Below are positions 1-54,015 of a DNA stretch of 54,015 nt, in pieces. Under the pieces are notes generated by a model. The model was not told where the DNA came from and searched no databases. It worked only from the letters and a program-made list of their open reading frames with translations. The stretch's first letter is position 1. Every line of letters begins with the position of its first letter. The DNA is taken from contig JAXDML010000006.1 of the NCBI GenBank assembly GCA_034666125.1, positions 1 to 54,015 of the forward strand, in the 5' to 3' direction. The position numbers and the translations under genes were made by a program. This DNA is from Candidatus Parcubacteria bacterium. GTDB taxonomy: Bacteria > Patescibacteriota > Minisyncoccia > Phycocordibacterales > Phycocordibacteraceae.

Positions 1-6199: not shown

Positions 6200-7783
6200 A
6201 TGGCCGACCCCGTACCCAATACGAATCCGCAGGCGGGAAGCGCTCCGCAGAACGTGCCGATACCGCAGACGGGCGGCGTTCCGTCCGTTGCTGAGTCGCG
6301 CGACATGTCGCAGTTCATACGCACGTACGCGAAGGACGTAGCGCAGCTGACGAACCAACCGGCACCCGTGATCCCGAAGCCCGTAGCGCCTGCGGACGAC
6401 GGAGTCATGCTTCCCGAGACGGACGCCTCTCCCGTGAATCGCCCGGGCGGTATCACGAAGGAATTCCCGCAGGAAGAACTCACTCTTTCCAAAGAAGACA
6501 GCGCCGACATCTTCACTCGGGCACCAGCACCGCAGGCTGCGCCTGCGGTGCTGGTGCGTCCGGCGCCCCCGCCCCAGCCTCAAGCGCCGCCGACCCCGCA
6601 ACCTCCTCAACCGACTCCTCCGGACGAGCTGGAGCGCCGCCAAGCGGTACTCGCGCGCCTACGCGCGAAGATCGCGTCGCAAACGCCGGCAGTGCCGGTT
6701 ACGTCCGCGTACGTCCCGCCGCCCGCTCCGCCTCAACCGGCACCTCCTGCAGCCTACGTCCCACAGCAGTTCGTCCCGACGTTCTCTCCGTTCGCGCCTC
6801 CGGCCCCGCAACCGGCATCTCCCCAGCCAGCGCAGTCCGCGCCCCCGCCGCTCGGAGTCGTGCCGCTCGATACTAATCAGCCGTCGCCGTTCCATTCGTA
6901 CACCACCGATTTCGCCAATCGCATCGACCAGCAGCAGGCGTCCAAGTTCAGCGTGCTCGCCGCGCAGAGCGATGCGGGGCTCCGCACCACGACCACCGCT
7001 TCGACGGCCAGGCGCGGCGGTCTTATCCCGGTCGTGCTCGCCGTGCTCCTCATCGTGCTCGGCGCGGGGGGCCTGTATGCCGCCTACCGCTTCGTGAGCA
7101 CGGGAGAGAAGACTGAGGTGACGCTCGGCGTGCCGTCCCTTATCTTCGCCGACGAGAAGACGGAGCTTCCGGGTCCCGACTACCGACAGGACCTCGCAAG
7201 CGCGGCCTCGCAGCCGCTGGTCGAGGGAAACATTCTCATCACCTATATTACGGTCGCAAGCTCCACGCCGCTCGGACTTTCGAACGCGCCGCAACCCGGC
7301 GGGGCCCTGCTCCGACTTCTTGACCTCGGTGCGCCGGACATCCTCCTGCGTAACGTCGACCTTTCCAGTACGGTCGGCGTGGTGTCCGCAGGGAGCCAGA
7401 CGAATCCGTTCTTCATCCTGCGCGTGAGCTCGTACGAACGAACCTTCGCGGGCATGCTCGCCTGGGAGAGCCGCATGGCCGCCGACCTGGAACTCTTCTA
7501 TCCGCCGTATCCGGAACCTCAGTCCGATCCGGTATCGGTTGCCACCACTACGGCCTCGACGACGAGCTCGCTGGTCGCGGCACCACCGGTCGCGCTCTCC
7601 GCACCGCAAGGGTTCACTGATGCGATCGTCTCGAACATAGACGTGCGCGTCCTCAAGGACGGGCACGGCAGGACGCTCATCCTCTATGGCTACAGCGACA
7701 AGGAGACGCTTGTCATCGCGCGTGACGAGGCGGCGTTCACGACGCTCGTCGCGCGCCTGACAGCGACGCGGGGAAACGAGTAG
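6200..7783 (+). CDS. Proline-rich single-pass membrane protein (527 aa), function unknown
   Basis: RBS AGGAAGGA precedes the ATG. Long P/A/Q-rich tract (PPPQPQAPPTPQPPQPTPP), then TM helix LIPVVLAVLLIVLGAGGLYAAY, then a ~240-aa C-terminal domain. Confidence 0.6.
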   Translation: MADPVPNTNPQAGSAPQNVPIPQTGGVPSVAESRDMSQFIRTYAKDVAQLTNQPAPVIPKPVAPADDGVMLPETDASPVNRPGGITKEFPQEELTLSKEDSADIFTRAPAPQAAPAVLVRPAPPPQPQAPPTPQPPQPTPPDELERRQAVLARLRAKIASQTPAVPVTSAYVPPPAPPQPAPPAAYVPQQFVPTFSPFAPPAPQPASPQPAQSAPPPLGVVPLDTNQPSPFHSYTTDFANRIDQQQASKFSVLAAQSDAGLRTTTTASTARRGGLIPVVLAVLLIVLGAGGLYAAYRFVSTGEKTEVTLGVPSLIFADEKTELPGPDYRQDLASAASQPLVEGNILITYITVASSTPLGLSNAPQPGGALLRLLDLGAPDILLRNVDLSSTVGVVSAGSQTNPFFILRVSSYERTFAGMLAWESRMAADLELFYPPYPEPQSDPVSVATTTASTTSSLVAAPPVALSAPQGFTDAIVSNIDVRVLKDGHGRTLILYGYSDKETLVIARDEAAFTTLVARLTATRGNE

Positions 7784-7834
7784 GGTCTTTGGAAGACTTC
7801 GCCTGTACCGGATACCGTGTTAGATTTTCGACAT

Positions 7835-8188
7835 ATGGATACCACCAACTACCGCGCAAGGCTCGAAGAAGAGAAAGCCCGCCTTGAAAAGGGGCTCGGA
7901 ACGATCGGACGTCCCAATCCTTCTAACCCGGCCGACTGGGAAGCCGTCCCTCAGGAGACCGAGCAGGAAGCGGATCCGAACGTGCGGGCCGACCAGATGG
8001 AGGAATACAGCGAGAACAACGCCATCCTTACGGACCTCGAGATCCGCTACAACGAGGTCAAGGGAGCGCTCGAGCGCATCGACGACGGGAGTTATGGCAC
8101 CTGCAAGGCATGCGGGAAGGAGATAGAAGCCGAGCGTCTTGACGCGGATCCGTCGGCGGACACGTGCGTTGAACATAAGGACCAATAA
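7835..8188 (+). CDS. DksA/TraR-type zinc-finger protein
   Basis: Coiled-coil N-terminus and C-terminal GTCKACGKEIEAERLDADPSADTCVEH (CxxC...CxxH). The ATG at 7835 is preferred over the GTG at 7817. Confidence 0.7.
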   Translation: MDTTNYRARLEEEKARLEKGLGTIGRPNPSNPADWEAVPQETEQEADPNVRADQMEEYSENNAILTDLEIRYNEVKGALERIDDGSYGTCKACGKEIEAERLDADPSADTCVEHKDQ

Positions 8189-8198
8189 CCCGCTATAT

Positions 8199-8891
8199 AT
8201 GGAAATCACTCTGACTCCGATCATTTCAGTCCGCGAATGCATCCGATTCGGATGGAACACGTTCAAAGGCCGACCGCTGCCGTTCATTGCCGCCGTGATC
8301 GTAGTGGACGGTCTGACATTCTTATCTGAATACGTGAGCCTTTCCCTATCTTTTGAAAATCCCGCATCAATAGCATGGTTCGTGCTCTCGATACTCGTGG
8401 TGGTAGCGGTCCAGATCGTCATCATGACGAGCTTCACGCTGCGCGCGCACGACAACCCGGGAACGGTCGGGCTGCGCGACTTGCTCTACGCTCCCAACGG
8501 CTGGAAACTTGTCGGCGCGTCGATCCTGAGTCTCCTTGCCGTACTTCTCGGATTGATCCTTCTCATCATCCCCGGCATCATCGTAGCGCTCGCGCTCACT
8601 TTCAGCGGATACCTTGCCGTTGAAGGAAGACGTCCCATGGCGGCGATCAAGGAAAGCGCAGCGCTTACGAAAGGAAATCGTTTCAAGCTTTTCCTGATCG
8701 GCCTGCTGATGCTCGTAAGCATTTTGTTCTCAGCGATATTCCTCTACTGGGGCGAAACCGCTTCACGTATCGCGGAATTCATCGTGGACTTAGTAGTGCT
8801 TCCGGTGGTGTGGCTGGCCTTCGCGCATGCGTATCGCGTACTCCAAAAAGCAAAGTCGGCCGAAATCGTTCAGGCACAACCAGTCATTTAA
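8199..8891 (+). CDS. Polytopic membrane protein (DUF975-like pattern), function unknown
   Basis: Start MEITLTP. Five to six hydrophobic helices. The family assignment is from memory only. Confidence 0.55.
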   Translation: MEITLTPIISVRECIRFGWNTFKGRPLPFIAAVIVVDGLTFLSEYVSLSLSFENPASIAWFVLSILVVVAVQIVIMTSFTLRAHDNPGTVGLRDLLYAPNGWKLVGASILSLLAVLLGLILLIIPGIIVALALTFSGYLAVEGRRPMAAIKESAALTKGNRFKLFLIGLLMLVSILFSAIFLYWGETASRIAEFIVDLVVLPVVWLAFAHAYRVLQKAKSAEIVQAQPVI

Positions 8892-9069
8892 TTTACAAAG
8901 CCTAACGGGAAAGTGTGCTTTTTATGATATCCCGTAGCGGTTTTCCAGACTGAAAATCAGTTCCCACGCTTCCACCTTCGTTAGCGTGAAGGTAAGGTAT
9001 GGACGACGAAGGTCGGGAAGCGGGCGGTCAGCGCGAATTGTTCGGCATCGAGTGATGCTGGCAGATTAT

Positions 9070-9669
9070 TTAAAAAGGATTCTTCGCGCCGTGCACTTCG
9101 AAATGGAGATGGTTGCCGGTGGACGAGCCGGTCATGCCGACGTAGCCGATGACGGAACCTTTGGAGACGGAGCCGCCCGACGCGGCGACCCTCGACATGT
9201 GCGCGTAGAGCGTGCTCGTGCCGTTCGGGTGCGAGATGACGACATAGTTACCGTAGCCGCTGTTCCAGCCGCCATCGTTCTTCACGGTCGTGACGGTGCC
9301 GCTTGCTGCGGCATAGATGGGGGTGCCTGCGGGCGCCGAGATGTCGACACCGTTGTGCCCGTGGAGTCCCTGCGACTTCCGGCCGCCCGGAAGAGGGTTG
9401 CCGAAGTATCCGGAAACTGCGGGAAGCTTCGCCGAGACCTTTGCCGTTGCGCTCGTCTTGGCTGCGGCGGCTTTCTGAACGGCCTTCTTCTTTGCGGCGG
9501 CTGCCTTCGCCGCTGCCTTCTCCTCTTCCGCTTCCTGGGCGGCCTCTTCCGCTTCCTGTTCCTCAGCGATCTCTTCCTCGCTCGGGACGCTGCTGCCGGC
9601 AATGAGCGCCTCGCCTTCGGAAAGCGCGATCGGAACGTCTCCCTTGGTCGGATTCGGATCGGAGTTCAC
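9070..9669 (-). CDS. M23/LytM-family peptidoglycan metalloendopeptidase (minimal coordinates; the reading frame stays open up to 9942)
   Basis: HGHNGVDISAPAGTPIYAAASG ... YGNYVVISHPNG ... GSSTGNHLHFEV gives the HxxxD and HxH motifs. The in-frame upstream sequence encodes a TM anchor but has no ATG, GTG or TTG (see findings). Confidence 0.85.
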   Translation of the reverse strand: MNSDPNPTKGDVPIALSEGEALIAGSSVPSEEEIAEEQEAEEAAQEAEEEKAAAKAAAAKKKAVQKAAAAKTSATAKVSAKLPAVSGYFGNPLPGGRKSQGLHGHNGVDISAPAGTPIYAAASGTVTTVKNDGGWNSGYGNYVVISHPNGTSTLYAHMSRVAASGGSVSKGSVIGYVGMTGSSTGNHLHFEVHGAKNPF

Positions 9670-10131
9670 GGCAGCTTCGAGGAGGCCGAGGGCCGGGTCA
9701 TGCAGGACGGCTTCACTGCCAGCGACCTGTGCCTGGGCGCCGGAAAAAGGCCACCCGGCCGTAACGGAACGGGGTGCGAAAAGAGTAAGTAGGCCAAGAA
9801 GGACTGCCAGGATACCGACAGTGCCTACCGCTAGGTATGCGTTCCGAATGAAACGAACGATGGATGCTTCGGAAAGGTTCGGGAAATGCGTAATACGAAG
9901 GGTGAGGGAGTTCAGCGTTTCTTCAGGATACAGGGATGTGGCTTACCTAAAATGCTTTAAGTAAGCCATCCTTTGCGTTTCGGAAATCGGGCAACTCGGC
10001 CAGTATAGCCTCCAAGGAAAGGGGGTCAACTCTTGACAGGGGACAACGTAAAGGGTTGATGAAGGCCAAAAATACGAGAAAACGGCCTATTTCTTGAGGC
10101 TTTTAGGGGTGTTTCCTGGTATAGTGTCGAG

Positions 10132-12102
10132 GTGGATAACTCCTTGGCCCCGTACCTCGCCCACCTGAATGACCGCCAGAAAGAGGCGGTCTTAGCCGTA
10201 GAAGGGCCGGTTTCCGTGCTTGCAGGGGCAGGCTCCGGAAAGACCGCCGTCCTCACGACCCGCATCTACCACCTCATACGCTCAGGGGTCCCCGCCGAGA
10301 AGATTCTCGCCGTCACCTTCACCAATAAGGCTGCCCGGGAGATGCGCGAACGCCTGATGCGGATGCTTGACGTACAGCAAGGACGCGATCTGCGGCCGGG
10401 CGCGTACGGGCTGCCGTTCATCGCCACTTTCCACGGACTCGGACGCGAACTCCTCGAGACGTACGGGAGGGTCTTAGGCATCCCGCGACATTTCTGCATC
10501 TTCGACCGGGACGACTCGAAGAGTGCGATCCGGAAAGCCCTCAAGGAGCTCGACGTCGACCCCAAGGAGATCCCGCCTGCCGCCATCCTCTCGCGCATCT
10601 CGAAGGCGAAGGGCGAGGGCATGGCGCTCGCGGAGTTCCGCGAGCGCCATGGTCGGGAGAGCTTCCGCGCGCGCATGACCGCGGAAGCGTGGGCCCGGTA
10701 CGAGGACACGCTCAGGAAGGAGAAGGCGCTCGACTTCGACGACCTCATCATGCTTCCGGTGCGGCTCCTCGAGAAGCATGCGGACGTGCGCAAGAGCGTG
10801 CAGGAACGATTCACGCATCTGCATATCGACGAGTATCAGGACACCAACGCGCTTCAGGGGAAGCTCGTCGAGCTTATCGCCGGCGACCGCAGGAACGTCT
10901 TCGTCGTCGGCGACATCGATCAGTCGATCTATACCTGGCGCGGCGCGACCATCGATAACCTGCTCAAGTTCGAAGAGACGTATCCGGACGCCAGGCACGT
11001 CGTGCTCGAGCACAACTATCGCTCGACGAAGACGATCGTCGCTGCGGCGAACGAGATCATCGAGAAGAACCGGAATCGCAAGGAGAAGCGTTCGGTCACG
11101 GACAACGCGGATGGTGAACGCATCGTGATCCACGCGGCGAACAGCGCAGAGGAAGAGGCCGGATGGGTCGCGCACGAGACGAAGCGCGCGGCGAATGCAG
11201 GCACGCCGCTCGAAGAGACCGCCGTTCTGTATCGCACGAACGCGCAGTCGCGCGCGCTCGAGGAGGCGTTCCTGCATGCGCGCATCCCGTACCGCTTGCT
11301 CGGCACCCGCTTCTTCGATCGCAAGGAAGTGAAGGACGTGCTTGCGTGGGCGCGTCTCGCGCTCGACCCGGGACGGGAGGTCGACCGGATACGCGCCGTG
11401 CAGTCGCCTCCGCGCGGCATCGGGAAAGTGACGCTCGGGAAGATCACCGCAGGCAGGCTCGACGAGTTGCGGCCGTCGGATCGCGCGAAGGTAGAGTCGT
11501 TCGAGAAGATCGTACGCGAGCTGGGAGAAGCCGCGGAAACGCTGCCTCCTTCGGCGTTCGTGAAGCTCGTCCTTGAAAAGAGCGGCATGGAAACGACGCT
11601 GCTGAAGGAAGGCGAGGAAGGGCAGGACCGGCTCGAGAACATCACCGAACTCGGCGCGCTGGCGAGCCGCCATGACGCGAGTCCCGGCAGGGACGGCATT
11701 GCGAGCTTCCTTGCGGACAGCGCGCTCGCGAGCGACCAGGATGAGATGGACCGGCCTGGGAACGGGAACGACGGAAAGAAGAAGGGCGTCACCCTCATGA
11801 CCGTGCACGCGGCGAAAGGCCTCGAGTTCGACCTGGTCTTCGTTACCGGACTCGAGGAAGGGCTCTTCCCGCACGAAGGCATGGACGACGAGGAACGCGA
11901 CGAGGAAGAGGAGCGTCGACTGTTCTACGTCGCCGTCACGCGCGCGCGCAAGCGCCTCGTCCTTACGCTCGCGCGCGTCAGGCGCGTGTACGGGACCGAC
12001 TTCTTCTCGGAGCCGTCGCAGTTCCTGCGTGATATCGATCCGTCACTCGTATCGTTCCTCGAAACATACGAAGGCGAATACGAGGATGTGATCCAGATCT
12101 GA
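10132..12102 (+). CDS. pcrA: ATP-dependent DNA helicase, UvrD/PcrA/Rep family
   Basis: LAGAGSGKTAVLTTR (motif I), HIDEYQDTN (motif II), VGDIDQSIYTWRGA, TVHAAKGLEF, LFYVAVTRARKRL. GTG start. Confidence 0.9.
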   Translation: MDNSLAPYLAHLNDRQKEAVLAVEGPVSVLAGAGSGKTAVLTTRIYHLIRSGVPAEKILAVTFTNKAAREMRERLMRMLDVQQGRDLRPGAYGLPFIATFHGLGRELLETYGRVLGIPRHFCIFDRDDSKSAIRKALKELDVDPKEIPPAAILSRISKAKGEGMALAEFRERHGRESFRARMTAEAWARYEDTLRKEKALDFDDLIMLPVRLLEKHADVRKSVQERFTHLHIDEYQDTNALQGKLVELIAGDRRNVFVVGDIDQSIYTWRGATIDNLLKFEETYPDARHVVLEHNYRSTKTIVAAANEIIEKNRNRKEKRSVTDNADGERIVIHAANSAEEEAGWVAHETKRAANAGTPLEETAVLYRTNAQSRALEEAFLHARIPYRLLGTRFFDRKEVKDVLAWARLALDPGREVDRIRAVQSPPRGIGKVTLGKITAGRLDELRPSDRAKVESFEKIVRELGEAAETLPPSAFVKLVLEKSGMETTLLKEGEEGQDRLENITELGALASRHDASPGRDGIASFLADSALASDQDEMDRPGNGNDGKKKGVTLMTVHAAKGLEFDLVFVTGLEEGLFPHEGMDDEERDEEEERRLFYVAVTRARKRLVLTLARVRRVYGTDFFSEPSQFLRDIDPSLVSFLETYEGEYEDVIQI

Positions 12103-12104
12103 TC

Positions 12105-12902
12105 ATGTCCAAACAATCCCTCGGACAGAACTTCCTCATGCATCCGCAGACCGCGGAACGCATCGTGCATACCGCGAGACTGCCGCAGGACAGAACCATA
12201 CTTGAGATCGGTCCGGGTACCGGTATGCTCACGCGCGCGTTGCTTGCGGAAGGGCACGCGGTCGTCGCCGTCGAAGCGGACGGGGAACTCGTCGAGGAGC
12301 TTGCAAGAACGTTCGCGGACGAAGTCGGAAAAAAGAAACTCGTACTCGTGCACGAGGACATACGGAAATTCGATACGGTAGCGCTTCCGAAAAAGTACTC
12401 TCTGGTCGCGAACATCCCGTACTACCTCACCGGCGAGATCATCCGGACGTTCCTGAGCGCGAAACATAAGCCGCAGTCCATGACGCTCCTCGTGCAGAAG
12501 GAAGTGGCCGAACGGATCACCGGCCGGGGAGCGAAGCGGACCAAAGAGAAACCGAAGGAGAGCCTGCTATCGCTATCGGTACAGGCATACGGGACGCCCG
12601 AATTCGCCTTTGTCGTACCGAGAGGCGCGTTCCGCCCCGCGCCGAAGGTGGACTCGGCGATCATTTCGATACGGAACATCCGCCAGCATGCTTTTGCGGA
12701 TGAAATCGAGGAGCACTCTTTCTTTGCGATCCTCAAAGCCGGGTTCGCGCACAAGCGGAAGCTTCTCGCGGGGAATCTCTCCCTCCATTTTCCGCCGGAA
12801 AAGGTCGCACGCGCATTCAAAGAGTCCGGACTGTCTTCAAAAGCGCGTTCCGAAGACCTCGCGCTCGCCGATTGGCGACTTCTTGCAACGCATTTGCGCT
12901 AA
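12105..12902 (+). CDS. rsmA: 16S rRNA (adenine1518/1519-N6)-dimethyltransferase
   Basis: SLGQNFLMHP, EIGPGTGMLT and ANIPYYLTG are typical KsgA/RsmA motifs. Confidence 0.93.
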   Translation: MSKQSLGQNFLMHPQTAERIVHTARLPQDRTILEIGPGTGMLTRALLAEGHAVVAVEADGELVEELARTFADEVGKKKLVLVHEDIRKFDTVALPKKYSLVANIPYYLTGEIIRTFLSAKHKPQSMTLLVQKEVAERITGRGAKRTKEKPKESLLSLSVQAYGTPEFAFVVPRGAFRPAPKVDSAIISIRNIRQHAFADEIEEHSFFAILKAGFAHKRKLLAGNLSLHFPPEKVARAFKESGLSSKARSEDLALADWRLLATHLR

Positions 12903-12909
12903 ATATCGT

Positions 12910-12928
12910 TGTGCACGCGAAGTGCACA
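12910..12928 (+). terminator. Hairpin after rsmA
   Basis: TGTGCAC-GCGAA-GTGCACA, a 7-bp stem with no T-run. Confidence 0.3.
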
Positions 12929-13032
12929 CGGTATGCGGGTAGTTGTCAGATACTTATCCCGATGCTTATACAGGGTTGTACAGTAGTTTTCCCCATTCAT
13001 ATTGCGTTCATGCTAGTATTTAGCTAGCGTTT

Positions 13033-14016
13033 ATGCGTATTTCCCCTCGTAATCTGCGTATCGCCGGAGCCTCCCTTATCGCCGTCCTGATGGTCGCGGG
13101 CGGCTATGTCCTTCCCGGCTTCAAGTTTCCGAAAACCAAGGCCGTTAACGCGGAACTCACCGACGATCTCCTCGCGTCGTATGTCACTAAGGACACCGAC
13201 TCGGACGGGCTTCCGGACTGGCAGGAAGTGCTCTATGGGACCGACGCTAACAAGGCCGATTCCGATGGAGACGGCATTCCCGACGGCGAAGCCGTCAGTC
13301 GCGGGCTCCTGACCCCGACCGCGCTCGCGTCCCAGATTCCCACGGACCCGATCGGCGAGGAATTCTCTGAGGACGCAGCCGCTCCCGGAAGCATCACCGA
13401 CCAGTTCTCGCGCGCTTTCTTCCAGGCGTATATGGAAGAAAGCGGCGGACAGCCTATGAGCCAGGAAGCACAGCAGGCCCTTCTGCAGCGGCTCCTTGCA
13501 GACTTCAATGCGCGCGGAGCCTCGAAGCTTAGTTCCGCCTATTCCGCCGTCTCGGTCCGTACTGATGTGAGCGTGAGTACTGCCGTATACGCGAAGTCCG
13601 TCGAAGACATCCTGGGTGCGAACGTCATAAGAGGAACGGACGCAAGCGCGATCCTCCTCACGGCACAACTCATCCTGGAGGACGACGCGAGCGCGACCGG
13701 AAAGCTTGAGCGCGTCGCTTCGGCATACAGCAATATCGCAAGTTCCCTGCTAAAAACTCGAGTACCGCCGCAACTTGCCCAGCATCATCTCGAGCTTCTG
13801 CGCTCTTTCGACACCTTAGGGAAGAGCACGAAGCAGATCGCCGCGTACAAGGAAGACCCGCTCGGCGTCCTCGGCGCGCTCGCCGTGTTCCAACCGGCTG
13901 CGGAACAGCTTGATCGGGGGATCAACGGGGTCGCGACTGAGATCCTAAAGTCCGGTGAACCGCTCGAAGGTGCGCCGGGAGATCTCATCGTTTCCATCGC
14001 ACGTCTTGAAATATGA
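13033..14016 (+). CDS. Membrane-anchored protein with thrombospondin-type-3-like Asp-rich Ca-binding repeats
   Basis: N-terminal TM (LIAVLMVAGGYVL), then DTDSDGLPDWQEVLYGTDANKADSDGDGIPDGEAV, then a helical C-domain. First gene of the VirB4-containing cluster. Its stop overlaps the next start (ATGA). Confidence 0.6.
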   Translation: MRISPRNLRIAGASLIAVLMVAGGYVLPGFKFPKTKAVNAELTDDLLASYVTKDTDSDGLPDWQEVLYGTDANKADSDGDGIPDGEAVSRGLLTPTALASQIPTDPIGEEFSEDAAAPGSITDQFSRAFFQAYMEESGGQPMSQEAQQALLQRLLADFNARGASKLSSAYSAVSVRTDVSVSTAVYAKSVEDILGANVIRGTDASAILLTAQLILEDDASATGKLERVASAYSNIASSLLKTRVPPQLAQHHLELLRSFDTLGKSTKQIAAYKEDPLGVLGALAVFQPAAEQLDRGINGVATEILKSGEPLEGAPGDLIVSIARLEI

Positions 14017-15530
14017 AAACTGATGCGCACATGAGCGGGCGTGCGGGACATGCAATAGTTATTATCGCCTTGGTCCTAGCCGGCATTGCCGCGCTTTATT
14101 TGACCGTCCACCCGCAGCGCGCCGAGGCGCAAGCGGGCTGCGCAGCCGCTGAGCTGCAAACGGCGCTCAAAAGCAAGGTCGAGGCCTTAAAGGAAGCGAA
14201 GCCCGGCCTCCCGACCTTTGATGCCGCCAACCTTACGGCCACTACGAAGATAAGTTCGCGAAGCACGATCATGTGCATCCTTGACGGCCTCGCCTGGACC
14301 GCCGCGAAAGTCGCGCTGAAATCCATGACCCAAAGCGTCGTGAACTGGATCAATTCGGGCTTCGAAGGTTCGCCGGCTTTCATAACCGACCTGAATCGTA
14401 ACCTCGGGAACCTTTCGGACGCGGTTGCCAATGATTTCTTGAACGGGCTGAATCAGGTCGTGATCAGCAATACGGGCTTCAACATCCGCGCGCCCTTCCA
14501 GGACCAGATAGCCGCGGCGCTTCGCCAAGAGTTCTACCGTACGACGAGCAGTTACGGCTTCGACGTCCGTAATCCGTACAAGGAATGCTATGGCGACGGA
14601 TTCAGCATCAACGGCTTCCTTTGCGAGGGGCAGAATGCCGGGAATAACCCGTACGGCCGGTATCAGCTCGCGCGCGACGAGCTTTTCAGACAGGTGGATA
14701 CTGCCGCGCGAACGCGCATAACGGAGCTCGGCTGGGCCAAAGGATTCCTTTCGTGGCGCGGGCCGTGCGGACAGTACGGGACCAATGCGTATCCCGGTCC
14801 GAATGATAACGCGGCCGCAGACGCACTCACGAAGACGGCCGTGCAGCTTTCGCAAGCGGAAACGACCAATAATTGCTCGATACGCACTCCGGGCGCGGTC
14901 ATCGAGAACGCGCTCGGCATATCGGTTACCTCTCCTTTCCGCCAGCTCGAGCTCGCCGACTCCGTGAACGAGATCGTCGCGGCCCTTATGACCCAGATGG
15001 TCAACCAGGTGCTCGGCGGCGCCGGACTTACGGGGGTTTCCCAGCCGGCAGCCGGCGGCGGTACCTCGTACATCAACCAGAATGCGGGCGAATATACGAG
15101 CTTCGCGACCGAGGTCGCGAATGGGTTCAGTGCGGACCTCGAAACGCTGCAGCGGGCCGTCAGTACGTACCGGTCCCAGTGGCAAAGGATCGACGGCGCC
15201 GCGCGGAACGCACAGAGCGCATGCGCGAACGATAGCTCCAAGGCCTCGCAAGCGGCAGCGGTCCTTGCGAGGTCCGGGGCTGCGCTTGCGAAAGCGAGTG
15301 CCGCGATCACTGCCATCGCAACGACACAGACGCAGATAAACGCGGCGCGAGGCACCACGAGTTCCGATCCGAACGCGCCTGACCCCGTCGTGAACGCCTA
15401 CCTTGCGCTAATAAAGGACACTTCGAGGATTCCGGGAGAAGATGAATTTTCCGAAGCTGAAAGGGAAAGCTCGGATACGGGCACCAGTCTCTACTCGCAG
15501 ATGACACGCCTCGCCGCATCCTGCAGATAA
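14013..15530 (+). CDS. Secreted or membrane-anchored hypothetical protein (505 aa, 8 Cys)
   Basis: TM/signal anchor AIVIIALVLAGIAALYL followed by an AEAQA cleavage-like site. Translationally coupled to the upstream gene. No recognisable catalytic motif. Confidence 0.55.
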   Translation: MKTDAHMSGRAGHAIVIIALVLAGIAALYLTVHPQRAEAQAGCAAAELQTALKSKVEALKEAKPGLPTFDAANLTATTKISSRSTIMCILDGLAWTAAKVALKSMTQSVVNWINSGFEGSPAFITDLNRNLGNLSDAVANDFLNGLNQVVISNTGFNIRAPFQDQIAAALRQEFYRTTSSYGFDVRNPYKECYGDGFSINGFLCEGQNAGNNPYGRYQLARDELFRQVDTAARTRITELGWAKGFLSWRGPCGQYGTNAYPGPNDNAAADALTKTAVQLSQAETTNNCSIRTPGAVIENALGISVTSPFRQLELADSVNEIVAALMTQMVNQVLGGAGLTGVSQPAAGGGTSYINQNAGEYTSFATEVANGFSADLETLQRAVSTYRSQWQRIDGAARNAQSACANDSSKASQAAAVLARSGAALAKASAAITAIATTQTQINAARGTTSSDPNAPDPVVNAYLALIKDTSRIPGEDEFSEAERESSDTGTSLYSQMTRLAASCR

Positions 15531-15534
15531 GGCC

Positions 15535-17949
15535 ATGAGAAACGTTTCTCGAAAAACGGCCGCGAAAATCGTAACGTTATTCTTTGCGCTTCTTATCCTA
15601 GGCGCAGCGCCCCTGAACGTATTCGCCCAGGACAGGCCTGCCGCGCCTGCGCCCGCAGCGCCGGTCCCGCCGGCAGGTCAGCCTACTCCCGCGCCGACGA
15701 GCGGCAGCGTAGACGACGCGCGTTCGATCTCGGAACTGCCTCCCGAGATGATAACGAACTGCGGAGGCACTCCGGGCGCGCAGACCTATTCTCAAGAGGT
15801 CAGGGACTGCTTGGTCAGGACTATCGCTGCAAGAGGCTCGACGGGAGAGCGCATCTCGAACCTGGTAGGCGGCGTCGCGGGCGCCGTCGGCGGGATCATA
15901 AACTGTACGGTCCAACTACCGTCCTGCCTCTTGAGCATCGTTTCCTATGCCATCCTCCAGTTCGCGAACCTACTCCTTGCCCTCGCGGGCACGCTCTTCA
16001 ACTGGGTCATCATGAAGACCGTGTTCCAGTTCGCGACGTTCCTGGGGAATGCGCCGGGGCTCCTCGCCGCCTGGGGCATCCTGCGCGATATCGGCAACAT
16101 GATGCTCTTGTTCGGTTTCATATTCATAGGCTTATCCACGATACTCGACCTGCAGACATATGCGGCGAAGAAAGCCCTCCCCCGGCTCATCATCTTCGCC
16201 ATCCTCATGAACTTCAGCCTGTTCGCGGCCGAGGCGGTCATCGATACGTCGAACGTATTGAGCGTCGTCATGTACCGGCAAGCGAATACGGACCCCGATT
16301 GCGTCTACAACGCCGCCGCGACGGGTGCAGGGTCTTCGGAGACTGCCGTAGGGAATCTCCGGAGCAGCAACAACTGCTTCATCAACAACGGTATCGCCGG
16401 GCGCGTGATGCAGACGACCGGCGCGTCGGGCATCTTCCAGACGCCCAACGGCAGCTATACGTACGAGAACGCCGCCGTGATGCTCATGCTCGCCGCCTTC
16501 GCTACCATTGCCGCGATAGTGCTCTTCGCGGGAGCGATCATGCTCGTCATCCGTGCGGTCACCCTCTCCCTCCTCATGGTATCCGCCCCGCTCGGTTTCG
16601 CCGGAATGGCCATCCCGCCGCTTAAGAAGATGGGGGAAGACTGGTGGAACCGCCTGCTGCACCAATCGTTCTTCGCGCCGATCTACATCCTCCTTATCTT
16701 CGTGGGTCTCAAGATATCCGACGCATTCTCGGGCGGGAGCGGGGCAAGCCTTGCCGCCGCGCTCCAACAGCCCGATCCCTCGGTCATGGGGATTCTGCTC
16801 GTCTTCGCGCTTTCCATCGCCTTCTTCGTCGCCGCGCTCATGGCCGCGAAGAAGTTCGGCGCGGCGGGTGCTGGCTTCGCGGTCAAGACCGCGACCGGGA
16901 TCACGGCCGGAAGCTTCGCCTTCGCGGGAAGGCGCACGGTCGGCCGTGCTGCCGCTGCCGGCGCAGCGAAGGTGCGGAGCTCACGCTTCGGACAGACTGA
17001 GCTCGGGAGACTGACGGCGGGAGGTCTCGACCGGGGCGCCAAGGCGGGCTTCGATTTCAGGAATACCAAGGCCGCCGCAGCGGCCGGGAAGCAGGTCGGT
17101 GACCTGGGCAAGGGCCAGACGGGCGGCTATAAGAAGACCCTCGACGATGCGGCGAAAGCTCGGACCGACTACGCGAAGTCGCTCAGGCAGACCAAGAAGG
17201 ACAAGGAAAAGGAGGCCGAGCTCAACACGCAGAAGGAACTCGTCGAGAACTCGAAGGAAGCCGAGAACGAGGTGTGGGAGGGACAGAAGGAAGAGATGGA
17301 AAAAGGGATCCAGACAAAGACCGGGGAGAACCAGACCCGGCAACAGCAGCGGGACCAGGAGCGCGCGTCACAGCTTGCCAAAGTCGCGGCGGCAGCGGCA
17401 GCGAAAGCGGCGGCGCCGACCGGGGACCTGATCGCCGACTCTGCGGTACGACGCTCGCTCGAGCAGGCTGAAGCTGCGGAACAGAAGATCCTTGACGACC
17501 TCGTGGCACAGCACGCGGTCGACGCAGCGAAGGATCAGCAAGAGGTCGCGACTCTGCGGGGCGACCTCTCTACAAGGGAGAAGGAGCATAAGGAAAACAT
17601 CAAAGGATTCGACAACAAGATCAAGGAGATCGATCTCCAGATCAACGGCGGCGTCGACAAGAAGACCGGGGAAATAATCGTAGGCGTAGGCGCGAACTCG
17701 GCGAAGCAGCGCTACGCCACGAACCTCGGCAGTTCCAGGCGCCGTACGCTCTCCGCCGCCGGGAACGCGCGCCACAGCGCATATGCGGCGATCGTAAAGG
17801 ACCTTAAGAAGACGAAAGAGGAGCGCATCGGGGACGAGATAAAGGAAGCGATACAGGGCATGGGACACGACGTGCACGACATCGAGCAGAAAGCCGAGGA
17901 AGCGCTGGGACGCCCGGGAAGCGATACGAGGGAAGGCGAGCACGGATAA
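15535..17949 (+). CDS. VirB6/TrbL-like polytopic membrane protein with a long charged coiled-coil tail (804 aa)
   Basis: Signal/TM, a Pro-rich stretch, then at least 6 hydrophobic helices (residues ~120-470), then a ~330-aa K/E/Q/A-rich tail. Sits upstream of PrgI-like and VirB4 genes, as in prgH-prgI-prgJ order. Family call rests on architecture and synteny. Confidence 0.5.
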   Translation: MRNVSRKTAAKIVTLFFALLILGAAPLNVFAQDRPAAPAPAAPVPPAGQPTPAPTSGSVDDARSISELPPEMITNCGGTPGAQTYSQEVRDCLVRTIAARGSTGERISNLVGGVAGAVGGIINCTVQLPSCLLSIVSYAILQFANLLLALAGTLFNWVIMKTVFQFATFLGNAPGLLAAWGILRDIGNMMLLFGFIFIGLSTILDLQTYAAKKALPRLIIFAILMNFSLFAAEAVIDTSNVLSVVMYRQANTDPDCVYNAAATGAGSSETAVGNLRSSNNCFINNGIAGRVMQTTGASGIFQTPNGSYTYENAAVMLMLAAFATIAAIVLFAGAIMLVIRAVTLSLLMVSAPLGFAGMAIPPLKKMGEDWWNRLLHQSFFAPIYILLIFVGLKISDAFSGGSGASLAAALQQPDPSVMGILLVFALSIAFFVAALMAAKKFGAAGAGFAVKTATGITAGSFAFAGRRTVGRAAAAGAAKVRSSRFGQTELGRLTAGGLDRGAKAGFDFRNTKAAAAAGKQVGDLGKGQTGGYKKTLDDAAKARTDYAKSLRQTKKDKEKEAELNTQKELVENSKEAENEVWEGQKEEMEKGIQTKTGENQTRQQQRDQERASQLAKVAAAAAAKAAAPTGDLIADSAVRRSLEQAEAAEQKILDDLVAQHAVDAAKDQQEVATLRGDLSTREKEHKENIKGFDNKIKEIDLQINGGVDKKTGEIIVGVGANSAKQRYATNLGSSRRRTLSAAGNARHSAYAAIVKDLKKTKEERIGDEIKEAIQGMGHDVHDIEQKAEEALGRPGSDTREGEHG

Positions 17950-17980
17950 ACCTATCCGTTACATCAAGTAGAATATAAAA

Positions 17981-19072
17981 ATGGACGAGGACATTGATAC
18001 ATCTGGAATGACGATCAACGAACGGGTTGCCATCCTCATGGATGAGCTGCCGGTGCCCGTCCAAAACTTCCTGAGGGGTCCCGACAGAGACGCCGTTTCG
18101 CTTGCGCTTGCACGCAAGTACCAGCTCCATGCGGACACGGCGGGTATATTCGAGCGCGCATACATCTATATGCTGCTCGGCGTGTATACGCCGGACGAAT
18201 TCGTGGCCGAACTGCGGGAAGGCGGTATCGGCGAGGAGACGATCCGGGGCCTGACTGCCGACGTGAACGAACAGGTCTTCAAGCGGCTGCGGGAGGAGGA
18301 GCGCACGGGAGTTCCGGCGTCCGTCGTTCCACCCGCACGTCCGCAGGTGCCGGTGATGGAGGTGGGGAACAGGGAAGCAGGACCGCCGGCTAACTTGCCG
18401 GGCCAGGTCGCTCCGCCGCAGCCGATATATCAGCCGCCCTCACCGGTTGCAGCCCCTCTCCCCGCCCCCGCCGTTGCAATTCCGGTGCCGCTTCCGCCGC
18501 CCGTGCTTACTGCAGCGGTACTACCGCCCTCACCCGTTCCGCCGCCCGTTCCTATATATAGCGCTCCGCCCATCCCGACGCCTCCGATATATCAAGCCCC
18601 GCCGCAGCCCCTAAGCTACGCTCCTCCCGTATCTCCTGCTTATGCGCCCCCGGCGGCTCCTTCTTCGTACCAGCCCCCCGCACCACCGCCCGTTCCTATA
18701 TATAGCGCTCCGGTTCCGTATCCTCCGGTTCCGGTCGAGACCTACCGACCGGTGGCACGAACCATGGAGAGGGACATGGAGTTGGCCGAGCAGGGATTCC
18801 AGGGCCAGGAATCGTTCGTCCCTTCTTTCCAGTCTTCGCCGGCGGCTCAAGCAGCCCAGACCTACGCTCCGGCACTCGCGCCCGTGGTTCCGTTTCCGCA
18901 GCCAGCAGCAGCTCCGCCTTCCGCACCGATACCCGTTCCCGAACCGCAGGCATCAAGCTATCCGCCGCCCGTCATGGCATCCGTCCGCCTCACGCCCGTC
19001 GATCGCGGATATGCGGACGCGCCCATCACGAAGGAATTCGGTAGCGACCCGTACCGCGAACCAATAGAATAG
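17981..19072 (+). CDS. Proline-rich protein with a helical N-domain (363 aa)
   Basis: About 105 aa of structured N-terminus, then P/A/V/Y-rich repeats (PPVPIYSAP twice, PIYQ(A/P)P twice). The exact 27-nt DNA repeat lies inside. Confidence 0.55.
   Translation: MDEDIDTSGMTINERVAILMDELPVPVQNFLRGPDRDAVSLALARKYQLHADTAGIFERAYIYMLLGVYTPDEFVAELREGGIGEETIRGLTADVNEQVFKRLREEERTGVPASVVPPARPQVPVMEVGNREAGPPANLPGQVAPPQPIYQPPSPVAAPLPAPAVAIPVPLPPPVLTAAVLPPSPVPPPVPIYSAPPIPTPPIYQAPPQPLSYAPPVSPAYAPPAAPSSYQPPAPPPVPIYSAPVPYPPVPVETYRPVARTMERDMELAEQGFQGQESFVPSFQSSPAAQAAQTYAPALAPVVPFPQPAAAPPSAPIPVPEPQASSYPPPVMASVRLTPVDRGYADAPITKEFGSDPYREPIE
18542..18568 (+). repeat. 27-nt direct repeat copy 1 (CCGCCCGTTCCTATATATAGCGCTCCG)
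   Basis: Identical copy at 18686-18712. Both are in frame and encode PPVPIYSAP. Confidence 0.9.
18686..18712 (+). repeat. 27-nt direct repeat copy 2
   Basis: Exact match to 18542-18568. Confidence 0.9.
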
Positions 19073-19109
19073 CCGCGCGCAGGCGGACCTGCTGCTATAC
19101 TACGTATAT

Positions 19110-19520
19110 ATGGAGGAGTACCAGGTACCCCAGTTCATTGAGGTCGAAGACAAGATCTTCGGACCGCTTTCGCTTAAGCAGTTCGTGTATGTGGCCGGCG
19201 GCATCGGTCTGTGCGTCATCATCCTCCTCTCGCTTCCACTCTACGTCGGCATCCTCCTCGCCCTTCCCGTAGCGCTTCTTTCAGGCGGGCTCGCCTTCTA
19301 TAAGATAAACAACAAGAACCTGGTGGACATCATCGAGGCGGCGCTGACGTTCTATACGAAGAGCCGCCTCTACCTCTGGAAGAAGGAGGAGAAGCCCGAA
19401 GCGCCACAGGCGCCGGCGCCGGAAGCTCCCGTGCGCGAGAAGCTCGTCCTCACGCAGGGAAAGCTGCGCGAACTCGCCTGGTCCCTCGATATCAAGGACC
19501 GCCAGCCGGGCAACCCATAG
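19110..19520 (+). CDS. PrgI/VirB3-like small membrane protein
   Basis: VPQFIEVEDKIFGPLSLKQFVYVAGGIGLCVIILL plus a second TM helix. Size, topology and position directly upstream of VirB4 match Gram-positive-type VirB3 analogues. Confidence 0.55.
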   Translation: MEEYQVPQFIEVEDKIFGPLSLKQFVYVAGGIGLCVIILLSLPLYVGILLALPVALLSGGLAFYKINNKNLVDIIEAALTFYTKSRLYLWKKEEKPEAPQAPAPEAPVREKLVLTQGKLRELAWSLDIKDRQPGNP

Positions 19521-19524
19521 AACC

Positions 19525-20160
19525 ATGGCATCTTCACGCGCATCACAGTCGTTCGTACCCGTCGAGGAAGTCCGGAGCGGCGTCGTCATCCTGAAGAGCG
19601 GCGGCTACCGCGGCATCATGATGTGTTCTTCGATCAACTTCGCGCTCAAGTCGGACGACGAGCAGAAGGCCATCATCGGCGGCTTTCAGAACTTCCTCAA
19701 TACCATCGACTTCTCGGTCGAGATCGTGGTCCATTCGCGCAAGACCGATATCCGCCCGTACCTGAGCCTTCTCGAGGAACGCATGGGTGCGCAGACGAGC
19801 GAACTCATGCGCGTGCAGCTGCGCGAATATATCGGCTTCATCCGGAACTTCATCGAGGGCGCGGACATCATGACGAAGACCTTCTACATCGTCGTTCCCT
19901 ATGACGGCAAGGGAGGTTCCAAGGTCGCGAGCACCCTGTCCTTCCTCGGAGGAACGAAGAAGTCCGAGGGCGGAGGGACGGGAGACGTCTCTTTCGACGA
20001 AGGCCGCATCCAGCTCGAACAACGGATGGCGCTCGTTCAGGGAGGGCTCGCATCCTCGGGGCTGCGCGCGGTCCCGCTCGGCACCGAAGAGATCATCGAG
20101 CTCCTCTACCGATCCTTCAACGTCGGCGAGATGGAGAATCCTATACGCCTGACCCAGTAA
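19525..20160 (+). CDS. Stand-alone paralogue of the VirB4 N-terminal domain (211 aa)
   Basis: VPVEEVRSGVVILKSGGYRGIMMCSSINFALKSDDEQKAIIGGFQNFLNTIDFSVEIVVHSRKTDIRPYL follows the pattern of VirB4/TrsE-type N-domains. There is no P-loop. Its stop lies 1 nt before the VirB4 start. Confidence 0.5.
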   Translation: MASSRASQSFVPVEEVRSGVVILKSGGYRGIMMCSSINFALKSDDEQKAIIGGFQNFLNTIDFSVEIVVHSRKTDIRPYLSLLEERMGAQTSELMRVQLREYIGFIRNFIEGADIMTKTFYIVVPYDGKGGSKVASTLSFLGGTKKSEGGGTGDVSFDEGRIQLEQRMALVQGGLASSGLRAVPLGTEEIIELLYRSFNVGEMENPIRLTQ

Positions 20161-20161
20161 T

Positions 20162-21982
20162 ATGGCACTGCTTGATTTCTTGAACCGGGGGAAGAAGGAC
20201 GACGAGGTGAAGATCACCCCCGTCCTGCCGCGGGACATATATGCCGAAGGGAAGCTCGACCTGGCGGACACGATCGCGCCGGCCGCGCTCAAGGTCGCCT
20301 CGCGTGAGCTCGAGCTTGGCGAGCGGGTCGCGCGTTCCTTCTATACCATCTCGTATCCGCGCTTCCTTACCGACTCCTGGTTCACCCCCATCATCAACCT
20401 CGACCGGGTCTTCGATGTGGGCATCTTCGTGCACCCGCTCGAGACGAGCATCATGCTCCGGAACTTCCAGAAGAAGGTCGCGGAAGTGGAGAGCCAGATC
20501 ATGGAACGCGAGACCAAGGGCCTCGTGAACGACCCGATGCTCGATACGGCATACCAGGACCTGGAGCAGCTGCGGAACAACCTGCAGCAGGCGCAAGAGA
20601 AGCTGTTCGAGGTCGGTCTCTATCTCACCCTGTACGCGAACACGAAGGAGGAGCTCGACAAGGTCGAGGGGGAGGTGCGCGGCATCCTCGACTCAAAGCT
20701 CGTATACACGAAGCCGGCACTCTTCGAGCAAGAGCAGGGCTTCCGTTCGACGCTTCCGCTCGCGCTCGACGAGCTGAATGTGCACTCGAAGCTCAATTCG
20801 TCGCCGCTCTCGAGCATCTTCCCGTTCGTTTCCTTCGACCTCTCGAGCGACCGCGGCATCCTGTACGGCATCAACCGGCACAATTCGTCCCTCATCCTCT
20901 TCGACCGGTTCAGCCTCGAGAACTACAACTCCGTCGTCTTCGCGAAGTCCGGCTCCGGCAAGTCGTACGCCGTGAAGCTGGAGATCCTCCGATCCCTCAT
21001 GTTCGAGACGGACGTCATCGTCATCGACCCGGAGCGCGAGTACGAGTACCTCGCGGAGGCCACGGGTGGCCGCTCGTTCAACATTTCGCTCTCGAGCGAG
21101 CACCACATCAACCCCTTCGACCTCCCGCCCGTGAAGGAGGACGAGGACCCTTCCGATATCCTGCGCGCGAACATCATCAACCTCGTGGGGCTCTTCCGTA
21201 TCATGCTCGGCGGGCTCACTCCCGAGGAGGACGCCATCATCGACCGCGCCATCAGCGAGACGTACGCGCTCAAGGACATCACGGGCGACGCGGACTTCAC
21301 CGGCATGGAGCCGCCGCTCCTTTCGGACTTCGAGAACGTGCTCTCGGGTATGGAAGGGAGCGGATCGCTCGTCACCCGTCTCTCGAAGTACACGCGCGGT
21401 ACCTGGGCCGGGTTCCTCAATCGCCCGACGAACATAGACATCAAGAAGCAGTTCATCGTCTTCTCGGTGCGCGACATGGAGGACGAGCTGAAGCCGGTGG
21501 CGATGTACATCATTACGCACTACATCTGGAACGCCATCCGGCAGGAACTCAAGAAGCGCCTCCTCGTGATCGACGAGGCGTGGTGGATGATGAAATCCGA
21601 GGATACGGCGTCCTTCCTCTACTCGCTCGCCAAGCGCGGCCGCAAATACTATCTCGGGCTCGCGACCATCACCCAGGACGTGGAGGACTTCCTCAGTTCC
21701 CCCTATGGCCGCCCGATCCTTTCCAACTCCTCCATCCAGCTCCTCCTCAAACAGTCGCCGACCGTGATCGACGCGCTCAAAGAGACCTTCAACCTGACCG
21801 ACGAGGAGAAGTTCCTGTTGCTCGAGTCGGGAGTCGGGGAGGGGCTCTTCTTCGCGGGACTGAAACACGTCGCCATCAAGATCGTCGCCTCGTATACCGA
21901 AGATCAGATCATCACGTCCGACCCGTCGCAGCTCCTTGCCATCAAGAAAGAGAAGGACCGGCACGACGCCGAAGGGCAGTAG
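20162..21982 (+). CDS. virB4: VirB4/TrsE/PrgJ-type type IV secretion ATPase
   Basis: Walker A VVFAKSGSGKSYAVK, Walker B LLVIDEAWWMM and ATITQDVEDF. Full N-domain plus ATPase domain, 606 aa. Confidence 0.85.
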   Translation: MALLDFLNRGKKDDEVKITPVLPRDIYAEGKLDLADTIAPAALKVASRELELGERVARSFYTISYPRFLTDSWFTPIINLDRVFDVGIFVHPLETSIMLRNFQKKVAEVESQIMERETKGLVNDPMLDTAYQDLEQLRNNLQQAQEKLFEVGLYLTLYANTKEELDKVEGEVRGILDSKLVYTKPALFEQEQGFRSTLPLALDELNVHSKLNSSPLSSIFPFVSFDLSSDRGILYGINRHNSSLILFDRFSLENYNSVVFAKSGSGKSYAVKLEILRSLMFETDVIVIDPEREYEYLAEATGGRSFNISLSSEHHINPFDLPPVKEDEDPSDILRANIINLVGLFRIMLGGLTPEEDAIIDRAISETYALKDITGDADFTGMEPPLLSDFENVLSGMEGSGSLVTRLSKYTRGTWAGFLNRPTNIDIKKQFIVFSVRDMEDELKPVAMYIITHYIWNAIRQELKKRLLVIDEAWWMMKSEDTASFLYSLAKRGRKYYLGLATITQDVEDFLSSPYGRPILSNSSIQLLLKQSPTVIDALKETFNLTDEEKFLLLESGVGEGLFFAGLKHVAIKIVASYTEDQIITSDPSQLLAIKKEKDRHDAEGQ

Positions 21983-21988
21983 CGGAGT

Positions 21989-22621
21989 ATGGTAGTTCCG
22001 GTCGTCGTAGCGGGAGCCAGGGTCGCGGCGGGAGCGGCCGGGAGACGGGGCGCCGCTCGAGCGGGTCGCACGACGACCCGACAATCCGTAGGAAGGAGGG
22101 GTATGGCAGAGGTCGAGGAGGCGCCGCGACCCGGCCGATACCCCCGACCGCAGACACGTCAAGCTGAAGACCGGGGAACGGCAAAAGGCGCCGAGCGGAT
22201 CACGTGGGTCACCGCCGGCGCCATGCTCGCGGTGATACTGCCGTTGGAAGCGGTCCAGGTGTTCCTCACTCTTACCCTGGTCATGGCGCCCGCAAGCATG
22301 CTTCCCGGCTTCCTGGAGGTATGCATCTTCATGTATTGGTTCCATCACACAAAAGCCTTCGAGGGGTCTCACAGCCTTACGAAGTTCCTTATAGTGCTTA
22401 TGCTTTGCACCGAGATCATTCCTTTCTGGAACGCCGTTTTTTGGGGCATGGGAGCCGTCATGAGGATGATCTACCTCGTGCGCCGTGAAGACAGGAAGGC
22501 GCGGCATCGCCCGGGCGGGCAGCAGCTCGCGCGCAACCGTGTCCAACAGAATGCGCAATCACGGGCGACGAATAGCAGCCTGTCGGGAACCGGATACGTC
22601 AGGGACCCGGAATCCCGCTAA
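21989..22621 (+). CDS. Membrane protein with an Arg/Gly-rich cytoplasmic N-tail
   Basis: ATG lies 6 nt after the VirB4 stop. Three to four TM helices (AMLAVILPLEAVQVFLTLTLV, FLEVCIFMYWF, FLIVLMLCTEIIPFW). Confidence 0.5.
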   Translation: MVVPVVVAGARVAAGAAGRRGAARAGRTTTRQSVGRRGMAEVEEAPRPGRYPRPQTRQAEDRGTAKGAERITWVTAGAMLAVILPLEAVQVFLTLTLVMAPASMLPGFLEVCIFMYWFHHTKAFEGSHSLTKFLIVLMLCTEIIPFWNAVFWGMGAVMRMIYLVRREDRKARHRPGGQQLARNRVQQNAQSRATNSSLSGTGYVRDPESR

Positions 22622-22678
22622 GACATATGGCGATAAGAGCCTGAGAAATGCCCTGGTGGGGGTATACTGTATCCATAT

Positions 22679-23671
22679 ATGAAGCGTGCTTTCGCTACCT
22701 TGCTCCTTTTCATCGCCGGGCTCGGCATCATGCATTTCTCTCACGTCTCCCATGCCCAGATCGGGGGAGCTGAACCGCTCCAGCTCACCATGACTCCCAG
22801 TTATCCGCGGCCTTACCAGCAGGTCATCGTCATCCCGCAAAGTTCGGTTATCGACCTTACGTCGAGTACGGTGGTCGTGACCGTGGACGGCAGGGAGGTG
22901 AGCCGGGGAAGCGGCGCCGAGGCGGCGTATATCACCGTCGGCGGCCCCGGCACGGCGACGAACGTGGTCGTGAGAGCGACGTCAGGCGGGCAGACATATA
23001 CGAAAAGCCTCACGATACGGCCTGCCGATGTCGCGCTCGTGGTCGAGTCCGGCTCGACGAGCCACCCGTTCTATGAGGGAGGCTCTCTCATCGCTTCCGA
23101 GGGCGGCGTGCGGCTCGTGGCGATCCCCGATATCCGTACTTCCGCCGGGACAAGCGTCCCGGCCGCGAACCTCGTCTATACCTGGCGTAACGGCGACCAG
23201 ATACTCCAGAGTTCGTCAGGGATCGGAAAGTCGGTGCTATCTGCGGTAGCGCCCACGAAATGGCGCGACGCGGCCATCACCCTGACCGTTACGACCCAGG
23301 ACCGCAGTATCGTCGCCGAGGCGACGGCGAGTATCGCTCCGGCAGACCCGTACCTGCGCGTATACCGTAACGACCCGCTCCTCGGCCCCCTCTTCGGAAC
23401 GGCACTCCCTTCCGACATCCTTCTGAATGGCGATGAAGAGACATTCCGCGCCGTTCCGTATTTCTTCTCAAGGAAGCCGGCATTCACCTGGGAAGTGGAC
23501 GGTATCCCGAGCGACAGCGACGAGGACGTGACCGTCCGTGCATCGGGACTCGGGAGCGGCACCGCGAGCCTCGGAGTTTCCGCCGGGCTCGCCGATACCT
23601 TCGAGACGGCAACCGCCGGGATGTCGGTGACCTTCGGCGAGGGGCGTTCCCTTGGTATCTTTGGACTATAG
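22679..23671 (+). CDS. Secreted protein with about three tandem beta-sandwich-like modules
   Basis: Signal peptide MKRAFATLLLFIAGLGIMHFSHVSHAQ. Beta-rich sequence with ~95-aa periodicity (modules end in TIRPADV, SIAPADP, MSVTFG). Confidence 0.55.
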   Translation: MKRAFATLLLFIAGLGIMHFSHVSHAQIGGAEPLQLTMTPSYPRPYQQVIVIPQSSVIDLTSSTVVVTVDGREVSRGSGAEAAYITVGGPGTATNVVVRATSGGQTYTKSLTIRPADVALVVESGSTSHPFYEGGSLIASEGGVRLVAIPDIRTSAGTSVPAANLVYTWRNGDQILQSSSGIGKSVLSAVAPTKWRDAAITLTVTTQDRSIVAEATASIAPADPYLRVYRNDPLLGPLFGTALPSDILLNGDEETFRAVPYFFSRKPAFTWEVDGIPSDSDEDVTVRASGLGSGTASLGVSAGLADTFETATAGMSVTFGEGRSLGIFGL

Positions 23672-23674
23672 CGT

Positions 23675-24991
23675 ATGCAACCCTTCGTAAAGAACCTTAG
23701 TGTGATCCTGCTCTTCGCAGCCATTGCGGTACCGGCCTTGGCGTTGGGGCAGAACAGGCCTCAACCGCCTACTCCGATAAACATCCTCGTGCTACGCAAT
23801 AGCACGAGCGCTGATCCTGAGCTTGATGAGGGAGACGTGGTTCAGAGCGACCGTGAGCGATACCGGGCATTCACGGCAGCGTGCAGTCCTACGGGAAATG
23901 ACATCAATGCTCGCTTGACGGGCTCGGGCTACGTCAGTTGCCCTGGCCAGGCTGAAGGAGCATCGCCGAATTGCGCCCCTTACACCTTGTACTGCGGGCC
24001 GGTTACAGCTCCTCCCGCCCAGCCCCAACAGCCGGGGGGCGGGGCGACACCCGCTCCGGCAACGGCACCCCCTACGGCGCAGACGGTGGCGGCTTCAGAC
24101 TCGTTCACGCCGCTCACGAACCTTCCCGGCATTACCACCACCGCGAACTCGGATACGCTCCCGGCGCTTTTCAATAACCTTTACAAGCTCTGCATCGGCG
24201 CGGCAGCGGTCATTGCGATCCTCCAGATCATGCGCGCGGGAACGTATTTCTTCTTCAACAAGGGGAGCGTCGCGCACAACGAAAAGGCAAAAGGCCTTAT
24301 ATCCAACTCCGTCCTCGGCCTTCTTCTCGTCCTGTCTCCCGCTATCGTCTTCGGCATAATCAATCCGGATATCCTGAAGCTTAACCTCGATATATCGAGG
24401 CTGAAGACCAGCTTTACGCCGCCCGCGCCGACCAGGCCGGACCTGAGGAACGAGACCTTCAGCCAGGAACGCCAGAACCAGCTTTTCTGCGAGGAGTTTA
24501 GGAAGCCGGGCCATAGGGTTCAGGCGGTTCCGTTCCAAGGAACGAACCGCAATGAATGCCAGCGAATCGAGGGCTCTAACAAGGGATGGATGAGTATCCC
24601 CACGGGATGCTGTTCCAACGTTCCGAGTCAGGGAATCTGTTGCGGATATGATCCGGACCAGGACGGAAGGCTTCTAAACCCTCCGACAGGAGGCGGGACC
24701 GGTGAGTTCTTTATCAACTACGTATTTAGTGACAGAGAAAGTCAGGATGATAACCCGAACACAAGATGCAAGGCACAGGATCGGCAGCAGTACGAGACTT
24801 TAGAGGCATGTACGCAGGCTCTCTACCCCCCTGCCGCAGTTATCGCCTGTGTTAGCGGAACTAACGGTAGTAGCGTGCCTTGCTATAGCTCCAAGGTACA
24901 TAACTGCAATGCGGCAAAGACATCAGTATATTTGCCAGACCGAGCCGCTTTCGATCGTATCAACGCTCTTACGACCTGTCTCTACGAGTAG
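23675..24991 (+). CDS. Secreted/membrane protein: VirB2/TrbC-like two-helix hairpin flanked by Cys-rich domains (438 aa)
   Basis: Signal peptide, 4-Cys N-region, Pro-rich linker, LYKLCIGAAAVIAILQIMRAGTYFFF-NKGSVAHNEKAKG-LISNSVLGLLLVLSPAIVFGIINP, then a C-domain with 12 Cys. Confidence 0.45.
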   Translation: MQPFVKNLSVILLFAAIAVPALALGQNRPQPPTPINILVLRNSTSADPELDEGDVVQSDRERYRAFTAACSPTGNDINARLTGSGYVSCPGQAEGASPNCAPYTLYCGPVTAPPAQPQQPGGGATPAPATAPPTAQTVAASDSFTPLTNLPGITTTANSDTLPALFNNLYKLCIGAAAVIAILQIMRAGTYFFFNKGSVAHNEKAKGLISNSVLGLLLVLSPAIVFGIINPDILKLNLDISRLKTSFTPPAPTRPDLRNETFSQERQNQLFCEEFRKPGHRVQAVPFQGTNRNECQRIEGSNKGWMSIPTGCCSNVPSQGICCGYDPDQDGRLLNPPTGGGTGEFFINYVFSDRESQDDNPNTRCKAQDRQQYETLEACTQALYPPAAVIACVSGTNGSSVPCYSSKVHNCNAAKTSVYLPDRAAFDRINALTTCLYE

Positions 24992-24994
24992 CGA

Positions 24995-26230
24995 ATGACC
25001 ATGAACCGCCGCCTTCTCACTCTCATCGCAGCCGTCATCCTCCTTTTCGGTATTCTTATCGGCCTGTACCTTCTGATCTTCGGCGGCTCGGCGGAACTTG
25101 TGGTTTCCGACGATCCGTTCGCCGGGACGGGAAGCGGGCTGGTAGACGGCGAGGGGTTGCCCGACATGCCGTCGGGGGCGGGGGAGGAGGTCGCGCCCCG
25201 GCTGATTCGCATAACGGAACGTCCAGTCGCGGAAGGAGTCGTTGCGATCAACCGCGTCTCCACGACGACCGAGCCGGTCGAGACCGCCTCGGGTACGCCG
25301 GCGCTTGCGGAAATAGTCGTGACCGACACCGAAGTCCGCTTCATAGACCGCGCGAGCGGGAACATCTACCGCTACACGGCGCACGAGCGGAGCCTCACAC
25401 GCATATCGAACAAGACCCTTCCGGGCATCCAGCGCGCCTCATGGCTCGCCGACGGCTCGGTCGCGTACGTGCAGCTGCTTTCGGGTACGGCGGGCAACGA
25501 GACCGTCGCCACCTACGTGCTTCCGGATTCGGGAGAAGGCGGCTTCTTCCTGGAGCAGGGGCTCTCTGCGACGCGGGCGACCTTGGCCGGCGGGCTCTTC
25601 ACGCTTCTCTCGGGAGCGACCGGCTCGGTCGGTTCGCTCTCGCAAAGCGACGGCACGAGCCAGCGGACGGTCTTCACCTCGTCCCTTTCCTCTTTAGTAG
25701 TGCACCCTACTCGCGGGAACTTCTTTGCATACACAAAGCCCTCGGCCTTTCTCGACGGATATGCGTTTCAGGTGAATGCGGCCTCGGGCGCGTTCGGGCG
25801 CGTGCTCGGACCCTTCCGGGGCCTCTCGGCACTTCCGAACCCTAACGGTACCCGGCTGCTGTACACCTATCTCGATCGCGGCTCGCCTCGCCTCGCCGTA
25901 TACGACGTCGCGGCGCGTACCGCGACCGCGCTCCCGATCGCGACCCTGACAGAGAAATGCGTATGGGCTCCCGACGGCCTCTCGGCGTACTGTGCCGTGC
26001 CGACGGGCCTTCAGAACGGCCTTCCGGATCTTTGGTACCAAGGAGCGGCCACGTTCTCTGATCGCCTGTGGAAGATCAACATGACCGATCGGTTCGCGAC
26101 GCTCGTCATAGACCCGAACACGGTGGCGAACATATCGATAGATGCGGTCGCGCTGCAGACGGATCCGGAAGAGGACGTCCTCCTGTTCACTGACAAGCAC
26201 AGCGGAGCGCTTTGGGTATACGACCTATAG
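24995..26230 (+). CDS. Membrane-anchored protein with PD40/TolB-like beta-propeller-type repeats
   Basis: TM LLTLIAAVILLFGILIGLYLLIF. Recurring motifs ADGSVAYV, PNGTRLLYTY, APDGLSAYC. Last gene of the cluster. Confidence 0.5.
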   Translation: MTMNRRLLTLIAAVILLFGILIGLYLLIFGGSAELVVSDDPFAGTGSGLVDGEGLPDMPSGAGEEVAPRLIRITERPVAEGVVAINRVSTTTEPVETASGTPALAEIVVTDTEVRFIDRASGNIYRYTAHERSLTRISNKTLPGIQRASWLADGSVAYVQLLSGTAGNETVATYVLPDSGEGGFFLEQGLSATRATLAGGLFTLLSGATGSVGSLSQSDGTSQRTVFTSSLSSLVVHPTRGNFFAYTKPSAFLDGYAFQVNAASGAFGRVLGPFRGLSALPNPNGTRLLYTYLDRGSPRLAVYDVAARTATALPIATLTEKCVWAPDGLSAYCAVPTGLQNGLPDLWYQGAATFSDRLWKINMTDRFATLVIDPNTVANISIDAVALQTDPEEDVLLFTDKHSGALWVYDL

Positions 26231-26971
26231 CGCCTGCTTCGGCCTTGGCACGGCGGGACGCTCCATCTTTCGTACGACGAGTTCCTGGAGCAGGCCGACG
26301 AGGCTCGCGGTGATGAAATAGAGCGCGACGGCTCCGGAGGTGACGAAGCCCACGACGCCGATCATAAGCGGAAGGAAATAGCGCGCCTGGACCGCCATCA
26401 TGCGGCCGAAGTCCTCGGTCGCGCTCCTCTTCTCTCCTGTCGAGGCTTTGGGGACGGGTATGGAAACGTAGGCGAGGGCGAATTGCGCGAGTGCGGCGAG
26501 GACGGCAAGCGCAACGCTCTTCCCCGCGACGCTGAATATCCCCAGGAATAAGGGGGAGATGACGGTCGGAACCGGAACGAACGAGTAGAGGAGCGTCGGA
26601 TCGATGTTGAAGATGGCTGCTCGGCTGAATACCAGATAGAGGGCGATGATGATCGGAAGCTGGATGATGAGTCCGAGGATGCTCGCGAACGGGCGGACGC
26701 CGTGCTCGCGATAGAGCGCCATCATCTCCTTCGCCTGCCGCTCCCGGTCGTTCTTGTACTTTTCCTTGAGTTCCTTCAGCTGCGGCTCGATAAGCTTCAT
26801 CTGTCGCTGGGTACGCACCGCGCGCAGCGAGAGCGGCATTAGGACCACCTTCACGATGACGGTCGCGAACACGACGGCAAGACCGACATCCCCGCCCGGA
26901 ACGATATCCGCCAGGAAGACGAGGAGGTTGTAGATCGGAACGTAAAGGAAGGTATGGAAAAGTCCGGACAT
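26225..26971 (-). CDS. yidC: Membrane protein insertase YidC (short form)
   Basis: VPIYNLLVFL...GLAVVFATVIVKVVLMPLS...MKLIEPQLKELKEKYKND...MALYREHGVRPF. Sits in the conserved rpmH-rnpA-yidC context. Confidence 0.9.
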   Translation of the reverse strand: MSGLFHTFLYVPIYNLLVFLADIVPGGDVGLAVVFATVIVKVVLMPLSLRAVRTQRQMKLIEPQLKELKEKYKNDRERQAKEMMALYREHGVRPFASILGLIIQLPIIIALYLVFSRAAIFNIDPTLLYSFVPVPTVISPLFLGIFSVAGKSVALAVLAALAQFALAYVSIPVPKASTGEKRSATEDFGRMMAVQARYFLPLMIGVVGFVTSGAVALYFITASLVGLLQELVVRKMERPAVPRPKQAL

Positions 26972-26981
26972 AAAAATACGG

Positions 26982-27320
26982 TTAATCGCGTGCGGGTAGT
27001 ATAGACCGTAGGAGGGAATTTAGCTCGTCCTTGAGTTCCGAAAAGGGAACTCCCGCCGCGCCCGCCCGCGCATGCACGACGAGAACACGGTCGTCTTTTG
27101 CAAACGGACGCAAGATAGAAAGGACGCGGCGCTTCAGGAGATGCCGCGATACTGCCAAGCGCGCCACTTTCTTCGAGATGACGGCGGCGGCTCCGCCCTT
27201 AGCGGGATCGCCTGAGCTGCCGTATGAAAGCGAAAAATGCTTGCTCGAGGCCCTTTTCAGGCCCCGGGTATCCGGAAATCGATGTCGGGAGAGACGGAGA
27301 GACCTTGGCAGCATGGCCAT
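26982..27320 (-). CDS. rnpA: RNase P protein component
   Basis: Start MAMLPRSLRLS at 27320. Basic protein with KKVARLAVSRHLLKRRV. Position between rpmH and yidC. Confidence 0.8.
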   Translation of the reverse strand: MAMLPRSLRLSRHRFPDTRGLKRASSKHFSLSYGSSGDPAKGGAAAVISKKVARLAVSRHLLKRRVLSILRPFAKDDRVLVVHARAGAAGVPFSELKDELNSLLRSILPARD

Positions 27321-27331
27321 GGCGGCGCGGC

Positions 27332-27484
27332 CTATCGCACCTTTTTCGAGACCGTGAGGGCGGCGCGGCCCTTGCGACGGCGTGCGAGGAGGACGCGGCG
27401 GCCGCCCGGAGTCGCCGTACGCGCCATGAAGCCGTGCGTACGCGCGCGCTTCCGCTTCTTGGGTTGGTAGGTCCGCTTGGGCAT
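27332..27484 (-). CDS. rpmH: 50S ribosomal protein L34
   Basis: Hand translation gives [50 protein letters not shown]. Below the ORF-track length cut-off. Confidence 0.92.
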
Positions 27485-27651
27485 AGTATCCACAGGATAC
27501 TAACAGGTTGCGCTCCCACGTGCAAGAAATGCCTCGGCGCTTCACTTGCGGTCGAACCTGCGTATACTAGTGCGATGAGTCCTATGAGGCACGGCGAGTC
27601 AGTACTGTTCGGAAATGCGGATTCTTATCAGCCAGGTAATCCACAGTCCGC
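27485..27651. promoter_or_regulatory. rpmH-dnaA intergenic region with DnaA-box-like 9-mers
   Basis: GTATCCACA (27486-27494) and TAATCCACA (27637-27645) each match TTATCCACA at 8 of 9 positions. Divergent promoters are expected here. Confidence 0.6.
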
Positions 27652-29031
27652 ATGAGCGCCACCCTATCTTCCTCTCCCAACGTAAGCCACACCGACAAGC
27701 ATGAGCTCTGGGAATACATGCTTTCCCAGGTCGAGCTCTCCATCTCTGCCGCCAACTTCAACACCTGGTTCCGCGAAAGCGCCATCGTCGACATCGAGGA
27801 CGGCGTGGTCGTCATCGGCGTACCGAGCCAGTTCTTCCGCGATTGGTACCTGAAGAAGTTCCACACCCTGCTCCTGAAGATCCTCCGGGGAGTATCGTAC
27901 GAATTCCGGAACATCGAGTACCGCATCGTGAAGGACGCATCGCGGAAGCCCAAGGAAGTAAGGCGCGCCCCGGTGCCGAACACCGAGCTCCCGCTCGACG
28001 AGTTCTACGTGAACAAGAGCGACAACCTGAATCCGCGCTACACTTTCGATTCCTTCGTCGTCGGCCCCTTCAACGAACTCGCGCACACGGCCGCGCAGGC
28101 CGCGCTCAATCGTCCGGGCATCACGTACAACCCGCTCTTCGTATACGGCGACACGGGGCGCGGTAAGACGCATCTCATCCAGGCGATCGGGAACGAGTAC
28201 AAGAAGAAGTATCCGAGCCGGAAGGTCTACTACCTGACCTCCGACCGCTTCGGGAACGAATTCACGGACTCGCTCCAGGCCGGGACCGCGAACCGCTTCA
28301 AGGAGAAGTACCGCCAGTACGACCTCCTCATCATCGACGACGTGCAGTTCTTCTCGAAGAAGGACAAGTTCCAGGAGGAGCTCTTCCACCTCTTCAATTC
28401 GCTGTACGACAACAACAAGCAGATTGTTTTCTCCTCCGACCGTGCACCCGTGGCCATCTCGGACATCGCCGACCGGCTCCGGGGCCGCCTCTCGAGCGGC
28501 ATGACGGTCGATATCGGGGAGCCGGACATGATGTCGCGCATCGCTATCGTGCGGAAGAAGCTTGCCGGCCACGGAATAACGCTTTCCGAAGAGGCCACGG
28601 AATATATAGCTACTTCGGTCGCCGGCTCCATCCGCGAGCTCGAAGGAGTCATCAATTCCATCGTCTGTCACACGCAGGTGAAGGGGGTGCCGCCGGACCT
28701 AGCCGAAGTGCGCCAGTCCCTGCGTTCCTTCTCGCGCCCGACGAAGCAGGTGTCCGTGAAGCACGTGGTATCGAAGGTCGCGGAATTCTACGGCATCGAG
28801 GAGGACAGTATCTACGAGAAGACCCGGAGGAGGGAGGTCGTGCGCCCACGCCAGGTCATCATGTACCTCCTTCGGGAAGACTTCAGTGTGTCGTACCCAA
28901 CGATCGGCAACAAGCTCGGCGGGCGCGACCACACCACGGTCATCCACTCGTGCGAGAAGGTGAAGCGCGAGATTACCCAGGACGCCGAGCTCGCGAAAGA
29001 GATCCAGGACATCCGCACACTGCTCGTATAA
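27652..29031 (+). CDS. dnaA: Chromosomal replication initiator DnaA
   Basis: Walker A GDTGRGKTHL, Walker B LLIIDDVQF, sensor motifs, and C-terminal DNA-binding signature GGRDHTTVIHSCEKV. Confidence 0.97.
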   Translation: MSATLSSSPNVSHTDKHELWEYMLSQVELSISAANFNTWFRESAIVDIEDGVVVIGVPSQFFRDWYLKKFHTLLLKILRGVSYEFRNIEYRIVKDASRKPKEVRRAPVPNTELPLDEFYVNKSDNLNPRYTFDSFVVGPFNELAHTAAQAALNRPGITYNPLFVYGDTGRGKTHLIQAIGNEYKKKYPSRKVYYLTSDRFGNEFTDSLQAGTANRFKEKYRQYDLLIIDDVQFFSKKDKFQEELFHLFNSLYDNNKQIVFSSDRAPVAISDIADRLRGRLSSGMTVDIGEPDMMSRIAIVRKKLAGHGITLSEEATEYIATSVAGSIRELEGVINSIVCHTQVKGVPPDLAEVRQSLRSFSRPTKQVSVKHVVSKVAEFYGIEEDSIYEKTRRREVVRPRQVIMYLLREDFSVSYPTIGNKLGGRDHTTVIHSCEKVKREITQDAELAKEIQDIRTLLV

Positions 29032-29279
29032 ACGGGGATAAGGGTGTGCAAAAGAGTTAAAAGAAAGATAAAAAAGTTCTGTAAAAGTTTCTGAAAGGAT
29101 GGGGAAAACGAAATGACTGAATGTATAAGTCTGGCGAAGGAATTAGCAAGTAAGTACTTCTCCCCAGGCAACCACTCCGTTACGAGCGAGTTACGCAAGA
29201 GCAAAAATCTATTCCGAACCGTATATACTGAACAGAGCGCCCTTTCCCCAGTATCAACACCCCTAATAATAAGCATCGT
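29032..29279. other. Candidate oriC core or DNA-unwinding element (AT-rich dnaA-dnaN spacer)
   Basis: The 248-nt spacer contains AAAAGAGTTAAAAGAAAGATAAAAAAGTTCTGTAAAAGTTTCTGAAAGG, strikingly AT-rich for this genome. It also has degenerate boxes GGGGATAAG, TGGGGAAAA and GTATCAACA, each 7 of 9. Confidence 0.5.
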
Positions 29280-30380
29280 ATGGTCATTACTTTAGAAAAG
29301 AAGGAATTCGCGGAAGCAGTACTGCGTGTCGCTCGATTCGCGGAGAGACGATCGGCGACCCTTCCCGTACTCGCAGGCATCGCCATCGTCGCGGGGGACG
29401 ACGGAGTGAAGCTTCGCGCCACTAACCTTGAGACCGGTATCGATCTGAAAGTAAATGGAAATATCGAAACAGCTGGAGTCGTAGTGCTCCCGGCAGTAAC
29501 ACTCCGAGAGATCACCGGCTCCTTCACGGATACGGGTTCCATCAAGCTCGAATACGCCGGAGATACGCTCGTACTTTCCTCGAAAGCCGGCAAAAGCACC
29601 CTCAAGACCCTCTCCTATGAGGATTTCCCGACCTTACCGCTCCCGGATTCGGGAAAAACTAAATTCACCCTTCCCGGAAGCTCACTTCGGACGCTCGTGG
29701 GCTCCGTAGCGCCCTTCGCTTCACCTTCGACCGTGCGTCCGGAGCTCGGCAGCGTGCTCCTGACGGCCGAAGGAGGTATCGTGAAGGCCGTCGCCACCGA
29801 CTCATTCCGCCTTGCCGAGAAGACCATGCCCGTACAAGGAAATATCTCGCCCTTCTCCATACTTATTCCCGCCAAGAACGCGCTTGACATCGTACAGACG
29901 CTTCCTGATGACAATATCGAGGTACTCATCGACGAGCATCAGTGCGCCTTCTCCTGGCCGGGAGGCATCGTCACGACGCGGCTTGTCACGGTCCCGTATC
30001 CCGACTACGGCCAGATCATCCCGAAGACCTTCGCCTGTGAGGCGACCGTCCTCCGGAAGGACTTCGAGGCGGTCCTCCGCCGCACAGCCGTCTTCTCCGA
30101 TTCCTTCCAGAAGATACGGATGCAGTTCGACGTTTCCGAGAAGAAGATACAATTCTCCGCGCGTAACAGCGACGTAGGCGAGTCGAATGAGACCATCTCC
30201 GCATCGCAGAGCGGGGAACCGGTCGAACTCTCATTCAACCACCGCTACCTCGGCGCTCCTCTTCCGCTCATCACGAACGAGAACCTTTCGCTCTCCTGCG
30301 CAGGCATCGGACGCCCGATGATCATGAAAGGAGTCGGCGACAACACGTTCCTGTATCTCGTGATGCCGATGAATCAGTAG
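29280..30380 (+). CDS. dnaN: DNA polymerase III beta sliding clamp
   Basis: Follows dnaA directly. 366 aa with typical N-terminus LPVLAGIAIVAGDDGVKLRATNLE and C-terminus PMIMK...YLVMPMN. Confidence 0.95.
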   Translation: MVITLEKKEFAEAVLRVARFAERRSATLPVLAGIAIVAGDDGVKLRATNLETGIDLKVNGNIETAGVVVLPAVTLREITGSFTDTGSIKLEYAGDTLVLSSKAGKSTLKTLSYEDFPTLPLPDSGKTKFTLPGSSLRTLVGSVAPFASPSTVRPELGSVLLTAEGGIVKAVATDSFRLAEKTMPVQGNISPFSILIPAKNALDIVQTLPDDNIEVLIDEHQCAFSWPGGIVTTRLVTVPYPDYGQIIPKTFACEATVLRKDFEAVLRRTAVFSDSFQKIRMQFDVSEKKIQFSARNSDVGESNETISASQSGEPVELSFNHRYLGAPLPLITNENLSLSCAGIGRPMIMKGVGDNTFLYLVMPMNQ

Positions 30381-30387
30381 TTTCAAA

Positions 30388-30834
30388 ATGAATAACGAAG
30401 AAATAAAAAAGAAAATCCTTGCTTTCCTAAACCTCCACAAGCTCACGGTTATCTCCACTGTTGATACTGAGAACAATAAACCAGAAGCCGCTTGCGTCGC
30501 ATTTGCCGAGAAAGAAAATCTTGACCTTATTTTCGGCACCCTAAATAATTCGAGGAAATATAAGAACCTACAGACTAACCAAAATGTTTCTTTTGTTATC
30601 GGATGGAGTGACGAATTGGGAACTGTCCAGTACGAAGGAATTGCTAGGGAACTTTCAGGGGATGAAGCCCAAGAAAACGGAGAAATAATGGCCATTAAAA
30701 AAGAGAAAGTGCGAGGCTATCTTACTCGTGAAGATAATCGATTTTTCTTGGTAAAACCGACCTGGATTCGCTTTGTGGATAAGGGAATATCTCCCGAGGA
30801 AGTATCCGAAGTAAATTTATTCGACGGTAACTGA
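30388..30834 (+). CDS. Pyridoxamine-5'-phosphate-oxidase-like FMN-binding split-barrel protein
   Basis: LHKLTVISTVD...PEAACVAFAEKENLDLIFGT...KYKNLQTNQNVSFVIG pattern. Markedly AT-rich gene. Its 3' end overlaps the glmS 3' end by 18 nt. Confidence 0.65.
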   Translation: MNNEEIKKKILAFLNLHKLTVISTVDTENNKPEAACVAFAEKENLDLIFGTLNNSRKYKNLQTNQNVSFVIGWSDELGTVQYEGIARELSGDEAQENGEIMAIKKEKVRGYLTREDNRFFLVKPTWIRFVDKGISPEEVSEVNLFDGN

Positions 30835-32631
30835 CTTTGCGAGATTGCGCGGCATGTCGATGGGGAGATTGCGCGCGAGCGCGACGTAGTAGGCGAAGAG
30901 CTGCAGCGGCAGCGTCGTAAGGATGGGAAGAAGTGTTTCGTGCGTATTCGGCACCGTGATCACGTCATCGGTCCAGCTCGGAGCGTCGCCCTCGGTAGTG
31001 ACGGCGATCACTTTGCCGCCGCGCGCCCGGATCTCCTCTACGTTCGAGAGGGTCTTCTCATTCATGGAGTCGCGGGGCATGAGCGCCACGGTCGGGAAGT
31101 CCTCGTCTATGAGCGCGAGCGGGCCGTGCTTCATCTCTCCGGCCCCGTACGCCTCGGCGTGCGCGTACGACACCTCCTTCAGCTTCAGGGCTCCCTCGTA
31201 CGCGATCGGGTACTGGAACTTCCTCCCGATGAAGAGTGCGTCACGCATGTCGGAGTGTCTTTTCGCTATAGACTCTATATTTTCACGCTCATCGAGGATG
31301 CGCCGCGCATAGTCGGGAAGACGCGTCAGTTCGCGCAGTATCTCGGAAGGCGCGGAGTGAGGGTCCTTCAGCTGCCGTATATAAAGAGCGACGAGCACGA
31401 AGACCGCAAGCTGCGAAACGAAGGCCTTCGTCGACGCTACGCCTATCTCGGGCCCCGCATGGTTATATACTCCCGCATCCGTCTCGCGTGCGATGGACGA
31501 GCCAACGGCATTCACGATGCCGAGCGTGAGCATGCCGTGCTTCTTCGCTTCCCGTACGGCCTCGAGCGTGTCGGCGGTTTCCCCGGACTGGGACACGGCG
31601 ATAAGGAGCGTATCGTGCGGATCGGCAGTGAATCGGCGGTAACGGAATTCGGAAGCGACCTCGGCCTCGGCCGGTATGCCCGTAAGCTCCTCGATAAGGA
31701 GTTCCCCCGTAAGGCCAGCATAGTACGCGCTTCCGCAACCGGTGATGATGATTCTCTTTACGCTACGCAGCTCTTCCTCCACGTCCTTAAGCCCGCCGAG
31801 GTGTACTTGCATATCCTCGGGGTCTATCCGGCCGCGAAGCGAATTCTCGATGACCTCCGGCACTTCCATGATCTCCTTCAGCATGAAATGCTCGTATCCT
31901 TTCTTCTGGGCTCCCTCGACATCCCACTCAAGGGTCTGTATGTCCCTTTCCACGGGGAGGTGGTTCAGGGAAGTGATCGCATACCCGTTCGGAGTCAGCA
32001 CGGCCATCTCGGCATCATCCAGATACACGACTTGCCGGGTATAGGGAAGGAGCGGCGTCGCATCCGAGGCGACGTAGTATTCCTCGTCGCCGATGCCGAG
32101 CAGGAGCGGACTGCCGAGACGCGCTACGACGACTTTCTCCGGCTCGCGCGTTCCCATGACCGCGATGCCGTACGCGCCGCGGACTTCTTCGAGCGCCGCC
32201 GCGACTGCGGTTTCGAGGGTAGGATATTCTCGGTATTTCTTGCCTACGAGCTGCGCGAGCACCTCGGTATCGGTTTCAGAACGGAAAGTCACCCCTTCGG
32301 CTTCGAGCGACTCCCGGATCTCCCTGAAGTTCTCGATGATGCCGTTATGCACGAGCCAGATGTTTTCCGCGCTATCTGCGTGCGGGTGGGCATTCGTTTC
32401 CGTGGGAGCGCCGTGGGTGGCCCACCGTGTATGCGCGATGCCGGCAGTGCCCTCAAAGCCCTCCGGAAGGCTCTCCTTGAGGACCGCGACCTTCCCCGCG
32501 CGCTTGAGCGCGCCCTGGCCGGCAAGATAGATCCCTGCCGAGTCATAGCCTCGGTATTCCAAAGCCTCAAGTCCCCCGATAAGGAAGGGGGCCGCATTCT
32601 TCCTGCCGATGTAGCCTACGATGCCGCACAT
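30817..32631 (-). CDS. glmS: Glutamine--fructose-6-phosphate aminotransferase
   Basis: N-terminal MCGIVGY nucleophile, two SIS domains, C-terminal NLAKSVTVE. Confidence 0.97.
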   Translation of the reverse strand: MCGIVGYIGRKNAAPFLIGGLEALEYRGYDSAGIYLAGQGALKRAGKVAVLKESLPEGFEGTAGIAHTRWATHGAPTETNAHPHADSAENIWLVHNGIIENFREIRESLEAEGVTFRSETDTEVLAQLVGKKYREYPTLETAVAAALEEVRGAYGIAVMGTREPEKVVVARLGSPLLLGIGDEEYYVASDATPLLPYTRQVVYLDDAEMAVLTPNGYAITSLNHLPVERDIQTLEWDVEGAQKKGYEHFMLKEIMEVPEVIENSLRGRIDPEDMQVHLGGLKDVEEELRSVKRIIITGCGSAYYAGLTGELLIEELTGIPAEAEVASEFRYRRFTADPHDTLLIAVSQSGETADTLEAVREAKKHGMLTLGIVNAVGSSIARETDAGVYNHAGPEIGVASTKAFVSQLAVFVLVALYIRQLKDPHSAPSEILRELTRLPDYARRILDERENIESIAKRHSDMRDALFIGRKFQYPIAYEGALKLKEVSYAHAEAYGAGEMKHGPLALIDEDFPTVALMPRDSMNEKTLSNVEEIRARGGKVIAVTTEGDAPSWTDDVITVPNTHETLLPILTTLPLQLFAYYVALARNLPIDMPRNLAKSVTVE

Positions 32632-32705
32632 AGGGTCATGTTAAATGGAACCAGGCCGTTAGTCGATAGGATGCACGAGGCCGCAGCTAAAGGTATCCTG
32701 GACGT

Positions 32706-32960
32706 ATGGAAATCTCCATTCGCGACATACTGGCGAGGCGCCCGAACCCGGGACTACGCGAGGCGCATATACGGCACATGGTCGCGGAAGCGATCACGGA
32801 ACTCACGGGCGTAACGGTCGCGCCGAGCCAGGTGAAGCACGATGAAGGGGTCTTCGTGCTGCAGGTGCCTCCGGTGCTCAAGTCCGCGCTGCTTTTGCGG
32901 ATGGAAGAACTGAAAAGCCGTCTTAAGGAAGACGGCATCGAAGTCGCTGAGATGCGCTAG
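32706..32960 (+). CDS. Small DUF721/DciA-like protein (84 aa)
   Basis: HDEGVFVLQVPPVLKSALLLRMEELKSRL resembles the DUF721 beta-strand/helix pattern. Assignment is tentative. Confidence 0.4.
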   Translation: MEISIRDILARRPNPGLREAHIRHMVAEAITELTGVTVAPSQVKHDEGVFVLQVPPVLKSALLLRMEELKSRLKEDGIEVAEMR

Positions 32961-32963
32961 CTT

Positions 32964-35147
32964 TTAGTTGTTGTCCCGGTCCCGGTCGTTCTCGTCCGAG
33001 TCGTCCCCATCGTCAGGCTCTTCAGGAGTCGTTGTCGCCGTCGTGCTGGCGGTCTGCTGCATCATTCCCGTGAACCAGCCGCCGAGGGAGTATTCCCAGT
33101 ACGGATACTGCCCGTCGCCCTGCGAAGTCCCGCCGCCGCGCGGGTTGTCCTTGCTTACCCAGTGGAGGATGTCATGGACGCCTGAAGCTCCCGCGTAGAG
33201 GCCGCGGAGGGCTCCGGGAACGTCGGCCGGTATCTCCGGAGGCGCGTTGAAGAACTCCTTCGGGTACTTGCCGATGGCGTACCGCATCACCTCGTTCCAC
33301 ATCGGCGCCACGATGTAGCCGGCGATCTCCTTCACCATGGGGGAGTTGTCGTTGTTGCCGGCCCAGACGCCGACAGCGATAGAGGGACTGTAGCCCACGG
33401 TCCACGCGTCGCGCGACTCGTCGGTCGTACCGGTCTTGGCGGCCACGTCGTACCCCGGGAAGTTAAAGGGGTTGTCGGGCGGGTACTCGGGCTGCCGCGC
33501 CTCGTTGTTCGAGAGCATCGAGCTTATCTCCCGCGCAATCTCGGGGTCGATGGCGCGTGTCGGCTCAGGTTCGAATTCGTCGACGGTCTTTCCTGCGGCA
33601 TCCGTGACCTTGATGATGCCGTACGCCTTGTTCACCATGCCCTCGTTGGCGAAGCCCGCGTACGCGCTCGTGAGGTCGAGCAGTCGCACTTCGGCGGCGC
33701 CGAGAGCGAGAGAGAGGCCGTAGTCTTTCGGTTCGCCGAGGCTGGTGAGCCCCATCGCCTTCGCGAGCGAAAGCACGTTCGGTATACCGGCGAGGTACAG
33801 GGTCTTCACCGCAGGGATGTTGATGGATTGCGCGAGCGCCGTCGTGAAGGTCATGGGACCCCGGAACTTGTTGTCGTAATTTCCGGGCGCGTAGCAGGGA
33901 GGCTCGCCGTTGCCGGTGTCCGCAGGAGAGCAGATGGTCGAGAACTGGGTCGGCAGGTCGAATATCGCCGTCTCGCGCGTGAAGCCCTTCTGCACGGCCG
34001 CTGCGTATACGAAGGGCTTAAAGGAGGAGCCGGGCTGCCGGAGCGCGAGCGCGGCGTTGTAGTTGCCGTCGATCTGCTTGTCGAAATAATCGCGCGAGCC
34101 GACCATGGCGAGGATCTGCCCGGTCTTCGGGTCGATGGCGACCAGGGCGGCGTTGCTCGCATTGAACTTGCTCGCGTTCGCGAGCGCGTACCGGTTCACG
34201 ATGGTGTCGGCCTCGCTCTGGAGGTCCGCATCGAGAGTCGTGATGACGGCGTATCCCTGGTTGCCGACCTCGGGACCGTAGAGTTCCTCGAGCTGCTGTT
34301 CGATATAGAAGACGAAGTGCGGGGCGATGATGGAGTTGTTCTGTTGGCGGCTGAACGTGACCTTCTCCTTCTTGGCCGAGTCGTGCTGCTCCTGCGTGAT
34401 GTACCCGAGCTTGAGCATGCGCCCGAGCACGATGTCCTTGCGCTCGTCGAGGGCCTCGCGGTTGTTGCCGTACGGGGAGTAGTAAGTAGGGCGCTGGGGG
34501 ATGGCGGCCAGGTATGCTGCCTCGGCGAGCGAGACGTCCTTCGCGCTCTTGCCGAAGAATGCGAGACTCGCGGATTCGGCTCCGTAGATGGTGCCGCCGA
34601 ACGGCGCCACGTTGAAATAGAACTCCAGGATCTCGTCCTTGGTGTACTTGCCTTCGAAGCGTATGGCGAGTATCCATTCCTGCACCTTGCGCACGACGCT
34701 TTTCTTTCCCGTAAGGATCGTGTTCTTCACGACCTGCTGGGTGATGGTGGAACCGCCCTGCGCGAAGGACATGCTCGTAATGTCGGTAAGGAGCGCCCGC
34801 GCGATGCCCGTGAAGCTCACGCCGCCGTGCGAATAGAATCCGGAGTCCTCGATGGCGAGCGTCGCCTTCTGGAGGGTGTCGGGAACGTCGGCAAGGGGCA
34901 CGACCGTCCGGCGCATGTCGCGGTTCAGGTCGTACAGGACAGTCTTCCCGGTGCGGTCGTAGATCTTGGTCGACATCGCGATCTTATCCGAGTCGAAGGT
35001 ATTGAGCGCGGGAATGGGCGTGAAGGCGACCCAGAGGATGCTCCCGCCGAGGAAGACGAGCCCGATGCCCACGACGACGAACCCGGCCCGGACGAGCGGA
35101 TGCGGGTTATGGAGGAGCGCATCAATGCCGCGACGGTCCTTTTTCAT
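32964..35147 (-). CDS. Bifunctional class A penicillin-binding protein (glycosyltransferase/transpeptidase)
   Basis: GT51 motifs EDSGFYSHGGV and GGSTITQQ. Transpeptidase motifs SSFKP and KTGTT. N-terminal TM and an acidic C-tail. Confidence 0.93.
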   Translation of the reverse strand: MKKDRRGIDALLHNPHPLVRAGFVVVGIGLVFLGGSILWVAFTPIPALNTFDSDKIAMSTKIYDRTGKTVLYDLNRDMRRTVVPLADVPDTLQKATLAIEDSGFYSHGGVSFTGIARALLTDITSMSFAQGGSTITQQVVKNTILTGKKSVVRKVQEWILAIRFEGKYTKDEILEFYFNVAPFGGTIYGAESASLAFFGKSAKDVSLAEAAYLAAIPQRPTYYSPYGNNREALDERKDIVLGRMLKLGYITQEQHDSAKKEKVTFSRQQNNSIIAPHFVFYIEQQLEELYGPEVGNQGYAVITTLDADLQSEADTIVNRYALANASKFNASNAALVAIDPKTGQILAMVGSRDYFDKQIDGNYNAALALRQPGSSFKPFVYAAAVQKGFTRETAIFDLPTQFSTICSPADTGNGEPPCYAPGNYDNKFRGPMTFTTALAQSINIPAVKTLYLAGIPNVLSLAKAMGLTSLGEPKDYGLSLALGAAEVRLLDLTSAYAGFANEGMVNKAYGIIKVTDAAGKTVDEFEPEPTRAIDPEIAREISSMLSNNEARQPEYPPDNPFNFPGYDVAAKTGTTDESRDAWTVGYSPSIAVGVWAGNNDNSPMVKEIAGYIVAPMWNEVMRYAIGKYPKEFFNAPPEIPADVPGALRGLYAGASGVHDILHWVSKDNPRGGGTSQGDGQYPYWEYSLGGWFTGMMQQTASTTATTTPEEPDDGDDSDENDRDRDNN

Positions 35148-35165
35148 GGAGGTATCGTAGCACGA

Positions 35166-35186
35166 ACGGCTCCTCTAAGGAGCCGT
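35166..35186 (-). terminator. Hairpin between the small acidic ORF and the PBP gene
   Basis: 8-bp stem ACGGCTCC/GGAGCCGT with a 5-nt loop and a poor T-run. Confidence 0.3.
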
Positions 35187-35209
35187 TTGCGAGCCCGAAC
35201 CGGCCTGGG

Positions 35210-35374
35210 TCAGATAACTTCCTCCTCCTCGAGCTCGTCTTCCGGAAGGTCCTCTTCTATCGGGAGCCCGGTATCGGGATCAAAGGCGTGGAATCCGTCG
35301 GGAATTTTCTTGTCATCCTCATCGAGCAGCCCTTTGTCTATGTCGAGAACCTCGTCCTCATCATCGTATGCCAT
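35210..35374 (-). CDS. 54-aa highly acidic small protein (MAYDDEDEVLDIDKGLL...)
   Basis: The longer ORF-track version would overlap ruvC. The internal ATG at 35374 leaves a 54-aa Asp/Glu-rich ORF with no clear RBS. Confidence 0.3.
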   Translation of the reverse strand: MAYDDEDEVLDIDKGLLDEDDKKIPDGFHAFDPDTGLPIEEDLPEDELEEEEVI

Positions 35375-35477
35375 ACGCTTAAATACATTCTTTAGGTTAT
35401 GCCCCGCAAACGAAGCCCTACTATTTGAACAAAACGCGCCCGGTTTGCAAGCGGAGCTGCACGCTCTTGTGGATATC

Positions 35478-35954
35478 CTATCGTCCCTGAAGACCGGATG
35501 AGAGGCCGGCGATGGCGACCGCAATAGCGTCCAGCTCGTCGTCAAGGCGCTTCTTGGGCGGGAGCGTGAGGAGGTGCGGGATCATCCGCGCAATGGCGGC
35601 CTTGTCGGCCGACCCGTGCCCGGTGACGGCGAGCTTCACCGTTCCCGGGGAGAATTCGCGCACGGGAATCTCCGCGTTTCCGGCTGCGGCGAGAATGGCA
35701 CCCCGAGCCTCGGCCACCGCAAACGCCGTCTTCTTGTTCGTACTGAAAAAGAGTGTCTCGAGCGCAAGGAGATCGGGCGCGTATTCCTGCAGCACGCGTT
35801 CGGTCTCTTTATATACCGCTGCAAGGCGAGCCTGCGGCTCACCCTTCTCCGGAAGCAGACACTCGCTCCACACCAGACTCGGGCGGCTCGGGTCTCCCTC
35901 GAGCACCGCCATGCCGAGGCGGTCGAATCCGGGGTCGATGCCGAGTACTCGCAT
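35478..35954 (-). CDS. ruvC: Holliday junction resolvase RuvC
   Basis: MRVLGIDPGFDRLG, ETLFFSTN and C-terminal DDELDAIAVAI. Confidence 0.92.
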   Translation of the reverse strand: MRVLGIDPGFDRLGMAVLEGDPSRPSLVWSECLLPEKGEPQARLAAVYKETERVLQEYAPDLLALETLFFSTNKKTAFAVAEARGAILAAAGNAEIPVREFSPGTVKLAVTGHGSADKAAIARMIPHLLTLPPKKRLDDELDAIAVAIAGLSSGLQGR

Positions 35955-35955
35955 G

Positions 35956-36516
35956 CTAGTCCTCGCTCGTGGTCTCGAAGCCGCGCGCGTTCGTCACCAC
36001 CACCTGCACGTCGTCGTGCTCGTCGAAAAGTTCCAGAAGCTGCCCAACTTTCTCTTCGTCGCCTCCCATCACGTCCGTCAGCGGTTCGTTCGGCGTGAGG
36101 GAACCGTCGCCACCTTTATTGAATGCCCACTGCGCGCTGCCCGGCGTGCCGAGTTCGAAGCCGTTCTTCGTGAGGATGTGCTTGATCTCCTGCGTCGTGC
36201 GGTTCTTGTTATCCGTGAGCGCGCTCACGATGATCGCCACGCCTGCGGGCCCGTAGAATTCGTAGGAGACATGTTCGAGGTCGGCGGCTTCCTTGGAATT
36301 GCCCTTCGTGACCGCGCGCTCGATGTTGTCCTTCGGCATGTTCGCGGCCTTCGCGCGCGCGATGACTGCCAGCAATCCCGGTGCAGAGGTGTTTCCCGCG
36401 GCTCTCTTCGCCTCGATGGTGATGAGCCGTGCGAACTTCGAGAATACGCGGCTGCGCGCGGCATCCGTCACGCCCTTCTGTCGCTTTATCGACGACCATT
36501 TGCTGTGCCCTGACAT
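35956..36516 (-). CDS. yebC: YebC/PmpR-family protein, shortened (186 aa)
   Basis: MSGHSKWSSIKRQKG, ARAKAANMPKDNIERA, YEFYGPAGVAIIV, TDNKNRT. About 60 aa shorter than typical members. Confidence 0.85.
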   Translation of the reverse strand: MSGHSKWSSIKRQKGVTDAARSRVFSKFARLITIEAKRAAGNTSAPGLLAVIARAKAANMPKDNIERAVTKGNSKEAADLEHVSYEFYGPAGVAIIVSALTDNKNRTTQEIKHILTKNGFELGTPGSAQWAFNKGGDGSLTPNEPLTDVMGGDEEKVGQLLELFDEHDDVQVVVTNARGFETTSED

Positions 36517-36592
36517 GAGGGAAGTATATCAAATACAGTATTCCGTACGGTTCGAAACCTGGTCTGCCAGCATTTCTGATAGTCTGTATGGT

Positions 36593-37096
36593 ATGAAGAA
36601 TCTAAGGGTAATTAGAGACAGTGACATTGGGTCGAATAGTCCAGAAGCAAAACTCTACCGAGAACGAAGGGCCGCCCGAGCACTCGTTTTTGATCGCGAA
36701 GGGAATATCGCTCTTCTCCACGCCACCAATAAGAGTTACCACAAACTACCTGGCGGAGGCATAGAAACGGAAGAAGATGTTGTTCAAGCGCTTAAACGAG
36801 AGTGCCTTGAAGAGATTGGTTGCAACATAGAAAATATAAAAGAACTTGGACTTATTGAAGAGTTTCGGAATGATTTCAATCTACATCAAATTTCGTATTG
36901 CTATACCGCAGATCTTGATGGAGAAAAGGGACAGAATCAACTTGAGGAAGACGAAGTAGCTGATGGTTTTGAACCGGTATGGATGAATCCCGACGAAGCC
37001 ATTAAAACTCTAGAGAGCGAGCGGACTTCAATTGAGAACTACGAGGGAAAGTTTATATGTCTGCGTGACCTGACGTTCCTTAAGGAGTTTGCCTGA
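36593..37096 (+). CDS. NUDIX hydrolase
   Basis: Nudix box GGGIETEEDVVQALKRECLEEIGC. Start MKNLRVI at 36593. AT-rich gene. Confidence 0.8.
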   Translation: MKNLRVIRDSDIGSNSPEAKLYRERRAARALVFDREGNIALLHATNKSYHKLPGGGIETEEDVVQALKRECLEEIGCNIENIKELGLIEEFRNDFNLHQISYCYTADLDGEKGQNQLEEDEVADGFEPVWMNPDEAIKTLESERTSIENYEGKFICLRDLTFLKEFA

Positions 37097-37132
37097 ATGG
37101 AGTCAGCAGTACGTGCGTGCTAGCCTGAGCTC

Positions 37133-37759
37133 ATGAAGACGGTGTACTTCGTGCGGCACGGCCAGAGCAAGGCGAACGCGAGCCTGATTCGACAGCAGAC
37201 CGAGCATACGGAACTAAGCACGTACGGTATCGGGCAGGCCAAGGAAATGGCGCGTCACCTGAAGAAACTGCCGCTCGAGGCGATCGTCTCAAGCACGTAC
37301 GCGCGCGCGAAGGCGACGGCCGCTGAAGTGGGCCGGGAAAACGGCCTCCTGGTCGAATATTCGGAGCTTTTCGTGGAACGGAGACGCCCAGGCGCGCAGC
37401 TTCGCCGTCCCAAGCCTCACCCGCACTGGCTGTGGGTGCAGCTACAGCTCGCGCTCTTCGTAAGGCGCACCGGATACCGGCACTCGGACGAGGAAACCGT
37501 CGAGGAGTTGCTCGCGCGGGCGCACGCGGCACTCGATTATCTCGCTCATCGCCCGGAGTCGAACATCGCCGTCGTCACGCACGCCACGTTCATGCGCGCG
37601 CTCCACGCATCGATGCTATACGGCGAAGGGGTGACTGGCCGGCTATACCTGCGTGCTACTCGATTCATGCACATGCGGAACACGGCGCTCATGATCGCGA
37701 CCCATGACGGAACTGCATGGGAAGGGAGGGCTTGGAATGCGGACGCGCGGGAGCTGTAG
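37133..37759 (+). CDS. Histidine phosphatase (phosphoglycerate-mutase-like) family protein
   Basis: VYFVRHGQSKAN (RHG motif) and VVTHATFMRA. Confidence 0.8.
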   Translation: MKTVYFVRHGQSKANASLIRQQTEHTELSTYGIGQAKEMARHLKKLPLEAIVSSTYARAKATAAEVGRENGLLVEYSELFVERRRPGAQLRRPKPHPHWLWVQLQLALFVRRTGYRHSDEETVEELLARAHAALDYLAHRPESNIAVVTHATFMRALHASMLYGEGVTGRLYLRATRFMHMRNTALMIATHDGTAWEGRAWNADAREL

Positions 37760-37806
37760 TGTTTTGTATAAATAGGTTCACAGCGCGGAACTGATAGTAT
37801 GTACGC

Positions 37807-38007
37807 ATGAATGAGGACCCACAGAGTCCGGGGAAAAGTCTGCGGACGTGGATTCTCTATGGAGTGATCGGAATTATCGCGCTCCTCTTCCTGAGCTTTT
37901 TCATAGAGTCGTGCGATGCGGAGAAGATACGCATCTGCGACGATGCGACCGGCGAGTGCACCCTTGAGAGCTCGTGCCGGCCGCTCTTGTTCGACTTCTT
38001 TAGATAA
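37807..38007 (+). CDS. Small single-pass membrane protein with a Cys-rich tail (66 aa)
   Basis: TM WILYGVIGIIALLFLSFFI followed by 4 Cys. Abuts the next gene. Confidence 0.35.
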   Translation: MNEDPQSPGKSLRTWILYGVIGIIALLFLSFFIESCDAEKIRICDDATGECTLESSCRPLLFDFFR

Positions 38008-38009
38008 CC

Positions 38010-38672
38010 ATGACTTTTGCCTACATGGGCCCGAAAGCAGCCATTGTCACATTAGTCCTTCTCCTGTTCGTCGTTGGCGTAGCGGCGTATTTCTTTACCC
38101 AAAGCGATCCTACAGATACGGAAACCAAGGTCCCTACGACCTCTTTCGAGGAGTGCCAGGCAGCCGGGTACCCGATTATGGAGACCTATCCCGAACAATG
38201 CCGCACCCCAGAAGGCAAAACGTTCGTGCGCGACATCGCGGAGGAATCTGAAGAAAGGAGAGGTCAGAGAACGGCATGCACTGCTGACGCAATGCAGTGC
38301 CCTGACGGATCATACGTAGGGCGAACGGGCCCGAACTGCCAGTTCATCTGCCCCTCGATAGGAGGCGGCATTGAGGGAACCGTCCTTTCGGGACCCCAGT
38401 GCCCGGTGCTTCGTAACCCACCCGAGCCTGGCTGCGACGACAAGCCGTACCAAGGGAGCTTCGCACTCACCACTCCTGACGGGAATCGCGTCATCAAGAC
38501 ATTCAGCTCTGATACGCATGGCAGGTTCCGCGTCTCCGCGGCCCCGGGGACGTATCGTATCCGCGGTTCGGACGCGGCAGAAGTATTCCCGAACTGCAGC
38601 AGCGAAATCATCACGGTACGCGCGGGAGCATATACGGAAGCCGACGTGTCCTGCGACACCGGCATCAGGTAA
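38010..38672 (+). CDS. Membrane-anchored Cys-containing extracytoplasmic protein, unknown function
   Basis: TM AAIVTLVLLLFVVGVAAYFF. Cys pairs. C-terminal beta-rich module ...GRFRVSAAPGTYRIRG...DVSCDTGIR. Confidence 0.5.
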   Translation: MTFAYMGPKAAIVTLVLLLFVVGVAAYFFTQSDPTDTETKVPTTSFEECQAAGYPIMETYPEQCRTPEGKTFVRDIAEESEERRGQRTACTADAMQCPDGSYVGRTGPNCQFICPSIGGGIEGTVLSGPQCPVLRNPPEPGCDDKPYQGSFALTTPDGNRVIKTFSSDTHGRFRVSAAPGTYRIRGSDAAEVFPNCSSEIITVRAGAYTEADVSCDTGIR

Positions 38673-38675
38673 AAG

Positions 38676-39680
38676 CTAAGAGCGCAGATAGGAAGCTCCT
38701 TTGTCGGTCAGTATGCGCCCGCGCGGGGAGCGTTCGACGAAGCCGAGACGCAGGAGATAGGGTTCATAGAGGTTCTCGACGGTGTCCGGGTCCTCGTGGA
38801 GATGGCTTGCGAGAGCACGCAGTCCCGCAGGGCCTCCCTTGAAGGAATCACGGAGCGTCTCTAGATAGCGGCGGTCGTCCTTCGTGAGTCCCAGGCTGTC
38901 TATGCCGAAAAGCTTGCAGGCCTCGTCGCACACCTCGGGCGAGAGCTTCTTCTCGTGCACCTGCGCGAAGTCGCGCACGCGCTTCAGGAGGGAATTCGCC
39001 ACGCGAGGGGTCGCGCGGCTGCGCGAGGCGATCTGATTGACCACGTCCGTCCCTGCCGGAACGGAAAGGACGCGCGCAGAGCGCGCGATGATGGAGCGGA
39101 GGTCGTCGTCGGTATAGAAATCGAGCTGATACACGCCACCGCCGAAGCGGGAACGCAGCGGACCGGAAAGCTGCGCGACGCGCGTCGTCGCTCCCACGAG
39201 CGTGAACGACGGAAGAGAAAGTTCCACCGTGCGCGCGGACGGTCCCTTTCCGAGCACGATGTCGAGCGTGCCGTTCTCGAGCGCGGGATAGAGCAGTTCC
39301 TCGATCTTGCTTGAGAGCTGATGGATCTCGTCGATGAAGAGTACGGTACCCGGCTCGAGGTTTGTGAGAATGGCGGCAAGGTCGCCGGCACGCTCAATGG
39401 CGACGCCGGACGTACTCTTGAAAGGCGCATCGAGGGACTTGGCGATGAGATGCGCGAGGGTCGTCTTGCCGACGCCGGGCGGACCATAGAACAGGAGGTG
39501 CTCCGGCATATCGCCCCGCTTCTTCGCGGCCTCGAGCACGATCTGTACGTTCGCTTTCACGTGGCCCTGGCCGACATAGTCGTCCCAGGCGGAGGGACGC
39601 AGCGTGCTATCGAGAGCCTGGTCGCGGATCTTCAATGGTGAGGCCGTGGTTTCGGTGTCTTCCTGGGGGGTACTTGACAT
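38676..39680 (-). CDS. ruvB: Holliday junction branch migration ATPase RuvB
   Basis: LRPSAWDDYVGQ, Walker A GPPGVGKTTLA, Walker B LFIDEIHQL and a winged-helix C-terminus. Confidence 0.96.
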   Translation of the reverse strand: MSSTPQEDTETTASPLKIRDQALDSTLRPSAWDDYVGQGHVKANVQIVLEAAKKRGDMPEHLLFYGPPGVGKTTLAHLIAKSLDAPFKSTSGVAIERAGDLAAILTNLEPGTVLFIDEIHQLSSKIEELLYPALENGTLDIVLGKGPSARTVELSLPSFTLVGATTRVAQLSGPLRSRFGGGVYQLDFYTDDDLRSIIARSARVLSVPAGTDVVNQIASRSRATPRVANSLLKRVRDFAQVHEKKLSPEVCDEACKLFGIDSLGLTKDDRRYLETLRDSFKGGPAGLRALASHLHEDPDTVENLYEPYLLRLGFVERSPRGRILTDKGASYLRS

Positions 39681-39697
39681 AAAAATCGGTTGTGCTA

Positions 39698-39706
39698 GGA
39701 TTATAT
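39698..39706 (-). promoter_or_regulatory. Extended -10 promoter element for ruvB (TGATATAAT)
   Basis: Minus strand reads ...CATGTGATATAATCCTAGCACAACCGATTTTTATG, i.e. TGnTATAAT, ending 20 nt upstream of the ruvB ATG. Confidence 0.55.
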
Positions 39707-39708
39707 CA

Positions 39709-39970
39709 CATGAGGAAACGGCCTCGTGGGATCTTTTCTCGCGGGGCTTTTCCGTTATCTAGCTCCATACAATCGTGCATACCACCCTCTAGGCAAGGCT
39801 TGACGGCTTAAGGGCGTTTCCCCAAGGACTTTCTGGTTCCACTCTTAGCAAGTGGCGCGCTGGGAATATCCTCAGGCGATTCGTTCTGCCTGCTTATTTA
39901 TAAGGAGGATGTGCCTGGAGGGTAGTGCGCGCGATAAGAAAAACCGCATCAGCAATGATGCGGTTTTTCT
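39709..39970 (+). ncRNA. Candidate structured small RNA (~260 nt), family unknown
   Basis: Plus-strand TTGACA (39674-39679), 16 nt, TAGGAT. Hairpin 39717-39756 has G-U pairs that work only on the plus strand. A 12-nt long-range pairing joins 39782-39793 to 39914-39925. Ends in the 39939-39970 terminator. No credible ORF. Confidence 0.3.
39939..39970. terminator. Bidirectional Rho-independent terminator (pilB 3' end and candidate RNA 3' end)
   Basis: AAAAACCGCATCA-GCAA-TGATGCGGTTTTT: a 9-13 bp stem flanked by an A-run and a T-run. Confidence 0.75.
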
Positions 39971-40034
39971 TAATGTTTCTCACACAAGTCTCTAACCCCT
40001 TTTCATATGCTCATGTATACGCGAGTAATGATTG

Positions 40035-41705
40035 TTACCCGCGCGGAACGTCCACCACCTTGAATACTTCCTCGAGCGAGGTCTCGCCCGAGAGTGCCTT
40101 CAGGACACCGTCCTGCGCCATGGTGAGGAATCCCTGTCGGCGCGTCGCCTTGTCGATGTCATGCATCGAGGGATTCGCGCGCAGGTACTCGCCCAGCTCC
40201 TCATCCATGAATATGGCCTCGTGCACGCCGACGCGCCCCTTATACCCGGACTTCTCGCCGTCTTCTTTCGCCGCCCACACTTCATCGATGGAGAAGGGCC
40301 GCAACGATTCGTCGGTAAGGCCGGCGAAGATGAGCTCGATGAGGCGCTTCTCCTCGTCGGTCGTCTTGCGCCGAATCTTCGTGTCCTGATCAAGCGTTCG
40401 CACGAGGCGCTGCGCCATGGCCACCGTGATCGCCGAAGCGAAGGTCTTGGGATCGGCGCCCAGGTCGACCAGGCGAGGGAACGCTCCCGCGGCGTTGTTG
40501 GTGTGGAGCGTAGAGAACACGAAGTGTCCGGTGAGCGCTGCCTGTATGGCGACGTCGGCCACTTCCGAGTCGCGGATCTCGCCCACCATGATGACGTCCG
40601 GGTCCTGGCGGAGCACGGAGCGGAGTCCCGAGGCGAAGGTGTAGTCCTTGCCGTTGGTCTGGGTCTGCACGATGCCGGGGAGGTGATACTCGATCGGATC
40701 CTCGATGGTGACCACCTTGATCTCCGGCGTATGGATCTCCTTCAGGAAGGCGTACAGCGTCGTCGTCTTTCCGGAGCCGGTCGGGCCGGTCGTAAGGAGC
40801 ATGCCGGTCGGACGGCGAATCTCCGTTTCGAGCCGTTTCAGAAGCTTCGGGTGGATACCCATTGTGGTGAAAGAATGCTGGATCGAGGTCGGGTCGAGAA
40901 GGCGGAGAACGATGGACTCGCCGTAGTTCCCGGGAATGATCGATGTGCGTATCTCGGCTTCCGAGCCTCCGAGGTCGACCGAGAAACGGCCGTCCTGCGC
41001 GCGGTCGGTGATATTCAACTTGAGTCCCGAGAGGACCTTGATGCGCGAGTTCAAGAGGCGGTACGCATGCTCGTCGAAGGAGAACGTATCGGTGAGGACG
41101 CCGTCGAGACGGAGGCGGAGGCGCACGGCGCCTTCGCCGGGCTCGATATGGATGTCGGACGCCTCAAGCGAAAAGGCCGCGGCGAGCATGCCTTCCAAAA
41201 GCTTGGAAACCTGTTCGGCGTTCTTTACGGAAACGGCCTGGGTCAAGTGCGCGCGCAGCGCGGGAAGGGAATTCAGCTCGCTCCGCAATCGTGCGAGCTC
41301 CTCGCTCGAGATGTCGAAGACCCCGGAACGGGAGCTGTGCGCCAGGGAAAGGTCGTCGTACCGTGCGACGGCCTTCTTGATGCTCGTCCCGGACACGAGG
41401 TACTTCTGCAAAATGTATCCGGCGCTCTCGAGGCCGTTGAGAAGTTTGGTGATCGCGTCGCCGTCGGGGGAGCGCATAGCGAGCGAGAGGTGCTTGCCGT
41501 TCTTATCGAAGGCGACCGCACCGGCGGCCTCGGCCTCGGGCTTCGGTATGACGCGGAGCGCGTCCATGTTGATGGGCAGCACGGAGAGGTCCGTGTACGG
41601 GAGGCCGTATTTCTCGGAAAGGACCTGCGCAAGGTCCTCTTCCTCCTTGGCGCGGGCGCTTGCGAGCTTCAGGTCCTCCGCGTCGGTATCGAAACGGGCA
41701 GGCAT
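40035..41705 (-). CDS. pilB: Type IV pilus assembly / type II secretion ATPase (PilB/GspE family)
   Basis: N-terminal GSPII_E domain (LAQVLSEKYGLPYTDL), Walker A GPTGSGKTTTLYA, Asp box ITIEDPIEY, Walker B VIMVGEIRD, His box TGHFVFSTLHTN. Start MPARFDT at 41705. Confidence 0.9.
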   Translation of the reverse strand: MPARFDTDAEDLKLASARAKEEEDLAQVLSEKYGLPYTDLSVLPINMDALRVIPKPEAEAAGAVAFDKNGKHLSLAMRSPDGDAITKLLNGLESAGYILQKYLVSGTSIKKAVARYDDLSLAHSSRSGVFDISSEELARLRSELNSLPALRAHLTQAVSVKNAEQVSKLLEGMLAAAFSLEASDIHIEPGEGAVRLRLRLDGVLTDTFSFDEHAYRLLNSRIKVLSGLKLNITDRAQDGRFSVDLGGSEAEIRTSIIPGNYGESIVLRLLDPTSIQHSFTTMGIHPKLLKRLETEIRRPTGMLLTTGPTGSGKTTTLYAFLKEIHTPEIKVVTIEDPIEYHLPGIVQTQTNGKDYTFASGLRSVLRQDPDVIMVGEIRDSEVADVAIQAALTGHFVFSTLHTNNAAGAFPRLVDLGADPKTFASAITVAMAQRLVRTLDQDTKIRRKTTDEEKRLIELIFAGLTDESLRPFSIDEVWAAKEDGEKSGYKGRVGVHEAIFMDEELGEYLRANPSMHDIDKATRRQGFLTMAQDGVLKALSGETSLEEVFKVVDVPRG

Positions 41706-41826
41706 GCTGACATCATAGCAGGCCGGAACTGCGCCGTACGTGCTCGGCACGGCACGCACAACGGTTTGACAAAGCGCGTGTTCAGCAGTATGAGTAAGCG
41801 GTGCAGTTCACGCAAGGAGAAGGATC

Positions 41827-42687
41827 ATGAAGCTCTTTTACAGTTCCGCAATCGCGGCCGCATTGGCAACGACAACGCCGGCGCAGGCCCAGACGGGCCG
41901 TTACGCATGTCTCCAGGATATGACCACCGGCGAATATTTCGCCTGGGACACGCAAGTCGACCGGTGGTATTCCTACGACGGCTCGACTAGCCGGGCGCCC
42001 TGCGTCATCCGCAACGGCGTCGCCTACGTCTACGTCTACATCGATCAGCCGGACGTCGTCGTGGTGCAAAGCCCCGTCTACCTCGCTCCCGATTATGGCT
42101 ACAGCTACGGCTATAGCGACTTCTATTCCTATCGGGACGGCTATCGGAACGGGCGCCGGCAAGGCATCCGTGACAGTCGCAACCGCCGGGACAATCGTCG
42201 CCACCGTGACGCCCCCGTCTACGGGAGCTATGGCGGCGGCAATGTTATTCCGCAGCACCATGAACGTCGCGCTGACGGCGGCATCGGCCCGCAAGGGCGC
42301 GACGACGGGCGGCGCGATCACGGCTATGGCACGAACGGGAGTAGCCGGGACCAATACCCGGGCATCCGCGGCAACGGCTCGAATTACGGCCGTCCGAACA
42401 ACGGCTCCGGCGGCTATCAGCCTTTCGTCCCCCGCCGCGGCGACGTCCGCGTGACCTTCCGGGAACGCGAGCGCAACATCGGCGATTCGTTGCGGTTCAC
42501 CCCGCGCCGGGAGTTCCGGAATAATTATCCGTCCGGCAGCTACCGCGACAATTCGCCCCGTGGACGTCCGCAATCGTCCGGCGGATATCACGATCGACCG
42601 TCCGGCAGCTACCGCGGCGGTTCGGACGCCCGGCAATCCCGACCGTCCGACGGCCATCGCAACCGGCCGCGACGCGGCCGCAACTGA
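41827..42687 (+). CDS. Secreted Arg/Gly/Tyr/Asp/Asn-rich low-complexity protein (286 aa)
   Basis: RBS AAGGAGAAGGA. Signal peptide MKLFYSSAIAAALATTTPAQA. About 60-aa folded-looking segment with 2 Cys, then ~200 aa of RG/SY/RD repeats (SGSYRDNSPRGRP, PSGSYRGGSDARQSRP). Confidence 0.6.
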   Translation: MKLFYSSAIAAALATTTPAQAQTGRYACLQDMTTGEYFAWDTQVDRWYSYDGSTSRAPCVIRNGVAYVYVYIDQPDVVVVQSPVYLAPDYGYSYGYSDFYSYRDGYRNGRRQGIRDSRNRRDNRRHRDAPVYGSYGGGNVIPQHHERRADGGIGPQGRDDGRRDHGYGTNGSSRDQYPGIRGNGSNYGRPNNGSGGYQPFVPRRGDVRVTFRERERNIGDSLRFTPRREFRNNYPSGSYRDNSPRGRPQSSGGYHDRPSGSYRGGSDARQSRPSDGHRNRPRRGRN

Positions 42688-42722
42688 CAAGGGCTTCGGC
42701 TCGCGTCTTGAAATGGGCTCAC

Positions 42723-42750
42723 TGCGTGGAAGCGCAGTGGGCTCGTTTTG
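42723..42750 (+). terminator. Hairpin terminator after the RGY-rich gene
   Basis: CACTGCG-TGGAAG-CGCAGTG followed by GGCTCGTTTTG. Confidence 0.45.
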
Positions 42751-42763
42751 TTACAATCAATGC

Positions 42764-43207
42764 ATGCAGCGGACCCTTCCCACGCTCGAATTCCTTGCCG
42801 CCGAAGCGGATGCGTTCGCTGCGCAGCTTACGCCGCGCAGCAATGAAGCTACGCTCGTGACGCTCTCCGGCGAACTCGGCGCTGGGAAGACCTCCTTTAC
42901 TCAGGCGCTCGCACGGACCCTCGGCGTTACCGAGCACGTCACGAGCCCCACGTTCGTGCTCGAGAAGATATACGAGCTGCCGGAAGGAGCCGGACGCGGC
43001 TTCGTACGGCTGGTGCACATAGATGCGTATCGTTTGGAGGGAGGAGACGCGCTCGCGCCGCTGAACTTCGCCGCCCTCGTACAGGACCCGAAGAATCTCG
43101 TCGTGCTCGAGTGGCCCGAACGCATCGTAGACGCGCTTCCGACGCCCGCGCATGCCATCGCGCTCGAAGTGCTCCCGGATAACGAGCGCTCTATTACCTA
43201 TGCCTAA
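42764..43207 (+). CDS. tsaE: tRNA t6A37 biosynthesis ATPase TsaE
   Basis: LSGELGAGKTSFTQALAR, VTSPTFVL, HIDAYRL. Overlaps the polA start by 8 nt. Confidence 0.85.
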   Translation: MQRTLPTLEFLAAEADAFAAQLTPRSNEATLVTLSGELGAGKTSFTQALARTLGVTEHVTSPTFVLEKIYELPEGAGRGFVRLVHIDAYRLEGGDALAPLNFAALVQDPKNLVVLEWPERIVDALPTPAHAIALEVLPDNERSITYA

Positions 43208-45626
43208 GAAAATCGAGAAGAAGCCTATTGCGACTGCAAAGACCCTAAAGAAGGAGCGTCTCGTGCTTCTCGATGCGCACGCGATCATTCATCGCGCATA
43301 CCACGCGCTTCCGGATTTCCAGACGCCGACCGGCGAGCCGTCGGGAGCGCTCTACGGCCTCTCCGCGATGCTCCTCAAGATCGTCACGGACCTTAAGCCC
43401 GACTATATCGCCGCCGCGTACGACCTTCCGAAGCCGACGCTCCGCCACGAGGCGTTCGCGGCGTACAAGTCGTCGCGCGTGAAGGTGGACGACGCGCTCG
43501 CAACCCAGCTCGTCACCTCGCGCAGGGTCTTCGAGGCGTTCTGCATACCTATATACGAACGCGAGGGATTCGAAGCCGACGACATCCTCGGCACCATCAC
43601 GCACCTTCTCAAGGAACGCGATGACCTTGACACCATCATCGCCTCGGGCGACATGGACACGCTGCAGCTCGTCGATCAGGGGAAGGTGCGGGTGTACACC
43701 CTCAAGAAGGGACTGAACGACACCATCACGTATGACGAGAAGGCCGTGGTCGAGCGGTACGGTTTCGGTCCGGAACTTGTTCCCGACTGGAAAGGGCTGC
43801 GGGGCGACCCGTCGGATAACATCGTCGGCGTGCCCGGGATCGGCGAGAAGACCGGGACCACGCTCGTGCAGGAATTCGGCACCATCGAGAATCTGTATAA
43901 GACGATAAAGAAAGATGAGCAGAAACTCCTCGACAAAGGCATCAAGCCGCGCATCATCGGGCTCCTTAAGGAGCACGAGGAGGACGCGCTCTTCTCGAAG
44001 ATGCTCGCCACCATACGTACCGACGCGCCCATCGCCTTCAAGCTTCCGGAGGCGGTAGCGACCAACGAGACGACGCTCCCGAAGATCCTCGCGCTCTTCG
44101 ACGAGCTCGGCTTCCGCACGCTGCGCGAGCGCGCGAAGAACGTCTTCCGCAAGGAGGGGGAGCAGATTGCCAACGAGGTCATGCCCGACGACGACGGGGA
44201 CGAGGAGGTCGCCCCGACGAAATTCCAGGAAGCGCAGGTGATGCTCCAGCTCCTCGCGTCCGACCTTACGAATCCGTCGCTCGAGGATATCCTCGCCTTC
44301 ACGAAAGCCCAGACGTTCGCCGCGGCGTACCAGGCGCTCTCGGACCGCATCCAGTCGACCGGGCAGCTCGACGAGGTATACGAACATATCGAGAAGCCGC
44401 TCATCCCCGTCCTGCGCGGGATGGAGCAGCATGGCGTGTGCATCGATAGAAAGGTGCTCGCCGAGCTGTCGAAGAAGTACCAGTCGGAATTGCAGGAGAT
44501 CGAGAAGCGCATCTTCGGGATCGCCGGACGGGAGTTCAACGTGAGCTCGCCGAAACAGCTCGGCGACGTGCTTTTCGACGAGCTCGGCCTCAAGGTGGCG
44601 GGGAAAGCACAGAAGAAGACCGCGACCGGGCAGCGCTCCACGAAGGAGTCGGAGCTTGAGAAGCTCCGCGACGCGCATCCGGTCATCTCCGACATCCTCG
44701 AGCATCGGCAGATACAGAAACTTCTCGGCACGTACGTCGACAGCATCCCGAAGCAGCTCGACAAGCAAGGACGCTTGCACACTTCATATATTCAGACCGG
44801 TGCGGCCACAGGGCGCATGGCCTCGAAGGACCCGAATCTGCAGAACATCCCGATCCGGAGCGACCGCGGCCGCGCGATACGCCACGCCTTCGTCGCGCCC
44901 GAGGGCTTCGTGCTGCTCGGCTTCGACTACTCCCAGATCGAGCTCCGCATAGCTGCCATCCTTTCCGAGGACGAGAAACTCATCGATATATTCCGCTCCG
45001 GACGCGACGTCCATCAGGAGGTCGCCGCAGCAGTCTTCGGCGTGCCAAGCGCGCAGGTCGACCGCGAGATGCGCCGCCGCGCAAAGATCATCAACTTCGG
45101 CATCCTCTACGGCATGGGCGTGAACGCCCTCAAAGCGCAGCTCGGCACCTCCACGGCCGAAGCCCACCAGTTCCACGAGGACTATTTCCGCACGTTCAAC
45201 CGTCTCGCTGAATATCTCGAAGAGACGAAAGGCAAAGCGCGCAGGCTCGGCTTCACCGAAACGCTCTTCGGCCGGCGCCGGGAGTTCTCCGGCATGAAGT
45301 CATCGTTGTCGTACGTACGCGCGCAGGCCGAACGCATGGCCATCAATGCGCCCCTACAGGGCACGCAGGCCGACATCATCAAGCTCGCGATGGTACGCAT
45401 CAGCGGGATGCTGGAGGAAGAAAAGACAGGAGACGACGTGCACCTCATCCTTCAGGTGCATGACGAGCTCGTCTTCGAGATCAAGGAAGCCTGTCTGAAA
45501 AAGATGGCCCCGAAGATCAAGGACCTTATGGAGTCGGTGCTCGACGGATACGAAACCCATGATGTGCCGGTGCTCGCGCAAGGGAAGGCAGGCCCGAACT
45601 GGGGCTCGATGGTACCCTTGGAGTAG
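43200..45626 (+). CDS. polA: DNA polymerase I (5'-3' exonuclease plus polymerase domains)
   Basis: 5' nuclease LLDAHAIIHRAYHA...GDMDTLQL...GVPGIGEKT. Polymerase motif A DYSQIELR, motif B RRRAKIINFGILYGM, motif C LQVHDELVFE. Confidence 0.95.
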   Translation: MPKKIEKKPIATAKTLKKERLVLLDAHAIIHRAYHALPDFQTPTGEPSGALYGLSAMLLKIVTDLKPDYIAAAYDLPKPTLRHEAFAAYKSSRVKVDDALATQLVTSRRVFEAFCIPIYEREGFEADDILGTITHLLKERDDLDTIIASGDMDTLQLVDQGKVRVYTLKKGLNDTITYDEKAVVERYGFGPELVPDWKGLRGDPSDNIVGVPGIGEKTGTTLVQEFGTIENLYKTIKKDEQKLLDKGIKPRIIGLLKEHEEDALFSKMLATIRTDAPIAFKLPEAVATNETTLPKILALFDELGFRTLRERAKNVFRKEGEQIANEVMPDDDGDEEVAPTKFQEAQVMLQLLASDLTNPSLEDILAFTKAQTFAAAYQALSDRIQSTGQLDEVYEHIEKPLIPVLRGMEQHGVCIDRKVLAELSKKYQSELQEIEKRIFGIAGREFNVSSPKQLGDVLFDELGLKVAGKAQKKTATGQRSTKESELEKLRDAHPVISDILEHRQIQKLLGTYVDSIPKQLDKQGRLHTSYIQTGAATGRMASKDPNLQNIPIRSDRGRAIRHAFVAPEGFVLLGFDYSQIELRIAAILSEDEKLIDIFRSGRDVHQEVAAAVFGVPSAQVDREMRRRAKIINFGILYGMGVNALKAQLGTSTAEAHQFHEDYFRTFNRLAEYLEETKGKARRLGFTETLFGRRREFSGMKSSLSYVRAQAERMAINAPLQGTQADIIKLAMVRISGMLEEEKTGDDVHLILQVHDELVFEIKEACLKKMAPKIKDLMESVLDGYETHDVPVLAQGKAGPNWGSMVPLE

Positions 45627-45628
45627 CT

Positions 45629-46297
45629 ATGCTCTACCTCTTCCACGGCTCGGACACGAACAAGGTGCGCACGAAGGCCTTCCAGTGGATCACTGCGGCG
45701 CGCGAGAAAGCACCGGACGCGTACTATGTGCGCCTCGAACCGGGAACCGTGACCGAGGAGTCGCTCCGCGAAGCGCTTGCCATGCAGGGACTCTTTTTCA
45801 GCAAGACGCTCGTGCTCGTCGATAACCCGTTCGAGGATAAGGAGTCTGCCGATGTCGTACTTAATCTTTTGCCGGAGCTCGCCGCGTCACCGAACGCGGT
45901 CGCGCTGCTCGCCCCGAAGCTCATTCCTGCGCGCGTAAAGAAAGTCGAAGCGCATGCCGAGAAGGTATTCAAAATAGATGCGGTCGTGAAAGCGCAGCGC
46001 GGCTTCAATAACGCACTCGTGGGCGCACTCTCCGCACGCAACGGCGAAGCCCTGTGGAAGGAACTCATAAAGGCGTATCGCGCGGGCGACGTCCCCGAAC
46101 AGGTCCATGGGCTTCTTCACTGGAAGGCGCGCGATCTCATGAAGCGCGGCGGCGGTGCGTGGGGCGAGGACGGCGCGCGCAGGCTCTCCCGCGATCTCAT
46201 CGAGCTTCTCGCCGACTCGCGTGGCAAGGACCTCGAACTCGCGCCGGCGCTCGAGCGCTTTGCGCTTTCTCTGGAACCGAAACATACGAATATATGA
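45629..46297 (+). CDS. holA: Probable DNA polymerase III delta subunit (short form)
   Basis: MLYLFHGSD...LFFSKTLVLVDNPF pattern and position after polA. Weak assignment. Confidence 0.45.
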   Translation: MLYLFHGSDTNKVRTKAFQWITAAREKAPDAYYVRLEPGTVTEESLREALAMQGLFFSKTLVLVDNPFEDKESADVVLNLLPELAASPNAVALLAPKLIPARVKKVEAHAEKVFKIDAVVKAQRGFNNALVGALSARNGEALWKELIKAYRAGDVPEQVHGLLHWKARDLMKRGGGAWGEDGARRLSRDLIELLADSRGKDLELAPALERFALSLEPKHTNI

Positions 46298-46854
46298 AAG
46301 CACCACGCATATTACTCATACTTGGAATCCTTCTCGTTGTCCTCGGCCTTAGTGCCATATATCTCTCGCGCGATACGGAGAAAGCTCCTGTCGATGGACC
46401 GACCGCACCCGTCGACATGCAGGCGTCAGGTCAGGTTCTCGATCCTATGCCAGGATGGAAAACATATTCGGATGACGCACTTTCATTCCGTCATCCCCTC
46501 CAGCTTTCTACAAAGTATATACGAGCGTTAAGATGGCCACCGCTCGTGAGCATTTCAGAAGTGAGGTGCGAAACCGGTGAGCGTGGCGAAGCGCGCCTCA
46601 CGGGTATCAATGGTCATACCTATTGTGTCTTTATTTCGCAGGAGGGCGCAGCAGGAAGTATTTACACGAACTATTTTTACGTAACCGAAAAAGACAATAG
46701 GTCCATAACTTTGGACCTAACTCTGCAAGCACCGCAATGCGCGAACTACGACGACCCGCAGAAGACCGAGTGCGAGCGTGAGCGCGAAAGCTTCAACGTT
46801 GACGACCTCGCGGATCGCATCCTGCAAAGCGTTGACGTAAGGACGCTTCCTTAG
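46294..46854 (+). CDS. Membrane-anchored hypothetical protein (186 aa)
   Basis: ATGA overlap with holA. TM ILLILGILLVVLGLSAIYL. Extracytoplasmic domain with 4 Cys. Confidence 0.5.
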   Translation: MKAPRILLILGILLVVLGLSAIYLSRDTEKAPVDGPTAPVDMQASGQVLDPMPGWKTYSDDALSFRHPLQLSTKYIRALRWPPLVSISEVRCETGERGEARLTGINGHTYCVFISQEGAAGSIYTNYFYVTEKDNRSITLDLTLQAPQCANYDDPQKTECERERESFNVDDLADRILQSVDVRTLP

Positions 46855-47489
46855 GAACGACGTTTCCTTTTTAGTACCTTCAGCCAGGGCGCCATCGGAA
46901 GCCGTTTGTACCGGTGCATCCAAAGGAAGCCTACGACGCTTATGAGAAGCGCGCCGACGCTGTCGGCGACGAGGTCGACGACCGTATCCTCGAGGCTCTC
47001 CGCCCATGCGCTTCCGAAGATCTGATCACCGACGAATTCCCAGATCTCCCACAACGCGCCGATAGCGATCGCAAAGGAGACAGCGAACAGCGATATGAAG
47101 ATCGGGCTCAGTTGAAGACCGTATTGCTTATGCTCGTTCAGGAAATAGGCGAGCAGATAGCCGGCCATACCGAACAACAGGCCCGATTGGAAATGCAAAA
47201 GAGTATCCCAGAAAGGGATGCGATCGTAGAAGCGCGCCACTTCGCCGAGGAACGCGGTGAAGAAGACGAAGAGTCCGACGCTCAGGTCAAAGAAGAAGGG
47301 GTAGAAGAAGCGATATTTCCGCTTAAGCAGGGAAGGTAGAAGGATCGCGAACAGTATCAGTACCGTACTGCCCGCCGAGGCGATATCGCCGCGCCACATG
47401 AAAAGCAGGACCGCGACGACGAGCCACGCGCGAATGCCCCAGTATATGGCCAGGGTGAGCCCGTTTCTCTGTGCGATCGGCGTATCCAT
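46851..47489 (-). CDS. Polytopic membrane protein (possibly YjdF/DUF2238-like)
   Basis: Six hydrophobic helices. Start MDTPIAQ at 47489 chosen because the ORF-track start would overlap the tRNA. Confidence 0.5.
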   Translation of the reverse strand: MDTPIAQRNGLTLAIYWGIRAWLVVAVLLFMWRGDIASAGSTVLILFAILLPSLLKRKYRFFYPFFFDLSVGLFVFFTAFLGEVARFYDRIPFWDTLLHFQSGLLFGMAGYLLAYFLNEHKQYGLQLSPIFISLFAVSFAIAIGALWEIWEFVGDQIFGSAWAESLEDTVVDLVADSVGALLISVVGFLWMHRYKRLPMAPWLKVLKRKRRS

Positions 47490-47495
47490 GACTTG

Positions 47496-47568
47496 TCCGC
47501 CCACCAGGGCTCGAACCTGGGACCGTCTCCTTAAAAGGGAGCTGCTCTACCAACTGAGCTATGGGCGG
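47496..47568 (-). tRNA. tRNA-Lys (anticodon UUU), no encoded CCA
   Basis: Minus strand reads CCGCCCA-TA-GCTC-AGTTGGTA-GAGC-A-GCTCC-CTTTTAA-GGAGA-CGGTC-CCAGG-TTCGAGC-CCTGG-TGGGCGG-A. This is a cloverleaf with a 7-bp acceptor stem and a TTCGAGC T-loop. Followed by CAA, not CCA. Confidence 0.9.
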
Positions 47569-47585
47569 TTTTACAACCGTACCAC

Positions 47586-48509
47586 TTAGTAACTATAGAT
47601 ATCAACCGTGCGACCCTGGGGATCGAGAAGGCGGATGCTCTCGTTGTCGCTGCGCCAGAGCTCGTGATTCTGATTGAGGTACACGCGCCAGGTGCGGCCG
47701 CGGAAGTCGCTGTCGTTGAAATGCGCGTCGACACAGCCCTGATAATTGAAACGCGCTTCGATGAAGCGTTCGCACTCGGTCGAGGCATCGCGCGGGATGT
47801 CGGGACGCGCTTCGCAGCGCGGGAAGCGGCTCACGATGTCGCGGCATTCCTGGTACGACGATGCGTCGCCCGTATACCCGCGCCCGAGCTCGTCGGTAGG
47901 GGGCGGGCAGCTGCGGTTGGCGAGAGGCGGCACGAAGGACGTGACGCCGAGATATCCGACGCACTTGTTCTCGCGGAAGGAAGTTCCGGCCGGTGACCTG
48001 CCGGTCGTGACGACGGCCTCCTCGCCCTTCGCAAGCACGATGTCCGTGATCGTGCCGCTCCTCGGGGCGACCGTGCCCTGCGGCAGCATCACGCTCGCGC
48101 CGCTCTTGGTGCTCACGAGCCGGTATCCGGTGATGTCGACGGAGTCCGCTTCCGCCCGGAGCGCGACGTACTCGCGGTCGGCAGTGCTTCCCGACGGGCC
48201 GCCAGCGCCGCTTATGATCCGCACCCTCCCGGCCTCCGGCGACACGGCGCCGATGTCCTCGCTCTGCCCGACGCTGTTCTCGAAACGCCCGAAGACGCTC
48301 TTGACGCTCCAGAGTCCTGAGCCCGACCCGGTGTCGCTCCTCCCTACCTCTATCTGGTCACCGTACCCAGTCTGGACGTCGCCTACGTCCGTGATAGGCG
48401 TGATGAACGGGCCGGCAAAGGAGATAGGCCGCGTAGGGCCGCCGGTGGATACCCACAGCACGAAGGCGAACACGAATACGGCGATGACTATCCAGGCGTC
48501 TCCTCCCAT
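47586..48509 (-). CDS. Membrane-anchored protein with a lamin-tail-domain-like module and a Cys-rich region
   Basis: TM WIVIAVFVFAFVLWV. REYVALRAEADSVDITGYRLVS...GEEAVVTTG and C-terminal ESIRLLDPQGRTVDIYSY resemble LTD patterns. Seven Cys lie between them. Confidence 0.45.
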   Translation of the reverse strand: MGGDAWIVIAVFVFAFVLWVSTGGPTRPISFAGPFITPITDVGDVQTGYGDQIEVGRSDTGSGSGLWSVKSVFGRFENSVGQSEDIGAVSPEAGRVRIISGAGGPSGSTADREYVALRAEADSVDITGYRLVSTKSGASVMLPQGTVAPRSGTITDIVLAKGEEAVVTTGRSPAGTSFRENKCVGYLGVTSFVPPLANRSCPPPTDELGRGYTGDASSYQECRDIVSRFPRCEARPDIPRDASTECERFIEARFNYQGCVDAHFNDSDFRGRTWRVYLNQNHELWRSDNESIRLLDPQGRTVDIYSY

Positions 48510-48513
48510 ATGG

Positions 48514-49785
48514 CTATGATTGTAACAGCTTCTGGAGCTCTTCCCGCACTACGGTCGAATCGCTCCAGGAAGTCTTCTTTCCGCCGGCTTCCATGATGTA
48601 CGGGTCGGTGCCCTTGCCGGTAATGAGGACGGAGTCGCCACTCTTGGCCAGGGATAGCGCGGTACGGATGGCTTCGCGCCGGTCCATGATGATGCGCGGC
48701 TCTTTTGGCATGCCGTCAGCCATCGCCTTCACGATGGCATCCGGATCCTCGTCGTACGGGTCCTCGTTCGTGAGGATGACCTCGTCGCAGGCCTCGCTCG
48801 CGATGCGGCCCATCTCCGGACGCTTCCAGGTGTCGCGACCGCCGCCCGTGTTCCCGAGCACGCATATCTTGCGTCCGGGGTACGCGGCATACAGCGCGTT
48901 GAGAGAGTCGGGCGTGTGCGCATAATCGACGACCGCCTGGAAGTCCTGCCCTTCTTCGACGCGTTCGGTGCGTCCGGGGATGCGTTCGAGTTTCGCGAGC
49001 GCGTCGGCAATAGTCGGGACCGGTACGCCGGCGAAGCGCGCTGCGCGGATGACGGCGAGCGCATTCATGATGCTGAAGCTCCCGGGGAGCTTCAGCGCGA
49101 ACGGGACGTCCTCGTACGTGAACGATACGCGGCCCGGCATAAGCTGTACGTCCTTCGCATCCTCGTATGAAAAGGGAAGCTTCTCCTCGACGGGAAGACC
49201 AAGGTACTTCCGGCCTTCCGTGTCGTCGGCATTTGGCACGATCGCGCGCGGGCGCTTCGGCGAGCGTGCAAGTTCCTTGCCTATCTCACGTTTCGCGGCG
49301 GCATAGTTTTCATACGAGCCGTGCGATTCGATGTGCTCCTTTTGCAGGTTCGTGAAGACGAGCGCATTCATATATAGGTACCGATGACGGAACTGCTTCA
49401 CGCCCTCGCTCGTGATCTCGACGACCGCATGCGTACAGCCCTGCTTTCGCGCCCGCGAAAGGAAATCCTGAAGGAAACCATGACCCTGCATCGTCATCTT
49501 GAAGAGGTTCGGATGTGACTCGTCCTTGATGGCGAAACGGATGGTGCCGGCGACCGCTACCGGCATACCCGCATGAAGCAACACCGCATACAGCATGTCC
49601 GATACGGAGGACTTGCCCTTTGTACCCGTGACGCCGATGACCGTGAGCTTCTTGGCGGGGAAGCCGTACGAGAGCGCCGTGACATAGCTCAATATGCGGT
49701 GATAGAGGGGGAGAAGGGGAGCGACGAGCGATGCCGGAAGGATCCGCTTCAGGATGCGCACGAGTACGGTGATGACTTTATACAT
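48514..49785 (-). CDS. murE: Mur ligase family enzyme, MurE-like (423 aa, short N-terminus)
   Basis: P-loop VIGVTGTKGKSS, DYAHTPDSL and C-terminal LITGKGTDPY. Confidence 0.75.
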   Translation of the reverse strand: MYKVITVLVRILKRILPASLVAPLLPLYHRILSYVTALSYGFPAKKLTVIGVTGTKGKSSVSDMLYAVLLHAGMPVAVAGTIRFAIKDESHPNLFKMTMQGHGFLQDFLSRARKQGCTHAVVEITSEGVKQFRHRYLYMNALVFTNLQKEHIESHGSYENYAAAKREIGKELARSPKRPRAIVPNADDTEGRKYLGLPVEEKLPFSYEDAKDVQLMPGRVSFTYEDVPFALKLPGSFSIMNALAVIRAARFAGVPVPTIADALAKLERIPGRTERVEEGQDFQAVVDYAHTPDSLNALYAAYPGRKICVLGNTGGGRDTWKRPEMGRIASEACDEVILTNEDPYDEDPDAIVKAMADGMPKEPRIIMDRREAIRTALSLAKSGDSVLITGKGTDPYIMEAGGKKTSWSDSTVVREELQKLLQS

Positions 49786-49793
49786 AACCCCGA

Positions 49794-50348
49794 CTATCGC
49801 CCCTGACCCCCGAGCGCGCTCTTCAGCCGCGCGTCCCGTCCGGTAACGTGCATCGGGACCGCGCTGAGCGCCTTCCGCGCCTCGCGGTCCGTGTACCCGA
49901 GCGCGACAAGCGTGTCGAAGACCTCCGCGTCCTCGCCTTCGTGCTCGCGCGCGCCGACGTCTATCTTCTCGGAAAGCTCCACGGCGATCTTCTCCGCGGC
50001 TTTCTTCCCGAGGCCCACGACCCGCGTGAGGTACGAGATGTCGCGTTTGCCGATAGCGCCTTCAAGGGATTCGCGGGATGCCCGCGACATGATGGAGAGA
50101 GCGGTCTTGGGGCCGATGCCTGAAACGGTGAGGAGCTGTGTAAAGAAACGCAGGTCTTCCTTGCTCGTGAAGCCGTACAGGTCGATGCCGTCCTGCTTCA
50201 CGGCCAGATGGGTGAGCAATACCGCGTCGCTCCCCTCGGTAAGCGAAGTTCCGGCCAGAAGCCGCACGAAGACCCCCCACCCGCCGACGTCGATGGTCGC
50301 CCCCGCAAGCTCGCTCTCGAGCACCTTCCCGCGTATCTGCCGGATCAT
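49794..50348 (-). CDS. ruvA: Holliday junction DNA helicase subunit RuvA
   Basis: MIRQIRGKV, LYGFTSKEDLRFFTQLLTVSGIGPKTALSIMS and LGKKAAEKI (HhH motifs). Confidence 0.92.
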   Translation of the reverse strand: MIRQIRGKVLESELAGATIDVGGWGVFVRLLAGTSLTEGSDAVLLTHLAVKQDGIDLYGFTSKEDLRFFTQLLTVSGIGPKTALSIMSRASRESLEGAIGKRDISYLTRVVGLGKKAAEKIAVELSEKIDVGAREHEGEDAEVFDTLVALGYTDREARKALSAVPMHVTGRDARLKSALGGQGR

Positions 50349-50383
50349 ACGGTTATCCTAGCATTTCGCTTTACTGGCTTTCA

Positions 50384-50416
50384 TAAAAGTTGGGCCGCGT
50401 CTCCGAAACGCGACCC
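50384..50416 (-). terminator. Terminator after the GNAT gene
   Basis: Minus strand has GGGUCGCGU-UUCGGAG-ACGCGGCCC (9 bp, one G-U) followed by AACUUUUA. Confidence 0.5.
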
Positions 50417-50437
50417 AGGTGATCTTTTGAAGCGAAG

Positions 50438-50971
50438 CTATTCGTCGCGGGCGGACCTGACGACGGGAACGCGCTTCCGGAACATTAGCTCGCGCCGGTC
50501 ACCGAATTGGGTTCTGGAACCGCACACCTTCCGGCCAAATTTCCTCTTATATAGTTTTATGGCCTTCAGGTTGAAAGCGTATCCCCAGACCACAAAATTG
50601 ATATGGCTCTCGATACGGTCATTCGTTCGCAGCACCCACTCCGTCAATTCGTGCATGCATGCATCGATCACGTCGCCTCCCCAGCCTTTTCCCTGGAATC
50701 TTGGATCGATGCCGAGCTGATCAAGCTCGATCACGGGCTCCGCGCGATGCAGACCGCCGTGTGCCTGCCACCCGGCGTACCCTGCAAAAGTGCCATCGAT
50801 CTCAACAAGAAAATACTGGTAAATGGGAAATGCGCGTTGTAAAGAAGTGGCCCACGCTAAAGCACCCGCAGGATTATCCCGGTCCCCGAGAAAGACTTTG
50901 GCGTTAATGGAGGCGATAGCTTCCAAGTCGCCTCCCGTGGCGAGCCGTACCATAAGTTCACTCTTCATCAC
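50438..50971 (-). CDS. GNAT-family N-acetyltransferase
   Basis: LDQLGIDPRFQGKGWGGDVI (acetyl-CoA motif A) and a YKRKFG-type C-terminus. Confidence 0.8.
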   Translation of the reverse strand: MMKSELMVRLATGGDLEAIASINAKVFLGDRDNPAGALAWATSLQRAFPIYQYFLVEIDGTFAGYAGWQAHGGLHRAEPVIELDQLGIDPRFQGKGWGGDVIDACMHELTEWVLRTNDRIESHINFVVWGYAFNLKAIKLYKRKFGRKVCGSRTQFGDRRELMFRKRVPVVRSARDE

Positions 50972-51073
50972 TGGTCTCCTATTTGTCCTGGGTTAGAACC
51001 CAAGCACTCATACTAAAGTTGCGTAATTGCCTTTACCTTGCCCTCGTAATGGGTGCGTTACAATGGGAAACTC

Positions 51074-51670
51074 ATGATTAAGAACCTCATCTTTGACTTC
51101 GATGGAGTCATTGCCGACAGTTTCGATATCAGCTGGGCCTTGAGCAGGGAACACGATGAGACCGCGACGCTCGAAGACTTCCTCGCCCATCATGACGGAA
51201 ATGTCTTCGCAGAGCCACGCATTAAGTTCAAGCCCGAGCGGCTTCACGAGTTTTATTCTGAATACCGGAATCGGCTCATGCCGAGCCATATCGAACGTGC
51301 GACAGAGCCGATAAGACGACTCGCGGGAAATTACTCACTGTTCATAATCTCGAGCAATAGCGAACACGCGATCAAGGAAGTCCTGAATCAAGCCGAAGTC
51401 CTTACCTTGTTCGTCAGGATACTGGGCGAGGAAACCCATAAGTCGAAAGTCGAGAAGTTCAGGATCCTGACCGAGGAGAACGGTATAACGCCGGATAACA
51501 CCCTTTTCGTTACCGACACCCTGGGAGATATAAAGGAAGCACGCAAGGCCAACATAAGAACGATCGCAGAAACCTTCGGATTTCATGACCAGGAGCGGCT
51601 TATGCAGGGAGAACCGTTCAGGATAGCCGATTCATGGGAAGAGATTGAAGGGATAATCAGTGAGTGCTAG
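51074..51670 (+). CDS. HAD-superfamily hydrolase
   Basis: Motif I LIFDFDGVIADS, motif II FIISSN, motif III/IV K...FVTDTLGD. The ATG at 51074 is preferred over the GTG at 51053. Confidence 0.8.
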   Translation: MIKNLIFDFDGVIADSFDISWALSREHDETATLEDFLAHHDGNVFAEPRIKFKPERLHEFYSEYRNRLMPSHIERATEPIRRLAGNYSLFIISSNSEHAIKEVLNQAEVLTLFVRILGEETHKSKVEKFRILTEENGITPDNTLFVTDTLGDIKEARKANIRTIAETFGFHDQERLMQGEPFRIADSWEEIEGIISEC

Positions 51671-51691
51671 TGCTGGTATAGAATCAACTCA

Positions 51692-52234
51692 ATGAAGCCG
51701 CGTATTATTTTCGTTCCGGGAAACCAGTCCACTCACTGGTCGTTCGCATGGGCACCGTGGTTCAAGGGAGAGCTCGTGAAGCACGGGTATCCGACATTCT
51801 TCGAGACGTTCCCCGATTCGATCATCGCCCGGAGCAGGTATTGGCTGCCGTTCCTCGAAGAGCATGTACAAGCCGGTCCGGACGATGTGCTCGTCGGCTG
51901 GTCGTCCGGGGCGACGGCAGCGATGCGGTATGCGGAGAACCATAAGATACTGGGCTCCGTCCTGATCGCCCCGTGCATCACGGACCTGGATGACGAGCTT
52001 GAAAAACAGAGCGGTTATTTCGACACGCCGTGGGAGTGGGAGAAGATACGGGCGAACCAGAAGCATGTCGCGCTCGTGTATGGCGACGAAGACCCCTTTA
52101 CTCCCCGGGAACACTTCGAAACGATACAGAAAGAGTTAAGTCCCGAGGTTATCGAGATCGCCAGTGAGAAGCATTTCATCGAACGCGAGGATTTTCCCCA
52201 GCTTCTTGAGCATATTCTGAGGACGTATCCGTAG
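51692..52234 (+). CDS. Alpha/beta serine hydrolase, YdeN/RBBP9-like
   Basis: IIFVPGN..., nucleophile elbow LVGWSSGA (GxSxG), ALVYGDEDPF, and a C-terminal His region. Confidence 0.65.
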   Translation: MKPRIIFVPGNQSTHWSFAWAPWFKGELVKHGYPTFFETFPDSIIARSRYWLPFLEEHVQAGPDDVLVGWSSGATAAMRYAENHKILGSVLIAPCITDLDDELEKQSGYFDTPWEWEKIRANQKHVALVYGDEDPFTPREHFETIQKELSPEVIEIASEKHFIEREDFPQLLEHILRTYP

Positions 52235-52273
52235 GGTTGCAGGCCCGCCGAATGTGCCGTAGTATGCGTCCAC

Positions 52274-52543
52274 ATGGCAATCACCACATCAGCTAAGAAA
52301 GCGCACCGCGCCTCCCTTAAGAAGCGCGTTTTCAATGTCCGCCGCAAGCGAGTGCTCACCAATACGACCAAGACCGTACGGAAAATCGCAGGCACTAGCG
52401 TGGAAGAGGCGCGCAAGTCCCTCTCGAGCGCATACAAGGCGATCGACAAGGCAGCCAAGCGCGGCATCATCAAGAAGAACACCGCCTCCCGCAAGAAATC
52501 CCGGCTTTCCGCGGCAGTGAAACGAGCGAGCATTAAGGCGTAA
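52274..52543 (+). CDS. rpsT: 30S ribosomal protein S20
   Basis: SAKKAHRASLKKRVFNVRRK...AIDKAAKRGIIKKNTASRKKSRL. Confidence 0.93.
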   Translation: MAITTSAKKAHRASLKKRVFNVRRKRVLTNTTKTVRKIAGTSVEEARKSLSSAYKAIDKAAKRGIIKKNTASRKKSRLSAAVKRASIKA

Positions 52544-52551
52544 GGAAAATA

Positions 52552-52593
52552 AGAAAGCGACGCGGCCCCAAAGGGCCGCGTCGCTTTCTTTTT
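52552..52593. terminator. Strong bidirectional terminator between rpsT and the convergent gene
   Basis: 17-bp perfect stem AGAAAGCGACGCGGCCC/GGGCCGCGTCGCTTTCT with a CAAA loop, followed by TTTT. Confidence 0.8.
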
Positions 52594-52597
52594 AGCG

Positions 52598-54015
52598 CTA
52601 CGAGAACAGCTCCATCACGAACGACCAGAATCCGCCGAGCATGCGTTTGAACCATTCCCATGCGCCCGACTCTCCGGCCCCCGCAACCAGCTCGTTCGGC
52701 GGGGTTTCGATGATGCCGTCCGCATCTGTTACTTCCTCAGTAACGGAATCGTTCACGGGCGGCTCCGGAGTTGTAACCGCCGTGACGCGCGCTTCGGGAG
52801 CGATAGCCAGGGTCGATGTCGCGAAGTAGGGCGCGATCAGGGGTTCGTCGAAGGCGACTGAGAGAACATCCTCCGTGGTCGTCGCATTCTCGCCGTCCGA
52901 AGCGTCTTCGGACTCGGTCGTCGTACCTACGGGCTTCTTGAAGTCGCGCAGGATATCGTCCCACGTGAGGCCCTTGGCTGCGGGGATGGCGTACGCCGTT
53001 GCCCAGGCACGGGTGTCATAGTCGTCCGGCGTGGTTTTCATACCGCCATCCTCCGCCTGTACCTTTGCAAGGTACGTGAGAGGAGTATTCTCGCCGACTT
53101 TCCAGTCAGCGGGTGAGTCCCCGAGCGCTTCGATCGCCTGGAGCACCCAGCTCGTCGCGAACGGGTCACCGAAGCCGCCGTCGGCCTCCTGCTCTTCCCT
53201 GAGGTACGACTCCGCATCAGCAAGAGCCGCTTGCACGCCGGGTAGCGAGCGAACCTGTGACAGCGCCTGGATGGTCGCTGCCGTCATGTCGACGCTCCCT
53301 TCCCAGGAACCGTCGCCGTTCTGTTCGTCGACGATGAACGCAGTCGTTTCTTGTATGATCTCGTCCTCCTTCCCATACCCCGCATGCAGCAGGGGGATCA
53401 GTGCGAACACGTCGTCGTTCATGATGCCCGGCTCGTCTATCTGCTTCCCGTCGAACGACTCGACTATAGGAGTGATGTAGTCGGACGGACCGCCCGTGTA
53501 CGGGTTGATACCGAGCGCCATGAGTGCCATCGCGTGCCGCTCATAGTCGCGCACGCTCTCGAAGTCCGGTTCCTCTTCCTTGAGATAGGACACCAGACGG
53601 CTCTTCATCCCCGCAGGCGCTCCCGATGCCGCAAGCGCGAAAGCGGACCAGTCCGTCACGAGTTCAGAGTTCCATGAACCATCGGTATCCTGTCCTTCTT
53701 TCAGGAAATCATACGCAGTAGGCAGATCGAATGATTGGACCGCGCCTCCCGAACCATCGCCCGGCGTACCTTCACCGGGCTCCTCCTCGGTCTCAACGAG
53801 CGCTATGACGCGTACATTAGTGCGTTCGCTCTCGGCCTGGTCGAACGTCGTGAGGATAAGCGATACCACGTCGCCTGCCTCGACCGGAAGGCACCCGATA
53901 CCGCAGGCCGCGTACTCCCCGTTATGCCACAGCGCCCAGTACTCGCTCGTGCTGTCCGCCTCCCTCCCGTCGACCGCAGTGACGTAGAGGCCGAAGCTCG
54001 GGTTGTTCGTAAGCT
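52598..54015 (-). CDS. Partial (5' end off-window): DUF4430-like domain plus prenyltransferase/terpenoid-cyclase-like alpha-alpha toroid repeats
   Basis: The frame stays open past the GTG at 53869 to the window edge, giving ...GLYVTAVDGREADSTSEYWALWHNGEYAACGIGCLPVEAGDVVSLIL (DUF4430 pattern). Repeats DGSWN..., GDGSWEG..., ADGGFGD... follow. C-terminal hydrophobic segment. Confidence 0.6.
   Translation of the reverse strand, partial: LTNNPSFGLYVTAVDGREADSTSEYWALWHNGEYAACGIGCLPVEAGDVVSLILTTFDQAESERTNVRVIALVETEEEPGEGTPGDGSGGAVQSFDLPTAYDFLKEGQDTDGSWNSELVTDWSAFALAASGAPAGMKSRLVSYLKEEEPDFESVRDYERHAMALMALGINPYTGGPSDYITPIVESFDGKQIDEPGIMNDDVFALIPLLHAGYGKEDEIIQETTAFIVDEQNGDGSWEGSVDMTAATIQALSQVRSLPGVQAALADAESYLREEQEADGGFGDPFATSWVLQAIEALGDSPADWKVGENTPLTYLAKVQAEDGGMKTTPDDYDTRAWATAYAIPAAKGLTWDDILRDFKKPVGTTTESEDASDGENATTTEDVLSVAFDEPLIAPYFATSTLAIAPEARVTAVTTPEPPVNDSVTEEVTDADGIIETPPNELVAGAGESGAWEWFKRMLGGFWSFVMELFS

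Follow-up and report, generated by a model that had tools for sequence, protein, structure and literature searches.

A conserved chromosomal type IV secretion system or pilus gene cluster without relaxase in a Paceibacteria genome

Introduction

Eleven co-directional open reading frames (ORFs) on the plus strand of a Paceibacteria (CPR) genome (13033-26230, hereafter g1 to g11) form a gene cluster centred on a VirB4 ATPase. The question raised by such a locus is whether it constitutes a conjugative element or a resident surface apparatus and, in the latter case, what this apparatus would serve for. The window referred to throughout is the whole stretch of DNA analysed, i.e. 54,015 nucleotides. 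The original prediction favoured a non-conjugative, VirB4-centred surface apparatus, which is supported here, with neither relaxase nor T4CP in the window and a recombinase of the Xer type only. Systems of this kind are already known from the literature of 2023-2025 (PMC10633639, PMC12102498, PMC12857230), where the accessory parts are uncharacterised.

Gene organisation and chromosomal setting

All eleven predicted ORFs are present, the intergenic distances from g1 to g11 being -4 (an ATGA overlap at 14013), 4, 31, 37, 4, 1, 6, 57, 3 and 3 nt. The tight junctions initially described are thus borne out by a spacing of -4 to 57 nt, except for the one at 21989; the g8 ORF opens at this position but its start is most likely Met39 (22103), conserved in an alignment of 52 orthologues, which leaves a gap of about 120 nt. 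In the JGI gene call, g8 is 172 aa long.

The cluster is flanked by rsmA on one side and by yidC/rnpA/rpmH/dnaA on the other, and its GC content is that of the remaining window. Upstream, uvrD/pcrA (10132-12102; Pfam UvrD 2e-79) comes before rsmA/ksgA (12105..12902, plus strand; Pfam RrnaAD 7e-46), the chromosomal boundary, which is syntenic in those loci of relatives with module A (g1-g4, see below) upstream. Downstream, the conserved chromosomal anchor (26225..30380, mixed strands), delineated from Pfam matches and an L34 ORF, comprises yidC (26225-26971, minus strand), rnpA (within 26982-27545, minus strand), rpmH (27332-27493, minus strand, the L34 ORF), dnaA (27652-29031, plus strand) and dnaN (29280-30380, plus strand); these genes keep their order 3' of the cluster in related loci. 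The ends of g11 and yidC, on opposite strands, overlap by 6 nt. Regarding the adjacency to the replication origin, proximity rests solely on the synteny of rpmH/rnpA/yidC/dnaA/dnaN; no enrichment in DnaA boxes was found and the GC skew at the locus tracks the coding strand. The M23 peptidase reported upstream does exist, although it is encoded by the minus strand (9070-9669). A PilB-type ATPase is encoded 14 kb downstream of the cluster.

The VirB4 ATPase and its membrane partners

The ATPase g7 (20162..21982, plus strand) is a VirB4 of the CD1110/MPF-FATA type (NCBIfam NF045971, 6e-111; 371.9 bits for a cut-off of 325). Its Walker motifs A (GSGKS) and B (VIDEAW) are intact, and it matches 4AG5 (3e-44) and TrwK (1e-8) in the PDB. 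Among the best 120 of at least 8000 homologues (E <= 1e-20), lengths range from 603 to 617 aa and identities from 85 to 100%, and all source-named clusters within these 120 belong to Parcubacteria, Paceibacterota or Patescibacteria. While VirB4 had been recognised from the outset, its N-terminal domain had been overlooked; the protein is split into an N-terminal domain, g6, and the ATPase, g7. Ending 1 nt before g7 in a different reading frame, g6 (19525..20160, plus strand) is a separate, cytoplasmic, TrsD-like protein of 211 aa; it matches NCBIfam VirB4_plasma (6.6e-6) as well as positions 4-134 of the CD1110 model, carries PF26593 (TraC-like) in the independent JGI gene call and is an ORF of its own in 79 of 80 loci. 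The former placement of g6 among membrane-anchored or secreted accessory proteins is rejected, since VirB4 N-terminal models match all 50 orthologues scanned (TrsD, 45 of them).

As predicted, g5 (19110..19520, plus strand) is a small PrgI/VirB3-like membrane protein (PF12666, 1.5e-9; 38.7 bits for a curated cut-off of 27), present in 76/80 loci, with a conserved TATACT box 7-9 nt ahead of its ATG, and presumably anchors VirB4 to the membrane. The extended polytopic protein g3 (15535..17949, plus strand), with about 8 hydrophobic segments in a TM scan, bears a charged, coiled-coil C-terminal tail of some 330 aa, whose PDB matches are of the coiled-coil type only. The g3 sequence has no Pfam match of its own; its VirB6/TrbL-like assignment is upheld through orthologues, 6 out of 43 of which match Pfam TrbL (best 1.9e-7) and one TrbL_4.

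The VirB2-like pilin

The Cys-rich, VirB2-like protein anticipated in the cluster was confirmed as g10 (23675..24991, plus strand), a decorated pilin with a signal peptide and 17 Cys. In the window protein the Pfam T4SS_pilin match (6.7e-5) is below threshold; of 60 homologues, however, 24 have PF18895 on record and one has PF04956. From the N- to the C-terminus, it consists of a small variable domain, a Pro-rich linker, a two-helix pilin core (residues 143-236 approximately) and a hypervariable C-terminal domain with 12 Cys, the AF2 model predicting a helical hairpin (162-194 and 199-229) flanked by alpha/beta domains. Among homologues, the C-terminal extension has a median of 174 aa and 10 Cys, and reaches at least 100 aa in 47/69 locus orthologues. 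Median identity is 70% for the core vs. 19% for the C-terminal part and this association of a conserved core with a hypervariable, Cys-rich C-terminus is the pattern expected of an exposed surface interacting with the host.

Accessory envelope and cytoplasmic proteins

In line with the original view that most parts are uncharacterised, g1, g2, g4, g8, g9 and g11 have no match to a curated family as whole proteins, g1 being covered for its TSP3 repeat only. The predicted calcium-binding repeats were recovered in the envelope protein g1 (13033..14016, plus strand; Pfam TSP3_bac 1.1e-5), which has a single N-terminal TM segment (residues 10-28), a C-terminal domain of about 200 aa, a DxDxDGxxDW motif kept in 49 orthologues and no PDB sequence match; it is found in 42 loci, with tandem duplicates in a distant clade. 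The membrane-anchored, all-alpha envelope protein g2 (14013..15530, plus strand) has a highly conserved central region and, in the AF2 model, a C-terminal helical bundle (pLDDT >94 for residues 355-505 approximately, low elsewhere). No match was found in Pfam, NCBIfam or PDB, nor with Foldseek; its 241 homologues are all from Paceibacteria, none of them named, and its profile matches 5038 representatives at the 50% level. Downstream of VirB4, g8 (22103..22621, plus strand) is a small, poorly conserved polytopic membrane protein, with 3-4 TM segments in a TM scan, a charged C-terminal tail and no consistent Pfam family among orthologues. The beta-sandwich call applies to g9 (22679..23671, plus strand), secreted by means of a signal peptide and present in 76/80 loci; a profile of 65 orthologues matches the Ig-like domains of phage T4 Hoc (3shs, 3.8e-5) over two stretches, besides a weak Cadherin-like match and a conserved terminal FGL. 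The last gene, g11 (24995..26230, plus strand), encodes a membrane-anchored protein (TM segment, residues 10-28) with conserved Cys and Trp residues, present in 68 loci, and is probably a TolB/PD40-like beta-propeller as proposed earlier, on account of weak matches of a 51-orthologue profile to TolB structures (E 0.017-0.14) and of a PD40 match in 1/51 members.

The protein g4 (17981..19072, plus strand) is cytoplasmic, with neither TM segment nor signal peptide, and indeed Pro-rich (21.8% Pro); a conserved N-terminal domain of about 100 aa is followed by a variable linker and by a nearly invariant C-terminal DPYREP motif, with no PDB or family match. If the cluster were an effector translocator, injecting proteins through a short pilin channel to manipulate or lyse the host, this largely disordered protein with its conserved C-terminal peptide could be its substrate or adaptor. 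Such a machine would recruit substrates by a T4CP encoded elsewhere or, like Bordetella Ptl and Brucella VirB, do without one. Wang et al. favoured protein export or some other role (PMC10633639), effector systems devoid of T4CP are known (PMC12857230) and T4CP homologues are frequent at other sites of CPR genomes (PMC12102498). Yet no effector is known for the system, the g4 motif is not known as a signal for T4SS, in Saccharibacteria the unlinked homologue of T4CP is non-essential (PMC12102498) and the window contains nothing that looks like a toxin or an effector-immunity pair, which together make this explanation decidedly unlikely.

Conservation and mobility

The genes g5-g11 are syntenic beside yidC-rnpA-dnaA-dnaN in 80 species-level relatives, so that the accessory genes do accompany VirB4 in related genomes, and the core-chromosome setting first suggested is that of 80 species. 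A second module, module A (g1-g4), is adjacent to g5-g11 in only about 47/80 relatives; in about 24 related species this module, VirB6 included, is not adjacent to VirB4, which counts against the apparatus proposed below. Across the 80 species, g7 is 74-88% identical and VirB4 identity exceeds that of DnaA in 61/61 loci. The nearest plasmid-borne VirB4s, all CD1110-type from Firmicutes or Actinobacteria, are 29-36% identical.

A degenerate or domesticated ICE, either still mobilising DNA via an unrecognised relaxase and coupling protein or decaying as a remnant, could be considered since VirB4 descends from conjugative MPF-FATA systems, an unrecognised relaxase is formally possible (likewise PMC12102498) and several neighbouring ORFs are without annotation. 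In agreement with the prediction, however, Pfam and NCBIfam scans of the large ORFs of the window revealed no relaxase, VirD4/FtsK-type or VirB11-type protein; the sole integrase is of the XerC/D type (1e-72) rather than of an element type, no att-like repeats flanking the cluster were found, nor any mobile-element boundary in the window, and the cluster was not found on viral contigs. With the Walker motifs intact, VirB4 more conserved than DnaA, synteny fixed, GC without anomaly and inter-class transfer rare (PMC12102498), such an element is highly improbable and this reading is largely refuted. What is observed is a real, conserved chromosomal T4SS or pilus cluster devoid of relaxase.

Nearest known systems

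The closest counterpart is the Patescibacteria VirB4 clade with TrsD, PrgI, VirB6 and VirB2-like pilins described by Quinonero-Coronel et al. (2025), where TrsD is adjacent, relaxases are scarce, T4CP-like genes, if present, are far off, and the Paceibacteria neighbourhood includes dnaA, dnaN, rnpA, ksgA and rpmH as here (PMC12102498). In Parcubacteria RAAC4_OD1_1 (genes 531-537), the same order is encountered, i.e. VirB6, an unannotated gene, VirB3/PrgI, TrsD and VirB4, with a VirB2-like pilin two to three genes downstream and, as in the window, without relaxase (PMC12102498). There is no difference of kind with the present cluster, which represents another genome. By term search, that survey is silent on g1, g2, g4, g8, g9 and g11 and on large variable pilin domains.

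In Southlakia epibionticum ML1 (SEML1_0004-0019), a similar set is found with VirB6-like, PrgI, TrsD-like and VirB4 (612 aa) proteins, followed as here by envelope proteins, one of them exported and Ig-like, with PF18895 pilins nearby; the cluster begins about 3.7 kb into a record numbered from just before recF (K03629). This Saccharibacteria T4SS, pilins, PrgI, TrsD-like gene and VirB6 included, is essential for epibiotic growth in Tn-seq, and neither a T4CP nor a relaxase can be recognised in it (Wang et al., 2023; PMC10633639). The Saccharibacteria have six small pilins in array vs. the single decorated g10, as well as a lysozyme/glucosaminidase and an NTF2-like (VirB8-like) protein encoded within the cluster, and two large VirB6-like proteins, all of which the window lacks, whereas the propeller protein, the TSP3 protein and the g2 family occur in the window only.

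Among conjugative systems, the CD1110/CTn2-type (MPF-FATA) plasmid pCDC3875 of C. botulinum encodes a VirB4 33% identical over 89% of g7 in the order VirD4-x-VirB6-PrgI-x-VirB4-x-hydrolase; VirB6-PrgI-x-VirB4 is common to both, as the prgH-prgI-prgJ-like order noted at first would have it. Unlike the window, pCDC3875 places a VirD4-like T4CP immediately before VirB6 and an SLT hydrolase downstream; it also encodes a MOBP relaxase, its VirB4 of 797 aa is unsplit and no pilin is annotated. The staphylococcal plasmid pGO1 Trs (TrsD and TrsE) resembles g6/g7 in having a separate homologue of the VirB4 N-terminus beside the ATPase but it is conjugative, with relaxase and T4CP, and belongs to a subclass without VirB6 homologue (PMC12102498), present here as g3.

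Some T4SS work inward, namely H. pylori ComB and archaeal Ced, which run on a VirB4-family ATPase without relaxase or classical coupling protein. The cluster could similarly feed a nucleotide-auxotrophic organism with DNA or other macromolecules taken from the host, in keeping with a partial match of g7 to CedB (1.6e-9, about 70 residues), a candidate gene resembling comEC by eye just upstream of the prgI-like gene in a related subclade (L022) and comF/recG/radA beside the T4SS in the class ABY1 (PMC12102498). The CedB match is nonetheless confined to the shared ATPase core, no homologues of CedA or ComB7-10 were detected, and ComB spans a diderm envelope. In Saccharibacteria, deletion of comEC ends competence and leaves the cells viable, whereas the T4SS is essential, so the essential role is not ComEC-dependent DNA uptake (PMC12857230). 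Import is therefore considered unlikely.

Proposed working of the apparatus

Of the T4SS parts associated with the cytoplasmic-membrane platform and with pilus assembly, the cluster encodes VirB4 (g6/g7), PrgI/VirB3 (g5), VirB6 (g3) and VirB2 (g10); in Agrobacterium VirB and R388, VirB4 together with VirB6 drives the extraction of the pilin and the assembly of the pilus, with no need for VirD4. The cluster is probably the Paceibacteria form of the Patescibacteria-clade T4SS, derived from monoderm conjugation, deprived of its DNA-processing half and serving a host-dependent lifestyle. A monoderm MPF-FATA (CD1110/CTn2-like) conjugation apparatus would have lost its relaxase and dedicated coupling protein and then been inherited vertically as a chromosomal machine. 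By analogy, VirB4 (g7/g6) docked on g5 and g3 would extract g10 from the membrane and polymerise the pilin, so that a short pilus or conduit would cross the monoderm wall. The hypervariable, disulfide-rich domain of g10 would face outside and, with g9, g11, g1 and g2, ensure host-specific contact; the purpose would be to attach to the host and to move protein or other material between the two cells rather than to conjugate.

Against a pilus, monoderm T4SSs are normally devoid of pili, and a globular domain of 200 aa carried by a VirB2-like pilin may not fit into the canonical pilus lattice. The channel model is also incomplete because the cluster yielded neither a VirB8-like protein nor a cell-wall hydrolase. 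It likewise counts against the model that g2, g4 and g8 are assigned to no fold or family and that the propeller assigned to g11 is weakly supported. Most Patescibacteria genomes carry T4CP-like genes at other sites (PMC12102498), so that substrates, DNA included, may still be coupled. Beyond the 2025 survey, as judged from a term search of PMC12102498, the present analysis brings the hypervariable disulfide-rich C-terminal domain of the pilin, the conserved envelope families g1, g2, g9 and g11 together with the cytoplasmic g4, all outside curated families, and the higher conservation of VirB4 compared to DnaA. In Paceibacterales living on methanogens, T4SS pilin genes rank among the most strongly expressed genes without known function (PMC10936435).

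Genomic setting of the VirB4 cluster

The eleven-gene cluster centred on VirB4 and lying near dnaA is confirmed with minor corrections by the ORF listing, gaps and flanks, namely eleven plus-strand ORFs (g1 to g11) across 13033-26230, separated from g1 to g11 by -4, 4, 31, 37, 4, 1, 6, 57, 3 and 3 nt. Upstream stand uvrD and rsmA, and downstream yidC, rnpA and rpmH, all three on the minus strand, then dnaA and dnaN; the GC content is even across the window (0.58-0.63). Pfam and NCBIfam scans of the large ORFs in the 54-kb window returned no relaxase family, nor was any VirD4/TcpA-type coupling ATPase, VirD4/FtsK-like protein or VirB11-sized ATPase found there, which bears out the absence of these components from the window in the original prediction.

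A conventional or decaying integrative and conjugative element (ICE) would call for boundaries, and a recombinase is indeed encoded 8.7 kb from the cluster, of XerC/D type (1e-72) and the sole one found in the window. Direct repeats resembling att sites around the cluster are merely short chance matches, no break in GC or synteny accompanies them, and relatives of the cluster on viral contigs were sought and not found; such an element is essentially excluded. With neither relaxase nor type IV coupling protein (T4CP) alongside the cluster, no att repeats, a chromosomal site near dnaA, rnpA and ksgA and the same flanking genes in 80 species, the window scans and synteny support the earlier reading of a chromosomal, non-conjugative apparatus. 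The gene set is that of a type IV secretion system (T4SS) membrane platform and a pilin devoid of DNA-processing functions, chromosomally fixed and strongly constrained.

The VirB4 core

The g7 gene (20162-21982) encodes a monoderm-type (CD1110/MPF-FATA) VirB4 ATPase, which exceeds the cut-off of the NCBIfam CD1110-family model NF045971 (6e-111, model positions 183-733 of 752), matches PDB 4AG5 (3e-44) and retains upon translation intact NTPase motifs, i.e. Walker A GSGKS and Walker B VIDEAW. Two genes upstream, g5 is a PrgI/VirB3 protein near virB4 (PF12666, 1.5e-9, 38.7 bits against a cut-off of 27).

Regarding the intervening g6, its TAA stop lies 1 nt ahead of the g7 ATG in a different frame and it matches weakly the N-terminal part of the VirB4 models hit by g7, a relationship found again in all 50 orthologues scanned, 45 of which also match the TrsD model. 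In the independent (JGI) gene call for the same organism, g6 carries PF26593 (TraC-like), and the g6 orthologue profile gave nothing significant against PDB sequences. This TrsD-like gene adjoins virB4 as an ORF of its own in 79 of 80 related species, mostly 1-6 nt away. Hence g6 is one cytoplasmic half of a split VirB4, and the split is no error. The original prediction of seven accessory membrane-anchored or secreted proteins has to be amended in this one case. A frameshifted pseudogene spanning g6 and g7 is ruled out by the recurrence of the split across species and by the g7 homologues listed, all of about 605 aa (603-617 aa for the best 120).

The upstream module and VirB6

The first four genes, g1 to g4, form what is called here module A. 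In g1, a TSP3_bac repeat is recognised (1.1e-5); in a more distant clade (L045-L073), this gene occurs as two tandem paralogues, e.g. 2310-3194 and 3391-4161 in L045. The g2 protein belongs to a large family without a name, for which 241 word-indexed homologues and, at 50% identity, 5038 representative clusters are counted; AlphaFold models it as all-alpha, the helical bundle at the C-terminus being confident, and Foldseek of this model against the PDB gave no match with E < 0.03, nor did a consistent family emerge from a Pfam scan of the orthologue set. Orthologue profiles of g1, g2 and g4 against PDB sequences gave nothing significant.

The g3 protein combines about 8 hydrophobic segments with a coiled-coil tail that is charged and about 330 aa long; it has no Pfam match of its own, and its orthologue profile against the PDB yielded only coiled-coil noise from the tail. 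TrbL/VirB6 is matched by 6 of 43 orthologues (best 1.9e-7), and by transitivity g3 is assigned as a probable VirB6/TrbL homologue near virB4.

The g4 protein is cytoplasmic and contains 22% proline, with a conserved N-domain. Its Pro-rich region includes a 36-nt direct repeat (18533-18568 and 18677-18712, 92% identical) encoding a PPPVPIYSAP repeat. At the C-terminus (19040-19072), DPYREP is almost invariant in 46 orthologues and follows a hypervariable linker; this motif, for which we know of no precedent, may act in docking or as a signal for export.

The pilin and the other envelope proteins

As a VirB2-like pilin (PF18895/PF04956) near virB4, g10 (23675-24991) scores under the Pfam T4SS_pilin cut-off (6.7e-5, 23.3 bits against 26.6); PF18895 is annotated on 24 of 60 homologues, and the g10 model contains the helical hairpin. 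From N- to C-terminus, this model comprises a signal peptide, a small alpha/beta domain, a Pro-rich linker, a two-helix hairpin (residues 162-229) and an alpha/beta region. Across 59 homologues, the median identity is 70% for the pilin core and 19% for the C-terminal extension, which has a median of 174 aa and 10 cysteines; the extension reaches at least 100 aa in 47 of 69 orthologues from species loci, and pilins are short and simple in a more distant clade. Foldseek of the g10 model against PDB and viral structures gave no match with E < 0.03, and a conjugative-pilus match (8dfu, E 3.6) was discarded as evidence. Tandem pilin gene pairs occur in some genomes (L049, L050). The same organism's public gene call (L081, 9525-10430) starts g10 at codon 138, giving 301 aa; this start is probably mis-called because the signal peptide and N-terminal domain are lost, yet kept in homologues.

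Most likely starting at Met39 (22103), g8 encodes a weakly conserved membrane protein with 3-4 transmembrane segments; in two species, a fused soluble stretch of 300-450 aa, of no obvious family, extends its C-terminus (L017, 7494-9593; L020, 11799-13460). The g9 protein bears a signal peptide and matches by profile an Ig-like Hoc protein (3.8e-5), and g11 has an N-terminal anchor and weak similarity to the TolB propeller. For g8 and g11, no consistent family came out of Pfam scans of their orthologues.

Conservation and synteny

Related loci were collected from 80 species-representative genomes of Kaiserbacteria, Nomurabacteria, Taylorbacteria, Campbellbacteria and unnamed Paceibacteria, whose VirB4s are 74-88% identical to g7. 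The best 120 g7 clusters listed are 85-100% identical and, where named, all Parcubacteria, Paceibacterota or Patescibacteria; judged by identity rather than by a tree, g7 appears to group with Patescibacteria VirB4s and not with those of plasmids or ICEs. In tblastn and iterated HMM searches, the order g5-g6-g7-(g8)-g9-g10-g11-yidC-rnpA-dnaA-dnaN is met in nearly all long-enough loci, with g10 and g11 reversed in some, and about 47 loci have g1 to g4 upstream, together with rsmA and uvrD, so that the expected synteny of the accessory genes with VirB4 is upheld. Because in one subclade (L016-L041, about 24 species) housekeeping genes, not g1 to g4, lie upstream of the prgI-like gene, the cluster consists of two modules, i.e. 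g1-g4 and g5-g11. An enlarged g8 as VirB6 substitute in this subclade was considered and ruled out, as it has 3-4 transmembrane segments only and no TrbL match. By eye, the region upstream of the prgI-like gene in L022 (1-9000) holds a candidate ComEC-like membrane protein (5525-7024) and a candidate site-2-protease-like protein.

Median identity to the window is 80% for VirB4, 74% for DnaA, 59% for g6, 52% for DnaN, 49% for g5 and 46% for YidC, and 29-40% for g1-g4 and g9-g11. VirB4 exceeds DnaA (27652-29031) in 61 of 61 loci, an excess that is partly ascertainment, since similarity in VirB4 served to rank the loci and biases it upward; in these same VirB4-selected loci, DnaA identity drops to 50% where VirB4 holds at 74% or more.

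Relation to known systems and likely function

The nearest plasmid VirB4s, at 29-36% identity to g7, come from CD1110-type systems of Firmicutes and Actinobacteria. In pCDC3875, the order is VirD4 - x - VirB6 - PrgI - x - VirB4 (797 aa) - x - SLT hydrolase, plus a MOBP relaxase. The window shares the VirB6-PrgI-VirB4 backbone but lacks the T4CP (VirD4 stands two genes upstream of VirB6 in the plasmid, with no equivalent here), relaxase and hydrolase, whereas its VirB4 is split and a pilin and envelope proteins are added.

Among 3,035 genomes, 2,425 VirB4s form one Patescibacteria clade nested in MPF-FATA, with TrsD as the commonest partner, generally adjoining virB4; PrgI/VirB3, VirB6 and VirB2-like pilins are close by, relaxases are rare, T4CP-like genes are distant from virB4, and in Paceibacteria the neighbours are dnaA, dnaN, rnpA, ksgA and rpmH (Quinonero-Coronel et al., 2025; PMC12102498). 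Parcubacteria RAAC4_OD1_1 has VirB6, x, VirB3, TrsD, VirB4, x, VirB2 (PMC12102498), the same order as in the window. In a Saccharibacterium, an 'apparent T4SS' (SEML1_0006-0019) is essential to epibiotic growth (Wang et al., 2023; PMC10633639). Gram-positive conjugative-like, it has essential pilins and no recognisable coupling protein or relaxase, and the tables list a VirB6-like gene and PrgI, then a 293-aa gene without a name where TrsD would stand, a VirB4 of 612 aa, a lysozyme and an exported Ig-like protein (PMC10633639). The need for a T4SS in epibiotic growth is known solely from this Saccharibacteria Tn-seq (PMC10633639). T4SS pilins rank with the top-expressed genes of unknown function when Paceibacterales live on methanogen hosts (PMC10936435), and a 2025 review counts the Patescibacteria systems as the most recent additions to the T4SS superfamily (PMC12857230). 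The cluster is thus an already known system and no new kind of system; the remaining novelty lies only in accessory proteins specific to the lineage and in the decorated pilin, and pilin-fused domains, propeller or Ig-like proteins are not discussed in the 2025 survey (PMC12102498).

Patescibacteria make up a large part of bacterial diversity and apparently live on other cells, and their T4SS is among the few machines shown essential for that lifestyle, in Saccharibacteria. The present locus offers a clean, complete Paceibacteria example, with testable details such as the two-module layout and the conservation of VirB4 beyond DnaA. Several conserved envelope families lack an assigned function, g2 with its more than 5000 representative clusters included.

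VirB4, VirB3 and VirB6 extract and polymerise VirB2-type pilin without needing a coupling protein. By analogy with T4SSs in general, g7 with its VirB3- and VirB6-like partners would extract and polymerise the g10 pilin, and because that process dispenses with a coupling protein, pilus or conduit assembly would be the surest function of the cluster. An import machine of ComB/Ced type is a live alternative: g7 does match CedB, partially and over the ATPase core only (1.6e-9), and no ComB7-10 or CedA/A1/A2 partner was found among the cluster genes with Pfam/NCBIfam. A machine exporting effectors is another live alternative. As for a type IV pilus or type II secretion system, PilB/GspE ATPase, PilC platform and prepilins were sought within g1-g11 and are absent.

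Judged by how conservation is distributed, both the Cys-rich, variable domain of the pilin and the rapidly evolving envelope proteins would fit a surface in contact with the host, and the outer domain of g10 could set host range. More speculatively, and rather improbably in our estimation, the Paceibacteria T4SS would be a distinct variant, in which a single VirB2-like pilin with a hypervariable disulfide-rich 'head' is polymerised as a decorated pilus or conduit, built by the split VirB4, the envelope families g1, g2, g9 and g11 and the small membrane family g8, all five without counterpart in studied T4SSs, and serving as an obligate host feeding or attachment tube, possibly importing. The Saccharibacteria, in contrast to such a single pilin with a 'head', have an array of small pilins.

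Orientation, transcription and other genes of the window

Since GC skew over 12000-35000 tracks the coding strand (negative for plus-strand genes, positive for minus-strand genes), it is unable to place oriC, and DnaA boxes are not enriched, 18 of 100 shuffles reaching the 7 matches. If oriC lies at rpmH/dnaA, transcription of the entire 13-kb cluster runs toward the origin and meets replication head-on. The S. epibionticum ML1 genes SEML1_0004-0013 are on the minus strand at 3.7-21 kb, the cluster beginning about 3.7 kb into the record directly after recF (K03629) (PMC10633639), and would share this orientation if oriC is at the record start; gene orientation is not discussed in the 2025 survey (PMC12102498).

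Scanning 12-28 kb for sigma-70 promoters and terminators gave nothing beyond chance. A -10-like box (TAGAAT or TATACT) is present 7-10 nt upstream of the ATG of g4 (17965-17980), g5 (19092-19109) and g9 (22655-22678), with no Shine-Dalgarno, and of 75 related loci, 51 keep TATACT at the same spacing ahead of the prgI-like gene. Boxes of this kind devoid of Shine-Dalgarno suggest leaderless or near-leaderless transcripts, with g1-g3, g4, g5-g8 and g9-g11 as putative sub-operons.

Elsewhere in the window, the M23 peptidase noted upstream is present, its position and strand being 9070-9669 on the minus strand. Located 14 kb downstream of the cluster, a 574-aa PilB-type T2SSE ATPase (40035-41759, minus strand; PF00437 3e-103, MshEN N-domain) is by its domains to be regarded as a type IV pilus/T2SS motor rather than VirB11. 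Family searches gave no match for the two ORFs beside it (41782-42690 and 42719-43288, both minus strand), nor for two large ORFs at 334-1857 (plus) and 1832-3214 (minus). Further items are a 527-aa Pro-rich membrane protein (6200-7783, plus strand), a lamin-tail-domain protein (47586-48509, minus strand) and a 423-aa protein with squalene-hopene-cyclase-type repeats (52598-53869, minus strand; 4e-8), and the rest of the window also contains housekeeping genes.
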